Made by a program: the position numbers and the translations under genes | Notes under the pieces: model-generated | The model's database searches: none | Seen by the model: only the letters and a program-made list of their open reading frames with translations | Told to the model about the DNA's origin: nothing | In this document: in pieces, positions 1 to 53,419 of the stretch | Layout of the letters: each line of letters begins with the position of its first letter | How positions within the stretch are numbered: the first letter of the stretch is position 1 | Source: Acidobacteriota bacterium | Lineage (GTDB): Bacteria; Acidobacteriota; JAAYUB01; JAMOQF01 | Assembly: GCA_027064125.1 (NCBI GenBank) | Contig: JAMOQF010000080.1 | Span: 1-53,419, forward strand | Length of the DNA stretch: 53,419 nucleotides | Reading direction: 5' to 3'

Positions 1-1
1 T

Positions 2-1288
2 TTTGAAATGGTTGAAAGGAATTCTTCCTGGCTTGAGACGGAAACGCTTTCATCATTTTTTTGCAGTGAAAAGGCTACTGGAAAAGTTATAATACCTTCA
101 AATTCCTATATTGAGATGGGAGAATGGGCACTTCCTCCAGAAGAGGCCTTAAAGTTTTCGGAGATTAAGGATAGATTAAAGGAATGGGGAATTTACGAGG
201 AAAATAAGTCCTTTTTGCGGGGAAGTATCTGGAGGAATTTTCTGATAAAATATGGGGAAAGTAATATCATAAATAAACTTGGAAACTTCCTGTCGAGAGA
301 AATGGAGAGTAAAGGGATAACAGGTGATAAACTTCTGGATAAACTTCTGGAATCGCAGTGTAATGATGTGTACTGGCATGGTGTATTTGGAGGGATTTAT
401 TTACCACATTTGAGGGAGAATAGTTATAGATGTTTTAGAGATATCTTTAGTGGGTTGGATAAATTCTGGGAAGAAGAAGATTTTTGTCCTGGTTTTAGGA
501 ATGTTGACCTTGATCTTGATGGGGAAAAAGAGTTTTTGATAAATACAGATGAGAGTTTTCTGGTTATAAAAGAGAGAAGTGGGGAGATTCCAATTTGGTA
601 TGATAAGAAAAGTGGTGTAAATTTTTTTGATGTGGTTGCAAGATACAGAGAGAGATATCACATTAAGAATATTGTAGAAGGTGCTGTCTTGCTTGATAGA
701 GATAAAAAAATTACCCTTCCAGATTTAATGGGCTTTGATGAAAGGCCAAGGTGGGGGAATAGAAAGTATTTTGTTGAAAATGGTATAGATCTTGATTCCC
801 TCATTAGGGGAAATTTTCAGGGATTAACTGTTTCCTATGAAAAGGGTGAAATTTTTAAAGAAGGGGATGATTTTAAATTATTTTTTAAGAGTGAGGGGAT
901 CTCAGAAGAAATTTCTTTTTTTAAAAAGGGTAGTTATTTTAAAAATACTATCACAAATGAAAGTAATAGGGATTTGCTTATTTTGTATGATTTATCTCTT
1001 TTGACATTTAAGGATACAGAAAAGTGGTTTACCATAAATGGGATTGAAAAATTTGGGGTGGGGAAGAAAAAAACTTTCCATGGGGTTAGAAATTTTTCAG
1101 TTGTTGACGGCAGAAGGGGGTTTAAAATTTTGGTGGAGGCAGATGTTCCATTTTCTCTATTTTTTTATCCCGTAATAACCTATTCTTTGAATGTTGATAG
1201 AATAGATTCCACATATCAAGGGCTTTCCATTTCTATGTTATTTAAAGATTTTAAATTTTCATATACATTTAAGATTGAAAGGGTTTAG
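2..1288 (+). CDS. Glycoside hydrolase family 57-type alpha-glucan enzyme, C-terminal part (5' end truncated by the window edge)
   Basis: The reading frame is open to the window edge, with no in-frame stop upstream of the first Met at 8. The sequence resembles the C-terminal DUF1925/DUF1926-type region of GH57 amylase/4-alpha-glucanotransferase-like proteins. It sits directly upstream of galT-like and glgA genes. Confidence 0.6.
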   Translation, partial: FEMVERNSSWLETETLSSFFCSEKATGKVIIPSNSYIEMGEWALPPEEALKFSEIKDRLKEWGIYEENKSFLRGSIWRNFLIKYGESNIINKLGNFLSREMESKGITGDKLLDKLLESQCNDVYWHGVFGGIYLPHLRENSYRCFRDIFSGLDKFWEEEDFCPGFRNVDLDLDGEKEFLINTDESFLVIKERSGEIPIWYDKKSGVNFFDVVARYRERYHIKNIVEGAVLLDRDKKITLPDLMGFDERPRWGNRKYFVENGIDLDSLIRGNFQGLTVSYEKGEIFKEGDDFKLFFKSEGISEEISFFKKGSYFKNTITNESNRDLLILYDLSLLTFKDTEKWFTINGIEKFGVGKKKTFHGVRNFSVVDGRRGFKILVEADVPFSLFFYPVITYSLNVDRIDSTYQGLSISMLFKDFKFSYTFKIERV

Positions 1289-1290
1289 AT

Positions 1291-2346
1291 ATGCCTGAAC
1301 TGAGACATGATCCAATTCAAAAGAGATGGGTAATTATTTCTGTGGAAAGGGGTAAGAGACCCCGCGATTTTCAACTTCCTCCTGAAGTGGAAAAATCAGG
1401 TGAAAGTTGTCCCTTCTGTGAGGGGCATGAAGATAGAACTCCTCCAGAAATCTTTGCCATAAGAAAGAAAGGTTCTTCCCCTAATGGGCCCGGGTGGGAG
1501 GTAAGGGTAATTCCCAATAAATTTCCCGCTTTAATGATAGAGGGTGATCTTGAGAGGAAGGGCATGGGAGTTTATGACAGAATGAGGGGGATAGGTGCCC
1601 ATGAGGTGGTGATTGAAACCCCTTCTCATAATTTATCCATGGCAGATATGTCTGTGGAACACATTGTAAAGGTTCTGGATACTTATAGATTGAGATGGCT
1701 TGATTTAAAAAATGATGAGAGATTTAAATATATACTTATCTTTAAAAATCATGGAGCGGCTGCTGGAGCATCTCTGAGTCATTCCCATTCCCAGATAATA
1801 GCCACTCCCATAACTCCGAAGATTGTTGCCATTGAACTTGAGTCTGCCAAAGAACATTTTATGCACAAAAATAGATGTCTATTTTGTGATATTCTGGATT
1901 ATGAAATGGAGAAATATGAAAGGATAATTGTATCCAATAATAATTTTGTTGCATATGCGCCATATGCTTCAAGGTTTCCCTTTGAGATAAACATAATGCC
2001 CAAGAGGCACAACCACAATTTTGCCGAATTAACTCAAGAAGAACTGCTGGATTTTGCAGAAATTTTAAAAGATATACTCCTGAGGATTAAGATTGGGCTT
2101 AGAAATCCGCCCTTTAATTTTGTACTTCACACGGTCCCCAATGTAAAGGCTAAACCAAGGAGATCTTTTTATTGGGATACAATTGAGTGGGATTTTCACT
2201 GGCATCTGGAAATTATCCCGAGACTTACTAAAATAGCAGGTTTTGAATGGGGCACTGGCTTTTATATAAATCCCACACCTCCTGAAGATGCAGCAAAATT
2301 TTTGAGGGATCTATCTTTTTATAGTAAAGATGTAATAGTGGAGTAA
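1291..2346 (+). CDS. galT: GalT-type HIT-superfamily hexose-1-phosphate nucleotidyltransferase (galactose-1-phosphate uridylyltransferase / ADP-glucose phosphorylase-like)
   Basis: It has an N-terminal Cys motif CPFCEGHE and the active-site motif SHSHSQ (H-x-H-x-Q) typical of the GalT branch of HIT proteins. The ATG lies 2 nt after the upstream stop. Confidence 0.8.
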   Translation: MPELRHDPIQKRWVIISVERGKRPRDFQLPPEVEKSGESCPFCEGHEDRTPPEIFAIRKKGSSPNGPGWEVRVIPNKFPALMIEGDLERKGMGVYDRMRGIGAHEVVIETPSHNLSMADMSVEHIVKVLDTYRLRWLDLKNDERFKYILIFKNHGAAAGASLSHSHSQIIATPITPKIVAIELESAKEHFMHKNRCLFCDILDYEMEKYERIIVSNNNFVAYAPYASRFPFEINIMPKRHNHNFAELTQEELLDFAEILKDILLRIKIGLRNPPFNFVLHTVPNVKAKPRRSFYWDTIEWDFHWHLEIIPRLTKIAGFEWGTGFYINPTPPEDAAKFLRDLSFYSKDVIVE

Positions 2347-2350
2347 CACT

Positions 2351-3802
2351 ATGAAAGTGGCTTATGTAACCACGGAACTTAAGCCCTTTGTAAAAGAGGG
2401 GGGACTTGCAGATGTTTCAGCCTCTTTGCCAATGGCACTTAGAAAAATAGGGGTGGATGTTTTTATTTTGCTACCCTACTATAAAAGAATTGCCAGAACA
2501 GGGTTTTCATTGATTGAAAGGTATCCAATATATGAATCGGTAGTTGAAACGGGGGAGGGGGTAAAACCTTTCTCTGTTTTTAAGGGAAAATTGCCTGATT
2601 CAGATATAGAAGTTTTTTTCTTTATGAATAGGGAGTTTTTTGGAAGAAGCGGTATCTATACAAATCCACTTAATGGCATTGGATATGAGGACAACGACAG
2701 GAGATTTGGATTTTTTTCAAAATGTGTTGTAAATTTCCTCCTCTATTTTGCGGAATGTGATTTCATACATTGTAATGATTATCAAACCTCCATGATACCT
2801 GCCTTTATCTCTTTTTCAGGCAGGAAGATTCCCACAATGCTAACTATACACAATCTTGGTTATCAGGGAATATTTGAAAAACCGATAATGGATTTTTTAA
2901 AAATTCACACTTCTCTTTACTATCCAATGAGCCCCTTTGAGTATTATGGTAAGGTGAATTTTTTGAAAGTTGGTATACTCTTTTCAAGGGTTATTACCAC
3001 GGTGAGTAAAACTTATGCCAGAGAAATTTTGAAAGATGATGAATTGGGGTGTGGTCTCAGAGATATTCTTTTGACCAGGGAAAAAGATTTTTATGGAATT
3101 ATAAATGGTGTGGATTATTCTGTATGGAATCCAGAAAAGGATGCCTTTATTCCATATAATTATTCAATAAAGAATCTTTCTGGAAAATACAAAAATAAGG
3201 AAGTTTTGCTTAAGGAATTTGGTTTTGAAAATCCAGATTTGAAAAAGCCATTGATAAGCATGATAGGAAGGCTTGTGGATCAGAAGGGCTTTGACCTTGT
3301 CTTAAAGGTTTTACCACTTTTAAGGGAGAGAGGGGTTTATTTCATTATTTTGGGGACTGGACTTAAAAAATATCACAGAGAATTTAAGGATCTTGAAAGG
3401 GAATTTAGAGATTTTTTCAAAATAAGATTGATATTTGATGAAAAACTTGCTCATCTGATTGAGGCGGGAAGTGATATGTTTTTAATGCCTTCACTTTACG
3501 AGCCATGTGGTCTAAATCAGATGTATAGTTTAAGGTATGGCACTGTGCCCATTGTCAGAAATACAGGAGGGCTTGCTGATACAGTTGAAGAATTTAATAT
3601 TGAAACGGGAATGGGAACGGGATTCCTTTTTGATAGGTACACCACCCAGGATTTTTTATCTTCTATAGAGAGGGCTCTTTTTGTGTACGGCAAAAAGAAG
3701 ATGTGGAAAAAATTAATGGTAAATGGAATGTTAAAGGATTTTTCATGGGAGAATTCTGCTAAAAAATATTTGGAGCTTTATTTAAAATATGGTAATAAAT
3801 AA
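2351..3802 (+). CDS. glgA: Glycogen/starch synthase (GT5)
   Basis: The N-terminal KEGGLADV (K-x-GGL) motif is present. The length (483 aa) and the C-terminal GT-B region (PSLYEPCGLNQMYSLRYGTVPIVRNTGGLADTV) are characteristic of GlgA. Confidence 0.92.
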   Translation: MKVAYVTTELKPFVKEGGLADVSASLPMALRKIGVDVFILLPYYKRIARTGFSLIERYPIYESVVETGEGVKPFSVFKGKLPDSDIEVFFFMNREFFGRSGIYTNPLNGIGYEDNDRRFGFFSKCVVNFLLYFAECDFIHCNDYQTSMIPAFISFSGRKIPTMLTIHNLGYQGIFEKPIMDFLKIHTSLYYPMSPFEYYGKVNFLKVGILFSRVITTVSKTYAREILKDDELGCGLRDILLTREKDFYGIINGVDYSVWNPEKDAFIPYNYSIKNLSGKYKNKEVLLKEFGFENPDLKKPLISMIGRLVDQKGFDLVLKVLPLLRERGVYFIILGTGLKKYHREFKDLEREFRDFFKIRLIFDEKLAHLIEAGSDMFLMPSLYEPCGLNQMYSLRYGTVPIVRNTGGLADTVEEFNIETGMGTGFLFDRYTTQDFLSSIERALFVYGKKKMWKKLMVNGMLKDFSWENSAKKYLELYLKYGNK

Positions 3803-3828
3803 TTGAAGAAAAAAGGAGAGGTTTTATT

Positions 3829-6111
3829 ATGGGTTTTTTAAAGAATATATTTGGTGGAAATAAAGAAGAAAATGAGAAGGAAGATCTTTCTATTATTCCA
3901 GATGTCGTTAAAGAAAAATCTATAGAAGAGGATGAAAAAGTAAAGGATGAGGAAGAGGCCGTGGTTGGGGAGGAAGTTGAAAAGGTAGAGGAAGAGATTA
4001 AAGATGTTGAAATTACTCCAGAGGAAGAGGAAATGGAGTTGGAAGAGGAAGTTGAGGGATCTCAGAGAGAAGATTCTGAAGAAGTTACGGTTGAGGAAAA
4101 TGTTGCTGAAGGGGAGGGAAACGATAATCTTGTTGAAATGGAAGAGGAATATGTAAAAGAATCTCTTTCTCCTGTGGCTGTGAAAGTAAATAGATTGAAG
4201 GAATTGTTTGAAGAAATAAAAAAGGTTGAAAGAGAATCCAGGGAGTTGTTTAAAGGGATTGAGGAAATAGAAAATAAATTGGGGCTAAAAAGTAAAGAGT
4301 TTTTTTCAATTATTAATAAAACAGATCTTATTTTAAGTAGAAGTCTTGAAGTTATTAAGGGAGAAGGAAAAGGAGGGAATGAAACTGAGATTGAGGGTTT
4401 GCTTGCCAGTGAGATTTCCACCTTTGAAGAGGATGAGGAAAGCATAAATAAACTTCTTTTAATGATTGAGGAAAAGGCTGAAAAAGTTCATAGGGAACTT
4501 GAAAAGGTTTTAAAACAGGCCCAGGCAAGTTATATGGAAGTGGATGCCCATAGGCAGGAAAAGGAAAATTATTTGAAAAAACTTCTGCTTGAAGTGGAGG
4601 AACTGGGAAAGTTAAATGAAAAATCTGCTGAAATTTATTCAGAATATTTAAATAAAAAGAAGATATTTGAAGGAGATCTTGATTCAGTAATTGCCACAAA
4701 GAAAAATATTGAAACTCAGATAACACTTTTTGAAGAGAAAAGGGAACACCTTCTGAGGGAAAAGGAGAATTTAGAAAAGAAGATAGAAGAAATTGAAAAG
4801 GAGAATGAAGGACTTGCTGAAAAGGTGAGGGAAGGAAAGGCTGAAGCCAAAAAGATGCTTGAAGAATTTGAGAAGGTGAAAAATGAATATGAAAAACTTG
4901 AATCGGAGTTAAGTGAGGAAGAAAAGAGATTGAGAAGGCTTTTAAAGGAAAGGGAAAATCTGATTGAGGATTTGAGATTTGTGGAAAAGGAAAAGGATGA
5001 ACATGTAAGCAGAAAAGAGGAACTTGAAAAGGAGATTTTGAGCGTTGTAAAAGAGATAGAGAGGTTAAAAGAGGAATATTCCGAATTTGAGGATGAGGTT
5101 GAAAAGTTAAAGAAAGAAAAAGAGAGTTTTGAAAGTGAATTTAAGGAAGATGAGAAGGTGGAAGAATTAAAAGAGAAGTTGGATACCTTGAAAGAGGCGA
5201 GGGAGAAGGTTATTGAAATGATTTCAGATAGAGAGAAGGAAATCGGAGAATTGAAAAAGGAAATTGATGCCCAGAAGAGGTTAATGGAAGATAAAAAGGG
5301 TGAAGTGGAAAAGTTAACGGAAGAAATTGAAAATGTTGAAAAAGAAAAGAAGGAACTTGAAGAAAAACTTAAAGAATTAGAAGAGAAGAAAAGTTTGCTT
5401 GAAAAGGAATTTGAGGAAATTAAAGGGGCATCTGAAAAAGAGGGTGATTATTCTGAATTGATAAGCAAATTAGAGGAAAAGAAAAAGGAAAAGGAAGAAC
5501 TTGGGGAAAAATTGAGATTGGCAGAAGAGGAATTAAAAAGATATGAGGCAGAGACAAGAGAATATACTGAGAAGATGGAGTCTGTGGTTAGGGATAGACA
5601 GAAACTTGAAGATAAGATAAAGGAATATGAGGAAAAGATATCGGAATATAGGGAAAAACTTAAAGATACAGAAAAGGGTGTAGACGTTGCAAAGGAAGAC
5701 ATGGATAGGGCAAAAAGGTTGTTTGAGGAGGAGAAGGAGAAGAAAAAAGTTGTGGTTGAAAGATTGGAGGAGGTTGAAAAGGAAGATATATCTGAAACAA
5801 CGGTGATGGAGGATGAAGAAATTGTTCTTGAGGAGGAAGTGGGTGATAAAATTGTGGAGGAGGTGGAAGTTTTACCACCTGAACACGATAAGGCTAAAAG
5901 ACTTGCAAGGGTCATAGTCTCAGATATAGTTTTGTATAACCGGGATACTCTAAATTCAGTTGCAAATCAGAGAAATTTTTATGAAGTTTTAGATGAGCCC
6001 ATTAAAAAGGCAAGAAAATATTTTGAGGAAAAGGTGCCAAAAAGTGTTATAGATGAGAAGGATTACCTAAAAGAGGCACTTGAAAAATTGAGAAAGACAT
6101 TGAAACCTTGA
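3829..6111 (+). CDS. Acidic coiled-coil protein (760 aa) with a short non-repetitive C-terminal domain
   Basis: A good RBS (AGGAGAGG) precedes the start. The N-terminus is Glu-rich, and about 550 aa show heptad-like E/K/L composition. The last ~85 aa (KAKRLARVIVSDIVLYNRDTL...) are non-repetitive. Confidence 0.75.
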   Translation: MGFLKNIFGGNKEENEKEDLSIIPDVVKEKSIEEDEKVKDEEEAVVGEEVEKVEEEIKDVEITPEEEEMELEEEVEGSQREDSEEVTVEENVAEGEGNDNLVEMEEEYVKESLSPVAVKVNRLKELFEEIKKVERESRELFKGIEEIENKLGLKSKEFFSIINKTDLILSRSLEVIKGEGKGGNETEIEGLLASEISTFEEDEESINKLLLMIEEKAEKVHRELEKVLKQAQASYMEVDAHRQEKENYLKKLLLEVEELGKLNEKSAEIYSEYLNKKKIFEGDLDSVIATKKNIETQITLFEEKREHLLREKENLEKKIEEIEKENEGLAEKVREGKAEAKKMLEEFEKVKNEYEKLESELSEEEKRLRRLLKERENLIEDLRFVEKEKDEHVSRKEELEKEILSVVKEIERLKEEYSEFEDEVEKLKKEKESFESEFKEDEKVEELKEKLDTLKEAREKVIEMISDREKEIGELKKEIDAQKRLMEDKKGEVEKLTEEIENVEKEKKELEEKLKELEEKKSLLEKEFEEIKGASEKEGDYSELISKLEEKKKEKEELGEKLRLAEEELKRYEAETREYTEKMESVVRDRQKLEDKIKEYEEKISEYREKLKDTEKGVDVAKEDMDRAKRLFEEEKEKKKVVVERLEEVEKEDISETTVMEDEEIVLEEEVGDKIVEEVEVLPPEHDKAKRLARVIVSDIVLYNRDTLNSVANQRNFYEVLDEPIKKARKYFEEKVPKSVIDEKDYLKEALEKLRKTLKP

Positions 6112-6120
6112 ATTTAAAAT

Positions 6121-7143
6121 TTGATTTTAAAAGTAGAAAAATTTTTAAAAAATTATGTGGATAGATTTGGGGTTATATCTTCCAATATCTTTCCCATTCC
6201 AATAGAAAATCCCATCTTTGAGAAGTTTGAGTATTCCTATGATAAGGGTTATCTGGACGGACTAAACTGGTTTAGTAAAAATTTAGACATAATGAGATTT
6301 CCCGCTAAATATTTTAAAGAATTTAAATCCATTGTTTTTTTCTTCTTTAGTTATTTTGATAGCACTGTAAGTCATAATTTCTCAAATTTGCCAAAAATAT
6401 CTATATATGCCCAATATGAAGATTATCACTTAACAATTAGAAATTTTTTAAAGGATCTGGGAAGAGAACTAAGGAGAGTTTTTGGTATAAAAAGTGTGGG
6501 ATTTGTGGATAGTTCTCCATTTATGGAACGGGGATTTGCTTTTTTGTGTATGGAAGATGGTTTTTTAGGCAAAAATGGACTTTTTTATTTAAAGGGTAGA
6601 GGATCCTACTTTTTTATTGGAGAACTTCTTCTGGATATAGAATCCCCACGTAATTGGGGCGCTGAAAAACCTTTTCTAAGATATTGTAAAAATTGTAATA
6701 TCTGTGTTAAGAGTTGTCCCGTTGGGGCTATTGTGGAGCCTGGAATTGTGGACAGCAGAAAGTGTATTTCATATCACACAATTGAAAACAGGGGGGTTAT
6801 CCCCAGGGAGATAGCCGTTAATTTAAATGGTTATATCTTTGGATGTGATATATGCCAGCAGGTTTGTCCTTTAAATAGGATTAATGGGAGTATTTTTAAG
6901 GGATTTACTCGTGTAAAGGAAATAGAGAAATTCGATCTTGATTGGTTTTTAGGCCTTTCTAAAAATAGATATGAGAAAATATTTAAGAAAAGTGCTTTAA
7001 GTAGGGCAAATTACTATCAAATTTTGAGAAATATTTTTATACTTGCGGAAACGGATTATATCGATGGATGTTTTGCAAAGAAAATTTATGATAAATTTGG
7101 ACACAGAAAGGAAATTTATGAACAATTGAAGGAATTAAAATGA
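6121..7143 (+). CDS. queG: Epoxyqueuosine reductase (tRNA queuosine biosynthesis)
   Basis: Two ferredoxin-type clusters are present (CKNCNICVKSCP and CDICQQVCP), plus a QueG-like N-terminal region. The start codon at 6121 is TTG, so the start is somewhat uncertain. Confidence 0.8.
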   Translation: MILKVEKFLKNYVDRFGVISSNIFPIPIENPIFEKFEYSYDKGYLDGLNWFSKNLDIMRFPAKYFKEFKSIVFFFFSYFDSTVSHNFSNLPKISIYAQYEDYHLTIRNFLKDLGRELRRVFGIKSVGFVDSSPFMERGFAFLCMEDGFLGKNGLFYLKGRGSYFFIGELLLDIESPRNWGAEKPFLRYCKNCNICVKSCPVGAIVEPGIVDSRKCISYHTIENRGVIPREIAVNLNGYIFGCDICQQVCPLNRINGSIFKGFTRVKEIEKFDLDWFLGLSKNRYEKIFKKSALSRANYYQILRNIFILAETDYIDGCFAKKIYDKFGHRKEIYEQLKELK

Positions 7144-7871
7144 GAAAATTTTCCTTTTTGCATAAGGGAGTGCTTTTAAAGGGAAAGGTAATTTTTATTT
7201 TTCTTTTTATTTTATCTTTTCTACAAATGTTGTTATTTATAAAGTTTATCCCTGAAAAATATGGTTTCTTTTACCTATTTTTTTCCATTTTTTTGCCCAT
7301 TATCACGTTATTTGTACTGTTTCTTTTTCGATTTATAAGTAAGGTGGAGTTGGGGAGTGATTACCTGGACTATAAAATGGTTGAGTGTGGCAGAATGGTA
7401 AAGGAGCATCCTCAATTTGAAATAGATTTTTCATCTCCAAATAAATTTTTTTTTATCTTAAGACGTTATAGAAATAGATATGGTTACAGGAAGAACCTCA
7501 CTATTCAAATTTTTATTTCACAAGGTGGCAAAAAAATTATTTTTGAATATCCCTTTTCAATCCTTAGAGATAAAACTTCTTTAAAAGAAAAAAACTTTGT
7601 TGGAGAAAAATTAAGAACTTTGGGAGCAGTCTCCAATGCATATTTAGATTTTACATATAGAAAAACTTCATTTTTGGTTCTATCCCTTTTTTGTGATTAT
7701 ACGGGAATTATTATTAAAAATAGGGAGAGAAGTTTATCTATCCCAGAGGTTATAAGTATAATAAAAAATTTTGAAAGATTAATGGAATACAACGATTTAC
7801 AGGTTCATATTGAGGCATTTAGAAATAGGGAGATAAATTTCAGGGAATTATTTAATAGGTGGAAGGAATAG
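7140..7871 (+). CDS. Hypothetical membrane protein
   Basis: An ATGA overlap with the queG stop suggests translational coupling. Two N-terminal hydrophobic helices are present and no motif is recognisable. Confidence 0.55.
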   Translation: MRKFSFLHKGVLLKGKVIFIFLFILSFLQMLLFIKFIPEKYGFFYLFFSIFLPIITLFVLFLFRFISKVELGSDYLDYKMVECGRMVKEHPQFEIDFSSPNKFFFILRRYRNRYGYRKNLTIQIFISQGGKKIIFEYPFSILRDKTSLKEKNFVGEKLRTLGAVSNAYLDFTYRKTSFLVLSLFCDYTGIIIKNRERSLSIPEVISIIKNFERLMEYNDLQVHIEAFRNREINFRELFNRWKE

Positions 7872-7886
7872 TATGTTTTTTCTCTG

Positions 7887-7915
7887 TTGACAAAATGGAG
7901 TAAAAATGGTAAAAA
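7887..7915 (+). promoter_or_regulatory. Putative sigma-70 promoter for tRNA-Arg
   Basis: TTGACA (7887-7892), a 17-nt spacer and TAAAAA (7910-7915) lie about 17 nt upstream of the tRNA 5' end. Confidence 0.3.
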
Positions 7916-7931
7916 GTTTGTTCAATATTTT

Positions 7932-8005
7932 GCGCCTGTAGCTCAACAGGATAGAGCATCGGATTCCTAATCCGGGGGCTGTGGGTTCGAGTCCCGCCAG
8001 GCGCA
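7932..8005 (+). tRNA. tRNA-Arg (anticodon CCT)
   Basis: It folds by hand into a cloverleaf. The acceptor GCGCCTG pairs with CAGGCGC, and the D arm is GCTC/GAGC. The anticodon stem is TCGGA/TCCGG with loop TTCCTAA (anticodon CCT). The T arm is GTGGG-TTCGAGT-CCCGC and the discriminator is A. CCA is not encoded and a T-run follows. Confidence 0.93.
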
Positions 8006-8032
8006 TTATTTTTTTTACAAAAGAGGTGTAGT

Positions 8033-8797
8033 GTGGGAAGAACAAAATTAACCAGAAAAGAGATTAAAAAGGCTGATCCCGTAACTGAATTTTTAGATGA
8101 TATTGTTGAATTTTATAAAGAAAATCAAAAGATGGTTGTTTTTGGAATTGCTGGTATTATCATTCTTGTGGCTTTAGTTACTGTAGGTACTACCATATAT
8201 AAAAACAACCTGAAAAAAAGGTCCATAGCCCTTTATGAAGCGTTAAAGAATGTGGATGGTGTGGTTAATAGTTCGGGTAAGGCAACCATTCCGGGACAGA
8301 AGGTCTTTAAAAGCGATAAAGAGAAATATGAGGCTGAGTATAAAGCTTTTAAATCTGTGTATGATAAATATTCCTCTTCAACTGAGGGTAAGATAGCTCT
8401 CTATTTTATGGCAGATGCCATGTATCATCTTGGAAAGAGCAAAGATGCCCTCCATATGCTTTCAAAAATAGATCTTGATTTTGATTCCTATATAGGGAGT
8501 TATTATAATTTTCAAATTGCGGAACTTTATAGGGCAATTGGTGAATATGACAAGGCTATGGAAATTTACAACAAATTGTTGCAGACATCTGTTCAAATAC
8601 CCGAAGATACAATTAGGTATAGTAAAGTGTTGTGTTTAAGGGATATGGGTAAGGAAATGGAGGAGTACAGGGAACTTAAAAAATTTAATGAAGATCTGAT
8701 AAAAGAGTCTCAAGAGACGGGGAATTCCCCTTATTATTTAACTCTGATAAGGGTTAGGTATCAATTATTGGATGCAATTTATGGAGAGAGAAAATAA
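8033..8797 (+). CDS. Membrane-anchored TPR-like protein (YfgM-like architecture)
   Basis: A GTG start is preceded by AAGAGGTG. One N-terminal TM helix is followed by helical-repeat sequence. The position upstream of yceD-rpmF is consistent with this call. Confidence 0.55.
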   Translation: MGRTKLTRKEIKKADPVTEFLDDIVEFYKENQKMVVFGIAGIIILVALVTVGTTIYKNNLKKRSIALYEALKNVDGVVNSSGKATIPGQKVFKSDKEKYEAEYKAFKSVYDKYSSSTEGKIALYFMADAMYHLGKSKDALHMLSKIDLDFDSYIGSYYNFQIAELYRAIGEYDKAMEIYNKLLQTSVQIPEDTIRYSKVLCLRDMGKEMEEYRELKKFNEDLIKESQETGNSPYYLTLIRVRYQLLDAIYGERK

Positions 8798-9318
8798 TGA
8801 AGGTCAATTTTGAAAAATTAAAAGAAGGGAGAAATAGTCTAACTTTTGATATCCCTTCTAAGGATGTGGCCTTTGATTATAAGGGGTATAAATTAAACGG
8901 AAATTGGCACATAAATGCCGATTTTTTTAAAAATAGTAGGGGAGAAATATCACTTATTGGGGATCTGGAAGGGAAAATTACTTTAATATGTGACAGGTGT
9001 TTGAAGGAATTTGAGAGAAAGGTTTTTTTGAAGTTTGAATACTTTTTTGTGCCGTTTGAAGAGGTGGAGGTCAAAGAGGAAGGAGATTTAAATGATGGTG
9101 TAGTTGAAACCTTTTATAGAGATAATTTCGTGGAAATGGAGGATATTCTGAGTGAACAGGTAATACTCAGTTTACCGGATAAGGTGTTGTGTGATGAGAG
9201 TTGCAGGGGTATCTTAAAAGAAGATGGAAGTCCTTATATTGAGGAAGAAGGTGAAGAAAAACCTCTTGATAGTAGATTGCTACCTCTTCTGGAGATAAAA
9301 AAAAGATTAAAAAAATAA
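8797..9318 (+). CDS. yceD: YceD/DUF177 family protein (large-subunit rRNA accumulation protein)
   Basis: CDRC and CDESCRG cysteine motifs and an acidic C-terminus are present. The synteny immediately upstream of rpmF-plsX is canonical. A TAATG overlap links it to the upstream gene. Confidence 0.8.
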   Translation: MKVNFEKLKEGRNSLTFDIPSKDVAFDYKGYKLNGNWHINADFFKNSRGEISLIGDLEGKITLICDRCLKEFERKVFLKFEYFFVPFEEVEVKEEGDLNDGVVETFYRDNFVEMEDILSEQVILSLPDKVLCDESCRGILKEDGSPYIEEEGEEKPLDSRLLPLLEIKKRLKK

Positions 9319-9336
9319 TTTAAGGAGAATATAATT

Positions 9337-9528
9337 ATGGCTCAACCTAAAAGGAGACATTCACACGCAAGGAGCAGAAAGAGAAGAGCACATTATCATC
9401 TCTTTGAAAAGAGTCTTTCTGTGTGTCCCAATTGTAAAGAACTAAAGTTACCCCATAGGGTTTGTCCCAATTGCTTTACTTATAAGGGAAAAGTAGTTAT
9501 TGAAATAAAAGAAAAAGAAGAAAAATAA
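9337..9528 (+). CDS. rpmF: 50S ribosomal protein L32
   Basis: The N-terminus MAQPKRRHSHARSRKRRAH is typical of L32. A CPNC...CPNC zinc ribbon and an AAGGAGA RBS are present. Confidence 0.95.
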   Translation: MAQPKRRHSHARSRKRRAHYHLFEKSLSVCPNCKELKLPHRVCPNCFTYKGKVVIEIKEKEEK

Positions 9529-9535
9529 TTTTTTT

Positions 9536-10576
9536 GTGAAGATGGGTGAAAAACAGGTAAAAATTGTACTTGATCTAATGGGAAGTGATAATTTTCCCAT
9601 ACCTGAACTTGAAGGGGTAAGGAGTGCCTTAAAGGAGGAAAAAGATCTCTTTGTCTACCTTGTGGGAAAAAGAGAAATCTATGAAAAATATAGGGACTTT
9701 TTTAAAAATGATCAGATAGAATTTGTGGAGGCAGAAGAACATATTACCATGAATGAAAGTCCCATAGCCGCCATTAGAAAGAAGAAGAAATCTTCTATAA
9801 GAATAGGCCTTTCTCTCATCAAGAAGGGAAAGGCACATGGTTTTGTTTCTGCTGGTAATACCGGTGCCATCATGGCTTTGTCAAAACTCTTGCTTGGGAT
9901 TGTTGAAGGTGTTGATAGGCCTGCTCTTGCCACAGCTGTTCCCAGTATAAAGGGGAGTACCATAATTTTGGATGTGGGAGCAAATGTGGAGTGTAAACCC
10001 ATTCATCTTGAGCAGTTTGCCATAATGGGGAGTATCTATTCTGAGATAATCTTTGGAATTTCCAATCCCCGGGTGGGCTTACTAAATATTGGAGAGGAAG
10101 AGATAAAGGGTAATGATTTAATGAAAGATGTTCATAAGGCCTTAAGTGTTTCTTCTCTAAATTTTGTTGGAAATGTTGAGGGAAAGGATGTTTACACAGG
10201 TGATGTGGATGTTGTGGTGTGTGATGGATTTACTGGAAATGTTGCCTTAAAGATTAGTGAGGGTGTTATTTCTGCTTTAATGTATTTATTAAAAAAGGAA
10301 ATAAATTCCCATTTTACTACCAAAATAGGTGCTCTTTTGATCAGGAAGGCTTTTAAAAATTTAAAGAAGGATATAGATTATTCTGAGTATGGGGGGGCTC
10401 CTCTCCTTGGCATTAAATATCCAGTTATTATCTGTCATGGAAGATCGAATGACAATGCCATAAAGAATGGATTGAAATTTTGTAAACTTTTGTACGAAAG
10501 GGAAATTCCTATGAAAATAGAGAATAAGATAAAGGAATTTATGAATAAAATTGAAAGTGTAAAGGAGTTGTCATGA
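9536..10576 (+). CDS. plsX: Phosphate acyltransferase PlsX
   Basis: The PlsX-family sequence includes GFVSAGNTGA and VVCDGFTGNVALK, and the rpmF-plsX synteny is classical. The start could be GTG at 9536 or ATG at 9542. Confidence 0.92.
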   Translation: MKMGEKQVKIVLDLMGSDNFPIPELEGVRSALKEEKDLFVYLVGKREIYEKYRDFFKNDQIEFVEAEEHITMNESPIAAIRKKKKSSIRIGLSLIKKGKAHGFVSAGNTGAIMALSKLLLGIVEGVDRPALATAVPSIKGSTIILDVGANVECKPIHLEQFAIMGSIYSEIIFGISNPRVGLLNIGEEEIKGNDLMKDVHKALSVSSLNFVGNVEGKDVYTGDVDVVVCDGFTGNVALKISEGVISALMYLLKKEINSHFTTKIGALLIRKAFKNLKKDIDYSEYGGAPLLGIKYPVIICHGRSNDNAIKNGLKFCKLLYEREIPMKIENKIKEFMNKIESVKELS

Positions 10577-11748
10577 AAACAATAATTGATTACTTTCTCA
10601 CGGAAGAACAAAAAGAAATAAAGGAACTTGTGAGAAGAATTGCAGAGGAGCAAATTGTCCCTGTTCGTGCAGAACTCGATGAAAAGGAAGAGTTTCCATG
10701 GGAAATAATTAAAATTCTTGCAGAAGCAGGATTATTTGGAATATATATTCCCGAAGAGTATGGTGGATTTGGTGGAGGTATCTTCGAGTTGGCTCTTGTT
10801 ACAGAGGAATTAAGTAGGGCCTGTGGGGCAGTTGCAGTTAGCTATGCTGCAAGTGGTTTAGGTGCTTATCCAATATTGATAATGGGAAATGAAGAACAGA
10901 AGAAAAAATATTTACCTCAGATAGCAAGTGGGGAAAAATTGGCAGCTTTTTGCCTGACTGAAAGTAGTGCTGGCTCAGATGTCTTTGGTATAAGGACCAC
11001 CGCTGTAAGAAAGGGAGATTACTATTACATAAATGGTACCAAGCAGTGGATAACAAATGGTGGTGTGGCAGAGATTTTCACTGTTATTGCCCTTACCGAT
11101 AAAAAGAGAGGTGGTAGAGGTGCCACTGCATTTATTGTGGAAAAAGATTTTCCCGGTGTGAGGGTTGGTAAAAAGGAGAAAAAATTGGGGATAAGGGCTT
11201 CTTCTACCACAGAGGTTATTTTTGAAGATTGTAAGGTACCTGCTGAAAATGTTCTTGGCAGAGAAGGCCTTGGAATAATAGCGGTTTTGAAGACCTTTGA
11301 TTATACAAGACCTGGAGTTGCTGCTCAGGCTGTGGGAATTGCCCAGGGTGCCTATGAGTATGCTCTTCAATATGCACATCAGAGACGCCAATTTGGAAAA
11401 CCAATTTCCTCTTTTCAGGCAGTTAGTCACATGCTTGCAGATATGGCAACGCAGATTGAAGCAGCAAGAAGCCTTGTGTATAATGTCGCTAAAATCATAG
11501 ATTCAGGGGAGAAAAAATTCTCTCACTATTCGGCCATGACAAAGGTTCTTGCTTCAGATGTTGCCATGAAGGTTACAACTGATGCAATACAGGTGCTTGG
11601 TGGTTATGGATATATGAAAGATTATCCACTTGAAAAGATGTTCAGGGACGCTAAAATAACTCAGATTTATGAAGGGACGAACCAGATACAGAGAAATGTT
11701 ATTGCAGCGGAACTAATAAAAATGGTCGTTCAACAAGGAAAGAAGTAG
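10573..11748 (+). CDS. Acyl-CoA dehydrogenase (short-chain/butyryl-CoA dehydrogenase-like flavoprotein)
   Basis: The full ACAD architecture is present, including CLTESSAGSD, QWITNG and the C-terminal catalytic-Glu motif IYEGTNQIQ. An ATGA overlap links it to the plsX stop. Confidence 0.9.
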   Translation: MKTIIDYFLTEEQKEIKELVRRIAEEQIVPVRAELDEKEEFPWEIIKILAEAGLFGIYIPEEYGGFGGGIFELALVTEELSRACGAVAVSYAASGLGAYPILIMGNEEQKKKYLPQIASGEKLAAFCLTESSAGSDVFGIRTTAVRKGDYYYINGTKQWITNGGVAEIFTVIALTDKKRGGRGATAFIVEKDFPGVRVGKKEKKLGIRASSTTEVIFEDCKVPAENVLGREGLGIIAVLKTFDYTRPGVAAQAVGIAQGAYEYALQYAHQRRQFGKPISSFQAVSHMLADMATQIEAARSLVYNVAKIIDSGEKKFSHYSAMTKVLASDVAMKVTTDAIQVLGGYGYMKDYPLEKMFRDAKITQIYEGTNQIQRNVIAAELIKMVVQQGKK

Positions 11749-11759
11749 AGGAGTTTAAA

Positions 11760-12707
11760 ATGGGTAAACTGGCCTTTGTCTTTCCAGGGCAGGCCTCCCA
11801 ATATAGTGGGATGGGAAAAGCCCTGTGTGAAAAATATTCTGTTGCCGCTTCTATTTTTAAAAAGGCTAATAATGTTCTTCCCTTTTCCATAAGTGATTTG
11901 TGCTTTAATGGCCCTGAAGAGGAATTAAAACTCACAGAAAAGACGCAGCCCGCCATTTTAACTGTTAGTGTTGCTGCCTATAGGGTGCTTGAGAATATGG
12001 GAATAAAGCCAGATTATGTAGCAGGCCACAGTTTAGGTGAGTATTCAGCCGTGGTGGCTGCTGGTGGTATAAAATTTGACGATGCGGTTTTGATTGTTCA
12101 TAAAAGAGGGAAATTTATGCAGGAAGCGGTAAATGTTGGTGTTGGATCCATGGCTGCACTTCTTGGTGGTAATCTTGAGGATATAAAGAAGATGTGTGAA
12201 GAGGTTAGGGGAAGTCATGTTTTAATGATGGCTAACATTAATTGCCCCGGTCAGGTAGTTATTTCAGGTCATAAGGAAGCAGTGGACATGGCAATAGCAA
12301 ATGCTCCAAAAATTGGGGTTAAGAAAGCAGTTATTTTACCTGTAAGTGCTCCTTTCCATTGTGATTTAATGAAACCTGCACAGGAAAAATTGAAGGTGGA
12401 ATTGAACAGGATAAATATTAAGGATCTAAAAATTCCCCTTGTTGCAAATTATGATGCAGAAGTCACTATTTCAAGTGAAGAGGTCAGGGAGAAACTGATA
12501 AAACAGGTTTCTTCTCCTGTATTGTGGCAGGACTGTGTGGAAAGACTGATTGCAGAGGGGGTGAATGTCTTTGTGGAAGTGGGACCTAAAAAAGTTTTAA
12601 GTGGAATGATTAAGAAAATTGACAGAAGTGTTAAAATATATCATGTGGAAACACCGGAAGAGGTTGAAGAATTTGCAAAAATTTATAAAGAACTTAAGAG
12701 AGGTTAA
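11760..12707 (+). CDS. fabD: Malonyl-CoA:ACP transacylase
   Basis: The motifs FPGQASQ and GHSLGEYSA (active-site Ser) are present, and the length is 315 aa. Confidence 0.93.
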   Translation: MGKLAFVFPGQASQYSGMGKALCEKYSVAASIFKKANNVLPFSISDLCFNGPEEELKLTEKTQPAILTVSVAAYRVLENMGIKPDYVAGHSLGEYSAVVAAGGIKFDDAVLIVHKRGKFMQEAVNVGVGSMAALLGGNLEDIKKMCEEVRGSHVLMMANINCPGQVVISGHKEAVDMAIANAPKIGVKKAVILPVSAPFHCDLMKPAQEKLKVELNRINIKDLKIPLVANYDAEVTISSEEVREKLIKQVSSPVLWQDCVERLIAEGVNVFVEVGPKKVLSGMIKKIDRSVKIYHVETPEEVEEFAKIYKELKRG

Positions 12708-12709
12708 TT

Positions 12710-13453
12710 ATGTTTGATGTTAAAGATAGAGTGGCAATAGTTACGGGAGGAAGTAGAGGGATAGGTGCGGCAATAGTAAAAGTCTTTCTAAATAGTGGAG
12801 CAAAGGTGGCGGTTTGTGCAAGAAATTCTGAAAAGGGAGAGGCCTTTGTTGAGAGTTTAAATCTGCCTGAAGATAGGGTTAAATTTTTTCAGGTGGATGT
12901 TTCCTCTTTTGAAAGTGTTAAAAAATGTTTTGAGGAGATTATCTCACATTTTGGTGAGGTAAATATATTGGTAAATAATGCAGGTATAACCATTGACAAA
13001 CTTTTTCTCCGTATGAAAGAAGAAGATTGGGATAAGGTGCTAAATGTGAATTTGAAAGGAGCATTTTATTTTTCCAAACTTGTGGTCCCCCATTTTATAA
13101 AGAAAAGATGGGGCAGGATTATAAATATGACTTCAGTTGTTGGTCTGACTGGAAATCCCGGTCAGGCAAATTATTGTGCTTCTAAGGCTGGAATAATAGG
13201 TTTTACCAAATCTTTGGCTAAGGAACTTGCTTCGAGGAATATAACTGTTAATGCTGTTGCCCCCGGATACATTGAGACGGATATGACAAAAGATTTACCA
13301 GATAAGGCGAAAGAGGAAATGCTAAAAAACATACCTTTAAGAAGAGTTGGGAGGGGAGAGGATGTTGCATATGGAGTTTTGTTTCTCTCTTCCCATGAGG
13401 CTGGTTATATAACGGGGCAGGTATTAAATATTAATGGTGGAATGTATATGTAA
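12710..13453 (+). CDS. fabG: 3-oxoacyl-ACP reductase
   Basis: SDR motifs TGGSRGIG, NNAG and Y-x3-K (YCASKAG) are present, and the position between fabD and acpP fits. Confidence 0.92.
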   Translation: MFDVKDRVAIVTGGSRGIGAAIVKVFLNSGAKVAVCARNSEKGEAFVESLNLPEDRVKFFQVDVSSFESVKKCFEEIISHFGEVNILVNNAGITIDKLFLRMKEEDWDKVLNVNLKGAFYFSKLVVPHFIKKRWGRIINMTSVVGLTGNPGQANYCASKAGIIGFTKSLAKELASRNITVNAVAPGYIETDMTKDLPDKAKEEMLKNIPLRRVGRGEDVAYGVLFLSSHEAGYITGQVLNINGGMYM

Positions 13454-13474
13454 AATTTTTTTATGGAGGAAGAT

Positions 13475-13723
13475 ATGAACTTTGAAGAAATTGAAAAAAA
13501 GGTAAAAGCAATAATTGTTGAACAACTTGGTGTTTCTGAAGATGAGGTGGTCCCTGATGCCAACATAATTGATGATCTTGGAGCAGATTCACTTGATACT
13601 GTTGAATTGGTTATGGCTTTTGAGGAAGAATTTGGAATTGAAATTCCGGAAGATGATACTGAGAAAATCAGAACAGTCAAAGATGCTATAGAATACATCA
13701 AGGAAAAGGTTGGAGATGAATAG
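13475..13723 (+). CDS. acpP: Acyl carrier protein
   Basis: The phosphopantetheine attachment motif [12 protein letters not shown] is present. I prefer ATG 13475 because GGAGGA lies 5 nt upstream. The ORF is also open from ATG 13463. Confidence 0.93.
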
Positions 13724-14981
13724 GAAAAGTGAAACTCTGAAAAGAAGAAGGGTAGTTGTAACCGGGGTGGGGATTGTATGTTCTGTAGGTGTTGGGGTTG
13801 AGGAGCCCTGGAAAAACATTTTAAATGGTGTTTCGGGTATAGATTACATCACCCTTTTTGATGCTTCAGAATTTCCAGTTAAGTTTGCGGCAGAGGTTAA
13901 AGATTTTAATCCACTTGACTTTGTTGATAGAAAGGAAGCCAAAAGACTTGATAGATTTTTACACTTTGCAATGGCGGCATCTCACTTCGCAGTTTCAATG
14001 AGTGGGATAGATTTTGAAAGGACTGATAGAGAGAGGGTTGGGGTTGAAATAGGTTCAGGAATAGGTGGATTTAGCACCATTGAGAGGGAACATGAGAAAT
14101 TGCTTAAAATGGGCCCCCGCAGGATTTCTCCTTTTTTTATTCCCTCTGCCATAGTGAATATGGCTTCTGGTATAGTTTCCATTAAATATGGTGCTAAGGG
14201 ACCAAATGTTGCAACGTGTACTGCCTGTTCTACATCCACTCATGCTGTTGGTGATGCCTATAGAATAATAGAGAGAGGTGATGCTGATGTAATGATAAGT
14301 GGTGGAAGTGAAGCAGCAATTACGCCCATGGGTATAGGTGGATTTGCTTCCATGAGAGCCCTTTCCACCAGAAATGATGCCCCTCATAAGGCAAGTAGAC
14401 CCTTTGAAAAAAATAGGGATGGATTTGTGGTGGGAGAAGGTGCAGGTATTTTGATACTTGAGGAGTTGGAACACGCCTTAAATAGAGGTGCAAACATAAT
14501 AGCTGAAATAGTTGGCTATGGCTTAACTGGAGATGCTTTTCACATTACGGCTCCTGCGGAAGATGGTGATGGTGCTTACAGAGCAATGAAGATGGCAATT
14601 GAAAGTGCTGGTATAGAGCCTGAAGATATTGATTATATTAATGCCCATGGAACTTCGACTCCATACAATGATAAAATTGAGACAAAGGCAATTAAGAGGT
14701 TGATGGGTGAACATGCCAAAAAGGTGGTGATCAGTTCTACAAAATCCATGGTTGGGCATCTTCTTGGTGGAGCGGGAGCACTTGAGGCTGCTTTTACTGT
14801 GCTTTCCATTAGAGATCAGATTGTTCCACCCACCATAAATTATGAGGAACCGGATCCGGAATGTGACCTTGACTACTGTCCCAATAGCGCAAGAGAGGTT
14901 GAGATAAACTATGCAATGAGTAATTCCTTTGGTTTTGGTGGAACAAATGGCGTGTTAGTTTTTAAAAAGTTTGAAGAATGA
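13710..14981 (+). CDS. fabF: 3-oxoacyl-ACP synthase II
   Basis: This is a KAS II family sequence with the active-site Cys context [12 protein letters not shown], His motifs ([16 protein letters not shown]) and a C-terminal NSFGFGGTN. The start may be 13710 or 13716. Confidence 0.93.
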
Positions 14982-14992
14982 TTGGAGGAAAA

Positions 14993-15748
14993 ATGAAAAT
15001 AGGTGTATGTGTTAAGAGGGTTCCTGATACTGAAACAAGGCCAAAGATAGCTTCTGATGAAAAGAATTTTGACCTCTCAGATGCTAAATTTGTTATAAGC
15101 CCTTATGATGAATTTGGAATTGAGGAAGCACTAAAATTGAAAGAAGCAAATGGTGGTGAGGTGGTGTTAATCAGCCTTGATTCATCAGGGGATGTTACTG
15201 TTATTAGAAATGGCCTTGCCATGGGTGCAGATAGGGCAATTATTGTAGAGGGAGATGGTGAGAGGGATCCCTATGAAACTGCAGTAATTTTAAGTAATGT
15301 TTTAAAAGAGGAAAATTTTGACATTGTGTTTTTTGGAAAACAGGGTGTGGGACATGATTACCAACAGGTTCCATCCATTTTAGCTGAAATTATGAATCTT
15401 CCCCTTATTTCAGTTGTTGTGGAGTTAAAGATAGATGGAGATAAGGTTGAAGCAGTTAGAGAAATTGAAGGCGGTGAAGAGGTTGTTGAGGCAAAGTTGC
15501 CCGTTCTTATTTCTGCGCAGAAGGGATTAAATGTTCCAAGGTATCCATCACTAAGAGGAATTATGGCTGCCAAGAAAAAACCTATAGATAAGAAGAGTCC
15601 AGAATTTACTGCTGAAAAACTTAGTTGGGAAGTTGAAAAAGTGGAACTTCCTCCTCCAAGAAAGGCAGGTAAAATTGTTGAAGGAGAAGTTGAGGAGCAG
15701 GTAAAGGAAATAATTTCTTTTTTGAGTGATGAAGTTAAAATAATTTAG
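14993..15748 (+). CDS. etfB: Electron transfer flavoprotein, beta (small) subunit
   Basis: The N-terminus MKIGVCVKRVPD is typical of EtfB, and GGAGGA lies upstream of ATG 14993. The ORF is open from 14978, overlapping the fabF stop. Confidence 0.88.
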   Translation: MKIGVCVKRVPDTETRPKIASDEKNFDLSDAKFVISPYDEFGIEEALKLKEANGGEVVLISLDSSGDVTVIRNGLAMGADRAIIVEGDGERDPYETAVILSNVLKEENFDIVFFGKQGVGHDYQQVPSILAEIMNLPLISVVVELKIDGDKVEAVREIEGGEEVVEAKLPVLISAQKGLNVPRYPSLRGIMAAKKKPIDKKSPEFTAEKLSWEVEKVELPPPRKAGKIVEGEVEEQVKEIISFLSDEVKII

Positions 15749-15757
15749 GAGTAAAAA

Positions 15758-16726
15758 ATGGCAGTATATGTATTAATAGAAAATAGAAATCATAATATCA
15801 AAAATCCATCTTTTGAGTCCCTTTCTGCAGCAAAAAAACTCGCGGAAAAGTTTGGTACCCAGTGTGTGGCAATACTCTTTGGTGATGCTGAGAACATATC
15901 TGATCTCGGAAAATATGGGGCTGACAAGGTCCTGAAGATTAAAACAGGTCAGGAACTTGTTAGTAGAGATGCTGTTATTGAAATTGTAAGTGATATCGTA
16001 AAGAATGATGGGGATTTTAAAGCCCTATTTGCATCTGCTACTTCTTTTGGAAAGGATGTGTTACCTGGTATTTCTGCTAAATTTGAAAAGGGTATTGCTC
16101 AGGATATCACAGAAATTTTTTATGACAATGATCCCATTTTGATTAAGAGACCTGTTTTTGCTGGTAAGGCCTTTGAGATCATTAAGTTTAACGATTTTCC
16201 ATATTTTATTACCACAAGACCCAATGTTTTTAAAAAGGCAGAGTACAATTCAGATGGAAGTGTTGAGGAGGTTGAAAAATCAGTTTCTCCAGATTCATTG
16301 AAAACTGTGTTGAAGGAAGTCAAAAGTACTGGTTCTGGTCAAATTGAATTGACTGAAGCAAATGTAATAGTTTCAGGTGGAAGAGGAATGAAGGGCCCTG
16401 AAAATTTTAAGATAATTGAAGAACTTGCCTCTCTTTTAAATGCCGCTGTTGGTGCCTCCCGTGCTGCAGTTGATGAGGGTTGGATAGACCATCAACATCA
16501 GGTGGGACAAACTGGTAAAACCGTATCTCCAACAGTTTATATTGCGTGTGGGATTTCAGGTGCTATACAACATCTTGCTGGGATGTCTTCTTCTAAATAT
16601 ATAATTGCAATTAATAAAGATCCTGATGCCCCCATATTCAAGGTTGCGGACCTTGGAATTGTTGGGGATCTGTTTAAAGTTGTTCCCGCTTTGACTGAAG
16701 AGTTAAAAAAGGTTTTAAATAAATAA
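15758..16726 (+). CDS. etfA: Electron transfer flavoprotein, alpha (large) subunit
   Basis: The C-terminal FAD-binding region matches EtfA: VSGGRGM, GASRAAVDEGW, QVGQTGKTVSP and YIACGISGAIQHLAGM. Confidence 0.9.
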   Translation: MAVYVLIENRNHNIKNPSFESLSAAKKLAEKFGTQCVAILFGDAENISDLGKYGADKVLKIKTGQELVSRDAVIEIVSDIVKNDGDFKALFASATSFGKDVLPGISAKFEKGIAQDITEIFYDNDPILIKRPVFAGKAFEIIKFNDFPYFITTRPNVFKKAEYNSDGSVEEVEKSVSPDSLKTVLKEVKSTGSGQIELTEANVIVSGGRGMKGPENFKIIEELASLLNAAVGASRAAVDEGWIDHQHQVGQTGKTVSPTVYIACGISGAIQHLAGMSSSKYIIAINKDPDAPIFKVADLGIVGDLFKVVPALTEELKKVLNK

Positions 16727-16729
16727 TTA

Positions 16730-17485
16730 ATGGCTTTTATAGAATTAATAGATGTTCATAAATCCTTCGGAGACAATAAAGTGCTCCGGGGGATTAATTT
16801 ATCCATAGAAAAAGGGGAGAGCCTTGTCATCTTAGGGAAAAGTGGAATAGGTAAGTCTGTTACCCTCCTTGTTTTAACTCGACTTCTTCCACTTGATAGG
16901 GGAAAGGTTATAATTAATGGAATTGATACCACAGATCTTCCAGAAGATAAGTTAATACCCATTAGGAAGAAGATATCTTATGTATTTCAGTCGGGAGCCC
17001 TTTTTGATTCACTTACCGTGTATGAAAATATAGCTTTTCCTATGATTGGAGAGGGATATGATGAAGATGAGATTGATAAAAGGGTTTTTGATATAATGGA
17101 CTTATTGAATATTTCGGAATTCTGGGATTTATATCCCGATGAAATAAGTGGTGGGGTTAAAAAAATTGTTTCAATAGGTAGGGCTCTTGCCGCAAATCCC
17201 GATTGCATTCTTTATGATGAACCAACTACAGGAATCGATCCCTATGCCGCAAAAAAGTTAAGCGAAGTTATAAGGAGGATCAATATTGATATGGGAATTA
17301 CTACTATTCTTGTGACCCACGATATGAGGTGTGCAAAAATAGTTGCCGATAAAATTGCGTTTTTACATGAAGGGGTGATCTATTTCCATGGTTCCTTTGG
17401 AGAATTTGTGGAAAGTGATTTGCCTGTTCTTGAGGAATTCAAAGGTTCGCTCCCATATATGGCTAAATATTTGAAGGGGGGTTAA
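16730..17485 (+). CDS. ABC transporter ATP-binding protein (MlaF-like, no permease adjacent)
   Basis: It has Walker A GKSGIGKS, signature ISGGVKK, Walker B ILYDEPTTGIDP and H-loop VTHDM. Confidence 0.85.
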   Translation: MAFIELIDVHKSFGDNKVLRGINLSIEKGESLVILGKSGIGKSVTLLVLTRLLPLDRGKVIINGIDTTDLPEDKLIPIRKKISYVFQSGALFDSLTVYENIAFPMIGEGYDEDEIDKRVFDIMDLLNISEFWDLYPDEISGGVKKIVSIGRALAANPDCILYDEPTTGIDPYAAKKLSEVIRRINIDMGITTILVTHDMRCAKIVADKIAFLHEGVIYFHGSFGEFVESDLPVLEEFKGSLPYMAKYLKGG

Positions 17486-18423
17486 TCACAACATTTATGG
17501 AATAGTTTCTCGGAAAGATCTTCAAATATTTGGGTATCCACAAGTTTTTCAACCATATTTTGAGGTATTTTTTCATATCCCAGAAAGCCGCCGGCCATGG
17601 TCCCTGTCAAAAATCCAGTTGTGTCGGAATTATCTCCCCATTTTACGACATTTTTTATGGGATCCATAAAGTTTTTGGAATATTTTAAGAAAGAATAAAT
17701 TGATGCGGGAAGGGTCTCAAGTATACTGTAACCTGTGCCAATTTGCATGAGTGCTTCTTTGCTGTTATCACCTGAAAGTTTTTTTATCCATCTTATGATT
17801 TCTGCATAGTCTGAATCCACTCCTTCCATAAAGGATGCCGTTTCTTCTACAATTTCCCCTAAGGGAATATCTTCCTTGATAAAAATGGATCTCAGAAAAT
17901 ACCCAAAACATATCCCTCCTGCAATAACCTTTGGGAAAGTATAAATTATTCTCGTAAGTTCCTTTATGTATTCTATCATTTTATCCAGATCATGGTAAAA
18001 GCATACTACTATTGGTGGGACAAAGGCAAGGGCTTTACTACCATCTCTAAAACTTCCAGAATCTTTCCAGGGTTTACCAGATTTTAGGTTTTTACATGCT
18101 GCAAGAACTGACCTACCTGGACTTATCCATTCGTCATTTTCATATATCTCAATCATTTTATTGGCTATTCTTTCGGGATCTGGTTCTCCTGTTTCGATAA
18201 TGGTTTCAGAAGTTAACATCATGATCTGGGTTTCATCCGTATATTGTCCGGGAGGAAAGGGTGCATTTAAATGATTTTCATGGGGTTTGGTGTAGAAGTT
18301 TATTTCCTCTCCGTAGAGATTTTTTACCTGAAGCCAGTGTAAATTTTTAAATGGCATTCCCACTGCATTTCCAATGGCTCCACCAAGTATCAGACCTCTG
18401 AATCTATCAATTTTACATACCAT
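17482..18423 (-). CDS. ADP-ribosylglycohydrolase family protein
   Basis: ARH-family landmarks are present: N-terminal GGAIGNAVGMPF, YTDETQ and C-terminal GDNSDTTGFLTGTMAGG. Its stop codon overlaps the stop of the convergent ABC gene. Confidence 0.75.
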   Translation of the reverse strand: MVCKIDRFRGLILGGAIGNAVGMPFKNLHWLQVKNLYGEEINFYTKPHENHLNAPFPPGQYTDETQIMMLTSETIIETGEPDPERIANKMIEIYENDEWISPGRSVLAACKNLKSGKPWKDSGSFRDGSKALAFVPPIVVCFYHDLDKMIEYIKELTRIIYTFPKVIAGGICFGYFLRSIFIKEDIPLGEIVEETASFMEGVDSDYAEIIRWIKKLSGDNSKEALMQIGTGYSILETLPASIYSFLKYSKNFMDPIKNVVKWGDNSDTTGFLTGTMAGGFLGYEKIPQNMVEKLVDTQIFEDLSEKLFHKCCD

Positions 18424-18557
18424 AATACCTCCTTGCTTTAATTATATTCCTTTGACTATCCCTTTTCAATATTTATGAGAATTACATTAATGAAAGTAAT
18501 AAAAATTAAAATTGTTTGAAACTTTTGGGAAAATTTAATATCGTAATTAGAGGGGAC

Positions 18558-20795
18558 ATGAATAATAAAACGCTTGATGATATCATAGAAAATTTTGAGA
18601 AATATCACAAAGGGAATGAGGGGGGAATCTATTTAATTCAAAAGGCATACGTGTATTCAGTAAAGAAGCATGGAAGTCAGGTGAGAAAAAGCGGTGAACC
18701 CTATGTAATTCATCCTATAGAAGTTGCCTATATGGTCTCTAATATGGGAATGGATGAAATAACAATAGCAGCAGCTTTTTTGCATGATGTTATAGAAGAT
18801 ACAGGTACATCAAAGGAAGAGATTGAAAATAATTTTGGAAAAGATGTATCTGATTTAGTGTTTGGACTTACAAAATTTGAAAGATCTGTTGAAAGGAGAA
18901 AGGAGAAGTCCATTTTAAGATTGAGTGATACCTTTAGTAGAGATGAAAGGGTTATGGTAATAAAACTTGTGGATAGGCTTCACAACATGAGGACACTAAG
19001 TGGAATAAAGGATGTGGAGAAGAGAAAAAGCATTGCCCTGGAAACTCAGGAAATTTTTGCCCCCTTTGCTCAAAAGTTATGTATGAGAGATATTTCCGAC
19101 GAACTTTTTGATAGATCCTTTGAAGTATGTGATTCAAAGAAATATGGTATTTTATTTTCAAAGATTTCCAATGAGAAAAAAAGGTTAAAACCCATCCTTG
19201 ATAAAATAGTTTTAGCCATTGAAAAGGTTTTAACTACAAATAATTTTAAGGCAAGGGTATTTTATGAATATAGACCTCTTTACGAAATTGGCAAAAAAAT
19301 GGAGTTGAAGGGGGAAGTGATTAGTGAAGAAAATATAAGGGATAAGGTTTTTGAATGGAGAGATCTCTTTGTTGTCAATGTAGTTGTTGAAAATATAGAA
19401 GATTGCTTCAAGACTATTTTTTACCTGCATAAGTATTTCAATTATTTACCTAAGAGTATGGAAGATCACATTAACTTGTACGATTTTGAGGGAGATAGGT
19501 ATTTAAGCACTTATTTGTTTTATTCTGGTGAATCTATTGAGAGTAAGGTCTGTTTTGAGGTTAGGATAAGAACCGAAAATATGTACAGGATCTCACGTGA
19601 AGGGGTTACCGCTTTTTATAAGTATGGAATGGAAAATTTTTCCCAGTCTGATAAAGAGTGGTTGAATACTTTAAAAGATAATATAGAGAAATTGGTACGG
19701 GAAAAGGAATATGAAGTTGTTGATAAGGTAGATGGAATTAAAGAGAGCATCAGCTCTGATTATATTTATGTGATTACTGCGGTGAAGGGGGATACCAAAC
19801 GTTTGCCTAAGGGATCATCTGTAGTTGATCTTGCGTATGCAATTAGCACAGATCTCGGAGATCACTGTGATGGTGCTATAGTTAATGGGAAAATGGTCCC
19901 AATTAGTTATGTATTGAGAGAAAATGAGAGGGTTTTGATTTTGCGTAATGAAAAAGTTAAACCCATTTACACCTGGCTCTCTTTGGTAAAAACAACAAGG
20001 GCAAAAAGGGGGATAAAAAGAGCCATAAGAAGGAATATTACCGATAGGGGAGAAGAACTTTTTCTAAAAGAATTAAAAAAGCGGGGTATAGATGAGGAGG
20101 ACTTTTCCAGATGGTTTGATGAAAAGATAAGGTTGTTGAGTGATCTTCTTGGGAAGATGAGGAATTTAAGAAATCTCTATTATATTTTGGGAGTATGTAA
20201 AAATTTTATTTTACCTATTTTAGATTTTTATGAGGGAAAGTTAAATTATGAAGAATTTAAAACCCAGATTCTTCCAGGCAGAGAAAGGGGTAGAAAAAAA
20301 CTTTTGAAAAAAGTGGTGAATTTTTTGGGAAAGGAAACAGGGGGAATAGAAGTAGATGCAGATTTTATGGAGTATTACCCCTATTGTCCAGTTTGTTCCC
20401 CCATTTATGGTGAGGATTCTGTTATAGCTTTTTCCGATGATGGAATTGAATTACATGTCAAAAAGTGCAAAAAGTATAAAGAAATAAAGGATAATTTTCC
20501 CAGTTTTTCAGTCAAGTGGCCCAATGGGTTTAAAAGAAGAATTTTTAGGTTTAAAATTTTTTTGAAGGTAAAAGATAGACAGGGACTTTTAAAAACACTT
20601 TCCAATTTAATTTCAAAGGAAAATGGAAATATTGTTGCCACAAATATAGAAGAGGAAAATGATCTATACAACATTCGGTTTGAGGTGGATGTGATGAATT
20701 TTTCCTCTTTTAGTAAAATAATAAAAGCGCTAAAAGGCCTTGAAGAAGTGGAATCCATAAGCCTTAAAAGAGGAGGAATTAAATTTTCCCAATGA
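18558..20795 (+). CDS. Long RelA/SpoT homologue (HD hydrolase, divergent synthetase-like domain, TGS, Cys motif, ACT)
   Basis: HD motifs are intact (HPIEVA, HDVIEDT, DRLHNMRT). A TGS-like region (YVITAVKGDTKRLPKGSSVVDLAYAI) and a C-terminal ACT-like region (KVKDRQGLLKTLSNLIS) are present. I prefer ATG 18558 with an upstream AGAGGGGA. The ORF is open from TTG 18516. Confidence 0.85.
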   Translation: MNNKTLDDIIENFEKYHKGNEGGIYLIQKAYVYSVKKHGSQVRKSGEPYVIHPIEVAYMVSNMGMDEITIAAAFLHDVIEDTGTSKEEIENNFGKDVSDLVFGLTKFERSVERRKEKSILRLSDTFSRDERVMVIKLVDRLHNMRTLSGIKDVEKRKSIALETQEIFAPFAQKLCMRDISDELFDRSFEVCDSKKYGILFSKISNEKKRLKPILDKIVLAIEKVLTTNNFKARVFYEYRPLYEIGKKMELKGEVISEENIRDKVFEWRDLFVVNVVVENIEDCFKTIFYLHKYFNYLPKSMEDHINLYDFEGDRYLSTYLFYSGESIESKVCFEVRIRTENMYRISREGVTAFYKYGMENFSQSDKEWLNTLKDNIEKLVREKEYEVVDKVDGIKESISSDYIYVITAVKGDTKRLPKGSSVVDLAYAISTDLGDHCDGAIVNGKMVPISYVLRENERVLILRNEKVKPIYTWLSLVKTTRAKRGIKRAIRRNITDRGEELFLKELKKRGIDEEDFSRWFDEKIRLLSDLLGKMRNLRNLYYILGVCKNFILPILDFYEGKLNYEEFKTQILPGRERGRKKLLKKVVNFLGKETGGIEVDADFMEYYPYCPVCSPIYGEDSVIAFSDDGIELHVKKCKKYKEIKDNFPSFSVKWPNGFKRRIFRFKIFLKVKDRQGLLKTLSNLISKENGNIVATNIEEENDLYNIRFEVDVMNFSSFSKIIKALKGLEEVESISLKRGGIKFSQ

Positions 20796-20857
20796 ATTAA
20801 TCCCATGGGGGTTATACAGGGGTTAAAAATTTTTCATGTCAGACAAATAAAATTTCA

Positions 20858-21170
20858 TGGTGGGGAATGTGTGAAGGTAAATTCAACCTGACACCTCTAA
20901 TTTTTACATAACATATTTCAAATTCATTTCTCAAATTCAGGTCTGACCCCACCTCTTTTTTCCCTTTTCTTTTTATCCAGATCTTGCCTGACACCTTTTT
21001 AATATCATTTTCATTTTCAGGTCTTTTTCAGGTTTGTCCCCATTTTCCATCTCTTTAATTTATTTCCAATTTGCCTACCCTAAAAACCCCCTAAAGATTT
21101 ATAGGATGAAAAAGGGATTTTCTTTAATCGCTGGATTTTGCCAGAGGATTTTGTCTTTGCCAAAATTTTA
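20858..21170. repeat. Non-coding repeat copy A (~313 bp) of a diverged direct duplication
   Basis: It shares ordered blocks with copy B. These are TGGTGGGGAATGTGTGAAGGT (20858), CCTGACAC (20887, 20987), TCTCAAATTCAGGTCTG (20929-20945), ACCCCCTAAAGATTTATAGGA (21086-21106) and a TTTGCCAGAGGATTTT...TTGCCAAAATTTT tail. An extra partial block TACCCCTTAAAGGCTTATAGAA lies at 21199-21220. Confidence 0.75.
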
Positions 21171-21355
21171 TTTGTTCTTCTGTATTACCCACCCTATATA
21201 CCCCTTAAAGGCTTATAGAAGTGAAATGGAGATGCTTAATCGTTAGTATTTTCCAGAAAACTTTATTTTTAACAAATTTTTAATTTCTTTCTTTATTTTA
21301 TTTGCTACTCTAAAAGTCATTTAAAAAATTTTTTTCTTTCTTTCCTATAAACCTC

Positions 21356-21681
21356 TGGTGGGGATTGTGTGGAGGTTATTTTTGCCTGACATTTTTTCCC
21401 AAATCCCAAATTTTCCAAACTTCAAACTTTCAAACTTTGCCTGACACTTTTTCACTTTTTGCCCAACACTCTTTCCTAAATTTCAAATCTCAATCCCAAA
21501 ATCTCAAATTGTACCTGACACCTTTTTAAACTTTTTAAAAGTTAATCTCAAATTCAGGTCTGTTCCCTTTTCCATTTATTTCCTCCCCCAAATACCCCCT
21601 AAAGGTTTATAGAAGATAAAAAGAATTTTTCTTAAATCATTTGATTTCTGCCAGAAAATTTTAAATCATTGCCAGTTTTGG
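21356..21681. repeat. Non-coding repeat copy B (~326 bp) of the same diverged direct duplication
   Basis: Its blocks follow the same order as copy A. They are TGGTGGGGATTGTGTGGAGGT (21356), CCTGACAT/CCTGACAC (21385, 21440, 21514), TCTCAAATTCAGGTCTG (21546-21562), ATACCCCCTAAAGGTTTATAGAA (21592-21614) and a TTTCTGCCAGAAAATTTT...TTGCCAGTTTTGG tail. Confidence 0.75.
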
Positions 21682-21923
21682 TTTTTTTTATTTACCTTCT
21701 AAAATGCCATTAAAAACATGGTAAAAGTTGATTAACTTAATTTTTATAAATTTTTTCCATATGCGGTTTCTCAAGTAGTTTCTTTAAATTACGTAAAACA
21801 TGGAAAATAAATTTAAAAGATATGAATTAAGCCAGATATTTGCCATGAAATTTGAACAGGAAGTTGGTAAATTAAAATCTCTTCTCTTATAATCCCTTGC
21901 AACACAAAATTTATGGTATGTCT

Positions 21924-23318
21924 CTATTCTTCTTTATCTTCAATTCCATACTGTTTTAACTTTAGTCTGAGGGTTTTTCTGTCTATTCCAAGAATTCTTG
22001 CAGCCTTTGATTTGTTGTTTTTGACTGCTTTAAGTACTTTAAGAATATACATTTTTTCTACTTCATAAAGGGGCGGAAAATTTTCTTCAGGGATGGCTAA
22101 AATTATTTCTTTTGTATTGTCTCTTTTTATAATCTCTCCATTTTTTCTAATTTTTTCAGGTATGTGTTCTACATCTATAATGTTTGTTGGAGAAAGGGTT
22201 GCAGCTGATTCAACTACATTTTCGAGTTCCCTAACATTTCCAGGCCAATCATAGTTCATAAATATGTTTAGTACTTCCTTTGTTATTTTTTTAGGTGGTA
22301 TTTTATTTTTTAGAGAATAGTTTTTAAGAAAAAAATCCACAAGAAGAGGGATATCTTCTCTTCTTTCTCTTAATGGGGGAAGATTTATTTGTACCACATT
22401 TAATCTGTAATACAAATCTTCCCTGAACTTGTTTTCCTTAACCATTTTTTCAAGGTCTTTATTTGTTGCAGAGATTATCCTCACATCAACTTTAAAGGAT
22501 TTTGTGGCTCCAAGCCTCATTATTTCCCCTTCCTGTAGAAATCTAAGGAGTTTAGTCTGCATATTTAGGGGCATTTCCCCTATTTCATCTAAAAAACAGG
22601 TTCCCCCATTTGCCGCTTCTAAGATTCCCATTTTGGGCTTTTCAGCACCTGTAAAGGCTCCTTTTTCATAACCAAATAATTCGCTTTCAAGTAAATTTTC
22701 AGGAATCGCACCACAATTTATCGCCAGGAAGGGCCAATTTCTTCTATAGGAGTTTTCATGAATGGATCTTGCCACAAGTTCCTTTCCTGTTCCGCTCTCT
22801 CCTTGAATTAAAACTGGTGTATTGCTGTTTGCAACCCTACCAATTAACTTAAATACTTCATGCATTGCTTCAGATTTTCCAATGAGTCTTCGGGTATATC
22901 CCATTGCCATATCTGGCACACTTACATTTTGTGAATGGTCAATAATTTCTTTTTTCTCCAGTGCATTTCTTACCTTTTGTCTTATTTTTTCCATTGAAAA
23001 GGGTTTTATCAGAATATCAAAGGCGCCTTCTTTAATTGCTTCGATGGTGACATGACTTTCACCAAAGGCCGTTATTACAAGAAAAAGTTGGGTTGGTTTA
23101 TATTCTCTACACTTTTTTATGAGTTCAATACCACTCATACCTCCCATTTTTACATCGGTTATAATCAGGTGAAATTTCTCTGATTTGCACCTTTCCAGAG
23201 CTTCTTCTCCACTTGATACATCGACAACTTCAAAGTTTTCTTTAAGTAGAGCTTCTTTTAAAATTTCCCTTCCTACTTCATCGTCATCTGCTATTAGTAT
23301 TCTTTTTTTTCTATTCAT
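21924..23318 (-). CDS. Sigma-54-dependent response regulator (NtrC family: REC, AAA+, Fis-type HTH)
   Basis: The REC domain contains the phospho-acceptor context LIITDVKM. The AAA+ domain has Walker A GESGTGKE and the sigma-54 contact loop GAFTGA. The C-terminal HTH is KSKAARILGIDRKTLRLKLKQYGI. No histidine kinase is adjacent. Confidence 0.92.
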   Translation of the reverse strand: MNRKKRILIADDDEVGREILKEALLKENFEVVDVSSGEEALERCKSEKFHLIITDVKMGGMSGIELIKKCREYKPTQLFLVITAFGESHVTIEAIKEGAFDILIKPFSMEKIRQKVRNALEKKEIIDHSQNVSVPDMAMGYTRRLIGKSEAMHEVFKLIGRVANSNTPVLIQGESGTGKELVARSIHENSYRRNWPFLAINCGAIPENLLESELFGYEKGAFTGAEKPKMGILEAANGGTCFLDEIGEMPLNMQTKLLRFLQEGEIMRLGATKSFKVDVRIISATNKDLEKMVKENKFREDLYYRLNVVQINLPPLRERREDIPLLVDFFLKNYSLKNKIPPKKITKEVLNIFMNYDWPGNVRELENVVESAATLSPTNIIDVEHIPEKIRKNGEIIKRDNTKEIILAIPEENFPPLYEVEKMYILKVLKAVKNNKSKAARILGIDRKTLRLKLKQYGIEDKEE

Positions 23319-23367
23319 TTTTAAACTCCACGGTTATTGTAAAATTATAACAGATATACTTTTTCTT

Positions 23368-23388
23368 TGTGGAGAAAAAATCTCCACA
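23368..23388. promoter_or_regulatory. Perfect palindrome TGTGGAGA-N5-TCTCCACA, candidate enhancer (UAS) or operator site
   Basis: It has 8-bp perfect inverted arms separated by AAAAA. It lies in the divergent spacer, about 50 bp upstream of the activator gene start and about 48 bp upstream of the -24 element of the dnaK promoter. Confidence 0.45.
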
Positions 23389-23424
23389 TGGAACATTTTT
23401 CAACCGAAAAATAGTGAAATTTTC

Positions 23425-23440
23425 TGGCATATTTTTTGCT
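23425..23440 (+). promoter_or_regulatory. Sigma-54 (-24/-12) promoter upstream of dnaK
   Basis: TGGCATATTTTTTGCT matches the TGGCAC-N5-TTGCW consensus. GG (23426-27) and GC (23438-39) are exactly 12 nt apart. It is oriented toward dnaK, 36 nt upstream of its ATG, and lies next to a sigma-54 activator gene. Confidence 0.65.
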
Positions 23441-23475
23441 TTATAACTTTATGAAAGTTATTTGAGGAGGAAAAA

Positions 23476-25422
23476 ATGGGAAAAATAATAGGAATAGACC
23501 TGGGTACAACAAACTCAGTTGTGGCTGTTATGGAAGGAGGAAATCCTGTAGTTATCCCCAATGAAGAGGGTGCCAGGACAACTCCTTCTGTGGTGGCGTT
23601 TACAAAGGATAATGAGAGACTTGTGGGACAAATTGCAAAGAGACAGGCAATAACAAATCCTGAAAATACAATATTTTCAATAAAGAGATTTATGGGAAGG
23701 AAATTTGCAGAAGTGGGGCAGGAGATGAAACTTGTTCCCTATAAGATTGTTTCCGGTCCCAATGGAGATGTGAGAGTTGATATAAAGGGAAAACTCTATT
23801 CACCACCAGAGATTTCTGCCATGATTTTGCAGAAACTTAAAAAAGCCGCTGAAAATTATCTTGGGGAAAAAATAACAGATGCGGTAATTACAGTTCCAGC
23901 ATATTTTAATGATTCCCAGAGACAGGCAACCAAGGAAGCGGGACAGATTGCTGGATTGAATGTTAGAAGAATTATAAATGAGCCTACAGCAGCTGCTCTT
24001 GCCTATGGACTTGATAAGAAAAAAGATGAAAAGATAGCAGTCTTTGATTTTGGAGGGGGAACATTTGACATAAGTATTTTGGAAGTTGGAGAAGGGGTTG
24101 TTGAGGTGAAGTCCACAAATGGAGATACCCATCTTGGTGGAGATAATATTGACCAGAGGATTATGGAATGGCTTATTGAAGAATTCAAAAAGGAACAGGG
24201 AATAGATCTTTCAAATGACAGGATGGCACTTCAGAGACTTAAGGAAGCTGCGGAAAAGGCAAAGATAGAACTTTCTACAATGATGGAAACAGAGATTAAT
24301 CTACCGTTTATTACTGCTGATTCTGCTGGTCCTAAGCACTTAAATATAAAGTTAACCAGATCCAAATTGGAGCAGATGATTGAGGATATATTGCAAAGGA
24401 CAATAGAACCATGTAAGAGGGCCCTTGAAGATGCTAAATTATCTCCATCAGATATTGACGAGGTGGTGCTTGTGGGTGGCTCCACGAGGATTCCCAGAGT
24501 GCAACAACTTGTTAAAGAATTTTTTGGAAAGGAACCATGTAAAGGAGTAAATCCCGATGAAGTGGTTGCCGTTGGTGCTGCCATTCAAGGTGGAGTTTTA
24601 GGTGGAGAGGTAAAAGATGTTTTATTACTTGATGTAACGCCACTTTCCCTTGGAATAGAGACGTTGGGGGGAGTTTTTACAAAACTTATTGAGAGAAATA
24701 CCACAATACCTACCAAGAAAACTGAAATTTTTACAACAGCTGAGGACAACCAATCTACGGTTGAAATACATGTTCTTCAGGGGGAGAGACCTCTTGCAAA
24801 GGACAACAAAAGTCTTGGAAGATTTCATCTAACTGGGATACCGCCAGCCCCAAGAGGTGTTCCACAGATTGAAGTCACCTTTGATATAGATGCAAATGGT
24901 ATATTAAATGTTTCTGCAAGGGATAAAGCAACTGGAAAAGAACAGAAAATAACCATTACTTCTTCTAGTGGACTTACAGAAGAGGAGATCAAAAGGATGA
25001 TGGAAGAGGCAAAGAAGTATGAAGAAGAGGATAAAAAGAGGAAGGAAGCCATTGAGATTAGAAATATTGTGGATGGACTTGCCTATAATCTTGAAAAATT
25101 GATTAAAGAAAAGAGAAATGATATAAATCCATCATATGTTTCTGAGGCTGAGCAATTGATAAATGAAGCGAAAGAAAAAATTAAGAGTGATGTTCTGGAT
25201 AAGGCAATTTATGAAGGCTTGAAGAGTAAATTGGAGGCAATATCTCAGAAAATAGCCACTGAACTCTATCAGAAAACTGGTGGTGGATCTCAGGGTGGTC
25301 CAACAGGTGGAGCAGGCTTTAATACCTCTGGTGAAGGTACTTCTTCAGGTGGCGGTGGCAGTGAATCACAAAAGGGTGGAGATGATGATGTAATTGATGC
25401 TGAATATAGGGAGATTAATTAG
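23476..25422 (+). CDS. dnaK: Molecular chaperone DnaK (Hsp70)
   Basis: The N-terminus [17 protein letters not shown] is unmistakably Hsp70, with further motifs DFGGGTFD and [10 protein letters not shown]. It has a Gly-rich tail ending [13 protein letters not shown] and a GAGGAGG RBS. No grpE or dnaJ is adjacent. Confidence 0.98.
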
Positions 25423-25454
25423 GGATTGATAACAAAATTGAAAAGGATAATGTC

Positions 25455-25481
25455 GGGAGAGTTTTATACTCTCCCTTTTTT
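25455..25481 (+). terminator. Rho-independent terminator after dnaK
   Basis: The stem pairs GGGAGAGT with ACTCTCCC around a 5-nt loop and is followed by TTTTTT. Confidence 0.8.
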
Positions 25482-25524
25482 GATTTTTATGATATAATTC
25501 TCTAAGAAGATAAGGAGAATTGAT

Positions 25525-26883
25525 ATGAATAAAAGAAAGTTGTTTTTTTACCTTGTAATTTTTGTGCTTTCTTCATTTGTGTTTTCGGGAACCATAAAAA
25601 TTTCTGCACTTGTGGATGGTTCTGATTACATAAAAATAAAGGGAAATAATATATGGGTGGAGCACAGGAATTTTGATCCAATTAAGGACCTCAAGTATAA
25701 ATTTGATCCTCCTGAAGGACTGCCAGATAGAACTGTAAATGTGAAATTAAAAAAAGAGAAGGGAACTGGATCTATTACCATTGTAGATAAACCCAGTAGA
25801 GATAATAACTATACTTTGACAATTCTGGTTGACAATGACAATGAAGAAGTCTATCCGCAACTTTACAAGTTTACGGTTTACTGGAAAGAGGTATCCTCTA
25901 TATATTCTGGCTTTGATAAAGATAAATATGACTATGTTCACTGGAGAGGTAGTGTAGATGGTAGAGATATATTAATTTTTAATGGCAGGAGTGTTGAGAT
26001 AAAGAGAGAACGCGGAAAAGAAGTGGAAAATGTGAGGTATTCTTTTTCAAATAGGATTCCCCGAAAGAGAATAAATGTATATCTCAAGAAAGTAGATGGA
26101 AGGGGAAATGTAGAAGTAATTGAGAATCCAAGTTATGAAAATAATTATTCAATAAAGGTACTTGTTGATGATGGCCCATATAGTGGCAGGGATGTGTATG
26201 ATTTTTATGTCTATTGGGAAAAGGATAGATATTCAAATGAAGATTATGATTTTGTATGGGAAGGAAAGGTTGATGGAGCAGATTATATAATAGTTAGAGG
26301 TAGCCGTGTTTTTGTAAAGCATTTAAGGGCTAAACCCATTAGAGATATGCACTATAAGTTTTACTCCTATCTACCCGAGAAACCGCAGGATGTGGAGTTG
26401 ATTGTTTTAAGAGGTAGGGGTAAGGTTAAAATAGTTGAGCAACCATCTTTTTTGAACAGATATGGAGTAAAAATTCTAATTGATGATAGCAAAGGTGGAG
26501 ATTACAGATATAAAATTGCCCTTAGATGGGAAGGTGGTAAGAGTATTTCTAAGTATAAGACCCCATCTGTTGTTAAAAAGAAATCTGTAAATGGTGGAGT
26601 TATTAGATGGCGGGGATATGTGGATGGCGTTGTGGAACTGAGGTTTAGAAGGAATTCAGTTGTTGCGGGAGTAATTAGAGGAAGAAAGTTGAAAAATGTG
26701 AAAACTTCATTTTTTAAATCTCTACCCCGTAAAAAGGTAAAAGTGAGCCTAAACAAAATAAGTGGTAGGGGAAGGGTTGAGATCCTTCAGCAGCCAACAA
26801 AGTACAATGACTATTCTGTTGTTGTAAGGATTATTGATGATAAAAAGGGTATGGGATTATATGAATTTGAACTATATTGGTAG
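25525..26883 (+). CDS. Secreted protein built from four tandem ~95-100-aa repeats, unknown function
   Basis: It has an N-terminal signal-like hydrophobic segment. Four homologous modules span about aa 23-120, 135-231, 241-335 and 358-452. They share the pattern W-x-G-x-VDG-x-D...Y-x-F...LP...GRG-x-V-x-I...P...N-Y...IDD...Y-x-F-x-(V/L)-(Y/R)-W. Confidence 0.8.
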   Translation: MNKRKLFFYLVIFVLSSFVFSGTIKISALVDGSDYIKIKGNNIWVEHRNFDPIKDLKYKFDPPEGLPDRTVNVKLKKEKGTGSITIVDKPSRDNNYTLTILVDNDNEEVYPQLYKFTVYWKEVSSIYSGFDKDKYDYVHWRGSVDGRDILIFNGRSVEIKRERGKEVENVRYSFSNRIPRKRINVYLKKVDGRGNVEVIENPSYENNYSIKVLVDDGPYSGRDVYDFYVYWEKDRYSNEDYDFVWEGKVDGADYIIVRGSRVFVKHLRAKPIRDMHYKFYSYLPEKPQDVELIVLRGRGKVKIVEQPSFLNRYGVKILIDDSKGGDYRYKIALRWEGGKSISKYKTPSVVKKKSVNGGVIRWRGYVDGVVELRFRRNSVVAGVIRGRKLKNVKTSFFKSLPRKKVKVSLNKISGRGRVEILQQPTKYNDYSVVVRIIDDKKGMGLYEFELYW

Positions 26884-26900
26884 TAAAATGGAGGTTAACT

Positions 26901-27101
26901 ATGTTAAATGTTGAAATTGGGCATACTGCTGGCAAAGTATGGGATTTTCTTGAAAAAAATGGTGCAAGTACTATTAACAAATTGAAAAAGTCCGTTGATG
27001 CAAGCGGTGATATGGTACTTTTTGCCATTGGGTGGCTTGCGAGGGAAGATAAAATAAAGTTTGAGAAAAAGGGCAGAGCAACACTTATAAGTTTAAAATA
27101 G
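26901..27101 (+). CDS. Small winged-helix protein (DUF2582-like)
   Basis: This 66-aa protein (MLNVEIGHTAGKVWDFLEKNG...AIGWLAREDKI) resembles the small wHTH DUF2582 family. I prefer ATG 26901 because TGGAGG lies 6 nt upstream. The ORF is open from TTG 26877. Confidence 0.6.
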   Translation: MLNVEIGHTAGKVWDFLEKNGASTINKLKKSVDASGDMVLFAIGWLAREDKIKFEKKGRATLISLK

Positions 27102-27120
27102 GGGGTTCTCCCCCTATTTT
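27098..27120. terminator. Bidirectional hairpin terminator between convergent genes
   Basis: ATAGGGGG-TTCT-CCCCCTAT is flanked by A-run/T-run sequence. It overlaps the stop codons of the wHTH gene (+) and the TPR gene (-). Confidence 0.65.
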
Positions 27121-28079
27121 TCAATTTTTAAGTTTGATTTAACCCTTTTGATAGCTTTTTTTACTTCTGTTGAGGGAAGTATTTTTTTGGCTTTTTTATA
27201 GTAAAAAAGGGCTTTTTTATATTCTTTGTTCCTTTCAAAAACATATCCCAGGTAGAAATTGGCTCTGTAATTTTTTGGAAGTTGGTCTACAATTTCAAGA
27301 AGAATTTCCTTTGCGCTGTCAAATTTTTTCATAGAAATGTAGCAGAGGGCAAGATTAAGTTTGACTCTGGGTCTATTGGGAAATCTCTTTAAAAATTCTT
27401 GAAAGAGTTTGGAGGCCTCTTCAAATTTTTTCTCCTTCATGAGGTTTTCTGCCCTTTTTAGTTTAAGATCCATTAGCAGTTTAAAGGAGGGGCCAAAATA
27501 GGGATTTATTTCAAGACTTTTTTTAAGTGCCTCAGTTGATTTGTCAAACATCTTAAGTTTTAAATAGCATGCTCCAAGATGAAAGTAATCCTTTTCATCT
27601 CCCTTTTTAAATGAGAAGGATTTTAAGATAAATTCAACTGTTTTTTTACATTTTCCAAGTTTATAATAGATTATACCGCTTATTCTGTAGAAGAGGTAAA
27701 ATTCAGATTTTGAAGATAAGAATTTCTTTCCTCTCTTTAAGACAGATAAACTCTTTTCATATTCTCCCAGGTTGAAATAACTTTCAGCAAGGGCAATGTA
27801 GAGTGAACCTTCAGTCGAATTTAGAGAAGCAGCCTTTTCAAGGGCTTTTACTGCTTTCTCATAATTCTTTAATTTAAAATAACACATTCCTATTAGTCTA
27901 TGTGCAAATTCCCAGTCAGGGTATCTATTTACATAGGGAACCATAATATCTATTGCTTTTTTGTAATTTCCCTTTCTGTACTCTAACACTGCATCTTTGT
28001 AATCCGCCTTTAAAATTGAACTAAAAATGAGAAAAAGGATTAATAGAGAAATTGTCAGTCTTGAAAATACTCTTTCCAT
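27114..28079 (-). CDS. TPR-repeat protein with N-terminal signal/anchor
   Basis: Multiple 34-aa TPR-like units are visible (for example AxxYxxxGxYxxAxxxxxKAL patterns). It is the last gene of the exbB-exbD-exbD operon. Confidence 0.75.
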   Translation of the reverse strand: MERVFSRLTISLLILFLIFSSILKADYKDAVLEYRKGNYKKAIDIMVPYVNRYPDWEFAHRLIGMCYFKLKNYEKAVKALEKAASLNSTEGSLYIALAESYFNLGEYEKSLSVLKRGKKFLSSKSEFYLFYRISGIIYYKLGKCKKTVEFILKSFSFKKGDEKDYFHLGACYLKLKMFDKSTEALKKSLEINPYFGPSFKLLMDLKLKRAENLMKEKKFEEASKLFQEFLKRFPNRPRVKLNLALCYISMKKFDSAKEILLEIVDQLPKNYRANFYLGYVFERNKEYKKALFYYKKAKKILPSTEVKKAIKRVKSNLKIEK

Positions 28080-28501
28080 TCTCTAATTTCTTCCTCAGTT
28101 GGTATTGAAATATTTTTAACCCCTATTTGATTTAATAGGTCGAGTATTGTTACCGTTTTCTGGAAATTGACATCAGGATCCGTTCTTATTACCACAGGCT
28201 TTTTAAAGTTTGTTTTTTCCATTTTACTTTCTATATACCCTGAAATTTCATCTATTGAATCGAATTTCTTAAAATCCACATAATAACCATCTTTTTTTAT
28301 GTGTATATAGATTGATTCTTCTGGTTTGATGGTTGCATTTTTTTCCTTTTTGGGAATTCCATACTCTATCCCCTTATTTGCTGTAAAAACGGTTGTAAGC
28401 ATAAAGAAAACTATTAGCAGAAAGGCGATATCAGCCATGGATGCTGTGGGTATTTCCGCCTCTTCTCTATATTTTTTTATCTTAAAAAGTGTTTTGCTCA
28501 T
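28055..28501 (-). CDS. exbD: ExbD/TolR family biopolymer transport protein
   Basis: The N-terminal motif IPTASMADIAFLLIVFFM (TM helix with conserved Asp) is followed by a periplasmic domain. Confidence 0.85.
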   Translation of the reverse strand: MSKTLFKIKKYREEAEIPTASMADIAFLLIVFFMLTTVFTANKGIEYGIPKKEKNATIKPEESIYIHIKKDGYYVDFKKFDSIDEISGYIESKMEKTNFKKPVVIRTDPDVNFQKTVTILDLLNQIGVKNISIPTEEEIREWKEYFQD

Positions 28502-28923
28502 TTTTTTATCTTTTGTTCTGTCAGTATGGCTATATTTTTTACCTTGTTGTCCACAAGAATTTGATATATTCTGTCAAAGTTCTCATATGGTGAAAATCTG
28601 TCACATTTAATAATAAATTCTTTGAAGGGATTTTTCATCACTATTTCTTGCACTCTTTGATTTAATTCCTTTAAAGATGAAATTGGCACACTTTCATGAA
28701 TCCCATCTGAGAGCCTCATCTCTCCTTCTTTAGTTATGGCAATAATTGCAGCGTTTTTTTCCACGAGTTTTCTAACTGTGGATGATGGAAGGAAAACAGT
28801 TGTTCTATCAACTGAAAAAGTTGTTGAATATATAAAAAAGATAATTAGCAAGAATGCAATATCAGCCATGGATGCAGTGGGAATTACAGCCTTTAACTTT
28901 TTTGACCTGTATCCAAAGATCAT
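28498..28923 (-). CDS. exbD: ExbD/TolR family biopolymer transport protein (second paralogue)
   Basis: It carries the same IPTASMADIAFLLIIFF motif. It overlaps both neighbouring genes by 4 nt. Confidence 0.85.
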   Translation of the reverse strand: MIFGYRSKKLKAVIPTASMADIAFLLIIFFIYSTTFSVDRTTVFLPSSTVRKLVEKNAAIIAITKEGEMRLSDGIHESVPISSLKELNQRVQEIVMKNPFKEFIIKCDRFSPYENFDRIYQILVDNKVKNIAILTEQKIKK

Positions 28924-29579
28924 TTTTCCTCTTTTTCCTCTTCCATTTCAGAGAAGATTTCAAGTAACATTGCCGCAGAAGTCTCCATTAGAAGTGTGAA
29001 GTTGTTTAATTTATTTGAAAAGTAGTTGTATGCAAATTGAATGGGAAAGGCAATTATGAGTCCTGTTGCAGTTGTGATAAGTGCCTGAGAGATTCCAGCT
29101 GCCACAAGGCGGGGATCTGTAAAACTCTGTAAGGATAGAACTTTGAAGGAATTAATCATACCTGTAACTGTACCTAAAAAACCCAATATTGGTGCAATAT
29201 TTGCAATTGTAGCAAGTACCCATAACCCCCTTTCCAATTTTGAAACTTCATGTAAGGCAACACTTTCAATGGCCCTTAAAATTTCTTCATGATTTCTGCC
29301 AAATCTCAAAAGCCCTGCCTTTATTATATTGCCTAAGGGACCACCATATTGAGATGCATCCTCCATTGCACCTTTTAAGTCTTTTCTAAGAAGCTTGTCT
29401 CTGACATATGTAAATAAAAGATTTATATCCATGGGGAGCCTGTGATAGTAGATACCCCTTTCTATTACAAAGGCAACACCTATTATTGAACAAAGTAAAA
29501 GGGGCCACATTACAAATCCACCCTTCTGGAAATACTCAATTAGTGTTCCAAAAATTGCAAGGTACACAATCCCTCCCAA
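28920..29579 (-). CDS. exbB: MotA/TolQ/ExbB proton-channel protein
   Basis: It has three TM helices and the C-terminal conserved region GFLGTVTGMINSF...ALITTATGL. Confidence 0.88.
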   Translation of the reverse strand: MGGIVYLAIFGTLIEYFQKGGFVMWPLLLCSIIGVAFVIERGIYYHRLPMDINLLFTYVRDKLLRKDLKGAMEDASQYGGPLGNIIKAGLLRFGRNHEEILRAIESVALHEVSKLERGLWVLATIANIAPILGFLGTVTGMINSFKVLSLQSFTDPRLVAAGISQALITTATGLIIAFPIQFAYNYFSNKLNNFTLLMETSAAMLLEIFSEMEEEKEEK

Positions 29580-29743
29580 ATTTTAATATTTTCAAAATAA
29601 ATTAGTTTATATGCCAAAACTTAAGAAGTCAAATAATTTATGTTCCCTCTTTTTCTTTAATGTGGGAAAAAAACTCTTCTAAAAAAAATTTTAATCTATT
29701 ATTATTATTTTTTTCAAATTTATAATTTCATGAGGTATAAAAT

Positions 29744-32383
29744 ATGGCTAAAAAGGGTTTGCTTTACTTTAATCACTTTTTTTCAAAGCCCCATGTGGAT
29801 CCCTTTGATGAGGTTACTTGGGTTAGAAGAGATGCTATAATTCTTGGCAAGGATGGAAAATCGGTATTTGAGCAAAAAAATGTTGAGTTTCCTGAAAGTT
29901 GGAGTCAAACCGCTGTAAATATCGTTGCCTCAAAGTATTTTTATTATGATAATAAGGATAGAAGAGAAGATTCCTTAAAACAACTTATTCTAAGGGTAGC
30001 AGATACATTGTATAGATGGGGAGTGGAGGATGGGTATTTTGACGAGGAAAATGGAAAGGTTTTTAGAAAGGAATTGATATATTTATTACTAAATCAATAT
30101 GCGGCCTTTAATTCTCCTGTGTGGTTTAATATGGGAATAGAAGAAAAGCCTCAGTGCTCTGCCTGTTTCATAAATTCAGTTGAAGATAGGATGGATTCCA
30201 TTTTAGAACTTGTAAAAACAGAGGGAATGCTCTTTAAATATGGGTCCGGTACCGGTACAAATTTTTCAACATTGAGATCTTCATTTGAAAAATTGTCTGG
30301 TGGTGGGATTGCTTCTGGTCCTGTTTCCTTTATGAAGGGATATGATGCCTTTGCTGGTGTAATTAAATCTGGGGGGAAGACAAGGCGTGCCGCCAAGATG
30401 GTCATTTTAAATATAGATCATCCCGACATAGAGAAGTTTATAACCTGTAAGATGGAAGAAGAGAAGAAGGCATACATCTTAATAGATAATGGTTATTCTC
30501 CTGAAGAGGCCTATTCTTCAGTTTTTTTCCAGAATGCGAATAATAGTGTGAGGGTAAGTGATGAGTTTATGAAGGCTGTGGTTGAGGATAGAGAGTGGTT
30601 CACAAGGGCTGTAACAAATGGTGAGATTATAAAGAAATATAGGGCTAAGGATTTAATGCTAAAGATAGCTGAAAGCGCCCATTTTTGTGGGGATCCTGGA
30701 ATTCAGTTTGATACGACGATAAATAAGTGGAATACCTGTAAGGCAAGTGGAAAAATAAATGCTTCAAATCCCTGTTCTGAATATATGTTTCTGGATAATT
30801 CCGCATGCAATCTTGCCTCACTAAATCTTGTAAAGTTTTTGGATGAAGATGGAACTTTTAATGTGGAATCCTTTAAGAATGCAATAAGGATTATTTTTAT
30901 TTCTCAGGAAATAATAGTGGATAGGGCTGGTTATCCCACAAAAAAGATTGAGAAAAATTCACATCTTTTTAGGCCCATTGGACTTGGATACGCAAATCTT
31001 GGTGCCCTTCTTATGAACCTTGCAATTCCATATGACAGTGATGAGGGAAGGGGAATTGCTTCTTCCATAACCTCTATTATGACGGGAATGGCTTATAGAA
31101 CTTCTGCTGAGATAGCAGGTGTAAAGGGTCCATTTAAAGAGTACAGGAAAAATAAGAGGTCATTCCTTGAGGTAATGAATTTGCATCTGGATTATACTGA
31201 GAAAATAGAAAATTCCCCTGAGTATTTAAAAAAAGAGGCACTTTCCATATGGCAGGATGTTGTAAAAGAGGGGAAGAAATCTGGCTTTAGAAATGCCCAG
31301 GCTACAGTTCTTGCTCCCACGGGGACAATAGGTTTCATGATGGATTGTGATACGACTGGCATAGAGCCTGATATTGCACTTTTGAAATTTAAACAACTTG
31401 TGGGGGGTGGTGTACTTAAAATAGTTAATAATTCAGTGGAAAAGGCGTTAAAAAGATTAGGTTATCCAGAAGAGAAAATTAATAAAATTCTGGAATATGT
31501 TGAGGAAAATGGCATGGTTGAAGGATCCCCTGATATTAAGGAGGAGCATTTACCGGTTTTTGATTGTGCACTAAAACCACATAAGGGAAATAGATTTATT
31601 CATCACATGGGACATGTTAAGATGATGGCAGCGGTTCAACCCTTTTTGTCTGGAGCTATTTCAAAGACAGTCAATTTGCCTGAAAACATTACAGTGGAAG
31701 AGATAAAAGATATTTATTTGGAAGCCTGGAAACTTGGTCTAAAATCCATTGCGGTATACAGGGATGGATCAAAGCGAATGCAACCTTTGACTACATCTGC
31801 AAGTAAAAAGAAAAAGGTTGGTCTTTTCCCTGTGAGGAGAAGATTGCCCAGGGAGAGGAATGCCATTACCCATAAATTTCAGATAAATAATTATGAGGGG
31901 TACATTATTGTTGGAATGTATGAGGATGGTAAACCAGGTGAGATTTTTCTGGAGGTTGCAAAAGAAGGAAGCACAATTTCGGGGCTTATGGATGGATTTG
32001 CCACAGCGGTTTCCATGGCTTTACAATATGGGGTTCCCCTTGAGGTGCTCGTTAACAAGTTTACAAACACCCAGTTTGAACCCTCTGGATTTACAAAGGA
32101 TCCAAATATAAAATATGCAAAATCTCTTTTGGACTATATATTTAAGTGGCTGGCACTTAAGTTTTTACCAGTGGAAAAACAAAAATCCGTAGGGATTCAA
32201 AAACCTCAGCCTCCCCTTAAGAATGTTTCCATTGAACTCTCTGAAAGTGAAAGCGAAGGCGGTGAACATTTAATTGACTATCAGTCTGATGCTCCTATAT
32301 GTCCGGAATGTGGTTCCATTATGGTGAGAAATGGGGCCTGTTATAAATGTGAAAATTGTGGCAGTACCAGTGGATGTTCATAA
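29744..32383 (+). CDS. nrdJ: Adenosylcobalamin-dependent (class II) ribonucleotide reductase
   Basis: Class II RNR landmarks are present: SACFI, GSGTGTNFS, NPCSEYMFLDNSACNLASLNL, APTGTI and ISKTVNLP. It also has a C-terminal zinc ribbon CPECG...CYKCENCG. Confidence 0.92.
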   Translation: MAKKGLLYFNHFFSKPHVDPFDEVTWVRRDAIILGKDGKSVFEQKNVEFPESWSQTAVNIVASKYFYYDNKDRREDSLKQLILRVADTLYRWGVEDGYFDEENGKVFRKELIYLLLNQYAAFNSPVWFNMGIEEKPQCSACFINSVEDRMDSILELVKTEGMLFKYGSGTGTNFSTLRSSFEKLSGGGIASGPVSFMKGYDAFAGVIKSGGKTRRAAKMVILNIDHPDIEKFITCKMEEEKKAYILIDNGYSPEEAYSSVFFQNANNSVRVSDEFMKAVVEDREWFTRAVTNGEIIKKYRAKDLMLKIAESAHFCGDPGIQFDTTINKWNTCKASGKINASNPCSEYMFLDNSACNLASLNLVKFLDEDGTFNVESFKNAIRIIFISQEIIVDRAGYPTKKIEKNSHLFRPIGLGYANLGALLMNLAIPYDSDEGRGIASSITSIMTGMAYRTSAEIAGVKGPFKEYRKNKRSFLEVMNLHLDYTEKIENSPEYLKKEALSIWQDVVKEGKKSGFRNAQATVLAPTGTIGFMMDCDTTGIEPDIALLKFKQLVGGGVLKIVNNSVEKALKRLGYPEEKINKILEYVEENGMVEGSPDIKEEHLPVFDCALKPHKGNRFIHHMGHVKMMAAVQPFLSGAISKTVNLPENITVEEIKDIYLEAWKLGLKSIAVYRDGSKRMQPLTTSASKKKKVGLFPVRRRLPRERNAITHKFQINNYEGYIIVGMYEDGKPGEIFLEVAKEGSTISGLMDGFATAVSMALQYGVPLEVLVNKFTNTQFEPSGFTKDPNIKYAKSLLDYIFKWLALKFLPVEKQKSVGIQKPQPPLKNVSIELSESESEGGEHLIDYQSDAPICPECGSIMVRNGACYKCENCGSTSGCS

Positions 32384-32451
32384 AATATCTTTTTAAAATT
32401 TTAAAATTATTGTAAAATTAAATCTATGTTTTATTTTTTGGGGGGAGGAGT

Positions 32452-32931
32452 GTGAAAAGATTTTTTTGGGAGTTTTTATTTATAGTATTTATTTCAATTT
32501 TTACAGGTATGATTTTTAATACTTTTTATCTGGAAGGGATAAACCTAAAAAAGTTTAATCCCGCTCCCAATATTAAAAAAGAGGCAAAAGGATTAAATAT
32601 ACCGGTCCTTAATTTAACTGGAGCAAAGGAAAAATTTGATAGGGGAGCCATTTTTATTGATGCAAGGTCCAATGAAGAGTTTAAAAAGGGAAGAATTAAG
32701 TTTTCCTTCAATATTCCCAGTGGAAATGAAGAGAAATTTTGGGAGGAATTTTCCCAGTTTTGTCCCCCGGGATCTAATGAGGAGATTGTTGTATATTGTG
32801 ATGGAAAGGATTGCCATGCTTCTTTAAATGTTGCAAAATTTTTAAAAGATAAGGGATATAAAAAGGTGTATATTTTTACTGGAGGATGGAACGAATGGAT
32901 GGAAAAGGGTTATCCCATAGAGTGGGAATAG
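32452..32931 (+). CDS. Membrane-anchored rhodanese-domain protein
   Basis: A GTG start follows GGGGGGAGGAG. It has an N-terminal TM helix and a rhodanese fold with the active-site loop YCDGKDCHAS. Confidence 0.8.
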   Translation: MKRFFWEFLFIVFISIFTGMIFNTFYLEGINLKKFNPAPNIKKEAKGLNIPVLNLTGAKEKFDRGAIFIDARSNEEFKKGRIKFSFNIPSGNEEKFWEEFSQFCPPGSNEEIVVYCDGKDCHASLNVAKFLKDKGYKKVYIFTGGWNEWMEKGYPIEWE

Positions 32932-33347
32932 AAAAAGTTATCTACTATTTGTCGAGATTTATAATAGGGCTCATTTTCCTATATGCCAGTTGGCATAAAA
33001 TAGTTCATCCCCATGAGTTTGCAAAGGTTATTTATAACTACAAGATTTTTCATTCTAAAGAAGTAGTAAATGGCATTGCAATTTTTTTGCCGTGGCTTGA
33101 GTTTTATACAGGGGTTTTTTTGATAATTGGTGTTTTTGAAAGGGGCAGTTCTCTTTCAGCCTTTATTCTATTTCTGGCCTTTATCTTTGCGATTCTATAT
33201 ACAATTTATATGGGGATAGATACAAATTGTGGATGTTTCAATTTCAGTGAGTCTTCAAAGGTGGGTCTTCCACTTTTGCTTAGAGATATTCTTTTTTTGC
33301 TCTTAACATCTTATGTGGTTTTTTATTCCTTTAGGAAAAAGAGATAA
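32886..33347 (+). CDS. MauE/DoxX-family membrane protein
   Basis: It has four hydrophobic helices (LIFLYASWHKI...) and a CGCF motif. Pairing with a rhodanese gene is common for this family. The true start may be an internal GTG near 32922. Confidence 0.65.
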   Translation: MERMDGKGLSHRVGIEKVIYYLSRFIIGLIFLYASWHKIVHPHEFAKVIYNYKIFHSKEVVNGIAIFLPWLEFYTGVFLIIGVFERGSSLSAFILFLAFIFAILYTIYMGIDTNCGCFNFSESSKVGLPLLLRDILFLLLTSYVVFYSFRKKR

Positions 33348-33351
33348 TTGA

Positions 33352-35025
33352 ATGAAGGATAAGAAATTAGGTTATATTCTCCTCTATGCGCTTTTTAGTA
33401 ATATTTCCTATTCCACCCTTATGGGAGTTCACATTGACTCCTTTCTCTTTTACTCCTTTTCGAAGAAAATTTTAAGTGGAGAGTTAAATCCGCTTGCCTC
33501 TCCCTTTATCTGGAATGGTAAAATATGGCCAGATATGCTCTCCTATTCCCATCCTCCTCTTTTGTATTACTATATGGCACTTGTGGAGAAAATTTTTTCT
33601 GACTCAATTCTTGCCCTACACATTTCCTTTGTCCTGTTTTTCTTAATACTTTCAGCATCCATTTACTTTCTATTGAAGAAATATGTAAGAGGGTATTTTG
33701 TTTACTCTCTTTTATTTGTCTCTCTCCCTATTATTTCCTTTTCTTCCCACACTCTTATGATGGATATACCTTCATTTTCATTTTTTCTCGCCGGGGTTGT
33801 TTTAATCGACTATGGGCTTGATGAAAATAGTTGGTTAAAAATCCTCTCTGGCTCATTTTTAGGAGGGATGTCCATATTGATATCATTAAACTCAATATTT
33901 TTTATTCCTTTAGTTTTTATTTTGATTGTCATTAGAAAAAAGTGGAAGTTAAGATATTTTATGTGGGCGATTTTGCCAGCTTTTTTACTTTTTATGTTCT
34001 GGATATGTAGTGTCTATGCCTATTCAGGAAGATTTGTTTTCAGGGATATTTACCTGCTTCTTTCTCAGATGAAAAGCCACTCTGAAAATCTGATCTTATC
34101 CAAAATGTTTTATTTTTTCATTTCAGTGGGTTTTTTATCTCTTTTTTCTCCCTTTTTTTTCATTTTTTCAAAAAGGATTTATGCAAAACTTTTCTTTACC
34201 CTCTTTTTAATTACCTTTATTCCATCACAATTTTTTTTATCTGAATATGGATTCTATGGCAGGGCACTTCTTCTGTTCATTTTCTTTGCCACCATTTTCA
34301 TGTTTTTTGTTTTGCTTTTTGAAAAAGGGGATGGAGATATGAAATTTTTCAAGGCGTGGATTTTACTTTTTCTATTTTATGAAATTTTGATTTCACCCCA
34401 CGGTGCTGCAAGGTACTATCTTATTGTTATACCACCAATTTTGCTTATTTTCGTCAGATTAAAAGAGGATGGGAAATTGAAGATTGGCAGAAGGATGGAA
34501 ATTTTCTTTTTTTCCACCATTTTATTGGTGTCAATTCTTGTATCCACGGGAGATATCATGTTTTCAAAGGGATATGAGAAGATCTCAAAGGAGATACTTA
34601 AAAAGTATTCTTCCCAAAAAATATGGTATGCTGCCCACTGGGATCTGGGATATTATATTGAAAAGGGTGGTGGAAAACAGATTTTAAGATATGATAGGAG
34701 GGTAAGCCCGGGAGATATTTTAATTAAAACGGAAGTTGCTTCCACATATGAAACTGGATATGAAAGGGAACCCTATGGAAAAGAAATTGGCCAGATGGAT
34801 GTATATCCACCATTTCCCATTTATGTCATGAATTCTAAATTGAAATGTGGTCTTTACAGTGATTATTGGGGATTTTATCCCTTCAAACTTTATTTTGGGA
34901 AGTTGCCACTTGAAAGGGTTTACATCTATGAGATAGAAGAAAGATTGCCCCCCGATGAAAAGAAGGAGAAAATGAATTATGGTTTTTTTATAAAAAATGG
35001 TAAAATGGATTTACATTTTTATTGA
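33352..35025 (+). CDS. Polytopic membrane protein, GT-C/ArnT(PMT)-like putative glycosyltransferase
   Basis: This 557-aa protein has about 11-13 predicted TM helices followed by a soluble C-terminal domain, an architecture typical of GT39/GT83-like enzymes. No motif is certain. Confidence 0.45.
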   Translation: MKDKKLGYILLYALFSNISYSTLMGVHIDSFLFYSFSKKILSGELNPLASPFIWNGKIWPDMLSYSHPPLLYYYMALVEKIFSDSILALHISFVLFFLILSASIYFLLKKYVRGYFVYSLLFVSLPIISFSSHTLMMDIPSFSFFLAGVVLIDYGLDENSWLKILSGSFLGGMSILISLNSIFFIPLVFILIVIRKKWKLRYFMWAILPAFLLFMFWICSVYAYSGRFVFRDIYLLLSQMKSHSENLILSKMFYFFISVGFLSLFSPFFFIFSKRIYAKLFFTLFLITFIPSQFFLSEYGFYGRALLLFIFFATIFMFFVLLFEKGDGDMKFFKAWILLFLFYEILISPHGAARYYLIVIPPILLIFVRLKEDGKLKIGRRMEIFFFSTILLVSILVSTGDIMFSKGYEKISKEILKKYSSQKIWYAAHWDLGYYIEKGGGKQILRYDRRVSPGDILIKTEVASTYETGYEREPYGKEIGQMDVYPPFPIYVMNSKLKCGLYSDYWGFYPFKLYFGKLPLERVYIYEIEERLPPDEKKEKMNYGFFIKNGKMDLHFY

Positions 35026-35051
35026 GAAAATAAGAATTTAGGAGGTAGAAA

Positions 35052-36506
35052 GTGGCTGAAATATTAAAAGGATTAAAACCAGAAAAGTTATGGCATCATT
35101 TTGAGGAGATTTCCAAGATTCCAAGGTGTTCAAAGCATGAAGAAAAGGTGAGGGAATATCTAATTTCTTTTGCTAAGGAGAAAGGCTTTGAATACAAGGT
35201 TGATGAGGTCGGAAATGTTGTAATAATTAAAAAAGCAGATCCTGGGTTTGAGGATAAGCCCACCATCATTTTGCAGGGACATATTGACATGGTTTGTGAG
35301 AAAAACAAGGATACTCAACATGATTTTGAGAAAGAGGGTGTAAAACTTGTGGTGGATGGAGATTGGCTCAGGGCTGATGGTACCACCCTTGGTGCTGACA
35401 ATGGAGTAGGTGTGGCTGCGGCTCTTGCAATTCTTGAAGATGAGAATTTGAAAAGCGGGAGAATAGAAGCTCTATTTACTATTGATGAGGAAACTGGACT
35501 TACTGGGGCTTTTAATCTGGATCCAAATATGGTTTCTGGAAAAATCTTGTTAAATCTGGATTCTGAAGAGGAAGGTGTAATTTATATAGGTTGTGCAGGT
35601 GGAAGGGACACTAAATTTTCCCTTTATATTACCGAAGAAGAGCCCTCCTTTGAAATGAGTTTTTTAAAGTTGAAAATAGAAGGTTTAAGGGGAGGACATT
35701 CTGGACTTAATATACATGAAGGTAGAGGAAATGCCATAAAGTTAATGGCGCGGGCTTTATATTACTTAAGAAAGAGTGTAAATTACAATATATACCACTT
35801 TGATGGTGGAGATAAACACAATGCCATTCCCAGAGAGGTAGAGGTGGGAATTGCAGTGAATGGTAGGATAAAGGATGAAACTAAAAAGATGTTTGAGGAA
35901 TTTTGTGAACTTTTAAAGGAAGAATATAAGATTACAGAACCCAATTTTTCCTATTCTGTTGTAGAAGATGAGAGGAGTGATTTTATTTGTGATTTAACCT
36001 CCACAGATGAAATGGTAAACTTTTTAATGAGTTTGCCCCATGGGGTAATATCTATGAGTGCGGCAGTGGAGGGACTTGTTGAAACATCCACAAATCTTGC
36101 TGTTGCAAAGTTAAAAGATGGTATGTTTGAAGTACTTTCCAGTCATAGAAGTTCTGTTGCAAGTAGTATAGATTGGATGGGAGATTATCACAGGGCCCTT
36201 GGAGAATTAATAGGTGCTGAAATTGAGCAGGACAAGGGGTATCCTGGGTGGACTCCAAATCCCGATTCTGAGGTTCTCAAGGTTGCAAAGGGTGTTTTTG
36301 AAAGAGTTTTAGGAAAAGTAGACGTAAAGGCAATTCATGCAGGACTTGAGTGTGGAATTATTGGGGAAAAGTGTGGGGGACTTGATTCCATTTCCTTTGG
36401 CCCTGACATTTTTGGAGCCCACTCTCCGGAAGAGAAAGTGGGGATTAAATCCACTGAAAGGTTTTATGAGTGCCTTAGGGAACTCATAGAGGAGTTAAAT
36501 AAGTAA
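35052..36506 (+). CDS. pepD: Aminoacyl-histidine dipeptidase (M20C, PepD)
   Basis: A GTG start follows AGGAGG. PepD-family motifs are present: LWHHFEEISKIPRCS, QGHIDMV, GADNGVG and TIDEETGLTGA. Confidence 0.88.
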   Translation: MAEILKGLKPEKLWHHFEEISKIPRCSKHEEKVREYLISFAKEKGFEYKVDEVGNVVIIKKADPGFEDKPTIILQGHIDMVCEKNKDTQHDFEKEGVKLVVDGDWLRADGTTLGADNGVGVAAALAILEDENLKSGRIEALFTIDEETGLTGAFNLDPNMVSGKILLNLDSEEEGVIYIGCAGGRDTKFSLYITEEEPSFEMSFLKLKIEGLRGGHSGLNIHEGRGNAIKLMARALYYLRKSVNYNIYHFDGGDKHNAIPREVEVGIAVNGRIKDETKKMFEEFCELLKEEYKITEPNFSYSVVEDERSDFICDLTSTDEMVNFLMSLPHGVISMSAAVEGLVETSTNLAVAKLKDGMFEVLSSHRSSVASSIDWMGDYHRALGELIGAEIEQDKGYPGWTPNPDSEVLKVAKGVFERVLGKVDVKAIHAGLECGIIGEKCGGLDSISFGPDIFGAHSPEEKVGIKSTERFYECLRELIEELNK

Positions 36507-36516
36507 ATTTACATAT

Positions 36517-36538
36517 GGGAGGTCTTACCTCCCTTTTT
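36517..36538 (+). terminator. Rho-independent terminator after pepD
   Basis: The stem pairs GGGAGGT with ACCTCCC around a 3-nt loop and is followed by TTTTT. Confidence 0.75.
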
Positions 36539-36561
36539 CATTTTCGTTATGGGGGATTGAC

Positions 36562-37647
36562 ATGAAGTGGAGTTTTTTTCTTCTCTTTTTTTTTCTTTTT
36601 CCCAATTTCTTTTTTTGTGGTGAAAAAAAGTTTGATTTAAAGTTGGCAACAGATCTCTCTTCTCTTGCTTTAAAATGTATTGATAGAGAGTATCCCAACA
36701 AGCCTGCCGATGTTTTAAATTCCATAGAGGATGTCAAAATTACAAGGGAAAAACATCCAGTATTTTTTGGATGTTTTGATTACCACTCTTCTGTACATGG
36801 ACACTGGATGCTTTTAAAAATAGCAAAGTTGTTTCCAGATTCTTCCCTTTCAAAAAGGATATATGAAAGATTAGATGCCCATTTTACAGAAGGAAAACTT
36901 TTAAAAGAGGCTGATTATTTTAAAAATCCATACACTAAAAGTTTTGAAAGGCCCTATGGATGGGGATGGCTTTTGAGATTAATACTTGAGGTAAAGAAAA
37001 GGCCTCAGAATGAATATACGAAAAAATGGGAAAAGTATTTTAGCCCCCTTGAAAGGGTAATTGTAGATAGATTTGTCTATTATTTAAATAATTTAAAGTT
37101 TCCAATAAGAAGTTCAGAGCACTCAAACACTGCTTTTGCTCTCTCAAATGCCTATGACTATGCTATTTATGTGGGAAATGAAAAACTAAAAAATTTAATA
37201 GAGAAAAGGGCGAGAGATTTTTACTATTCTGATGAGGATTATCCCATAGAATATGAACCTGATGGGGAGGCTTTTTTATCGCCTGCTCTGACTGAGGCAG
37301 ACTTGATGTGTAGGATTTTGAGCAGGAATGAATTTAATAGTTGGTTTAAAAAATTTTTACCCTTTGAGAAGATCAAAAGATGTAGGAATTTTAATCGACC
37401 TGTTGGCGTGAGTAATAAAAGTGATCCCAAAATGATACATATGGATGGTCTTAATCTCTCTAAGGCATGGGCTTTTAAAGATATATATAAAATTGTGGAT
37501 GACAGGGCAGAAAGGGAATTTTTGTATAACTGCTATTTAAAACACAGGGAATATGGATTGAGAAATGTGATGAGTGGTAATTATGGGGGAGACCACTGGC
37601 TTGCAAGTTTTGCAATTTACCTTTTGACTGTTGAACCTGAAAAGTAA
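36562..37647 (+). CDS. DUF2891-family protein with signal peptide
   Basis: It has a hydrophobic N-terminus, and the motif FGCFDYHSSVHGHW resembles the DUF2891 signature. Confidence 0.6.
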   Translation: MKWSFFLLFFFLFPNFFFCGEKKFDLKLATDLSSLALKCIDREYPNKPADVLNSIEDVKITREKHPVFFGCFDYHSSVHGHWMLLKIAKLFPDSSLSKRIYERLDAHFTEGKLLKEADYFKNPYTKSFERPYGWGWLLRLILEVKKRPQNEYTKKWEKYFSPLERVIVDRFVYYLNNLKFPIRSSEHSNTAFALSNAYDYAIYVGNEKLKNLIEKRARDFYYSDEDYPIEYEPDGEAFLSPALTEADLMCRILSRNEFNSWFKKFLPFEKIKRCRNFNRPVGVSNKSDPKMIHMDGLNLSKAWAFKDIYKIVDDRAEREFLYNCYLKHREYGLRNVMSGNYGGDHWLASFAIYLLTVEPEK

Positions 37648-37725
37648 AGATTGTGAAGTTTATGTGTGTATTTGAATTTTTTTGTTATAATTAATATTAG
37701 ATAAAATTTTTCAATGGGGAATTTT

Positions 37726-38754
37726 ATGAAGGCAGTAATTTTAGCAGGTGGAAGAAGCACTAAATTGCTTCCTCTTACAAAAGATTTTCCAGAGGTGATT
37801 TTACCAATAGGGAACGTTCCTTTAATCTTTTATCAGATGGAATTATTAAAAGAAATTGGTGTAAATGAAGTTATCATTACCTCATCCCACGATCCAAGAT
37901 ATTCCAGGTCTTTATTGGGAGAGGGTGAAAATTTTGGGGTGAAGATAACGTATCTTGTGGAAGATAAAGTTTTAGGTACAGCTGGTGCAATTAAGAATGC
38001 GGCACATCTTCTTGAAGATTATTTTATGGTGATTAATGGAGATATTTTACTCTGTGGTGATTTGTCTGAGGCCATAAATAGTTTTAAAAATTCCAATGCC
38101 CATGGTCTTTTGGTTGTTTCTCATGTGGAAAATCTAAATGAGTGTGGTATGGCTCTTGTAAATGGTGGTGGGGTATTGAAAAATTTTATAGAAAAGCCAA
38201 AAAGTGATGAGATATCAAGTGGAGGCCTTGCAAATACTGGAGTTTACTTTTTCAAAAGGGATATTCTGGATTTTATACCGGATGGTCAATATTATTCAAT
38301 AGAGAGGGAACTTTTACCTCTGTTGATTAATGAAAAAAATATTTTGATAAAGACTTTTAAAACAGAAAACTATTGGCGTGATATAGGTACCATAGAAAAC
38401 TATAGGCTTGCCAATTTTGATTTTCTAAATGAAAAAGTTACCATATCTGAGTTTTTTGAGAAAAGGTTTATAAGTGAATTTAATAGAGATAAAAGATATG
38501 TGATTGGCAATGATACGATAATTAAAAGTGGAGTAAAGATAAGAAATAGTGTGATTGGGGCTGGTTGTATCATAGAGGATAATGTTGTAATTGAGGATTC
38601 CATTATATGGAATGGAGTTACAATTAAAGAGGGTAGTTTCGTAAATGGAGCAATCATTTGTAAGGGGTGTTTGATAGGAAAGGGGGTTAAATTGGTGAGA
38701 AACACTGTTCTTGGCAATGATACGGTAATTTCAGATTTTTCTAAACTTGGTTAA
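37726..38754 (+). CDS. Sugar-phosphate nucleotidyltransferase with C-terminal left-handed beta-helix
   Basis: The N-terminus MKAVILAGGRSTKLLPLT resembles the G-x-G-x-R NTP-transferase motif. C-terminal hexapeptide repeats are present (IGAGCIIEDNVVIEDSII...). The ORF is also open from ATG 37714. Confidence 0.8.
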   Translation: MKAVILAGGRSTKLLPLTKDFPEVILPIGNVPLIFYQMELLKEIGVNEVIITSSHDPRYSRSLLGEGENFGVKITYLVEDKVLGTAGAIKNAAHLLEDYFMVINGDILLCGDLSEAINSFKNSNAHGLLVVSHVENLNECGMALVNGGGVLKNFIEKPKSDEISSGGLANTGVYFFKRDILDFIPDGQYYSIERELLPLLINEKNILIKTFKTENYWRDIGTIENYRLANFDFLNEKVTISEFFEKRFISEFNRDKRYVIGNDTIIKSGVKIRNSVIGAGCIIEDNVVIEDSIIWNGVTIKEGSFVNGAIICKGCLIGKGVKLVRNTVLGNDTVISDFSKLG

Positions 38755-38755
38755 A

Positions 38756-39379
38756 ATGAATATACCTAATTTATTGACTCTTTTAAGGGTTTTTTTGGTA
38801 CCCATTTTAGTGGTAATATTACTTACTCGGGCTCCCAATAAGGAGATTTGGGGCACAATTATCTTTCTATCTGCTTCTTTAACGGATTTTTTAGATGGTT
38901 ATATAGCGCGTAAAAAACACCAGGTAACCTTTTTTGGAATGTTAATTGATCCCATAGCGGATAAACTGCTTATTTCTTCTGCCTTTATTTCTCTGGTTGA
39001 ACTCCATATTGTTCCTGCATGGATGGTTGTCGTAATTGTGGGAAGGGAGTTTGCTGTAACTGGATTGAGAAGTGCCGCATCAATTGAAAAGATAACAATA
39101 AAAGCCTCTATACTTGGCAAGATTAAAATGTTTTTTCAAGTTGTGGCAATTTCTCTTTTATTGTTGGGCTCAAAATATGGGGGAATTTTAGAATTTTTGG
39201 GAGAAATAATGCTCTGGATTGTCCTTGTGGTTGCAGTTGTTTCTATGATTCAATATTTTTATAAATTCTGGGGAAAAATAAATGAACGCCACAGGAAAAG
39301 ACTTGAAAATAAGAGAAAAAAATATAAGGAAAAAATATTAAAAAAATTAAAGAAAAAGACAGAAGAGATCAATAGATAG
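38756..39379 (+). CDS. pgsA: CDP-diacylglycerol--glycerol-3-phosphate 3-phosphatidyltransferase
   Basis: The start NIPNLLTLLR and the CDP-alcohol phosphatidyltransferase motif DGYIARK...G...DPIADK are present. It has an unusual Lys/Arg-rich C-terminal tail of about 35 aa. The ORF is open from TTG 38747. Confidence 0.88.
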   Translation: MNIPNLLTLLRVFLVPILVVILLTRAPNKEIWGTIIFLSASLTDFLDGYIARKKHQVTFFGMLIDPIADKLLISSAFISLVELHIVPAWMVVVIVGREFAVTGLRSAASIEKITIKASILGKIKMFFQVVAISLLLLGSKYGGILEFLGEIMLWIVLVVAVVSMIQYFYKFWGKINERHRKRLENKRKKYKEKILKKLKKKTEEINR

Positions 39380-40124
39380 TAAAATCAACTTCAATAGTTA
39401 TGTAGCAGTCAACTGGTTTTCCATCTTTTAATGCGGGTTTAAATTTCCATTTAGTTTGGACTGTTCTGATTGCCTCTTCATCAAGTCCATAACCCAATCC
39501 TTTTATAACTTTTAAACTGTCAACCCTTCCATTTTTCCTCACAATACCATATAGGAGTACCACTCCCGTTATTCTATTTTTAATTGCTTCATCCGTATAT
39601 TTTGGGTCTTCTTTGTGGATTAAAACTGGAGGGGTTATACCGCCACCAATTCTGTATACGCCATTTCCTCCACTGCCTTCACCTTCACCGGCAAGTGGGC
39701 CACCTCCACCGCCCCCTGGAGGCCCTTCAATTTCTCCAAGATTGATGTTATCTGAAAGTTGATCAACCACATCGGGAAGTGTTTCCTTGGCCTCTTCATA
39801 AACAGGTTCCGGTTGGTCAGGGGTTAAGTCAGGTACTGGAATTGAAACAGAAATTTTCTTGGGTGAGGATTTTTTTACCACTTTTTTTACCGGATTGTTT
39901 TTTTTGGGGCCTCCCAATTTTTTAGCTGGTGGGGATAATCTCTTAATATTGGTAATGGTGTATATAATATTGTCTTTTTTACCTGTAAGTTCCGGGAATT
40001 TTATTATAAAGATAACAAGATGTACCACTATTGCTATTAAGATGGCCTTTTTTATGGGTCTCTTATCTTCTTTTAGAACTATTTCGTAAAGTTCTTCTTT
40101 TTTAAAGTCGCTGACCTTTTCCAT
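39369..40124 (-). CDS. tonB: TonB-family energy transducer
   Basis: An N-terminal TM anchor is followed by a Lys/Pro-rich spacer and a Gly-rich tract. The C-terminal TonB domain reads GVVLLYGIVRKNGRVDSLKVIKGLGYGLDEEAIRTV..WKFKPA..DGKPV. Confidence 0.85.
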   Translation of the reverse strand: MEKVSDFKKEELYEIVLKEDKRPIKKAILIAIVVHLVIFIIKFPELTGKKDNIIYTITNIKRLSPPAKKLGGPKKNNPVKKVVKKSSPKKISVSIPVPDLTPDQPEPVYEEAKETLPDVVDQLSDNINLGEIEGPPGGGGGGPLAGEGEGSGGNGVYRIGGGITPPVLIHKEDPKYTDEAIKNRITGVVLLYGIVRKNGRVDSLKVIKGLGYGLDEEAIRTVQTKWKFKPALKDGKPVDCYITIEVDFTIY

Positions 40125-40208
40125 ATATATACCAACACCAAATAGTCTCCATTTTAAATTACTTTACATCTTTATTCAAATAAATTTTTGGGGGAGATCT
40201 TTCACGTT

Positions 40209-41954
40209 TTAGCGATTAAAGAGTTTTTCCTTCATTAATTTTGAATTTAAATAATTGTTGAGGATAGGATAGATATTTTTGTAATTTAAATTATTGAGGA
40301 AACAGTTTAATTTGTTGAAATCTTTTGGGTAAATGAAATTTTCTTTTAAAAGTGAAAGAAATCTTTTACCTTTGATACTAAATAGGTATCTTCTCATACT
40401 TATTTTTGCACCTATTATATTTCCCACTCTGGAGTTGAAGGTGTAATTGAAGTCTATGCATGATTTTAGATTTTTTATCTTTATTTTATTGAATATGTTT
40501 TTGAAGTTCTTCAGGATGGGGTCTTCTGTGCTGGTGCCATTTTCCATTGAGATTGATACACTCACATTTCCAAGAAAGTCTATCACCATGGAGAGTGTAA
40601 AACCTTTCCCATTGCTTTTGAGAATATTTATGTTGCCAAATTTCTGGGCTGGAAAATCTTTATAAATTCTCAGTTTTAGTTTTGAGATGAGGGAACTCTT
40701 TTGTTTTAAATATTTCTCTAATACCCTTTCAACTTCCCCTGTTATATTTGATGAAGATTTCAGGATGTTGAATTTCCCATTACTGTTTAAAAATATGTCG
40801 TATTCTTTTAATTCAAGTGTCTTACTGGAGGCAATTTTTATATTTATCGGATATATGAAATACTCCTTTTTGGTGCCCACATACTTTTCCCTTCTTGCTT
40901 CCTTCTTTTCCCTATCTGCAAGTGTGGGATCCACAATTACCCACTTTATTTTTTCATCTCTTTCGGGAAAACCAACTTCCAGCCAGGTGTGTTTTTCAAG
41001 GATGTTATAGTCGAATATTGCCCCATAAATTTCCCTCACGGGGATGTGATTAAATCTCAGAAGGGCACTTGTGATTCTCACGTAATCATTGCAGTCCCCC
41101 TTTTTGTTTAGTAGGATTTGAAATGGTGTGAAGAAGGTATCATTCTGGAGGTAGATCATGTTTTCACATACACTGTTTACTGTTTTTAGAAGTATTTCAT
41201 ATTCACTTTTTTGATTTTCCCTTATTTTTTTTGCTATTTTTGAAAAAAATTTTTTTTCATAATCATTTTTATATTCCCTATTTGGCAGGGGACTTGAAAA
41301 AATTTTAATCTCAGGAAGATTCGACGCTCTGTCTGTGGGGATGGTGGGATCATATCTATTAAGGATTATCTTTCCTCTTATGTTTATTGATATAAACTCA
41401 CTTTTTTCTTTTCTTATGAATTCTACTATTATCCTTGGAAAGAGTTTATAAAATTTCCTCAGGTAAAAATTTTTTAAATTTCCTCCCCTTATATTTACGC
41501 TTTCAATTTTTATCTCCGGAGAAAATATTAGAGGTAAATTTATCATGAAAATTGCCCTCTCAACTTTTTTTCTGGATTTGAGGGATCTTTTATTAAATTT
41601 TATGGAGAGGATGAACTCTATCTCCTGGCTGTCATCTATTGGTCTTATGAGTATTATGGGGTTTTTTTCATCACTTTCCAGAAAAATCCCTGAGTTAAAA
41701 ATTTCACCGTCCTGAAATATTGTGGGGGTGTTATGGATTGGATTGTGGATAAAGATGAAACTTTCCTTTCTTAAGAGAGGGTAAATGCATTTTGCATGTG
41801 TCTCTTCTCCTTTTACAAATCTTTCCCCATTTTTTTTGTTCAATAAAAAGTTTATATAGGAATTTAGATCTTTAAGTCTTATTGATTTATTTAAACTTTC
41901 CCCCAATAGGAAAGTAGAGCAGATTAAGAAGGCAATTAGAAATTTAAATTTCAT
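40209..41954 (-). CDS. Secreted transglutaminase-like (papain-fold) domain protein
   Basis: It has a signal-like N-terminus. A central Cys-His-Asp core is present: KGDCNDYV, HTWLEV and VIVDPT. Its start lies 1 nt after the aminotransferase stop. Confidence 0.7.
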   Translation of the reverse strand: MKFKFLIAFLICSTFLLGESLNKSIRLKDLNSYINFLLNKKNGERFVKGEETHAKCIYPLLRKESFIFIHNPIHNTPTIFQDGEIFNSGIFLESDEKNPIILIRPIDDSQEIEFILSIKFNKRSLKSRKKVERAIFMINLPLIFSPEIKIESVNIRGGNLKNFYLRKFYKLFPRIIVEFIRKEKSEFISINIRGKIILNRYDPTIPTDRASNLPEIKIFSSPLPNREYKNDYEKKFFSKIAKKIRENQKSEYEILLKTVNSVCENMIYLQNDTFFTPFQILLNKKGDCNDYVRITSALLRFNHIPVREIYGAIFDYNILEKHTWLEVGFPERDEKIKWVIVDPTLADREKKEARREKYVGTKKEYFIYPINIKIASSKTLELKEYDIFLNSNGKFNILKSSSNITGEVERVLEKYLKQKSSLISKLKLRIYKDFPAQKFGNINILKSNGKGFTLSMVIDFLGNVSVSISMENGTSTEDPILKNFKNIFNKIKIKNLKSCIDFNYTFNSRVGNIIGAKISMRRYLFSIKGKRFLSLLKENFIYPKDFNKLNCFLNNLNYKNIYPILNNYLNSKLMKEKLFNR

Positions 41955-41955
41955 C

Positions 41956-43149
41956 TCAGAAGTTTTTCCTGATAAACTCTTCTATGAGGTCATAACTTTT
42001 TTCAAGAGTTTTCATATCTGGAAGGGTTACGACCCTGAAATGTTTGGTACCCTCTTTTTGACCAAATCCACTTCCATGTACCACAAGCACCCCGGTTTCA
42101 TGTACAAGTCTTTTGGCAAACTCAAAGTCAGAAATGGGAATATCTATTGAAGGAAATATGTAAAATGCTCCTTTGGGCTTTATTGCTCTAATTCCTTTAA
42201 TTGAATTCAACCTTTTCAGAGAATATTCAGTTCTTTCTTTAAGGGTTTCTATGGCTTTCTTCAGATGTGTTTGATCACCTTCAAGGGCAGTTTTTATGGC
42301 GTATTGTTCAGGATGGTTTGCGCATATCCTTGCCCTTACGAGTTTTTGTAAGGCTGGTAGAAAATCTTCCAATTTTTCCTTATCTCCACTTACAATGCAC
42401 CACCCCATCCTCCATCCGGGGGCTATATAGGATTTTGAGAGCCCATTCAGGGTGATGACACAGACCTCTTCATCCAGAGAGGCGGTGGAGTAGTGAATTG
42501 TTTCCTCTTCAAGTATTAATTTGTCATATATTTCGTCTGAGAATATTACGATATCGTTTTTCTTAGCAATTTCAATTATATGGAGCAATATTTCTTTAGA
42601 GTAGACAGATCCTGTTGGATTATTTGGGTTAATTAAAACAATGGCCCTGGTATTTTTATCTATTTTTGATTCTATATCACTTACATCAGGTTGCCAGTGG
42701 TTTTCTTCATCAAGATAGTAGGGCCTTTCTTCCGCCCCCAGTTTTTTTAAAACAGCGCTATATAGCGGATAACTTGGATACGGGATGAGGACATTTTCCC
42801 CCTCATTTACAAGGGCAGTCATCGCAAGTTCTATGGCTTCTGAGGCACCTGTTGCAGTAAAGATGTAATTTACACTTTTTATCCCCTTTCTAAGGGCTTC
42901 TTTTTTTATCGCAGAGATTGCTTCCTCTATTCCATCGGAAGGAGAATACCCATTTTTCCCATTTAGCATTGCATTATAGACTGCTTCGATTAGATGTCTT
43001 GGCGTTTCAAAGTCGTATTGGAGTGGATCTCCTATGTTAAGGGGAAGAATTTTCTTTCCCTTTTCCCTTGCAATGTTTGCTTCCAAGACTATATCTCTTA
43101 TGGCATATGTAATTTCAAAGGTCCTTTTTGCTGCTTTTATTTTTGACAT
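41956..43149 (-). CDS. Class I/II PLP-dependent aminotransferase (alanine/aspartate aminotransferase-like)
   Basis: The PLP-lysine context LNGLSKSYIAPGWRMGW and the NPNNPTG motif are present. The length is 397 aa. Confidence 0.85.
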   Translation of the reverse strand: MSKIKAAKRTFEITYAIRDIVLEANIAREKGKKILPLNIGDPLQYDFETPRHLIEAVYNAMLNGKNGYSPSDGIEEAISAIKKEALRKGIKSVNYIFTATGASEAIELAMTALVNEGENVLIPYPSYPLYSAVLKKLGAEERPYYLDEENHWQPDVSDIESKIDKNTRAIVLINPNNPTGSVYSKEILLHIIEIAKKNDIVIFSDEIYDKLILEEETIHYSTASLDEEVCVITLNGLSKSYIAPGWRMGWCIVSGDKEKLEDFLPALQKLVRARICANHPEQYAIKTALEGDQTHLKKAIETLKERTEYSLKRLNSIKGIRAIKPKGAFYIFPSIDIPISDFEFAKRLVHETGVLVVHGSGFGQKEGTKHFRVVTLPDMKTLEKSYDLIEEFIRKNF

Positions 43150-43172
43150 AAAGACTCCTTTAAAAAAAATTT

Positions 43173-44072
43173 TTAACTTGTTTTCATTGCAAAGGCAATG
43201 GAGAGAAATTTTGTCTCTTCAGAATCTGCTCTTGATGTAAGTACGATTGGTCTTTTTGCCCCCACAATAATTCCGGCTGTTTTAAAACCTCCCAGATAAC
43301 TTAAAACCTTATAAAAGCAGTTCCCAGTTTCAATTTCCGGAGCTATGGCAATATCTGCATCTCCACCAACTTCACTTTTGATTCCCTTTACCTCACAGGA
43401 CTTTTTTGAAAAGGCGTTGTCCACAGCAAGTGGTCCATCTATTATACATCCCTTTATCTGTCCCCTTTTGTTCATCATTGTGATTATGGCTGCATCTCCT
43501 GTGCAGGGCATATTTTCAGGATTTACCTTTTCAACTGCTGCAAGAAGTGCAACCTTTGGTATATCTATCCCCAATTTGTGTGCCGCTTCAACACTGTTTT
43601 TTATGATATCTATTTTTTGATTTAAATTGGGAGCAATATTCATTGCAGCATCACTCATGAGAATTAATTTGTGATATGCGGGAACTTCAAATGCTGCAAG
43701 ATGGGATAATAGCCTTTCTGTCCTGAACCCATTTTCTTTATCTAAAACTCCCTTTAAAAGGGTTGCAGTTGAACAGAGCCCCTTCATCAAGACATCTGCC
43801 TTTCCTTCTTTTACAAGAGAAATTGCTCTTTTTACCGATTCCCTTTCATCTTTTTCATCAACAATTTCAAATCTGTCCTTTTCTACATTTAAATTTCTTA
43901 ATATCTCTTCAATTTTTTCCCGTGGCCCCACAAGAATTCCATCTGCGATGTCTTCTTCTTTGGCCTTTAATAGGGCTTCGATTACATCCCTGTCGTGGGC
44001 ATATGCAACTGCAATTTTTTTTGTCTTGCTTCCCTTTACCTCTTTTATCAATTGGTCAAAGTTCCTAATCAT
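43173..44072 (-). CDS. ptb: Phosphate butyryltransferase (phosphate acyltransferase family)
   Basis: This ~300-aa PTA/PTB-family sequence sits immediately downstream of butyrate kinase. Its RBS lies within the end of buk. Confidence 0.82.
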   Translation of the reverse strand: MIRNFDQLIKEVKGSKTKKIAVAYAHDRDVIEALLKAKEEDIADGILVGPREKIEEILRNLNVEKDRFEIVDEKDERESVKRAISLVKEGKADVLMKGLCSTATLLKGVLDKENGFRTERLLSHLAAFEVPAYHKLILMSDAAMNIAPNLNQKIDIIKNSVEAAHKLGIDIPKVALLAAVEKVNPENMPCTGDAAIITMMNKRGQIKGCIIDGPLAVDNAFSKKSCEVKGIKSEVGGDADIAIAPEIETGNCFYKVLSYLGGFKTAGIIVGAKRPIVLTSRADSEETKFLSIAFAMKTS

Positions 44073-44074
44073 TC

Positions 44075-45166
44075 TTACCTCCAGAAGTAGCCATATATTT
44101 TTGGTCTCTCTTCACCTTTTAAAACCCTGAGTGCACCCTCCATAAGTGCCCTCATTTCTTCCTCTCCAGGATAAACCACCACCGGTGCAATAAATTTTAC
44201 CCTATTTATTATCCAGTTGACAAACATTTCATCGTAGGCGATACCTCCTGTGAGGATTATTCTATCCACCTCACCATTTACAACTGTTGCCATAGCACCT
44301 ATACACTTTGCCACCTGATATGCCATTGCCTCATAAATAAGTTGCCATTCTTTATTTCCCTTTTTAACCTCATCAGATACCTTTTTCATATTATTTGTGC
44401 CAAGGTAATCGACTATTCCACCTTTACCTTTTATCTTTTTTAAGACATATTCAAGGGTGTACCTTCCACTAAAGCACTCTCTTACCAAATCCCCCACAGG
44501 GAGAGTTCCTGATCTCTCAGGGGTAAAAGGGCCTTCACCATCAAGGGCGTTATTTACATCCACAACTCTTCCTTTTTTATGTATTCCTATTGAAATACCG
44601 CCTCCCATGTGTGCAACGATGAAATTGAAATCTTCATACTTTCCTCCGATTTCCTTTGCCACTTTTCTTGCAACTGCCTTGTGATTTAGAGCGTGGAAAA
44701 TACTTTTTCTTGGAAGGGCCTTTAGACCTGATAAACGCGCAATTTCTTCCATTTCATCAACTACTACAGGGTCAACAATATAGCATGGTATACCATGGGA
44801 TTTTGCAAGTTCGTGGGCAAGGATTGCCCCTAAATTTGAGGCATGTGCCCCCATAACACATTTTCTTAGATGTTCAAGCATTGCTTCATTTACAAGGTAT
44901 GTTCCACCTGGTACAGGCATTGTAAGTCCACCTCTTGCCACTATCGTATCCAGTTTACTGATATCTATATTCCTTTCCTTTAAAAAAGAGGCGATGCTTC
45001 TATGTCTGAAGCAAAACTGATCACAAATTCTTGTAAACTGATTCAATTCCTCGGTTGAGTGCCTGATGGTTTCTGAAAAGATTTCCTTTTCATTTTCATA
45101 GTAGGCCAATTTTGTAGAAGTGGAACCGGGATTTATAACCAGAATGCGATATATTTTTTTCCCCAT
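44075..45166 (-). CDS. buk: Butyrate (branched-chain acyl) kinase
   Basis: The N-terminus ILVINPGSTSTKLA is typical of ASKHA acetate/butyrate kinases. The internal motif AHMGGGIS is present and the length is 363 aa. Confidence 0.9.
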   Translation of the reverse strand: MGKKIYRILVINPGSTSTKLAYYENEKEIFSETIRHSTEELNQFTRICDQFCFRHRSIASFLKERNIDISKLDTIVARGGLTMPVPGGTYLVNEAMLEHLRKCVMGAHASNLGAILAHELAKSHGIPCYIVDPVVVDEMEEIARLSGLKALPRKSIFHALNHKAVARKVAKEIGGKYEDFNFIVAHMGGGISIGIHKKGRVVDVNNALDGEGPFTPERSGTLPVGDLVRECFSGRYTLEYVLKKIKGKGGIVDYLGTNNMKKVSDEVKKGNKEWQLIYEAMAYQVAKCIGAMATVVNGEVDRIILTGGIAYDEMFVNWIINRVKFIAPVVVYPGEEEMRALMEGALRVLKGEERPKIYGYFWR

Positions 45167-45226
45167 TTTTAACCTCTTGGTTTATACTTAAAGTAAATTT
45201 TACAATAAAAGTAAAAAATGTAAAAA

Positions 45227-46540
45227 TTATTTTATTTTCTTTCCAAAATCTCCAAATATTTTTCCATTTTCAAGTATTACTATCCAATCCTTTATATCTT
45301 TGTCACTAAAATAAAAGGGAGTACCGGCTGTGACATTTGGGCATCCAGCCGCATCTCCCTGTGCCAGTCCAAGGTATTTTCCATCTTTTTCACCGGTTAT
45401 TTTTAACCAGATGAATTCTTCAATATTGGAGCATTTAATGGAAATTTTGGCAAAAAATGAATCCTTTTTACCTCTATTTTTAAATAATTCTTTAAATTGT
45501 GGTAGATTTTTTTGTGCCTCTTCATATATTTTCTTTAGAATTTCTCTGTTTACGTCATATTTTCGCTTGATTATAAAACCTGCAACCTTTCCAGATACAT
45601 CTTCACACCATTTGTCCATATCCATTCCCTTTGGCGGATAAATTCTCACAATATTTTTTTGACTGTCTCCATTTTCATAGGAACCAGGTTTAAAGGATGC
45701 CTTTACTATTTCTTCCTTTTGCTTTCCTTCTATTTTATTTTCTTCTCCTGTGGCTTTGTATATTTCTCCAACAGATAGAGAAATTTCTTTGGGGAATTTC
45801 GTCAGATTTTTGTTGTTAATCCTCAGTTCTAAAAACTTTCTGCAGATTCCATATACCAATCTTTCAAGGGCTATTGATGCAGTAGTTTTAAAGTCTCTTA
45901 TTTCAAAATCTGGAATTCCAAATCTATTCATTCCCAGGGAGACTATTCTGTAGGACCCGGGGGTGTAAGCGTATTTTTGTACGAGAATATGTATCCTTAA
46001 ATCCTTGAAATTGTTTTTTAGATTTATTTGATCGTAGTAATCTGTGGTAAATAGTTCTTTGGAGTTTAAATCGTAGATAAAACCGTCAAATTTTTTTGCA
46101 AGTAGATAAGTTATCCACATAAGAGCGAGGTTTTTTTGAAGAATGTTCTCTGTGTCTGAAGTGTAGGAAAGCAGTATCAAACTTCCGGCAGATGCACACT
46201 CCACTGCCTTTTCATCGTCAAATCCAAATCCGAAGGTCTTTACATAGGAGACATTTGGGAACTCAATCTCTTCCGGTCCCTTTATTTCCACTTTCAGGAG
46301 GTTGTCTTTTAAAATTTCTTCACTGATTGTCCTTTTTATATCTTCAGGAATATTTGATTTTTCAACCATTGTTTTTATTTGGGCAATGGAAATTTTCTCC
46401 AAATTTTTGGTGGGAAATACTCCAAGGGTTATTTCAATTTGGTTGTTAAAGTGAAGTTTTTTCTCTTTTTTACAGGAAGATAGCGAAACTACTGTAATTA
46501 TTAAAAGTAGAAGAATTGGAAGTAGGGATTTTTCTTTCAT
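45227..46540 (-). CDS. Lipoprotein with DUF2314-like C-terminal domain
   Basis: I prefer the start MKEKSLLPILLLLIITVVSLSSC (lipobox LSSC) with GGAGGA upstream. The C-terminus (EEFIWLKITGEKDGKYLGLAQGDAAG...IKDWIV) resembles DUF2314. The ORF is open to 46582. Confidence 0.6.
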   Translation of the reverse strand: MKEKSLLPILLLLIITVVSLSSCKKEKKLHFNNQIEITLGVFPTKNLEKISIAQIKTMVEKSNIPEDIKRTISEEILKDNLLKVEIKGPEEIEFPNVSYVKTFGFGFDDEKAVECASAGSLILLSYTSDTENILQKNLALMWITYLLAKKFDGFIYDLNSKELFTTDYYDQINLKNNFKDLRIHILVQKYAYTPGSYRIVSLGMNRFGIPDFEIRDFKTTASIALERLVYGICRKFLELRINNKNLTKFPKEISLSVGEIYKATGEENKIEGKQKEEIVKASFKPGSYENGDSQKNIVRIYPPKGMDMDKWCEDVSGKVAGFIIKRKYDVNREILKKIYEEAQKNLPQFKELFKNRGKKDSFFAKISIKCSNIEEFIWLKITGEKDGKYLGLAQGDAAGCPNVTAGTPFYFSDKDIKDWIVILENGKIFGDFGKKIK

Positions 46541-46568
46541 TATTCCTCCATATTCAGATATGTATTTA

Positions 46569-47462
46569 TTAAAGGTTATCATATACTTTAAGGAAGTTTT
46601 TTACAAGTTGCAAATCCATTCCTGCCTTTGCAGGCGGTCTTTTTTTTAAATCATGGCAATCAGATCCACCTGTAAAGAGTTTTAAATTGAGTTCTTTTCC
46701 TAAATTTTTTAGTTGCTCCATGTGTTCTTTTTTGTGTGCAGGATAAAAAATTTCAATACCATCTATTATCTTTAAATCGTGAAATTCTTTTATAATGGGT
46801 ATTACTTCTTCTATTGGAGGGTACACATCTTTTTCATAGTTGTCATTATCAGAAGATCCCACTGCAGGATGTGCCATAACTTTAATCATTTTGTATTTTT
46901 TTAAAAAGGGTATTACTTCACTTAAGGGGATTCCCGATGGAATATATGCAGGAGAACTATTTGAAAGTATTTCCCGTGCCCTTTTTTCCTCCATGCCCTT
47001 TTTTATTAAGGTTTCAAATATTTGTTTTCTGGTTATAACTCCCTTTATTTTTTTAAAGTCATCCTCACTTATATTTTCCAGTTCCTTCCCAAAAATTTCC
47101 TTCATTTTTGAAAGCCTTCTTTTTAACAACCCATTTCCCCTTGCAAGATCTGTTATTTTTTCAAACTCGTTTAAAAATTCCCTGTTGAACACATCCTCTT
47201 TTTTGAAGTACAAAAGAAGATGGATTGAGAACTTTCTCTTTCCATTTAGAAATGAAATTGTGAGTTCGCAACCTGGAATTATTTTCATGTTGGGCGTCAT
47301 ATTTCTGAATCTCATTGCTTCAAAATAGCCTTTTAATGTATCATGATCCGTTATGGATATTAATTTATAGTTTAACCTTGCATATGTTGAAATTATCTGA
47401 TAAGGGGAAAGTTTTCCGTCAGAAAAATAGGTGTGGTTGTGTAAATCTCCAACTAACTTCAT
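46569..47462 (-). CDS. PHP-domain phosphoesterase (TrpH/YciV-like)
   Basis: The N-terminal DLHNHTYFSDGKLSP...ISITDHDTLKGY is the classic PHP/TrpH metal-binding signature. It overlaps the upstream radical SAM gene by 4 nt. Confidence 0.78.
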   Translation of the reverse strand: MKLVGDLHNHTYFSDGKLSPYQIISTYARLNYKLISITDHDTLKGYFEAMRFRNMTPNMKIIPGCELTISFLNGKRKFSIHLLLYFKKEDVFNREFLNEFEKITDLARGNGLLKRRLSKMKEIFGKELENISEDDFKKIKGVITRKQIFETLIKKGMEEKRAREILSNSSPAYIPSGIPLSEVIPFLKKYKMIKVMAHPAVGSSDNDNYEKDVYPPIEEVIPIIKEFHDLKIIDGIEIFYPAHKKEHMEQLKNLGKELNLKLFTGGSDCHDLKKRPPAKAGMDLQLVKNFLKVYDNL

Positions 47463-48958
47463 GTGTTTGTCTCCTTTTTCTTAAAGGGAATTTTAATAAA
47501 AGTGGAGAGAGAATTCACGAAACTTTTAAGGTAGAAAACAATCTCTTTAAAGCCTTTTTTTTCTCCCTCTATTTTAAATTTGAAATATATCCCAAAGTAT
47601 AGAATGTATATAACAGAGTAAAACCACCCTAAAGGAAGTGATATTAAAAATGGGAGAAATGGTCTCAAAAAAGGAAAATTTACCGACACCCCAAATAGTT
47701 TATGTAATCTTTCAGATTTTTTCTTTTCCCGTTTATTTGGGAATTGGAGGGCTGAAAAGGAATTGGTCCTTTCAGGCATTTTTGCAGTTTTTGGATCAAA
47801 AAAACCATTTTTAATTGCATATTCAGTTAATTCGGTTTTGGGTAGAGGATAAAAAAGTTGAGATATGGCAAAGTCCGGTTTACATTTTATGTTCAGGTCA
47901 AGTGTTTTGAAATCGGTTCTTAATGGTTCATTTGTGGGTAATAACAAAATATTTTGAGTTATGAATTTTATTCCATACTTTCTGAGTAATTTACCTGTTT
48001 CAAGTATTTTTGAATCCGTTATATTTCTTTTCAGGATTTCTCTTCTGATTTTTTCATCTCCACATTCTATGCCAAAGCATACGACTTTACAACCAGCATC
48101 TTTCAGGATTTTTATCTTTTCTTCGTCAATAAAATTCACATGGGTATTACAAATAAAGGGTACCCCAACTTCATTTTTGTAAAGAGAACTGAATTCTTCA
48201 AGCCATTTATTACTACACATGGTGAAGATATCATCATCAATATAGGCGAAGTTCATTCCAAATTTTTCCCTGACATATTTCATTTCTGAGATAAGATTTT
48301 CAGGAGACCTTCTTCGGTAGAGGTTCCCACAATTTTTAAATAACTGGTTGAATTTGTGGTTAAAACAGTATGTGCATTTATTGGGGCACCCCCTTGATGC
48401 AAAAAAGAAGTGAAAGGAAGAATTTTTTAACAGTGGATCTCCCTTAACCATTAGTTCTCTGTCTGCAAAGGGAAGGGAATCAAGGTCTTCCACAAGTGGA
48501 GCGGGTGGATTTTTTATAATTTTTCCGGATTCATCTTTGAACCAGATCCCATTTATGGATTTAAAATTTTTTTCATTTTCATATTCCTTTAAGAATTCTG
48601 GAAAACTTATTTCAGATTCTCCAACGAATATGACATCCAGAAAATCTTTAAATTTTTCGAAGAATTCAGGGAAAAATGTTGGGTGGGGGCCACCCATTAT
48701 TGTAAAAAGTCCAAATTTTTCTTTAACTCTTTTTATAAATTCCATTACTGAATCAAATTCAGTTGTCATAACACTACATGCAATTATTTCTGGAGAGAAT
48801 TTCTCAATTTTTTCTCTCCATTTTTCCCATTTTTTCCCCTCAAGTATAAGAAGGTCACTTTCCCAACCCATCCCTTTTGCTAAGGCAGAAAGTAGCATAA
48901 CTCCATATCTTTCAACTGTGTATAGACTTTTTACGACAAATAGTATTTTCTTTTTCAA
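47459..48958 (-). CDS. B12-binding-domain (class B) radical SAM protein with C-terminal hydrophobic segment
   Basis: It has an N-terminal Rossmann-like cobalamin-binding region and the radical SAM cluster motif CPNKCTYC. A C-terminal hydrophobic stretch reads FLPFLISLPLGWFYSVIYILYFGIYF. Confidence 0.82.
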   Translation of the reverse strand: MKKKILFVVKSLYTVERYGVMLLSALAKGMGWESDLLILEGKKWEKWREKIEKFSPEIIACSVMTTEFDSVMEFIKRVKEKFGLFTIMGGPHPTFFPEFFEKFKDFLDVIFVGESEISFPEFLKEYENEKNFKSINGIWFKDESGKIIKNPPAPLVEDLDSLPFADRELMVKGDPLLKNSSFHFFFASRGCPNKCTYCFNHKFNQLFKNCGNLYRRRSPENLISEMKYVREKFGMNFAYIDDDIFTMCSNKWLEEFSSLYKNEVGVPFICNTHVNFIDEEKIKILKDAGCKVVCFGIECGDEKIRREILKRNITDSKILETGKLLRKYGIKFITQNILLLPTNEPLRTDFKTLDLNIKCKPDFAISQLFYPLPKTELTEYAIKNGFFDPKTAKMPERTNSFSALQFPNKREKKKSERLHKLFGVSVNFPFLRPFLPFLISLPLGWFYSVIYILYFGIYFKFKIEGEKKGFKEIVFYLKSFVNSLSTFIKIPFKKKETNT

Positions 48959-49794
48959 TTTCTCTTTCCTATCAGGATTTCATAAATTTTATTTTTCCCA
49001 GTTTCAAAAAATATAGATAGTATTTTAGCACTTTCTTTGAGTGAATACCCTTCTTCTTTGAGTTTTTTGAATTTTTCAAGTATTTCCTCACTTTTGGGGT
49101 TTAAATTGGTAGAATCTTCTTTTCCCCTTAAAATGAAGGTGAATTCACCCTTTATTTCTTTTCTGTTTTTAAAAATTTCATACACCTTTATACATTCATC
49201 CAATATTATTTCTTCAAAGATTTTTGTGAGTTCTCTGATACATAAAAGTTTTCTTGAAGGGGTTATCTCAGAAAGGATTTTTAAAGTTTCTTTTACCCTG
49301 CTGGGGGATTGAAAAAAGATTAAATTTTCTTTTTTTTCTGAGTGTTTCATTAAAAATTTTTCCAGTTTTTTGCCCTTTTCTTTAATAAATGAAAGAAATA
49401 AATAATCTCCTTCAAAGGGAGAAATGGAAATTGCAGCACAGAGGGAACTTGGCCCCGGAATTGGTATTATCTTTATGTTTTCTAAAAAGGCTTCCTTTAA
49501 AATACCCCTGCCTGGATCTGAAATGTTAGGGGTTCCGGCATCTGAAACAAGGGCCACATCTTTTCCCTCTTTCAGGTATGAGATTAGTTTTTCTCCTTTT
49601 TCCCTTTCCTTGTGTGTGTAGTAAGAAATGAGAGTTTTCCCCTTAATATCCAGAAAGTTGAGCAATTTTTTTGTGATTCTGGTGTCCTCACATGCAATTA
49701 TGTCGACTTTTTTCAGTGTCTCTCGGGCTCTATCTGAAATATCTTTTAGATTTCCAATGGGTGTTGCCACTATGTAGAGTTTTCCTTTTTCCAT
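48955..49794 (-). CDS. rsmI: 16S rRNA (cytidine1402-2'-O)-methyltransferase
   Basis: The N-terminus GKLYIVATPIGNLKDISDRA...IIACEDTR is the tetrapyrrole-methylase-fold RsmI signature. Confidence 0.88.
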   Translation of the reverse strand: MEKGKLYIVATPIGNLKDISDRARETLKKVDIIACEDTRITKKLLNFLDIKGKTLISYYTHKEREKGEKLISYLKEGKDVALVSDAGTPNISDPGRGILKEAFLENIKIIPIPGPSSLCAAISISPFEGDYLFLSFIKEKGKKLEKFLMKHSEKKENLIFFQSPSRVKETLKILSEITPSRKLLCIRELTKIFEEIILDECIKVYEIFKNRKEIKGEFTFILRGKEDSTNLNPKSEEILEKFKKLKEEGYSLKESAKILSIFFETGKNKIYEILIGKRN

Positions 49795-49796
49795 TT

Positions 49797-52700
49797 TCAG
49801 GATACCAATTTTTTTTCGCCTTTTAACTTAATGGAAACAACCTTTGAGATGCCCGCTTCTTCCATTGTTATGCCATATATGTTTTTCCCGATTTCCATTG
49901 TCTTTCTATTGTGTGTCATGATGATAAATTGAGTTTTGCTGGTAAGTTTTTCAACCATTTTAAGAAATCTGTCCACATTTGCATCATCTAAAGGAGCGTC
50001 AACTTCATCTAATATGCAAAAGGGAGCGGGCCTATATTTGAATAGGGCAATTAAAAGTGCAAGGGCTGTTAATGCCTTTTCACCGCCTGAAAGGAGCATA
50101 ATATTTTGCAATTTTTTACCCGGTGGGGATGCAACTATGTCCACTCCACTTTCAAGTGGATTTTCTTCATCTATCAATTTTAATTGGCAATATCCTCCTC
50201 CAAATAGTTCCTTAAATGTCTCTTTAAAATTTTTATTTACTTCTTTAAAGGTTTTTAGAAATTCTCTGAGGGATTTTTTTTCCATTTCACTGATGGCTTC
50301 CTTGGTAGATTGTATTGATTCCTCAATATCTTCTTTTTGTTTTAAGTTAAATTCAAGCCTTTTACGTTCTTTCTCATATTCCTCAATTGCCATGTGATTT
50401 ATGGAACCCATTCTCAAAATCTTTTCTTTGTAAAATAAGTATTTTTCATATGCTTCCTGGGGTGTCATTCCCTTCTCTTCCATTCCCTTTTGGGAATACT
50501 CTTCATGTAGGATTTCATTTATGCCCATGTTGAGTTCAGTTTCACATATCACCTCATTGTTTTTTATTTCTCCTTTAACTTCAATCAGTTTAAGTTCAAT
50601 TTCATTCTTTTCTTCTTTAAAAAAGTCAAGATGCTTTCTACATTCGCCGATTTCTCTTTCTCTTAATATTAATTTATTTTCAAGTACATTTTTTTGTTTA
50701 ATAATTCTGGTGAGTTCTCTTTCAATTTCTTCTATTTTGACTTTGTTCTTATGATATTTTTTATTTTCACTTTCAAGTTCTGCTTCTATCAAGGTTATTT
50801 CGCTTTTAAGTGAATTTGCCTCCCTTTCAAATTTTTCTATACTTCTTTTCCTGGATTCCATCTGTTCTTTGAATTGGTTTATGACATCTTTTAGAAGTCC
50901 CATCTCCTTTTCCATGGAGTTTATGTCGTTTTTACTTATGTAAAAACTTTCCCTTCTTCTTTCTATTTCATTTCCTATCTTTTTCAGTTCTTCCATATTT
51001 TCTGCAATTTTCTTTTTTGCCTCTTCAAGTGTTTTTGAAATTTTTTCAACCCTTTGTGAAAGATCTCTTCTTTTTTCCTCAAGCATGTTCTTTTCTTTTT
51101 CAAGCCTGCTGGATTCTTGATTAAAAAAATCAAGCCTTTTTGAAAGTCTTTTCCTCTCCCATTTATTTTCTTCAATTTCTCTCTTGAGGTTTTCAAATTC
51201 AACTTTGAGTTGGGATAGTCTTTCCTCACATTCTTCTTTTTTTATAAACAAATCCTCTCTTTTACTTTCATATTCAAAAACCATTCCTTCTATTTCTTCA
51301 ATTTTTTCACTTACGAATTTTTCTCTTTTTTCTAAATCTCTTTTTTCCTTTCTGAAGGAAAGTATCCCTTTGTTGCTTTCACCATTTATCAAAATCATCC
51401 CATTTTTGCCAATTAAAATACCACTTTCAGTGAGAAACTGCTCATGGGGATAATCTTCATAGAGTTTTAGGGCTGTTTTTAAGTCTTTAACTATAGTGGT
51501 TTCAAATAGGTCGGTTAGATAATTTTCCAGGTAGGGATTAAATTTTGGGTCAATGATTAAAAAGTCTTTAATTTTTCCAAGAATTTTTTCTCCTGTAATT
51601 TTACTCTTCGGGACTTTTTTCTTACATGGAATGGAGAGTAATGCTTTAGTTTCCAGATTTTCAATGTTTTTTATAATCTCTTCCACTTTCTCACTTTTTA
51701 TTAAGATGGTATCAAAATATGAGGACATGAAAGATTCTATCAACTCCACATATTTTTCCCCGGGATTGATGAAGTCTGACAGTATTCCTCTGAAGCCACT
51801 TAATCCTTCAATTTTTTTGAGAATTTGCTTTGTCTCTTTTGAATAAAAATCTCTGTTCGCTTCAAGTTGTAGCAATGTATTTATCTTATGTTTTAAACCC
51901 TCTTTCTCTCCTCTTAATGAATTTAGTTCCCCTTTAAGACTTAAAATTTTTGATTCCAATTCCTCTAAAAGGTATGTATATTCATCCCGCTGGGCATTTA
52001 GTTCATCCATCTCTTCTTCAACTTTTTCTTTTTTTCTAATTAGATGAACGCTTTTTATGTCAAGTTCTTCAACAGTGTTATTTATACTTTTAATGTCCTT
52101 TTCAATCCTCTCTTTTTCCCTTGAGATATTTTTTATTGTTTCTCCATTTACAATTAATTCATTGTTTAGGTTTATTCTTTTGCTTTCAAGAGAGGTAATA
52201 GTTCCCTTTTTTTCTTCTATTTTTTCTTTAATCTCTTTTTCTCTGTTTAAAAGGGATTTAAAATTCGATTCTTCATCTTTAAATTTCTCTTTCATTTTGA
52301 AAAATTTTTCCTTTAGTTCCTCTAACTTCCTTTCTTTTTCTTCAAGTTGATCTTTTAACCAGTTTAATCTTTCTGTAGATTCAAATATCTCTCCCCTTAT
52401 TTTTTCAATTCTTTTCTTGTTATTTTCTATTTTTTCTTTTTTATACTTTTCACCTGTTAGAATTTGGCTGTTTTCATTTTTTAAACTGTTTTTTAGATCA
52501 CTCAATGAGGTTATTTTGATTGTGGTCTCCTTTATTTTTTTTGCTAACCCATCTCTTTCCATCTGAATGGTTTTTAGATTCTCCTCTTCTCCTTCTATTT
52601 TTTCCTCCAGATTGTAAAGTTTACTTTCCAGATCTTCCATTTTTGCAAGGAGATCCTTTACCTTTTCCCTGATGTAAAATTTTAAATGGTTCCTCTTTAG

Positions 52701-53354
52701 AGATTTGTATTGTAGATATTTTTTTGCCTTTCCTGCCTGTATTTTTAGACTTCTTAAATTCTTTTCTATTTCAGAGATTATGTCTTTTACCCTGTATAAA
52801 TTTTTTTCTGAAAGTTCCAGTTTTAAAAGGGCCGATTTTTTTCTGTTTTTAAAGGAAATGATTTTTGCGGCTTCTTCAATTAATTCCCTTTTCTCAAGGG
52901 GTTTCATAGAGATTAGAGTTGATATTTCGCCCTGTTCTATAATTGCATAGGGTGAAAAGCCAAGGCCTGTTCCTTCAAAAAATTCATGGATATCCTTTAA
53001 TCTGCATCTTTTTCCATTTAGAAAATATTCACTTTTACCATCTCTGAAAAGTCTTCTTTTTACTTCAATATTTTCTTCATTTGATTCTGTTATGCTTTTT
53101 AACTTAATGGAGACTTCAGCCATTCCAACAGGTTTATATTTTTCACTACCGGCAAATATTACATCTTCCATTTTTTGTGTTCTTAAAGCCTTTCCTTTTT
53201 GTTCTCCTAAGACCCATCTGAAAGCATCACAAATATTACTTTTCCCACATCCGTTAGGTCCTACAATGATATTTATAGGCTCTTCAAAGTTAATTTTCGT
53301 TCTGTTATAAAACGATTTAAATCCCGCAAGTTCCATTGAAATAATTTTGAGCAT
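49797..53354 (-). CDS. smc: Chromosome segregation protein SMC
   Basis: It has Walker A GPNGCGKSN, long coiled coils and a central hinge. The C-terminal signature LSGGEKALTALAL and Walker B FCILDEVDAPLD are present. The length is 1185 aa. Confidence 0.95.
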   Translation of the reverse strand: MLKIISMELAGFKSFYNRTKINFEEPINIIVGPNGCGKSNICDAFRWVLGEQKGKALRTQKMEDVIFAGSEKYKPVGMAEVSIKLKSITESNEENIEVKRRLFRDGKSEYFLNGKRCRLKDIHEFFEGTGLGFSPYAIIEQGEISTLISMKPLEKRELIEEAAKIISFKNRKKSALLKLELSEKNLYRVKDIISEIEKNLRSLKIQAGKAKKYLQYKSLKRNHLKFYIREKVKDLLAKMEDLESKLYNLEEKIEGEEENLKTIQMERDGLAKKIKETTIKITSLSDLKNSLKNENSQILTGEKYKKEKIENNKKRIEKIRGEIFESTERLNWLKDQLEEKERKLEELKEKFFKMKEKFKDEESNFKSLLNREKEIKEKIEEKKGTITSLESKRINLNNELIVNGETIKNISREKERIEKDIKSINNTVEELDIKSVHLIRKKEKVEEEMDELNAQRDEYTYLLEELESKILSLKGELNSLRGEKEGLKHKINTLLQLEANRDFYSKETKQILKKIEGLSGFRGILSDFINPGEKYVELIESFMSSYFDTILIKSEKVEEIIKNIENLETKALLSIPCKKKVPKSKITGEKILGKIKDFLIIDPKFNPYLENYLTDLFETTIVKDLKTALKLYEDYPHEQFLTESGILIGKNGMILINGESNKGILSFRKEKRDLEKREKFVSEKIEEIEGMVFEYESKREDLFIKKEECEERLSQLKVEFENLKREIEENKWERKRLSKRLDFFNQESSRLEKEKNMLEEKRRDLSQRVEKISKTLEEAKKKIAENMEELKKIGNEIERRRESFYISKNDINSMEKEMGLLKDVINQFKEQMESRKRSIEKFEREANSLKSEITLIEAELESENKKYHKNKVKIEEIERELTRIIKQKNVLENKLILREREIGECRKHLDFFKEEKNEIELKLIEVKGEIKNNEVICETELNMGINEILHEEYSQKGMEEKGMTPQEAYEKYLFYKEKILRMGSINHMAIEEYEKERKRLEFNLKQKEDIEESIQSTKEAISEMEKKSLREFLKTFKEVNKNFKETFKELFGGGYCQLKLIDEENPLESGVDIVASPPGKKLQNIMLLSGGEKALTALALLIALFKYRPAPFCILDEVDAPLDDANVDRFLKMVEKLTSKTQFIIMTHNRKTMEIGKNIYGITMEEAGISKVVSIKLKGEKKLVS

Positions 53355-53419
53355 TGTTTCCCCTTGAGATTTTATTTTGTTGAGAGTTCTATCTCCTCTA
53401 CAACTGGAGGAAGATTTTT

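Follow-up and report, generated by a model that had tools for sequence, protein, structure and literature searches.

In an uncultured acidobacterium, the core operon for fatty-acid synthesis (FAS-II) contains, alongside its fab genes, an acyl-CoA dehydrogenase (ACAD) gene and both genes of an Etf, an arrangement conserved across five acidobacterial families in total. Tentatively, and as a possible rather than probable reading, we propose that the ACAD and EtfBA form a flavin redox module tied to FAS-II that may provide an alternative enoyl-thioester (enoyl-ACP) reductase, fed in this genome by the quinone pool. The conserved arrangement may thus represent an undescribed way of performing the last reduction step in fatty-acid synthesis. 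A literature search found no paper describing an ACAD/Etf module in a fab operon, and we know of no ACAD that reduces enoyl-ACP.

An ACAD and an Etf are packed into a fab operon

The window (the whole 53,419-nucleotide stretch analyzed, contig C80) encodes a tightly packed plus-strand block that ORF calls and family profiles resolve as rpmF-plsX-ACAD-fabD-fabG-acpP-fabF-etfB-etfA. The usual gene ahead of plsX-fab operons, rpmF (ribosomal protein L32; 9337..9528, a 63-aa ORF), comes first, and its homolog lies 5' of plsX in all related loci compared. It is followed by plsX (phosphate acyltransferase; 9536..10576; TIGR00182, 368.6 bits against a cut-off of 243.4) and by the gene for a Bcd-like ACAD of an Etf-coupled, FAS-II-associated clade (10573..11748; Pfam Acyl-CoA_dh_N, _M and _1). 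Next are fabD (malonyl-CoA:ACP transacylase; 11760..12707; TIGR00128, 352 bits, cut-off 260.9), fabG (3-oxoacyl-ACP reductase; 12710..13453; TIGR01830, 337 bits, cut-off 297.75), acpP (acyl carrier protein with an invariant DSL phosphopantetheine site; 13463..13723; NF002148, 120.6 bits) and fabF (beta-ketoacyl-ACP synthase II; 13710..14981; TIGR03150, 672 bits, cut-off 493.75), which, judged from start context, probably begins at the ATG at 13716. The block ends with etfB, the small subunit of a non-bifurcating Etf (14978..15748; PF01012), and etfA, its 322-aa large subunit (15758..16726; PF00766 and PF01012).

The junctions bear out the gene order from plsX to etfA and the close packing described in the initial annotation, including the ATGA overlap shared by the plsX stop and the ACAD start. 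Gaps measure 11 nt (ACAD-fabD), 2 nt (fabD-fabG), 9 nt (fabG-acpP) and 9 nt (etfB-etfA); acpP and fabF overlap by 14 nt, and fabF and etfB by 4 nt (or are 11 nt apart with a later etfB start). This later start, an ATG at 14993, was also preferred in the initial annotation and is probably better than 14978, because it sits behind GGAGGAAAA (GGAGG) and every EtfB homolog begins at the corresponding MKI/MNI. Consistent with the single transcription unit suggested there, no terminator-like site was found within any intergenic gap of the block; promoter-like matches were at shuffle expectation (30 found versus 29.3 expected). Three nucleotides behind etfA lies an orphan ABC-transporter ATPase gene (16730..17485, plus strand; PF00005) with no permease gene beside it and a convergent gene next. 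Its homolog is 3' of etfA in six of the eight same-order genomes, and its membership of the transcription unit is uncertain.

The ACAD-fab linkage is conserved within and beyond Acidobacteriota

Conservation of this synteny among relatives, raised as a check in the initial annotation, proved to be deep: every one of the 8 same-order genomes keeps the arrangement, as do 5 genomes from three other acidobacterial families, whether or not the operon includes fabH or fabD. MAGs of Omnitrophota, Nitrospirota, Thermodesulfobacteriota and Dehalococcoidia also have ACADs of the same clade (58-70% identity) in their FAS-II operons, inserted at various points – after fabF, between fabH and fabD, or in place of fabD. 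The differing insertion points argue for selection on the ACAD-fab linkage, and the placement of the ACAD and Etf in fab operons far exceeds chance.

The ACAD had initially been assigned to the fabH slot. We rejected this assignment because three acidobacterial genomes read plsX-fabH-ACAD-fabD, retaining both genes; the ACAD is thus an insertion between fabH and fabD, with fabH moved out of the operon in this order. Here fabH is relocated to another contig (C12:14903-15877, 381 bits). The annotated lack of fabH, fabZ and enoyl-ACP reductase homologs was confirmed for the window but does not extend to the whole genome, where fabZ is on contig C3 and where a FabL (357 bits against a curated cut-off of 328) and two FabK-like genes likewise lie outside C80. 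The FabK-like/FabL gene pair is conserved across the order.

The ACAD is Bcd-like and its Etf is non-bifurcating

The closest solved relative of the ACAD is Clostridioides difficile Bcd (5OL2_C, 396 bits), and CarC (6FAH) matches at 333 bits. Catalytic Glu367 (in IYEGT), Tyr366 and Gln252 are invariant across fab-linked orthologs, and the enzyme keeps the straight-chain Tyr/Gln pair. In a tree, it falls together with all fab- or Etf-linked ACADs in a clade (SH-aLRT 99) that excludes the other ACAD paralogs of its genome.

Several features identify the Etf as non-bifurcating. The top solved match of EtfB is the canonical Paracoccus ETF-beta (1EFP_B), its ‘zipper’ hexad is GHDYQQ as opposed to DGDTAQ in bifurcating ETFs, its sequence has neither the Thr pair nor the GSPT motif, and it has a His at the Gly123 position used for classification (PMC12630350). 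EtfB groups 100/100 with an EMO-linked EtfB from a beta-oxidation cluster, apart from 34 bifurcating-type EtfBs. EtfA has no N-terminal ferredoxin (Fer4) domain and is ~322 aa long, versus about 397-400 aa for the Fer4-fused proteins of other phyla. The partner of this ACAD clade in most anaerobic phyla is a ferredoxin-fused, bifurcating-type (CarE-like) Etf that draws its electrons from NADH. Acidobacteriota swapped this Etf, by non-orthologous replacement, for a non-bifurcating one of the lineage associated with menaquinone and the membrane Fe-S oxidoreductase EMO, and the replaced Etf remained in the fab operon, behind fabF, in five families.

A possible Etf-dependent enoyl-thioester reductase

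To our knowledge, no FAS-II step other than enoyl reduction involves ACAD chemistry. In the fab clusters of Firmicutes, the slot between fabH/acpP and fabD is taken by fabK – the position that the ACAD holds here. In the proposed mechanism, the ACAD would run reductively, as Bcd and CarC do, on a substrate presumably carried by ACP rather than CoA. Given that the Etf is of the EMO/menaquinone lineage, electrons would come from the quinol pool in this genome, passing from menaquinol (-74 mV) through EMO, Etf and the ACAD FAD to the enoyl thioester (about -10 mV).

The genome encodes the components of such a path. An EMO (DUF224) homolog of 657 aa, hydrophobic in N-terminal segments and carrying a 4Fe-4S dicluster plus two CCG domains, is found at C139:6780-8753, and MqnA/D of the futalosine (menaquinone) pathway are present. 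EMO is unlinked to the fab operon in this genome; all 13 acidobacterial carriers that are at least 90% complete have it, and in one genome its gene lies 22 nt behind etfA, inside the operon. The candidate partnership of EMO with this Etf is consistent with these patterns.

An enoyl-ACP reductase role, as floated in the initial annotation, draws support from the fab linkage of the ACAD clade across phyla and from its complementarity to FabI. In two phylum samples FabI and a clade ACAD never occurred together (FabI in 0/30 carriers versus 34/51 non-carriers; Acidobacteriota, 0/15 versus 13/25; Nitrospirota, 0/15 versus 21/26), a comparison in which phylogeny and lifestyle (aerobic versus anaerobic) are confounders. 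Seven carriers had no match to FabI, FabK, FabL or FabV, and in another genome the sole match of enoyl-ACP reductase type was a 151-bit NMO-like protein. A Syntrophobacter genome carries the trio and FabI together, and acidobacterial carriers are not enriched in genomes with no known enoyl-ACP reductase (4/15 versus 5/25 non-carriers). Counting against this role in the present genome are the FabL above its cut-off and the two FabK-like genes, which would have to be parallel enoyl-ACP reductases, and the existence of close Firmicutes ACADs (~72% identity) whose genes form bare triads with etfBA at a distance from fab genes.

Alternative roles

The genome also offers the Etf an obvious catabolic job, since this sole Etf pair coexists with a beta-oxidation operon (FadD-FadB-thiolase-long ACAD, contig C174) and with four ACADs besides the fab-operon ACAD, including those on C50, C40 and C178. 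The ACAD could accordingly be an ordinary short/medium straight-chain enzyme and EtfBA a general ETF that serves all five ACADs via EMO to menaquinone, with beta-oxidation and amino-acid-derived acyl-CoAs as substrates, no part in synthesis, and a fab-operon location reflecting history or coordinated lipid turnover. The EtfB lineage, which a beta-oxidation cluster pairs with EMO as in Syntrophomonas wolfei, agrees with this, as do the location of EMO near other ACAD paralogs in two genomes and the presence of classical enoyl-ACP reductase candidates. We nonetheless consider this main alternative somewhat unlikely: it leaves unexplained why this ACAD clade sits within FAS-II operons of several phyla at varied positions and why the replaced Etf was kept behind fabF. 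Moreover, the beta-oxidation operon already has its own long ACAD, and co-transcription of a degradative dehydrogenase with fabD, fabG, fabF and acpP makes no sense under usual regulatory logic.

Electrons might instead flow outward, with the ACAD oxidizing an acyl-ACP (or acyl-CoA) intermediate or product of FAS-II and Etf/EMO/menaquinone acting as the sink – for example to supply 2-enoyl-ACP to an anaerobic route to unsaturated fatty acids, along the lines of Helicobacter pylori FabX, or to serve some other modification of lipids. The oxidative direction is the known one for the Etf/EMO chain, FabX provides a precedent for acyl-ACP back-oxidation in unsaturated-fatty-acid synthesis (PMC8626469), and some ACAD homologs act on substrates bound to a carrier protein. 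These last match our ACAD far less well (prolyl-ACP dehydrogenase 4IRN, 224 bits; MbtN model, 114 bits) than do Bcd/SCAD/MCAD (340-396 bits). No isomerase is linked to the ACAD, trans-2-enoyl-ACP is already a FAS-II intermediate, and the partner in other phyla is an Etf typical of reductive enzymes like CarCDE, all of which makes an oxidative role unlikely.

Still less probable is primer supply, in which enoyl-CoAs from amino-acid or butyrate-type fermentation would be reduced to give FabH its saturated acyl-CoA primers, short or branched. The buk-ptb-aminotransferase block that the initial annotation connected with this idea is real (41956-45166) and the Bcd-like ACAD with its straight-chain Tyr/Gln pair would suit it, but the block is 25 kb off on the minus strand, fabH is outside the operon, and thiolase, hbd and crotonase are linked in none of ~45 fab-linked loci. 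A classical bifurcating Bcd/EtfAB complex using NADH and ferredoxin, also invoked initially, is highly improbable in this genome despite the C. difficile Bcd match and an EtfA whose scores against CarE and C. difficile EtfA slightly exceed that against human ETF-alpha, as EtfB lacks every bifurcating-site determinant (loss of the Thr pair converts RpaETF to AMP binding) and falls opposite all bifurcating-type EtfBs, and EtfA lacks the ferredoxin domain.

Relationship to known systems

The reaction proposed for the ACAD is that of FabI, FabL and FabV (SDR) and FabK (FMN, NMO fold), but it shares with them neither its fold nor its cofactor logic, in which FAD works with an external Etf; a review of enoyl-ACP reductases does not list an ACAD-type enzyme (PMC9260719). 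FabX (PMC8626469) is likewise a flavoprotein of FAS-II with an acyl-ACP substrate, which it dehydrogenates; it has an FMN/[4Fe-4S] NMO fold, is related to FabK and not to the ACAD family, has isomerase activity and uses no Etf.

Among Etf-dependent systems, the Fusobacterium nucleatum Ldh-ETF-Bcd system sets a precedent for a canonical non-bifurcating ETF feeding Bcd for enoyl-CoA reduction (PMC12630350). Its donor, a D-lactate dehydrogenase, has its gene in the cluster, whereas the operon here, set in a lipid-synthesis context, encodes no such donor. In S. wolfei, a Bcd/EtfAB/DUF224 (EMO) chain to menaquinone serves butyrate oxidation, and descriptions of such Etf/EMO chains cover the oxidative direction only (PMC3582634). 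Our genome shares its non-bifurcating-lineage Etf, EMO homolog and menaquinone genes but has etfBA packed with fabD/G/F and acpP, and EMO elsewhere.

The same logic of an ACAD plus a heterodimeric Etf underlies Bcd-EtfAB (C. difficile 5OL2; Acidaminococcus fermentans 4KPU and 4L1F) and CarCDE (Acetobacterium woodii 6FAH), which physiologically reduce enoyl-CoA, and the fab-linked versions in other phyla carry an Etf of this bifurcating-type, CarE-like, Fer4-fused style. Unlike these complexes, the Etf described here is of non-bifurcating type without a ferredoxin domain, four fab genes separate the ACAD from the Etf genes, and the context is FAS-II, with no thl/hbd/crt or caffeate genes. What is new here is the replacement of the Etf in Acidobacteriota and the position of etfBA as the only Etf of its genome.

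A fatty acid synthesis operon with an embedded acyl-CoA dehydrogenase and Etf

The block at 9337-17485 on the forward strand contains, in this order, rpmF, plsX, an acyl-CoA dehydrogenase (ACAD) gene, fabD, fabG, acpP, fabF, etfB, etfA and an ABC-transporter ATPase gene. Every fab gene of the block exceeded its NCBIfam equivalog cut-off in a profile search, and the etfB and etfA products matched PF01012 and PF00766. The canonical plsX-fabH-fabD-fabG-acpP-fabF set is complete here except for fabH, which sits on another contig of the genome (C12). Successive junctions are an ATGA overlap, gaps of 11, 2 and 9 nt, overlaps of 14 and 4 nt, and gaps of 9 and 3 nt; no gap of the block contains a terminator-like hairpin, and a promoter scan was uninformative, its matches being at shuffle expectation. 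Homologs of fabH, fabZ or any enoyl-ACP reductase (ENR) are absent from the window. The gene order, tight packing and absences all agree with the initial annotation, whose preferred etfB start is also the better one: the ATG at 14993 is preceded by GGAGGAAAA, leaving a fabF-etfB gap of 11 nt, and all EtfB homologs start at the corresponding MKI/MNI.

For three ORFs upstream of rpmF, at 7140-9318 (243, 254 and 173 aa), NCBIfam yielded no match at E <= 1e-20. The ABC-transporter ATPase gene (16730-17485), 3 nt 3' of etfA, is an orphan with no permease gene nearby. It occupies the same position in six of the eight genomes from the same taxonomic order. In Desulfobulbaceae-type loci (L079, L087 and L088), an ATPase with 35% identity to it is encoded upstream of rpmF/plsX.

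The rpmF-plsX-ACAD-fabD-fabG-acpP-fabF-etfB-etfA arrangement is kept in all eight genomes of the same taxonomic order; in the same-genus genome G001, ACAD falls on a 2.4-kb contig on which synteny is not visible. Conservation extends to further acidobacterial families, two of which (three genomes) have plsX-fabH-ACAD-fabD-...-etfB-etfA, while another, with fabD missing, has plsX-ACAD-fabG-acpP-fabF-etfB-etfA. The plsX-fabH-ACAD-fabD arrangement in relatives shows that ACAD is an insertion between fabH and fabD, with fabH relocated in this taxonomic order. ACAD had initially been placed in the fabH slot, but fabH and ACAD coexist in the operon of three genomes (G022, G031 and G039), and we therefore rejected replacement of FabH by ACAD.

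The encoded ACAD has a three-domain architecture, with the N-terminal, middle and C-terminal domains (PF02771, PF02770 and PF00441) all above cut-offs, and its fold lies outside the known ENR fold families (FabI/L/V SDR and FabK NMO). It reaches no NCBIfam equivalog cut-off, the best match being the AcrC acryloyl-CoA reductase model (446 bits, cut-off 640). In the alignment with 5OL2_C, Tyr366-Glu367-Gly368 and Gln252 fall opposite Tyr361/Glu362 and Gln248; both the YEG motif, with its catalytic base Glu, and the straight-chain Tyr/Gln pair are invariant in the 11 fab-linked orthologs. A predicted complex of the ACAD dimer with the operon ACP, run without controls, scored 0.00 and carries no weight either way.

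Related ACADs are linked to FAS-II genes in several phyla

Using an alignment of fab-linked ACADs as the query, we searched one genome per species and annotated flanking genes by tblastn. ACADs of the same clade, at 58-70% identity, lie inside FAS-II operons of other phyla. The ACAD-etfB-etfA trio follows fabF in Omnitrophota, lies between fabH and fabD in Nitrospirota, and lies between fabH/plsX and fabG in Desulfobulbaceae, Syntrophobacteraceae and other Thermodesulfobacteriota. ACAD precedes rpmF on a Dehalococcoidia chromosome, and further MAGs are also fab-linked. Firmicutes, Planctomycetota, Elusimicrobiota and Spirochaetota have, for the most part, bare ACAD-etfB-etfA triads away from fab genes, as does the cultured Mahella australiensis. 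All fab-linked and bare-triad members form one clade in the ACAD tree (SH-aLRT 99, 87 rows), outside which the other ACAD paralogs of our genome fall, and in a nested clade of 75 rows (support 91) the two forms are interleaved. That members of a single ACAD clade are tied to FAS-II in several phyla, in varied gene orders, speaks for a role in fatty acid synthesis.

In the Dehalococcoidia locus (L066; CP070693.1, 1.1 Mb), ACAD is directly upstream of rpmF-fabD-fabG-acpP and there is no etf gene in the 17-kb locus. At loci L032 (from genome G037), L060 and L061 (Nitrospiraceae), the clade ACAD, at 64% identity, has no fab or etf genes within 8-9 kb; G037 also has no matches to the four known ENR families.

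The acidobacterial Etf has non-bifurcating features

We judged Etf type by the Gly123 test (PMC12630350) and by hexad and Thr statistics (PMC8958531). Gly123 (A. fermentans numbering) is invariant in bifurcating ETFs, with a bulky residue in canonical ones (PMC12630350). Bifurcating ETFs (216 sequences) carry the hexad DGDTAQ and canonical ones (449 sequences) DDDxNQ, and RpaETF with the T94,97A substitutions no longer retains the second FAD and has AMP bound (PMC8958531). With locus L127 set aside, 34 of the 34 EtfBs from non-acidobacterial ACAD-linked loci have a DG[DE]T[AG]Q hexad (DGDT[AG]Q in 33). Non-acidobacterial EtfBs adjacent to clade ACADs have a GKQA[IST]DGDTAQVGP-type segment, the Thr pair of ADT(L/W)AT and a C-terminal GSPT motif; the accompanying EtfAs are CarE-like proteins, about 397-400 aa long, that begin with a 2x[4Fe-4S] domain.

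The EtfB of our operon has the hexad GHDYQQ, which does not match DGDTAQ and shares only the third Asp and last Gln with the canonical group-1 DDDxNQ. Tyr and Ala occupy the Thr pair of the ADTLAT segment, GSPT is missing, and the 322-aa EtfA lacks the ferredoxin domain. Non-bifurcating features are common to all 14 acidobacterial fab-linked EtfBs, two of which have Gly at 123 with the rest of the signature missing. EtfBs of the fabD-less operons (L036 and L037, from G034 and G016) have Gly at this position without the remainder of the bifurcating signature. The best solved relatives of EtfB are 1EFP_B (133 bits) and 1EFV_B (117 bits), with bifurcating ones at <= 102 bits; the order is opposite for EtfA, with CarE (233 bits) and 5OL2_A (225 bits) above the human protein (209 bits). 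In the EtfB tree, a 100/100 split with a branch length of 1.17 separates the acidobacterial fab-linked EtfBs and the canonical-like EtfB of L127 from the 34 bifurcating-type EtfBs.

The initial annotation had pointed to the Bcd/Etf complex. We rejected a bifurcating complex of this kind for this genome because the hexad, Thr pair, GSPT, Fer4 domain and tree placement are all against it, and these sequence features essentially exclude it. Since the acidobacterial ACADs stay inside the common ACAD clade, the Etf was replaced non-orthologously without leaving the fab operon. That the linkage survived an exchange of Etf partner also speaks for a role in fatty acid synthesis.

The genome encodes known types of enoyl-ACP reductase and a single Etf

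The window is contig C80 of a 2.58-Mb MAG of 94% completeness, and proteins closely related to its own carry the label Acidobacteria. A standalone fabH (381 bits) lies beside fbp on C12, and fabZ is on C3, where the sizes alone of same-strand flanking ORFs suggest a bamA, skp, lpxA (outer-membrane/lipid-A) cluster. On C7, fabL, whose 357 bits exceed the cut-off of 328, comes directly after a FabK-like gene whose 336 bits fall short of the cut-off of 453, and C2 has a second FabK-like gene. The absence of fabH and ENRs thus does not extend from the window to the whole genome, and ACAD is not needed as a FabH stand-in or as the sole ENR.

The FabK-like/FabL pair (C7:12984-14701; L010:6985-8705) is divergent from an ECF sigma factor gene and is kept in G001, G002, G003, G009 and probably G008, in which the FabK-like part was searched. 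Two ENR types in one operon are odd, and the FabK-like protein might rather be a dehydrogenase/isomerase of the FabX type.

A complete beta-oxidation operon at C174:23085-30333 (L136:1085-8333) encodes an acyl-CoA synthetase, a FadB-like fusion of 3-hydroxyacyl-CoA dehydrogenase and enoyl-CoA hydratase, a thiolase and a 592-aa ACAD; besides this and the fab-operon ACAD, the genome encodes three more ACADs. In a search of the 94%-complete genome the fab-linked etfBA were the sole Etf genes. With no Etf nearby, the beta-oxidation operon must depend on the Etf of the fab operon.

A candidate menaquinone-linked partner

Our EtfB groups (100/100) with that of L127, a beta-oxidation-type cluster in which etfBA is followed by a gene for a 680-aa Fer4+CCG protein. 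In S. wolfei, a DUF224 membrane Fe-S oxidoreductase (EMO) of this type has been proposed to act as the EtfAB:menaquinone oxidoreductase (PMC3582634). We identified a full-length EMO homolog at C139:6780-8753 (504 bits, 42% identity to the L127 EMO); it has two CCG domains, a Fer4 dicluster and, near its N terminus, four hydrophobic segments. The etfBA and EMO genes are not adjacent in this genome – the ABC ATPase gene comes next after etfA, and EMO is on another contig. In G031, EMO lies 22 nt after etfA, in the order rpmF-plsX-fabH-ACAD-fabD-fabG-acpP-fabF-etfB-etfA-EMO, and EMO homologs are present in 13 of the 13 acidobacterial genomes with clade ACADs (carriers) that are at least 90% complete. 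Neither ETF-QO (PF05187) nor a FixC-type partner was found in the 94%-complete genome. Futalosine-pathway MqnA/D were matched on C31 and C120, and MenA (TIGR00751) was not found in the genome. Given potentials of -74 mV for menaquinol and about -10 mV for the enoyl thioester (PMC3582634), flow from menaquinol to the enoyl thioester would be thermodynamically downhill.

At C139:6780-9855 (L139), the stop of the EMO gene (657 aa) overlaps the start of a gene for a 370-aa DUF362 + 2x[4Fe-4S] protein.

Carriers of the ACAD rarely encode FabI

We scored a first set of sixteen carriers from several phyla for FabI, FabK, FabL and FabV. A convincing FabI was found solely in Syntrophobacter G041, FabL exceeded its cut-off in 5 of the 16, and three Acidobacteriota had strong FabK-like matches. 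Carriers G039, G042 (a 1.1-Mb Dehalococcoidia chromosome), G043, G047 and G050 matched none of the four families. Weak NMO-like matches were the sole ENR matches in G022, G044 and G049, and were joined in G046 by a FabL-like match of 207 bits, below cut-off. The FabV model matched G014, G020, G023 and G053, none of them among the sixteen.

In an Acidobacteriota sample, FabI was present in 0 of 15 carriers versus 13 of 25 non-carriers (p = 5e-4, uncorrected for phylogeny); genomes with none of the four families did not differ in frequency (4/15 versus 5/25). An independent Nitrospirota sample, censused for FabI alone and with carriers defined by a match of at least 60% identity (fab linkage verified for G043 alone), gave 0 of 15 versus 21 of 26 (p = 2e-7). 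Pooled over the two phylum samples, FabI occurs in 0 of 30 carriers versus 34 of 51 non-carriers; our genome has FabL. Among bare-triad genomes, fabF occurs without any convincing ENR in one from Bacillota and one from Planctomycetales, and a spirochaete has FabV.

Functional equivalence with FabI would give this pattern, as would an anaerobe/aerobe split in which the anaerobes use other or unrecognized ENRs. The proposal that ACAD/EtfAB reduces enoyl thioesters gains from FabI complementarity and from fab linkage across phyla, and loses from the presence of FabL in the genome itself.

Possible roles of the ACAD/Etf module

To our knowledge, enoyl reduction is the sole FAS-II step with chemistry matching an ACAD. 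Bcd and CarC, the closest characterized relatives, work in the enoyl-reducing direction, and a non-bifurcating ETF from F. nucleatum is able to drive enoyl reduction (PMC12630350). Together with the fab linkage, these points lead us to favor an Etf-dependent enoyl-thioester reductase. We tentatively give a little less than an even chance to such a reductase being fed from menaquinol through EMO in this genome, with substrate, flow direction and partner as we infer them. Electrons would pass from menaquinol to EMO, Etf, ACAD and the enoyl thioester, and the reductase would act in parallel with FabL and the FabK-like proteins.

It is rather doubtful that ACAD, the non-bifurcating Etf and the membrane EMO make up a menaquinol-driven enoyl-ACP reductase. 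If they do, they would belong to a fifth class of FAS-II enoyl reductase, based on flavin and Etf, and form its variant coupled to the respiratory chain – the commoner form in other anaerobic phyla being NADH/ferredoxin-bifurcating – and the last reducing step of fatty acid synthesis would draw on the quinone pool, or recover energy from it, sparing NAD(P)H.

In the main rival reading, which we rate as less likely than the favored one, the proteins would be the plain catabolic ACAD/ETF/EMO chain of the cell. This would account for there being one Etf and a beta-oxidation operon but leaves the fab linkage unexplained; even then, a sole ETF transcribed with fabF would be unusual regulation. An oxidative acyl-ACP dehydrogenase with FabX-like logic is possible at lower probability. 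So is primer supply, which the initial annotation had tied to a buk-ptb-aminotransferase block that is indeed present on the reverse strand at 41956-45166 (butyrate kinase, 562 bits; phosphate butyryltransferase-like, 396 bits, just below the 399 cut-off; alanine-aminotransferase-like, below cut-off).

Each FAS-II cycle is driven forward by its enoyl-ACP reduction step, which is also a major target for antibacterials. The only recognized ENRs we know of are SDR-type (FabI/L/V) and FabK-type. An ACAD/Etf reductase, if real, would add a new enzyme class to a textbook pathway, explain many anaerobes without a recognizable ENR, and tie lipid synthesis to ferredoxin/quinone energetics. The acidobacterial variant is a natural experiment in which Etf was swapped for a quinone-linked type and the fab-operon link was kept. 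The module's role in fatty acid synthesis, whatever it is, does not depend on electron bifurcation.

The arrangement of ACAD with FAS-II appears to be unpublished. Our literature search found no paper describing ACAD/Etf within FAS-II operons, and a 2022 ENR review (PMC9260719) mentions no ACAD, ETF or ferredoxin and lists no ACAD-type ENR. The closest account in print, on Margulisbacteria and Saganbacteria, interprets genes of this kind as a Bcd/EtfAB complex (PMC6349859). What distinguishes the operon in the window is its split arrangement and its non-bifurcating, putatively quinone-linked Etf, which is the sole Etf of the genome.

Follow-up and report, generated by a model that had tools for sequence, protein, structure and literature searches.

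Bacterial dnaK, which encodes Hsp70, is classically controlled by sigma-32, HrcA/CIRCE, HspR/HAIR, or CtsR. Sigma-54 promoters of chaperone genes are now emerging in Bacteroidota, Planctomycetota, and Chlamydia. In Flavobacterium psychrophilum, sigma-54 start sites (motif SM4) were mapped before dnaK, groESL, grpE-dnaJ, htpG, lon, and clpB; three candidate enhancer-binding proteins (EBPs) are mentioned, and the paper assigns neither an activator nor a binding or enhancer site (PMC9723704). Sigma-54 dnaK/chaperone promoters were also predicted for Bacteroidota and Planctomycetota in a 2025 PSSM survey, the text of which does not mention Acidobacteria (PMC12316311). In Chlamydia, a sigma-54 promoter was reported before the dnaK-containing unit, beside a sigma-66 promoter (PMC8762339). 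Myxococcus xanthus has an NtrC-like EBP, HsfA, that is phosphorylated by a histidine kinase, HsfB, and directly activates the heat shock gene lonD (Ueki & Inouye 2002, via PMC9109919). In the Desulfovibrio sigma-54 regulome paper, "heat shock" occurs once (in a reference title) and "chaperone" once (for a type III secretion chaperone), and the functional-category table has no chaperone class. A literature search for sigma-54, dnaK, and heat shock in Acidobacteria found no published work.

Here, we analyzed a stretch of 53,419 nucleotides from an uncultured Acidobacteriota bacterium (the window), in which dnaK probably lies on a sigma-54 promoter that would most likely be activated by a divergently encoded REC-AAA+-HTH protein through tandem dyads, as judged from the DNA and its conservation. 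The initial annotation called such a design atypical, which holds against the textbook regulators but not against Flavobacterium and Chlamydia, where sigma-54 dnaK or chaperone promoters are already known. The design is unusual, not unprecedented, with comparable cases in other phyla. As in Flavobacterium, a -24/-12 element stands directly before dnaK and would tie Hsp70 to sigma-54 rather than to sigma-32, HrcA, or HspR; the phylum is different, however, and here the REC-type EBP is genetically linked and can be named, as can a conserved tandem dyad to which it is predicted to bind. Chlamydia likewise has a sigma-54 promoter before the dnaK transcription unit and a two-component EBP but keeps HrcA/CIRCE and the sigma-66 promoter, whereas dnaK in the window stands alone, without CIRCE, hrcA, or a recognizable sigma-70 promoter. 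The predicted regulator resembles HsfA in being an NtrC-like response-regulator EBP that would control a heat shock gene. The HsfA targets are, by contrast, lonD and secondary-metabolite or pilus genes and not dnaK, and HsfB is a hybrid kinase encoded in the hsfA operon, whereas the window has no kinase gene and the sister clades offer no more than a small DHp-type protein. Within the phylum, DnaK of the cultured acidobacterium Thermotomaculum hydrothermale (L128) is 74% identical to that of the window, but its gene belongs to an HspR/MerR-type operon (dnaK-dnaJ-MerR-family regulator-sigma-70-family gene) with neither a GG-N10-GC element nor an adjacent EBP, indicating that the regulatory design of dnaK varies within the phylum.

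The locus presents a compact, testable module (activator gene, two dyads, -24/-12 promoter, and dnaK) that is conserved across an Acidobacteriota-affiliated MAG clade, and we found no published description of it in that clade. If confirmed, the module would define an EBP subfamily together with its operator, so that a proteostasis regulon would become predictable in uncultured lineages, and it would pose the problem of how cells keep up an essential chaperone from a promoter class without basal activity.

Features of the activator-dnaK locus

The activator gene and dnaK diverge from a 157-bp spacer (23319-23475), with the following features.

21924-23318, minus strand: gene for an NtrC-type enhancer-binding protein of 464 aa, with REC, sigma-54 AAA+ (GAFTGA), and Fis-type HTH domains (Pfam)
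23344-23373, minus strand: predicted sigma-70-like promoter of the activator gene, with -35 TCCACA (23373-23368) and TG-extended -10 TATAAT (23349-23344)
23368-23388, no strand assigned: upstream site 1, perfect dyad TGTGGAGA-N5-TCTCCACA (N5 = AAAAA), putative activator site
23389-23404, no strand assigned: upstream site 2, degenerate dyad TGGAACATTTTTCAAC, centered 19 bp from site 1, putative activator site
23425-23440, plus strand: sigma-54 -24/-12 element TGGCATATTTTTTGCT (TGGCAT and TTGCT separated by ATTTT), pointing at dnaK
Near 23449-23451, plus strand: predicted dnaK transcription start, placed from the -24/-12 element
23464-23470, plus strand: dnaK ribosome-binding site GAGGAGG, read from the sequence, with GGAGG conserved in relatives
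23476-25422, plus strand: dnaK, canonical Hsp70 of 648 aa (Pfam HSP70, 2e-269)
25455-25482, plus strand: intrinsic-terminator-like hairpin GGGAGAGT-TTTAT-ACTCTCCC, followed by a T-run (terminator scan)

The dnaK product scored above the NCBIfam equivalog cut-offs of PRK00290 (1031 bits versus 648) and TIGR02350 (1008 versus 823). The hairpin 3' of the gene comprises 8 pairs, 5 of them G-C, and is followed by TTTTTTGATT; dnaK is probably monocistronic. No hrcA, grpE, or dnaJ adjoins it, as noted in the initial annotation, and none of the three occurs anywhere in the window. An Rfam scan of the window returned one tRNA only. An RNA thermometer or other 5'-UTR structure was considered and rejected, as the predicted leader folds no better than its shuffles (z-scores between -1.4 and +0.2).

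The domains first ascribed to the regulator (REC, AAA+ with GAFTGA, and Fis-type HTH) were all found, with Pfam matches to Response_reg (PF00072, 7e-27), Sigma54_activat (PF00158, 1e-75), AAA_lid_14, and HTH_8 (3e-14). In an alignment of 15 orthologs and paralogs (A3), D12, D55, T83, and K105 were invariant, so that the phospho-acceptor residues of the receiver are retained, and the Walker A motif GESGTGKE, DE, and GAFTGA were invariant as well. The recognition helix (...G(I/L)DRKTLR(L/M)KLKQY...) is essentially invariant in orthologs but different in paralogs. The protein fell under every NCBIfam equivalog cut-off, including those of its best matches, NtrC (454 bits versus 558.6) and AtoC (452 versus 714), and those of ZraR, GlrR, NtrX, LuxO, and PrsR. 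Its closest solved structures are Aquifex aeolicus NtrC1 and NtrC4 (PDB 4l4u, 1ny5, and 3dzd; E values from 8e-98 to 9e-86), which have the same REC-AAA+-HTH architecture but target genes unrelated to chaperones. The predicted sigma-70-like promoter of the activator gene has 10/12 consensus matches in a consensus scan, and its -35 shares positions with the left arm of site 1; the spacers of three orthologous loci (L083, L084, and L086) also show a TATAAT-like -10 at the same relative place.

The -24/-12 consensus reported to point toward dnaK was re-read, and its coordinates, letters, and canonical spacing all agree. The GG (23426-27) and GC (23438-39) dinucleotides have the exact GG-N10-GC spacing, and the GC lies 36 nt 5' of the dnaK ATG, on the dnaK strand. 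TGGCATATTTTTTGCT is the sole exact match to TGGCAY-N5-TTGCW in the 53.4-kb window; shuffled sequences gave a mean of 0.09 matches, with at least one match in 8/100 shuffles. When one mismatch was allowed, 5 sites were found versus 2.6 expected in the window, a difference that is not significant. The element is therefore weakly significant from the window alone. The remaining one-mismatch sites, most of them inside genes, do not exceed chance. An RpoN-box ORF search and Pfam annotation found no rpoN in the 53-kb window, and sigma-54 in the host would be implied only indirectly, by the intact, conserved GAFTGA activator.

The perfect palindrome described at 23368-23388 likewise agreed in letters and coordinates. 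Its core, GGAGA-N5-TCTCC, spans 23371-23385, and the 21-nt palindrome occurs once in the window and in 0/100 shuffles.

Elements of other heat shock systems were also sought. The reported lack of a CIRCE-like inverted repeat was borne out, with 0 matches in the window even when up to 3 mismatches were tolerated. The CtsR box gave 0 matches, and HAIR had none at dnaK, its matches lying only elsewhere in the window, at chance level. No sigma-32 motif (CTTGAA-N13-17-CCCCAT) was found before dnaK, and no hrcA, hspR, or MerR-family gene was found within the window. A consensus scan of the spacer revealed no usable plus strand sigma-70-like promoter, the sole match spanning the dnaK start codon.

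Conservation of the upstream elements at orthologous loci

Orthologs were gathered by exact-protein look-ups; the activator search of genome contigs was dominated by a generic FGYEKGAF pattern and returned only paralogs at ≤48% identity. Activator orthologs with 54 to 77% identity adjoin dnaK in eight further loci, of which the named ones belong to Acidobacteriota MAGs. The divergent activator-dnaK pair is kept in L081 to L084, L086/L087, and L088, the last of which carries hsp20 after dnaK. In L124, the motifs are kept, including TGGCA-N6-TTGC, and the contig stops short of dnaK. EBPs at ≤51% identity (L125 and L126) have neither dnaK nor a comparable context, and among 80 more distant EBP loci an Hsp70 gene was present in L048 and L055 only.

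Conservation of the motif pair at orthologous dnaK loci, proposed as a check in the initial annotation, was clearly positive, with both elements kept in seven aligned spacers. These spacers differ greatly in GC content, from low to high, and cannot be aligned outside the two islands; the 30 invariant columns of the alignment (A1) fall in the dyad block and TGGCA-N6-TTGC, bar two isolated columns. TGGCA-N6-TTGC is itself invariant, with its GC 36 to 49 nt from the dnaK ATG. The core of site 1 is kept in all orthologous dnaK upstream regions, and site 2 falls in a conserved block (TTGGrAc-TTTT); L083 and L084 have, in its place, another perfect GGAGA-N5-TCTCC at 20 bp from site 1. Among the seven spacers, the dyad-to-promoter distance ranges from 37 to 108 nt, and in the window's sub-clade the dyads lie only 37 to 39 nt upstream of the -24 element. 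Characterized enhancer sites are mostly located at about -80 to -150. The dyads of this sub-clade are thus closer to the promoter than most such sites, which counts against the main reading.

In one assembly (GCA_018001935.1), the activator gene (L085) and dnaK (L127) are no longer neighbors but lie ~198 kb apart. A dyad with one degenerate arm (GGTGC-N5-TCTCC) and TTTGGCAATTGTTTTGCT are retained 39 nt upstream of this dnaK, and neither a dyad nor a -24/-12 element was found near the activator gene. Where the two genes have separated, the DNA elements remain at dnaK.

Proposed activation of dnaK and alternative readings

In the proposed mechanism, dnaK would be transcribed from the -24/-12 promoter, which would remain closed until an ATP-hydrolyzing EBP remodels the polymerase complex. 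This activator would most likely be the divergent REC-AAA+-HTH protein, bound as dimers to GGAGA-N5-TCTCC and to the weaker copy at 19 bp; the centers of the two dyads would fall roughly 53 and 72 bp before the predicted start in the window's sub-clade. Phosphorylation of Asp55 would lead to ring assembly, allowing the GAFTGA loops to contact sigma-54. As the sites also overlap the -35 of the activator gene's own sigma-70-type promoter, the protein probably autoregulates as well. The original proposal that Hsp70 is coupled to a phosphorylation-controlled sigma-54 activator appears supported by the conserved motif pair, which stays with dnaK even in the split pair, and by the receiver residues and GAFTGA. 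Sigma-54 transcription, binding by this protein, control by phosphorylation, and a proteotoxic or heat stress signal are inferred.

A real sigma-54 promoter could also be served by a different EBP, the dyads then being operators for autoregulation or for another protein. The overlap of the dyad with the -35 of the regulator's own sigma-70-like promoter fits such a role. The regulator ortholog at L085, with neither dnaK nor a dyad nearby, can be cited in the same sense, as the regulator there needs no site beside its own gene. In the split pair, however, it is dnaK and not the regulator that retains the dyads, which speaks against an operator for autoregulation alone; a -24/-12 element preceded by tandem dyads at a spacing of one to two helical turns is the classic EBP layout, conservation of the recognition helix parallels that of the site, and the regulator-dnaK linkage is kept in the eight further loci. 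We consider activation by a different EBP unlikely.

It is quite improbable that dnaK is transcribed mainly from an unrecognized sigma-70-family promoter (housekeeping or sigma-32-like), with the -24/-12 element an accessory for a special condition, as at Chlamydia hrcA-grpE-dnaK. A constantly needed gene such as dnaK would be served by such a promoter, sigma-54 promoters being silent without their activator; weak -10 elements can hide in AT-rich spacers and be missed by a consensus scan, and a tandem sigma-66/sigma-54 arrangement does exist in Chlamydia (PMC8762339). Yet the sole plus strand match spans the start codon, no CTTGAA...CCCCAT is present, and the seven spacers conserve nothing beyond the two islands, although some are GC-rich and an AT-rich -10 would be easy to spot in them. 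Chance would be harder to dismiss from the window alone, given the shuffle counts for the exact -24/-12 pattern and the lack of enrichment of one-mismatch sites; the match and the palindrome would then be functionless features of an AT-rich spacer. But none of the 100 shuffles produced the palindrome, and neither element varies in position or orientation among the seven spacers; L127 carries the two as well. This conservation at orthologous loci effectively refutes the chance reading, to which we assign a negligible probability.

Two points weigh against the proposed mechanism besides the short dyad-promoter distance: no rpoN was found in the 53-kb window, and a housekeeping chaperone gene with a sigma-54 promoter as its only one would require the activator to be continuously active, unless an additional promoter or another copy of dnaK exists. 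The phosphodonor would be encoded outside the window, where, in line with the initial annotation, no sensor kinase gene was found: neither the 53-kb window nor the flanks of L081 and L082 contain a HisKA/HATPase_c gene. Directly upstream of the activator, sister clades carry a small gene for a histidine-kinase-like protein (240 to 255 aa), and this gene with a DHp (dimerization/phosphotransfer) domain, presumably cotranscribed with it, would be the likely partner. Its product has a conserved His and, in two cases, a weak HisKA match, with no recognizable ATP-binding domain. A normal kinase was rejected as an identity for this protein, since Pfam and NCBIfam gave only the weak HisKA match and the alignment lacks N, G1, and G2 boxes. 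The lack of recognizable ATP-binding motifs leaves a simple kinase-to-regulator story unproven. A homolog search with the protein retrieved 3 proteins only, and tblastn of the sister-clade genes against the window gave nothing below E = 0.39. As the sister clades carry the gene beside the activator, its absence here is a trait of the window's sub-clade.

Search for a wider regulon

Metagenomes were scanned for a dyad followed, after a gap of 36 to 96 nt, by a -24/-12 element, a range that leaves out loci with the 108-nt distance. Most of the 35 matches were noise (coding or unrelated), and 9 to 10 came from one recurrent gene family. The only informative match was a single chaperone operon: in an unrelated metagenome contig of 66% GC (L110), a similar dyad and TGGCATGCATCTTGC precede grpE-clpB. 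Two further matches, before a gene for a secreted protein (L113) and a FliM-like gene (L107), may be other sigma-54 promoters. The probability of one chaperone-operon match by chance is about 0.1 by a rough estimate, and the case for a regulon beyond dnaK is thin, which counts against the main reading.

A broader scenario, which we put forward as speculative and rather doubtful, is that in an uncultured Acidobacteriota clade a sigma-54 heat shock circuit replaced sigma-32, HrcA, and HspR. A dedicated EBP subfamily recognizing GGAGA-N5-TCTCC would then be the master activator of a chaperone regulon (dnaK, hsp20, and grpE-clpB). In place of a classical kinase, the stress sensor would be either a degenerate DHp-only partner, lost in the window's sub-clade, or the EBP, which might respond to titration by DnaK.

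Activator and dnaK genes of the window

The gene divergent from dnaK (21924-23318, minus strand) encodes a protein with the Pfam domains Response_reg, Sigma54_activat (1e-75), AAA_lid_14, and HTH_8, and both the GESGTGKE and GAFTGA motifs are present, in keeping with the initial annotation of a regulator with a receiver (REC), an AAA+ domain with the GAFTGA loop, and an HTH. This activator scored below every cut-off of the NCBIfam equivalogs, including NtrC, AtoC, ZraR, GlrR, NtrX, and LuxO, and its closest solved relatives are NtrC1 and NtrC4 of Aquifex aeolicus. The ORF at 23476-25422 (plus strand) is a canonical DnaK above the NCBIfam DnaK equivalog cut-offs, and a terminator-like hairpin (25455-25475) followed by a T-run lies 3′ of it, suggesting that dnaK is monocistronic. 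Among the remaining large ORFs of the window, Pfam searches revealed no gene for a histidine kinase and no rpoN, hrcA, grpE, dnaJ, or MerR/HspR gene, as had been stated for the sensor kinase and for hrcA, grpE, and dnaJ. A six-frame motif search of the window detected no RpoN box and a single occurrence of GAFTGA.

The neighborhood has some features of its own. Just beyond the dnaK terminator, a gene that apparently has its own promoter (TTGATT...TATAAT) encodes a 452-aa protein (25525-26883, plus strand) with no Pfam or NCBIfam match, in which a signal-like N terminus and four internal ~110-aa repeats (W-x-G-x-VDG..., Y-x-F-x-(V/L)-Y-W) can be recognized. L081 and L082, the loci most closely related to the window, carry homologues of this gene (451 and 453 aa) at the equivalent position, each with a DUF2582 gene after it. 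On the other side, the 1.1 kb separating the RelA/SpoT-like and activator genes at their 3′ ends (20806-21924) contains no ORF longer than 70 aa and has no Rfam match. It is made of degenerate repeated modules, such as TGGTGGGGA-TGTGTG-AGGT...CCTGACA (two copies separated by ~500 bp), (T)TGCCTGACAC(C) (about five copies), and CCCCCTAAAGgTTTATAGaAG (three copies), and looks like a window-specific insertion since the two flanking genes abut directly in L081 and L082.

The spacer between the activator and dnaK start codons (ATGs at 23318, on the minus strand, and 23476) is 157 bp long. On re-reading of the region, the coordinates and sequences previously reported for the spacer, the -24/-12 element, and the palindrome proved exact. 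The following elements were recognized.

23425-23440, plus strand: sigma-54 -24/-12 element TGGCATATTTTTTGCT, with GG at 23426-27 and GC at 23438-39 (canonical GG-N10-GC), directed toward dnaK
23368-23388: palindrome TGTGGAGA-AAAAA-TCTCCACA (dyad 1)
23373-23368 and 23349-23344, minus strand: predicted sigma-70-like promoter of the activator gene (consensus scan), with -35 TCCACA and a TG-extended TATAAT, respectively

In the window, whose G+C content is 34.9%, TGGCAY-N5-TTGCW occurs exactly once versus 0.09 expected, with at least one match in 8 of 100 shuffles, and sites with one mismatch number 5 versus 2.6 expected. Taken by itself, the window thus gives the promoter match only modest significance. 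None of the shuffles reproduced the palindrome. One of the one-mismatch sites, which are at chance frequency in the window, is TGGCATTCCCACTGCA (18352-18367, plus strand), located inside the 5′ part of the minus-strand ADP-ribosylglycohydrolase gene and oriented to the RelA/SpoT-like gene, which starts ~150 nt further downstream.

Other modes of dnaK control were considered. No CIRCE was found even with up to three mismatches tolerated, consistent with the initial annotation, nor was any CtsR box or sigma-32 consensus; HAIR-like sites occurred only elsewhere, at chance frequency. A consensus scan of the spacer plus strand yielded no usable sigma-70-like promoter, the sole match (23462-23489) spanning the dnaK start codon. 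The predicted leader RNA lacks significant structure, which makes an RNA thermometer unlikely. Spanning the predicted dnaK transcription start is a perfect 8-bp inverted repeat, ATAACTTT-ATG-AAAGTTAT (23443-23461); its RNA fold is not significant, and a related TGAAAGT core is found in L081 and L082 and is absent from more distant clades. This repeat could be the operator of a second regulator or could have arisen by chance. On the opposite strand, the scan did yield a good candidate, the activator promoter listed above, whose -35 hexamer overlaps dyad 1, suggesting autoregulation of the activator gene, and a TATAAT-like -10 can be read at the same relative position in the L083, L084, and L086 spacers.

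Conservation of the gene pair and of two sequence islands

A protein search with the activator retrieved an orthologous group (P0002-P0021) at 54 to 77% identity, apart from many paralogues at 51% or less. The named members of this group are all "Acidobacteriota bacterium" MAGs, and the named DnaK relatives are likewise Acidobacteriota, including Blastocatellia, Bryobacteraceae, and Thermotomaculum. The activator orthologue is divergent from dnaK in L081 and L082 (77%), L083 and L084 (60%), L088 (59%), and L086/L087 (57%), with hsp20 after dnaK in L088. The neighbors of enhancer-binding proteins (EBPs) at 51% and 48% identity (L125 and L126) are unrelated. An ADP-ribosylglycohydrolase gene abuts the activator 3′ end in L083 to L088 and L124, and dnaK is flanked in L083 and L084 by genes for PTA_PTB and acetate/butyrate kinase. 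The corresponding genes of the window are displaced, the former by 3.5 kb (17482-18423) and the latter by ~18 kb (43173-45166). The locus has been rearranged, with the dnaK-activator pair retained.

Seven dnaK upstream regions, with spacers of 157 to 275 bp and strongly different base compositions, were extracted and aligned. Nearly all invariant columns fell into two islands, and the spacers were unalignable elsewhere. The first island, GGAGAA-WWWW-TCTCCA-n-TTG-rrA-n-TTTT, comprises dyad 1 and a weaker second dyad immediately after it. In the window, the centers of the two dyads are 19 bp apart, and in L083 and L084 the second is a perfect GGAGA-N5-TCTCC located 20 bp from the first. The second island is TGGCA-N6-TTGC, whose GC lies 36 to 49 nt from the dnaK ATG. 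Conservation of the motif pair at orthologous dnaK loci, proposed earlier as a check, was thus found in all seven spacers. The dyad-to-promoter gap varies from 37 to 108 nt, which fits an enhancer and a promoter rather than a single composite site. In the sub-clade of the window, the enhancer is unusually near the promoter, at 37 to 39 nt from the -24 element.

One assembly in which the two genes are split amounts to a natural experiment. A single 259-kb contig of GCA_018001935.1 carries both dnaK (L127) and the activator orthologue (L085), ~198 kb apart. Neither the dyad nor a -24/-12 element was found in the 11 kb surrounding the activator, whereas GGTGCAATTTTCTCCAGATGGGACTTTTTGTATCCC and TTTGGCAATTGTTTTGCT are retained upstream of dnaK, 39 nt from its ATG. 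It follows that the cis elements are those of dnaK, and action in trans can be assumed for an activator encoded elsewhere. The 54% orthologue L124 also has the dyad and TGGCAGGTTTTTTGCA, at a contig end resembling an assembly hairpin. A long perfect inverted duplication across its predicted dnaK promoter (1-257, ...CGGTTTGGCAGGTT/CCCCAGTGCAAAAAACCTGCCAAACCG...) is most likely such an artifact, so this locus is partial evidence only.

In a protein alignment of 10 orthologues and 5 paralogues of the activator, receiver residues D12, D55, T83, and K105, the Walker motifs, and GAFTGA were invariant throughout. The C-terminal recognition helix, ...NKSKAAR-LG(I/L)DRKTLR(L/M)KLKQYG, is essentially identical among orthologues and different in paralogues at 48 to 49% identity, matching the conservation of the dyad.

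Predicted mechanism and known systems

Control of dnaK by sigma-54 and the divergent activator, as initially interpreted, is supported by this comparative evidence, that is, by the observed domains and motifs and by their conservation and linkage. We infer from it sigma-54 dependence, dyad binding, phosphorylation control, and a stress signal. The sigma-54 holoenzyme would form a closed complex at 23425-23440, and activator dimers (REC-AAA+-HTH) would occupy the two dyads. Phosphorylation of Asp55 would cause the activator to oligomerize, and ATP hydrolysis with the GAFTGA loops would open the promoter. Transcription would start near 23450, giving a leader of ~26 nt with the ribosome-binding site GAGGAGG (23464-23470).

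Activation of a stress gene by sigma-54 and an EBP is of an already known kind. In Myxococcus, lonD, a heat-shock gene, is activated directly by HsfB/HsfA, a kinase and an NtrC-like regulator (PMC9109919). In Flavobacterium psychrophilum, mapped starts lie behind -24/-12 motifs at dnaK, groESL, grpE-dnaJ, htpG, lon, and clpB (PMC9723704), and a 2025 PSSM survey, in which Acidobacteria are unmentioned, reported an enrichment of sigma-54 promoters for the DnaK, DnaJ, GrpE, GroEL, and IbpA COGs of Bacteroidota and Planctomycetota (PMC12316311). The design had been called atypical; sigma-54 control of Hsp70 genes is indeed unusual, but it is already documented. The F. psychrophilum chaperone promoters have no assigned activator (PMC9723704), whereas here a specific EBP subfamily is assigned to dnaK. 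No paper on sigma-54, dnaK, and heat shock in Acidobacteria was retrieved by a literature search. The novelty lies in assigning to dnaK a particular EBP subfamily and a predicted tandem dyad enhancer in an uncultured Acidobacteriota-affiliated lineage. Control of dnaK differs within Acidobacteriota, as the cultured Thermotomaculum hydrothermale (AP017470.1, L128 6001-10310) has dnaK, dnaJ, MerR-family (HspR-like), and sigma-70-family genes in a row, with a TTGACA...TATATT promoter-like sequence upstream and no -24/-12 element.

Candidate partners and further targets

Sister clades encode two families of small cytoplasmic proteins (~240-270 aa) with a conserved His (AHDTG or HETxN), at the following positions.

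First family, co-transcribed with the activator: L083 4253-5011; L084 4253-5008; L088 4262-4990; L124 258-1004
Second family: L083 7996-8805; L084 8009-8803; L086 4109-4831; L088 8041-8757

The first family (242-252 aa), with the AHDTG H-box, is encoded between the activator and dnaK on the activator's strand, L086/L087 being the exception among the 54 to 60% clades, and is tiny in databases. The second lies a few kb off, past ADP-ribosylglycohydrolase, DivIC, and CutA1 genes. Weak HisKA matches were obtained for L083 and L088 (first family) and L083 (second family), and no HATPase_c or ATP-binding boxes were recognizable in either. Toward the activator, these proteins may act as degenerate kinases, as phosphatases, or in phosphotransfer. 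Both families are absent from the window.

Metagenome contigs were scanned for GGAGA-W5-TCTCC followed, after a gap of 36 to 96 nt, by TGGCA-N6-TTGC. Most of the 35 matches were in coding sequence or unrelated, and one was informative. On the 425-kb contig Ga0209164_1000028 (66% G+C; L110 2480-2600, minus strand), CTGGAGAAAAATTCTCCAC and then TTTCTGGCATGCATCTTGC lie ~55 nt upstream of the likely grpE start codon, with clpB after grpE, in the same arrangement as at the dnaK of the window. This match is suggestive only, as we roughly estimate the probability of one such chance match at ~0.1. Viewed alongside the dnaK-hsp20 order of L088, it is a hint that several chaperone operons are served by the dyad and sigma-54 design.

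Two further loci were noted. In L048 (519-4001; JANXPS010000149.1, a MAG labeled Deltaproteobacteria), a paralogous EBP (41% identity) lies upstream of, and on the same strand as, a dnaK whose product is 74% identical to that of the window. A candidate ORF of ~140 aa between them resembles a stand-alone receiver by appearance and is preceded by a weak -24/-12-like GGGCACGGAAGTTGTA. Here an EBP may have become linked to dnaK independently. In L113 (355-478), an intergenic dyad GGAGAATTATTCTCCACTTTTTT and TTGCTGGCATATAAGTTGC precede, at a distance of 39 nt, the gene for a W/R/Q-rich secreted protein of 187 aa, which may be a further target of a related EBP or a coincidence.
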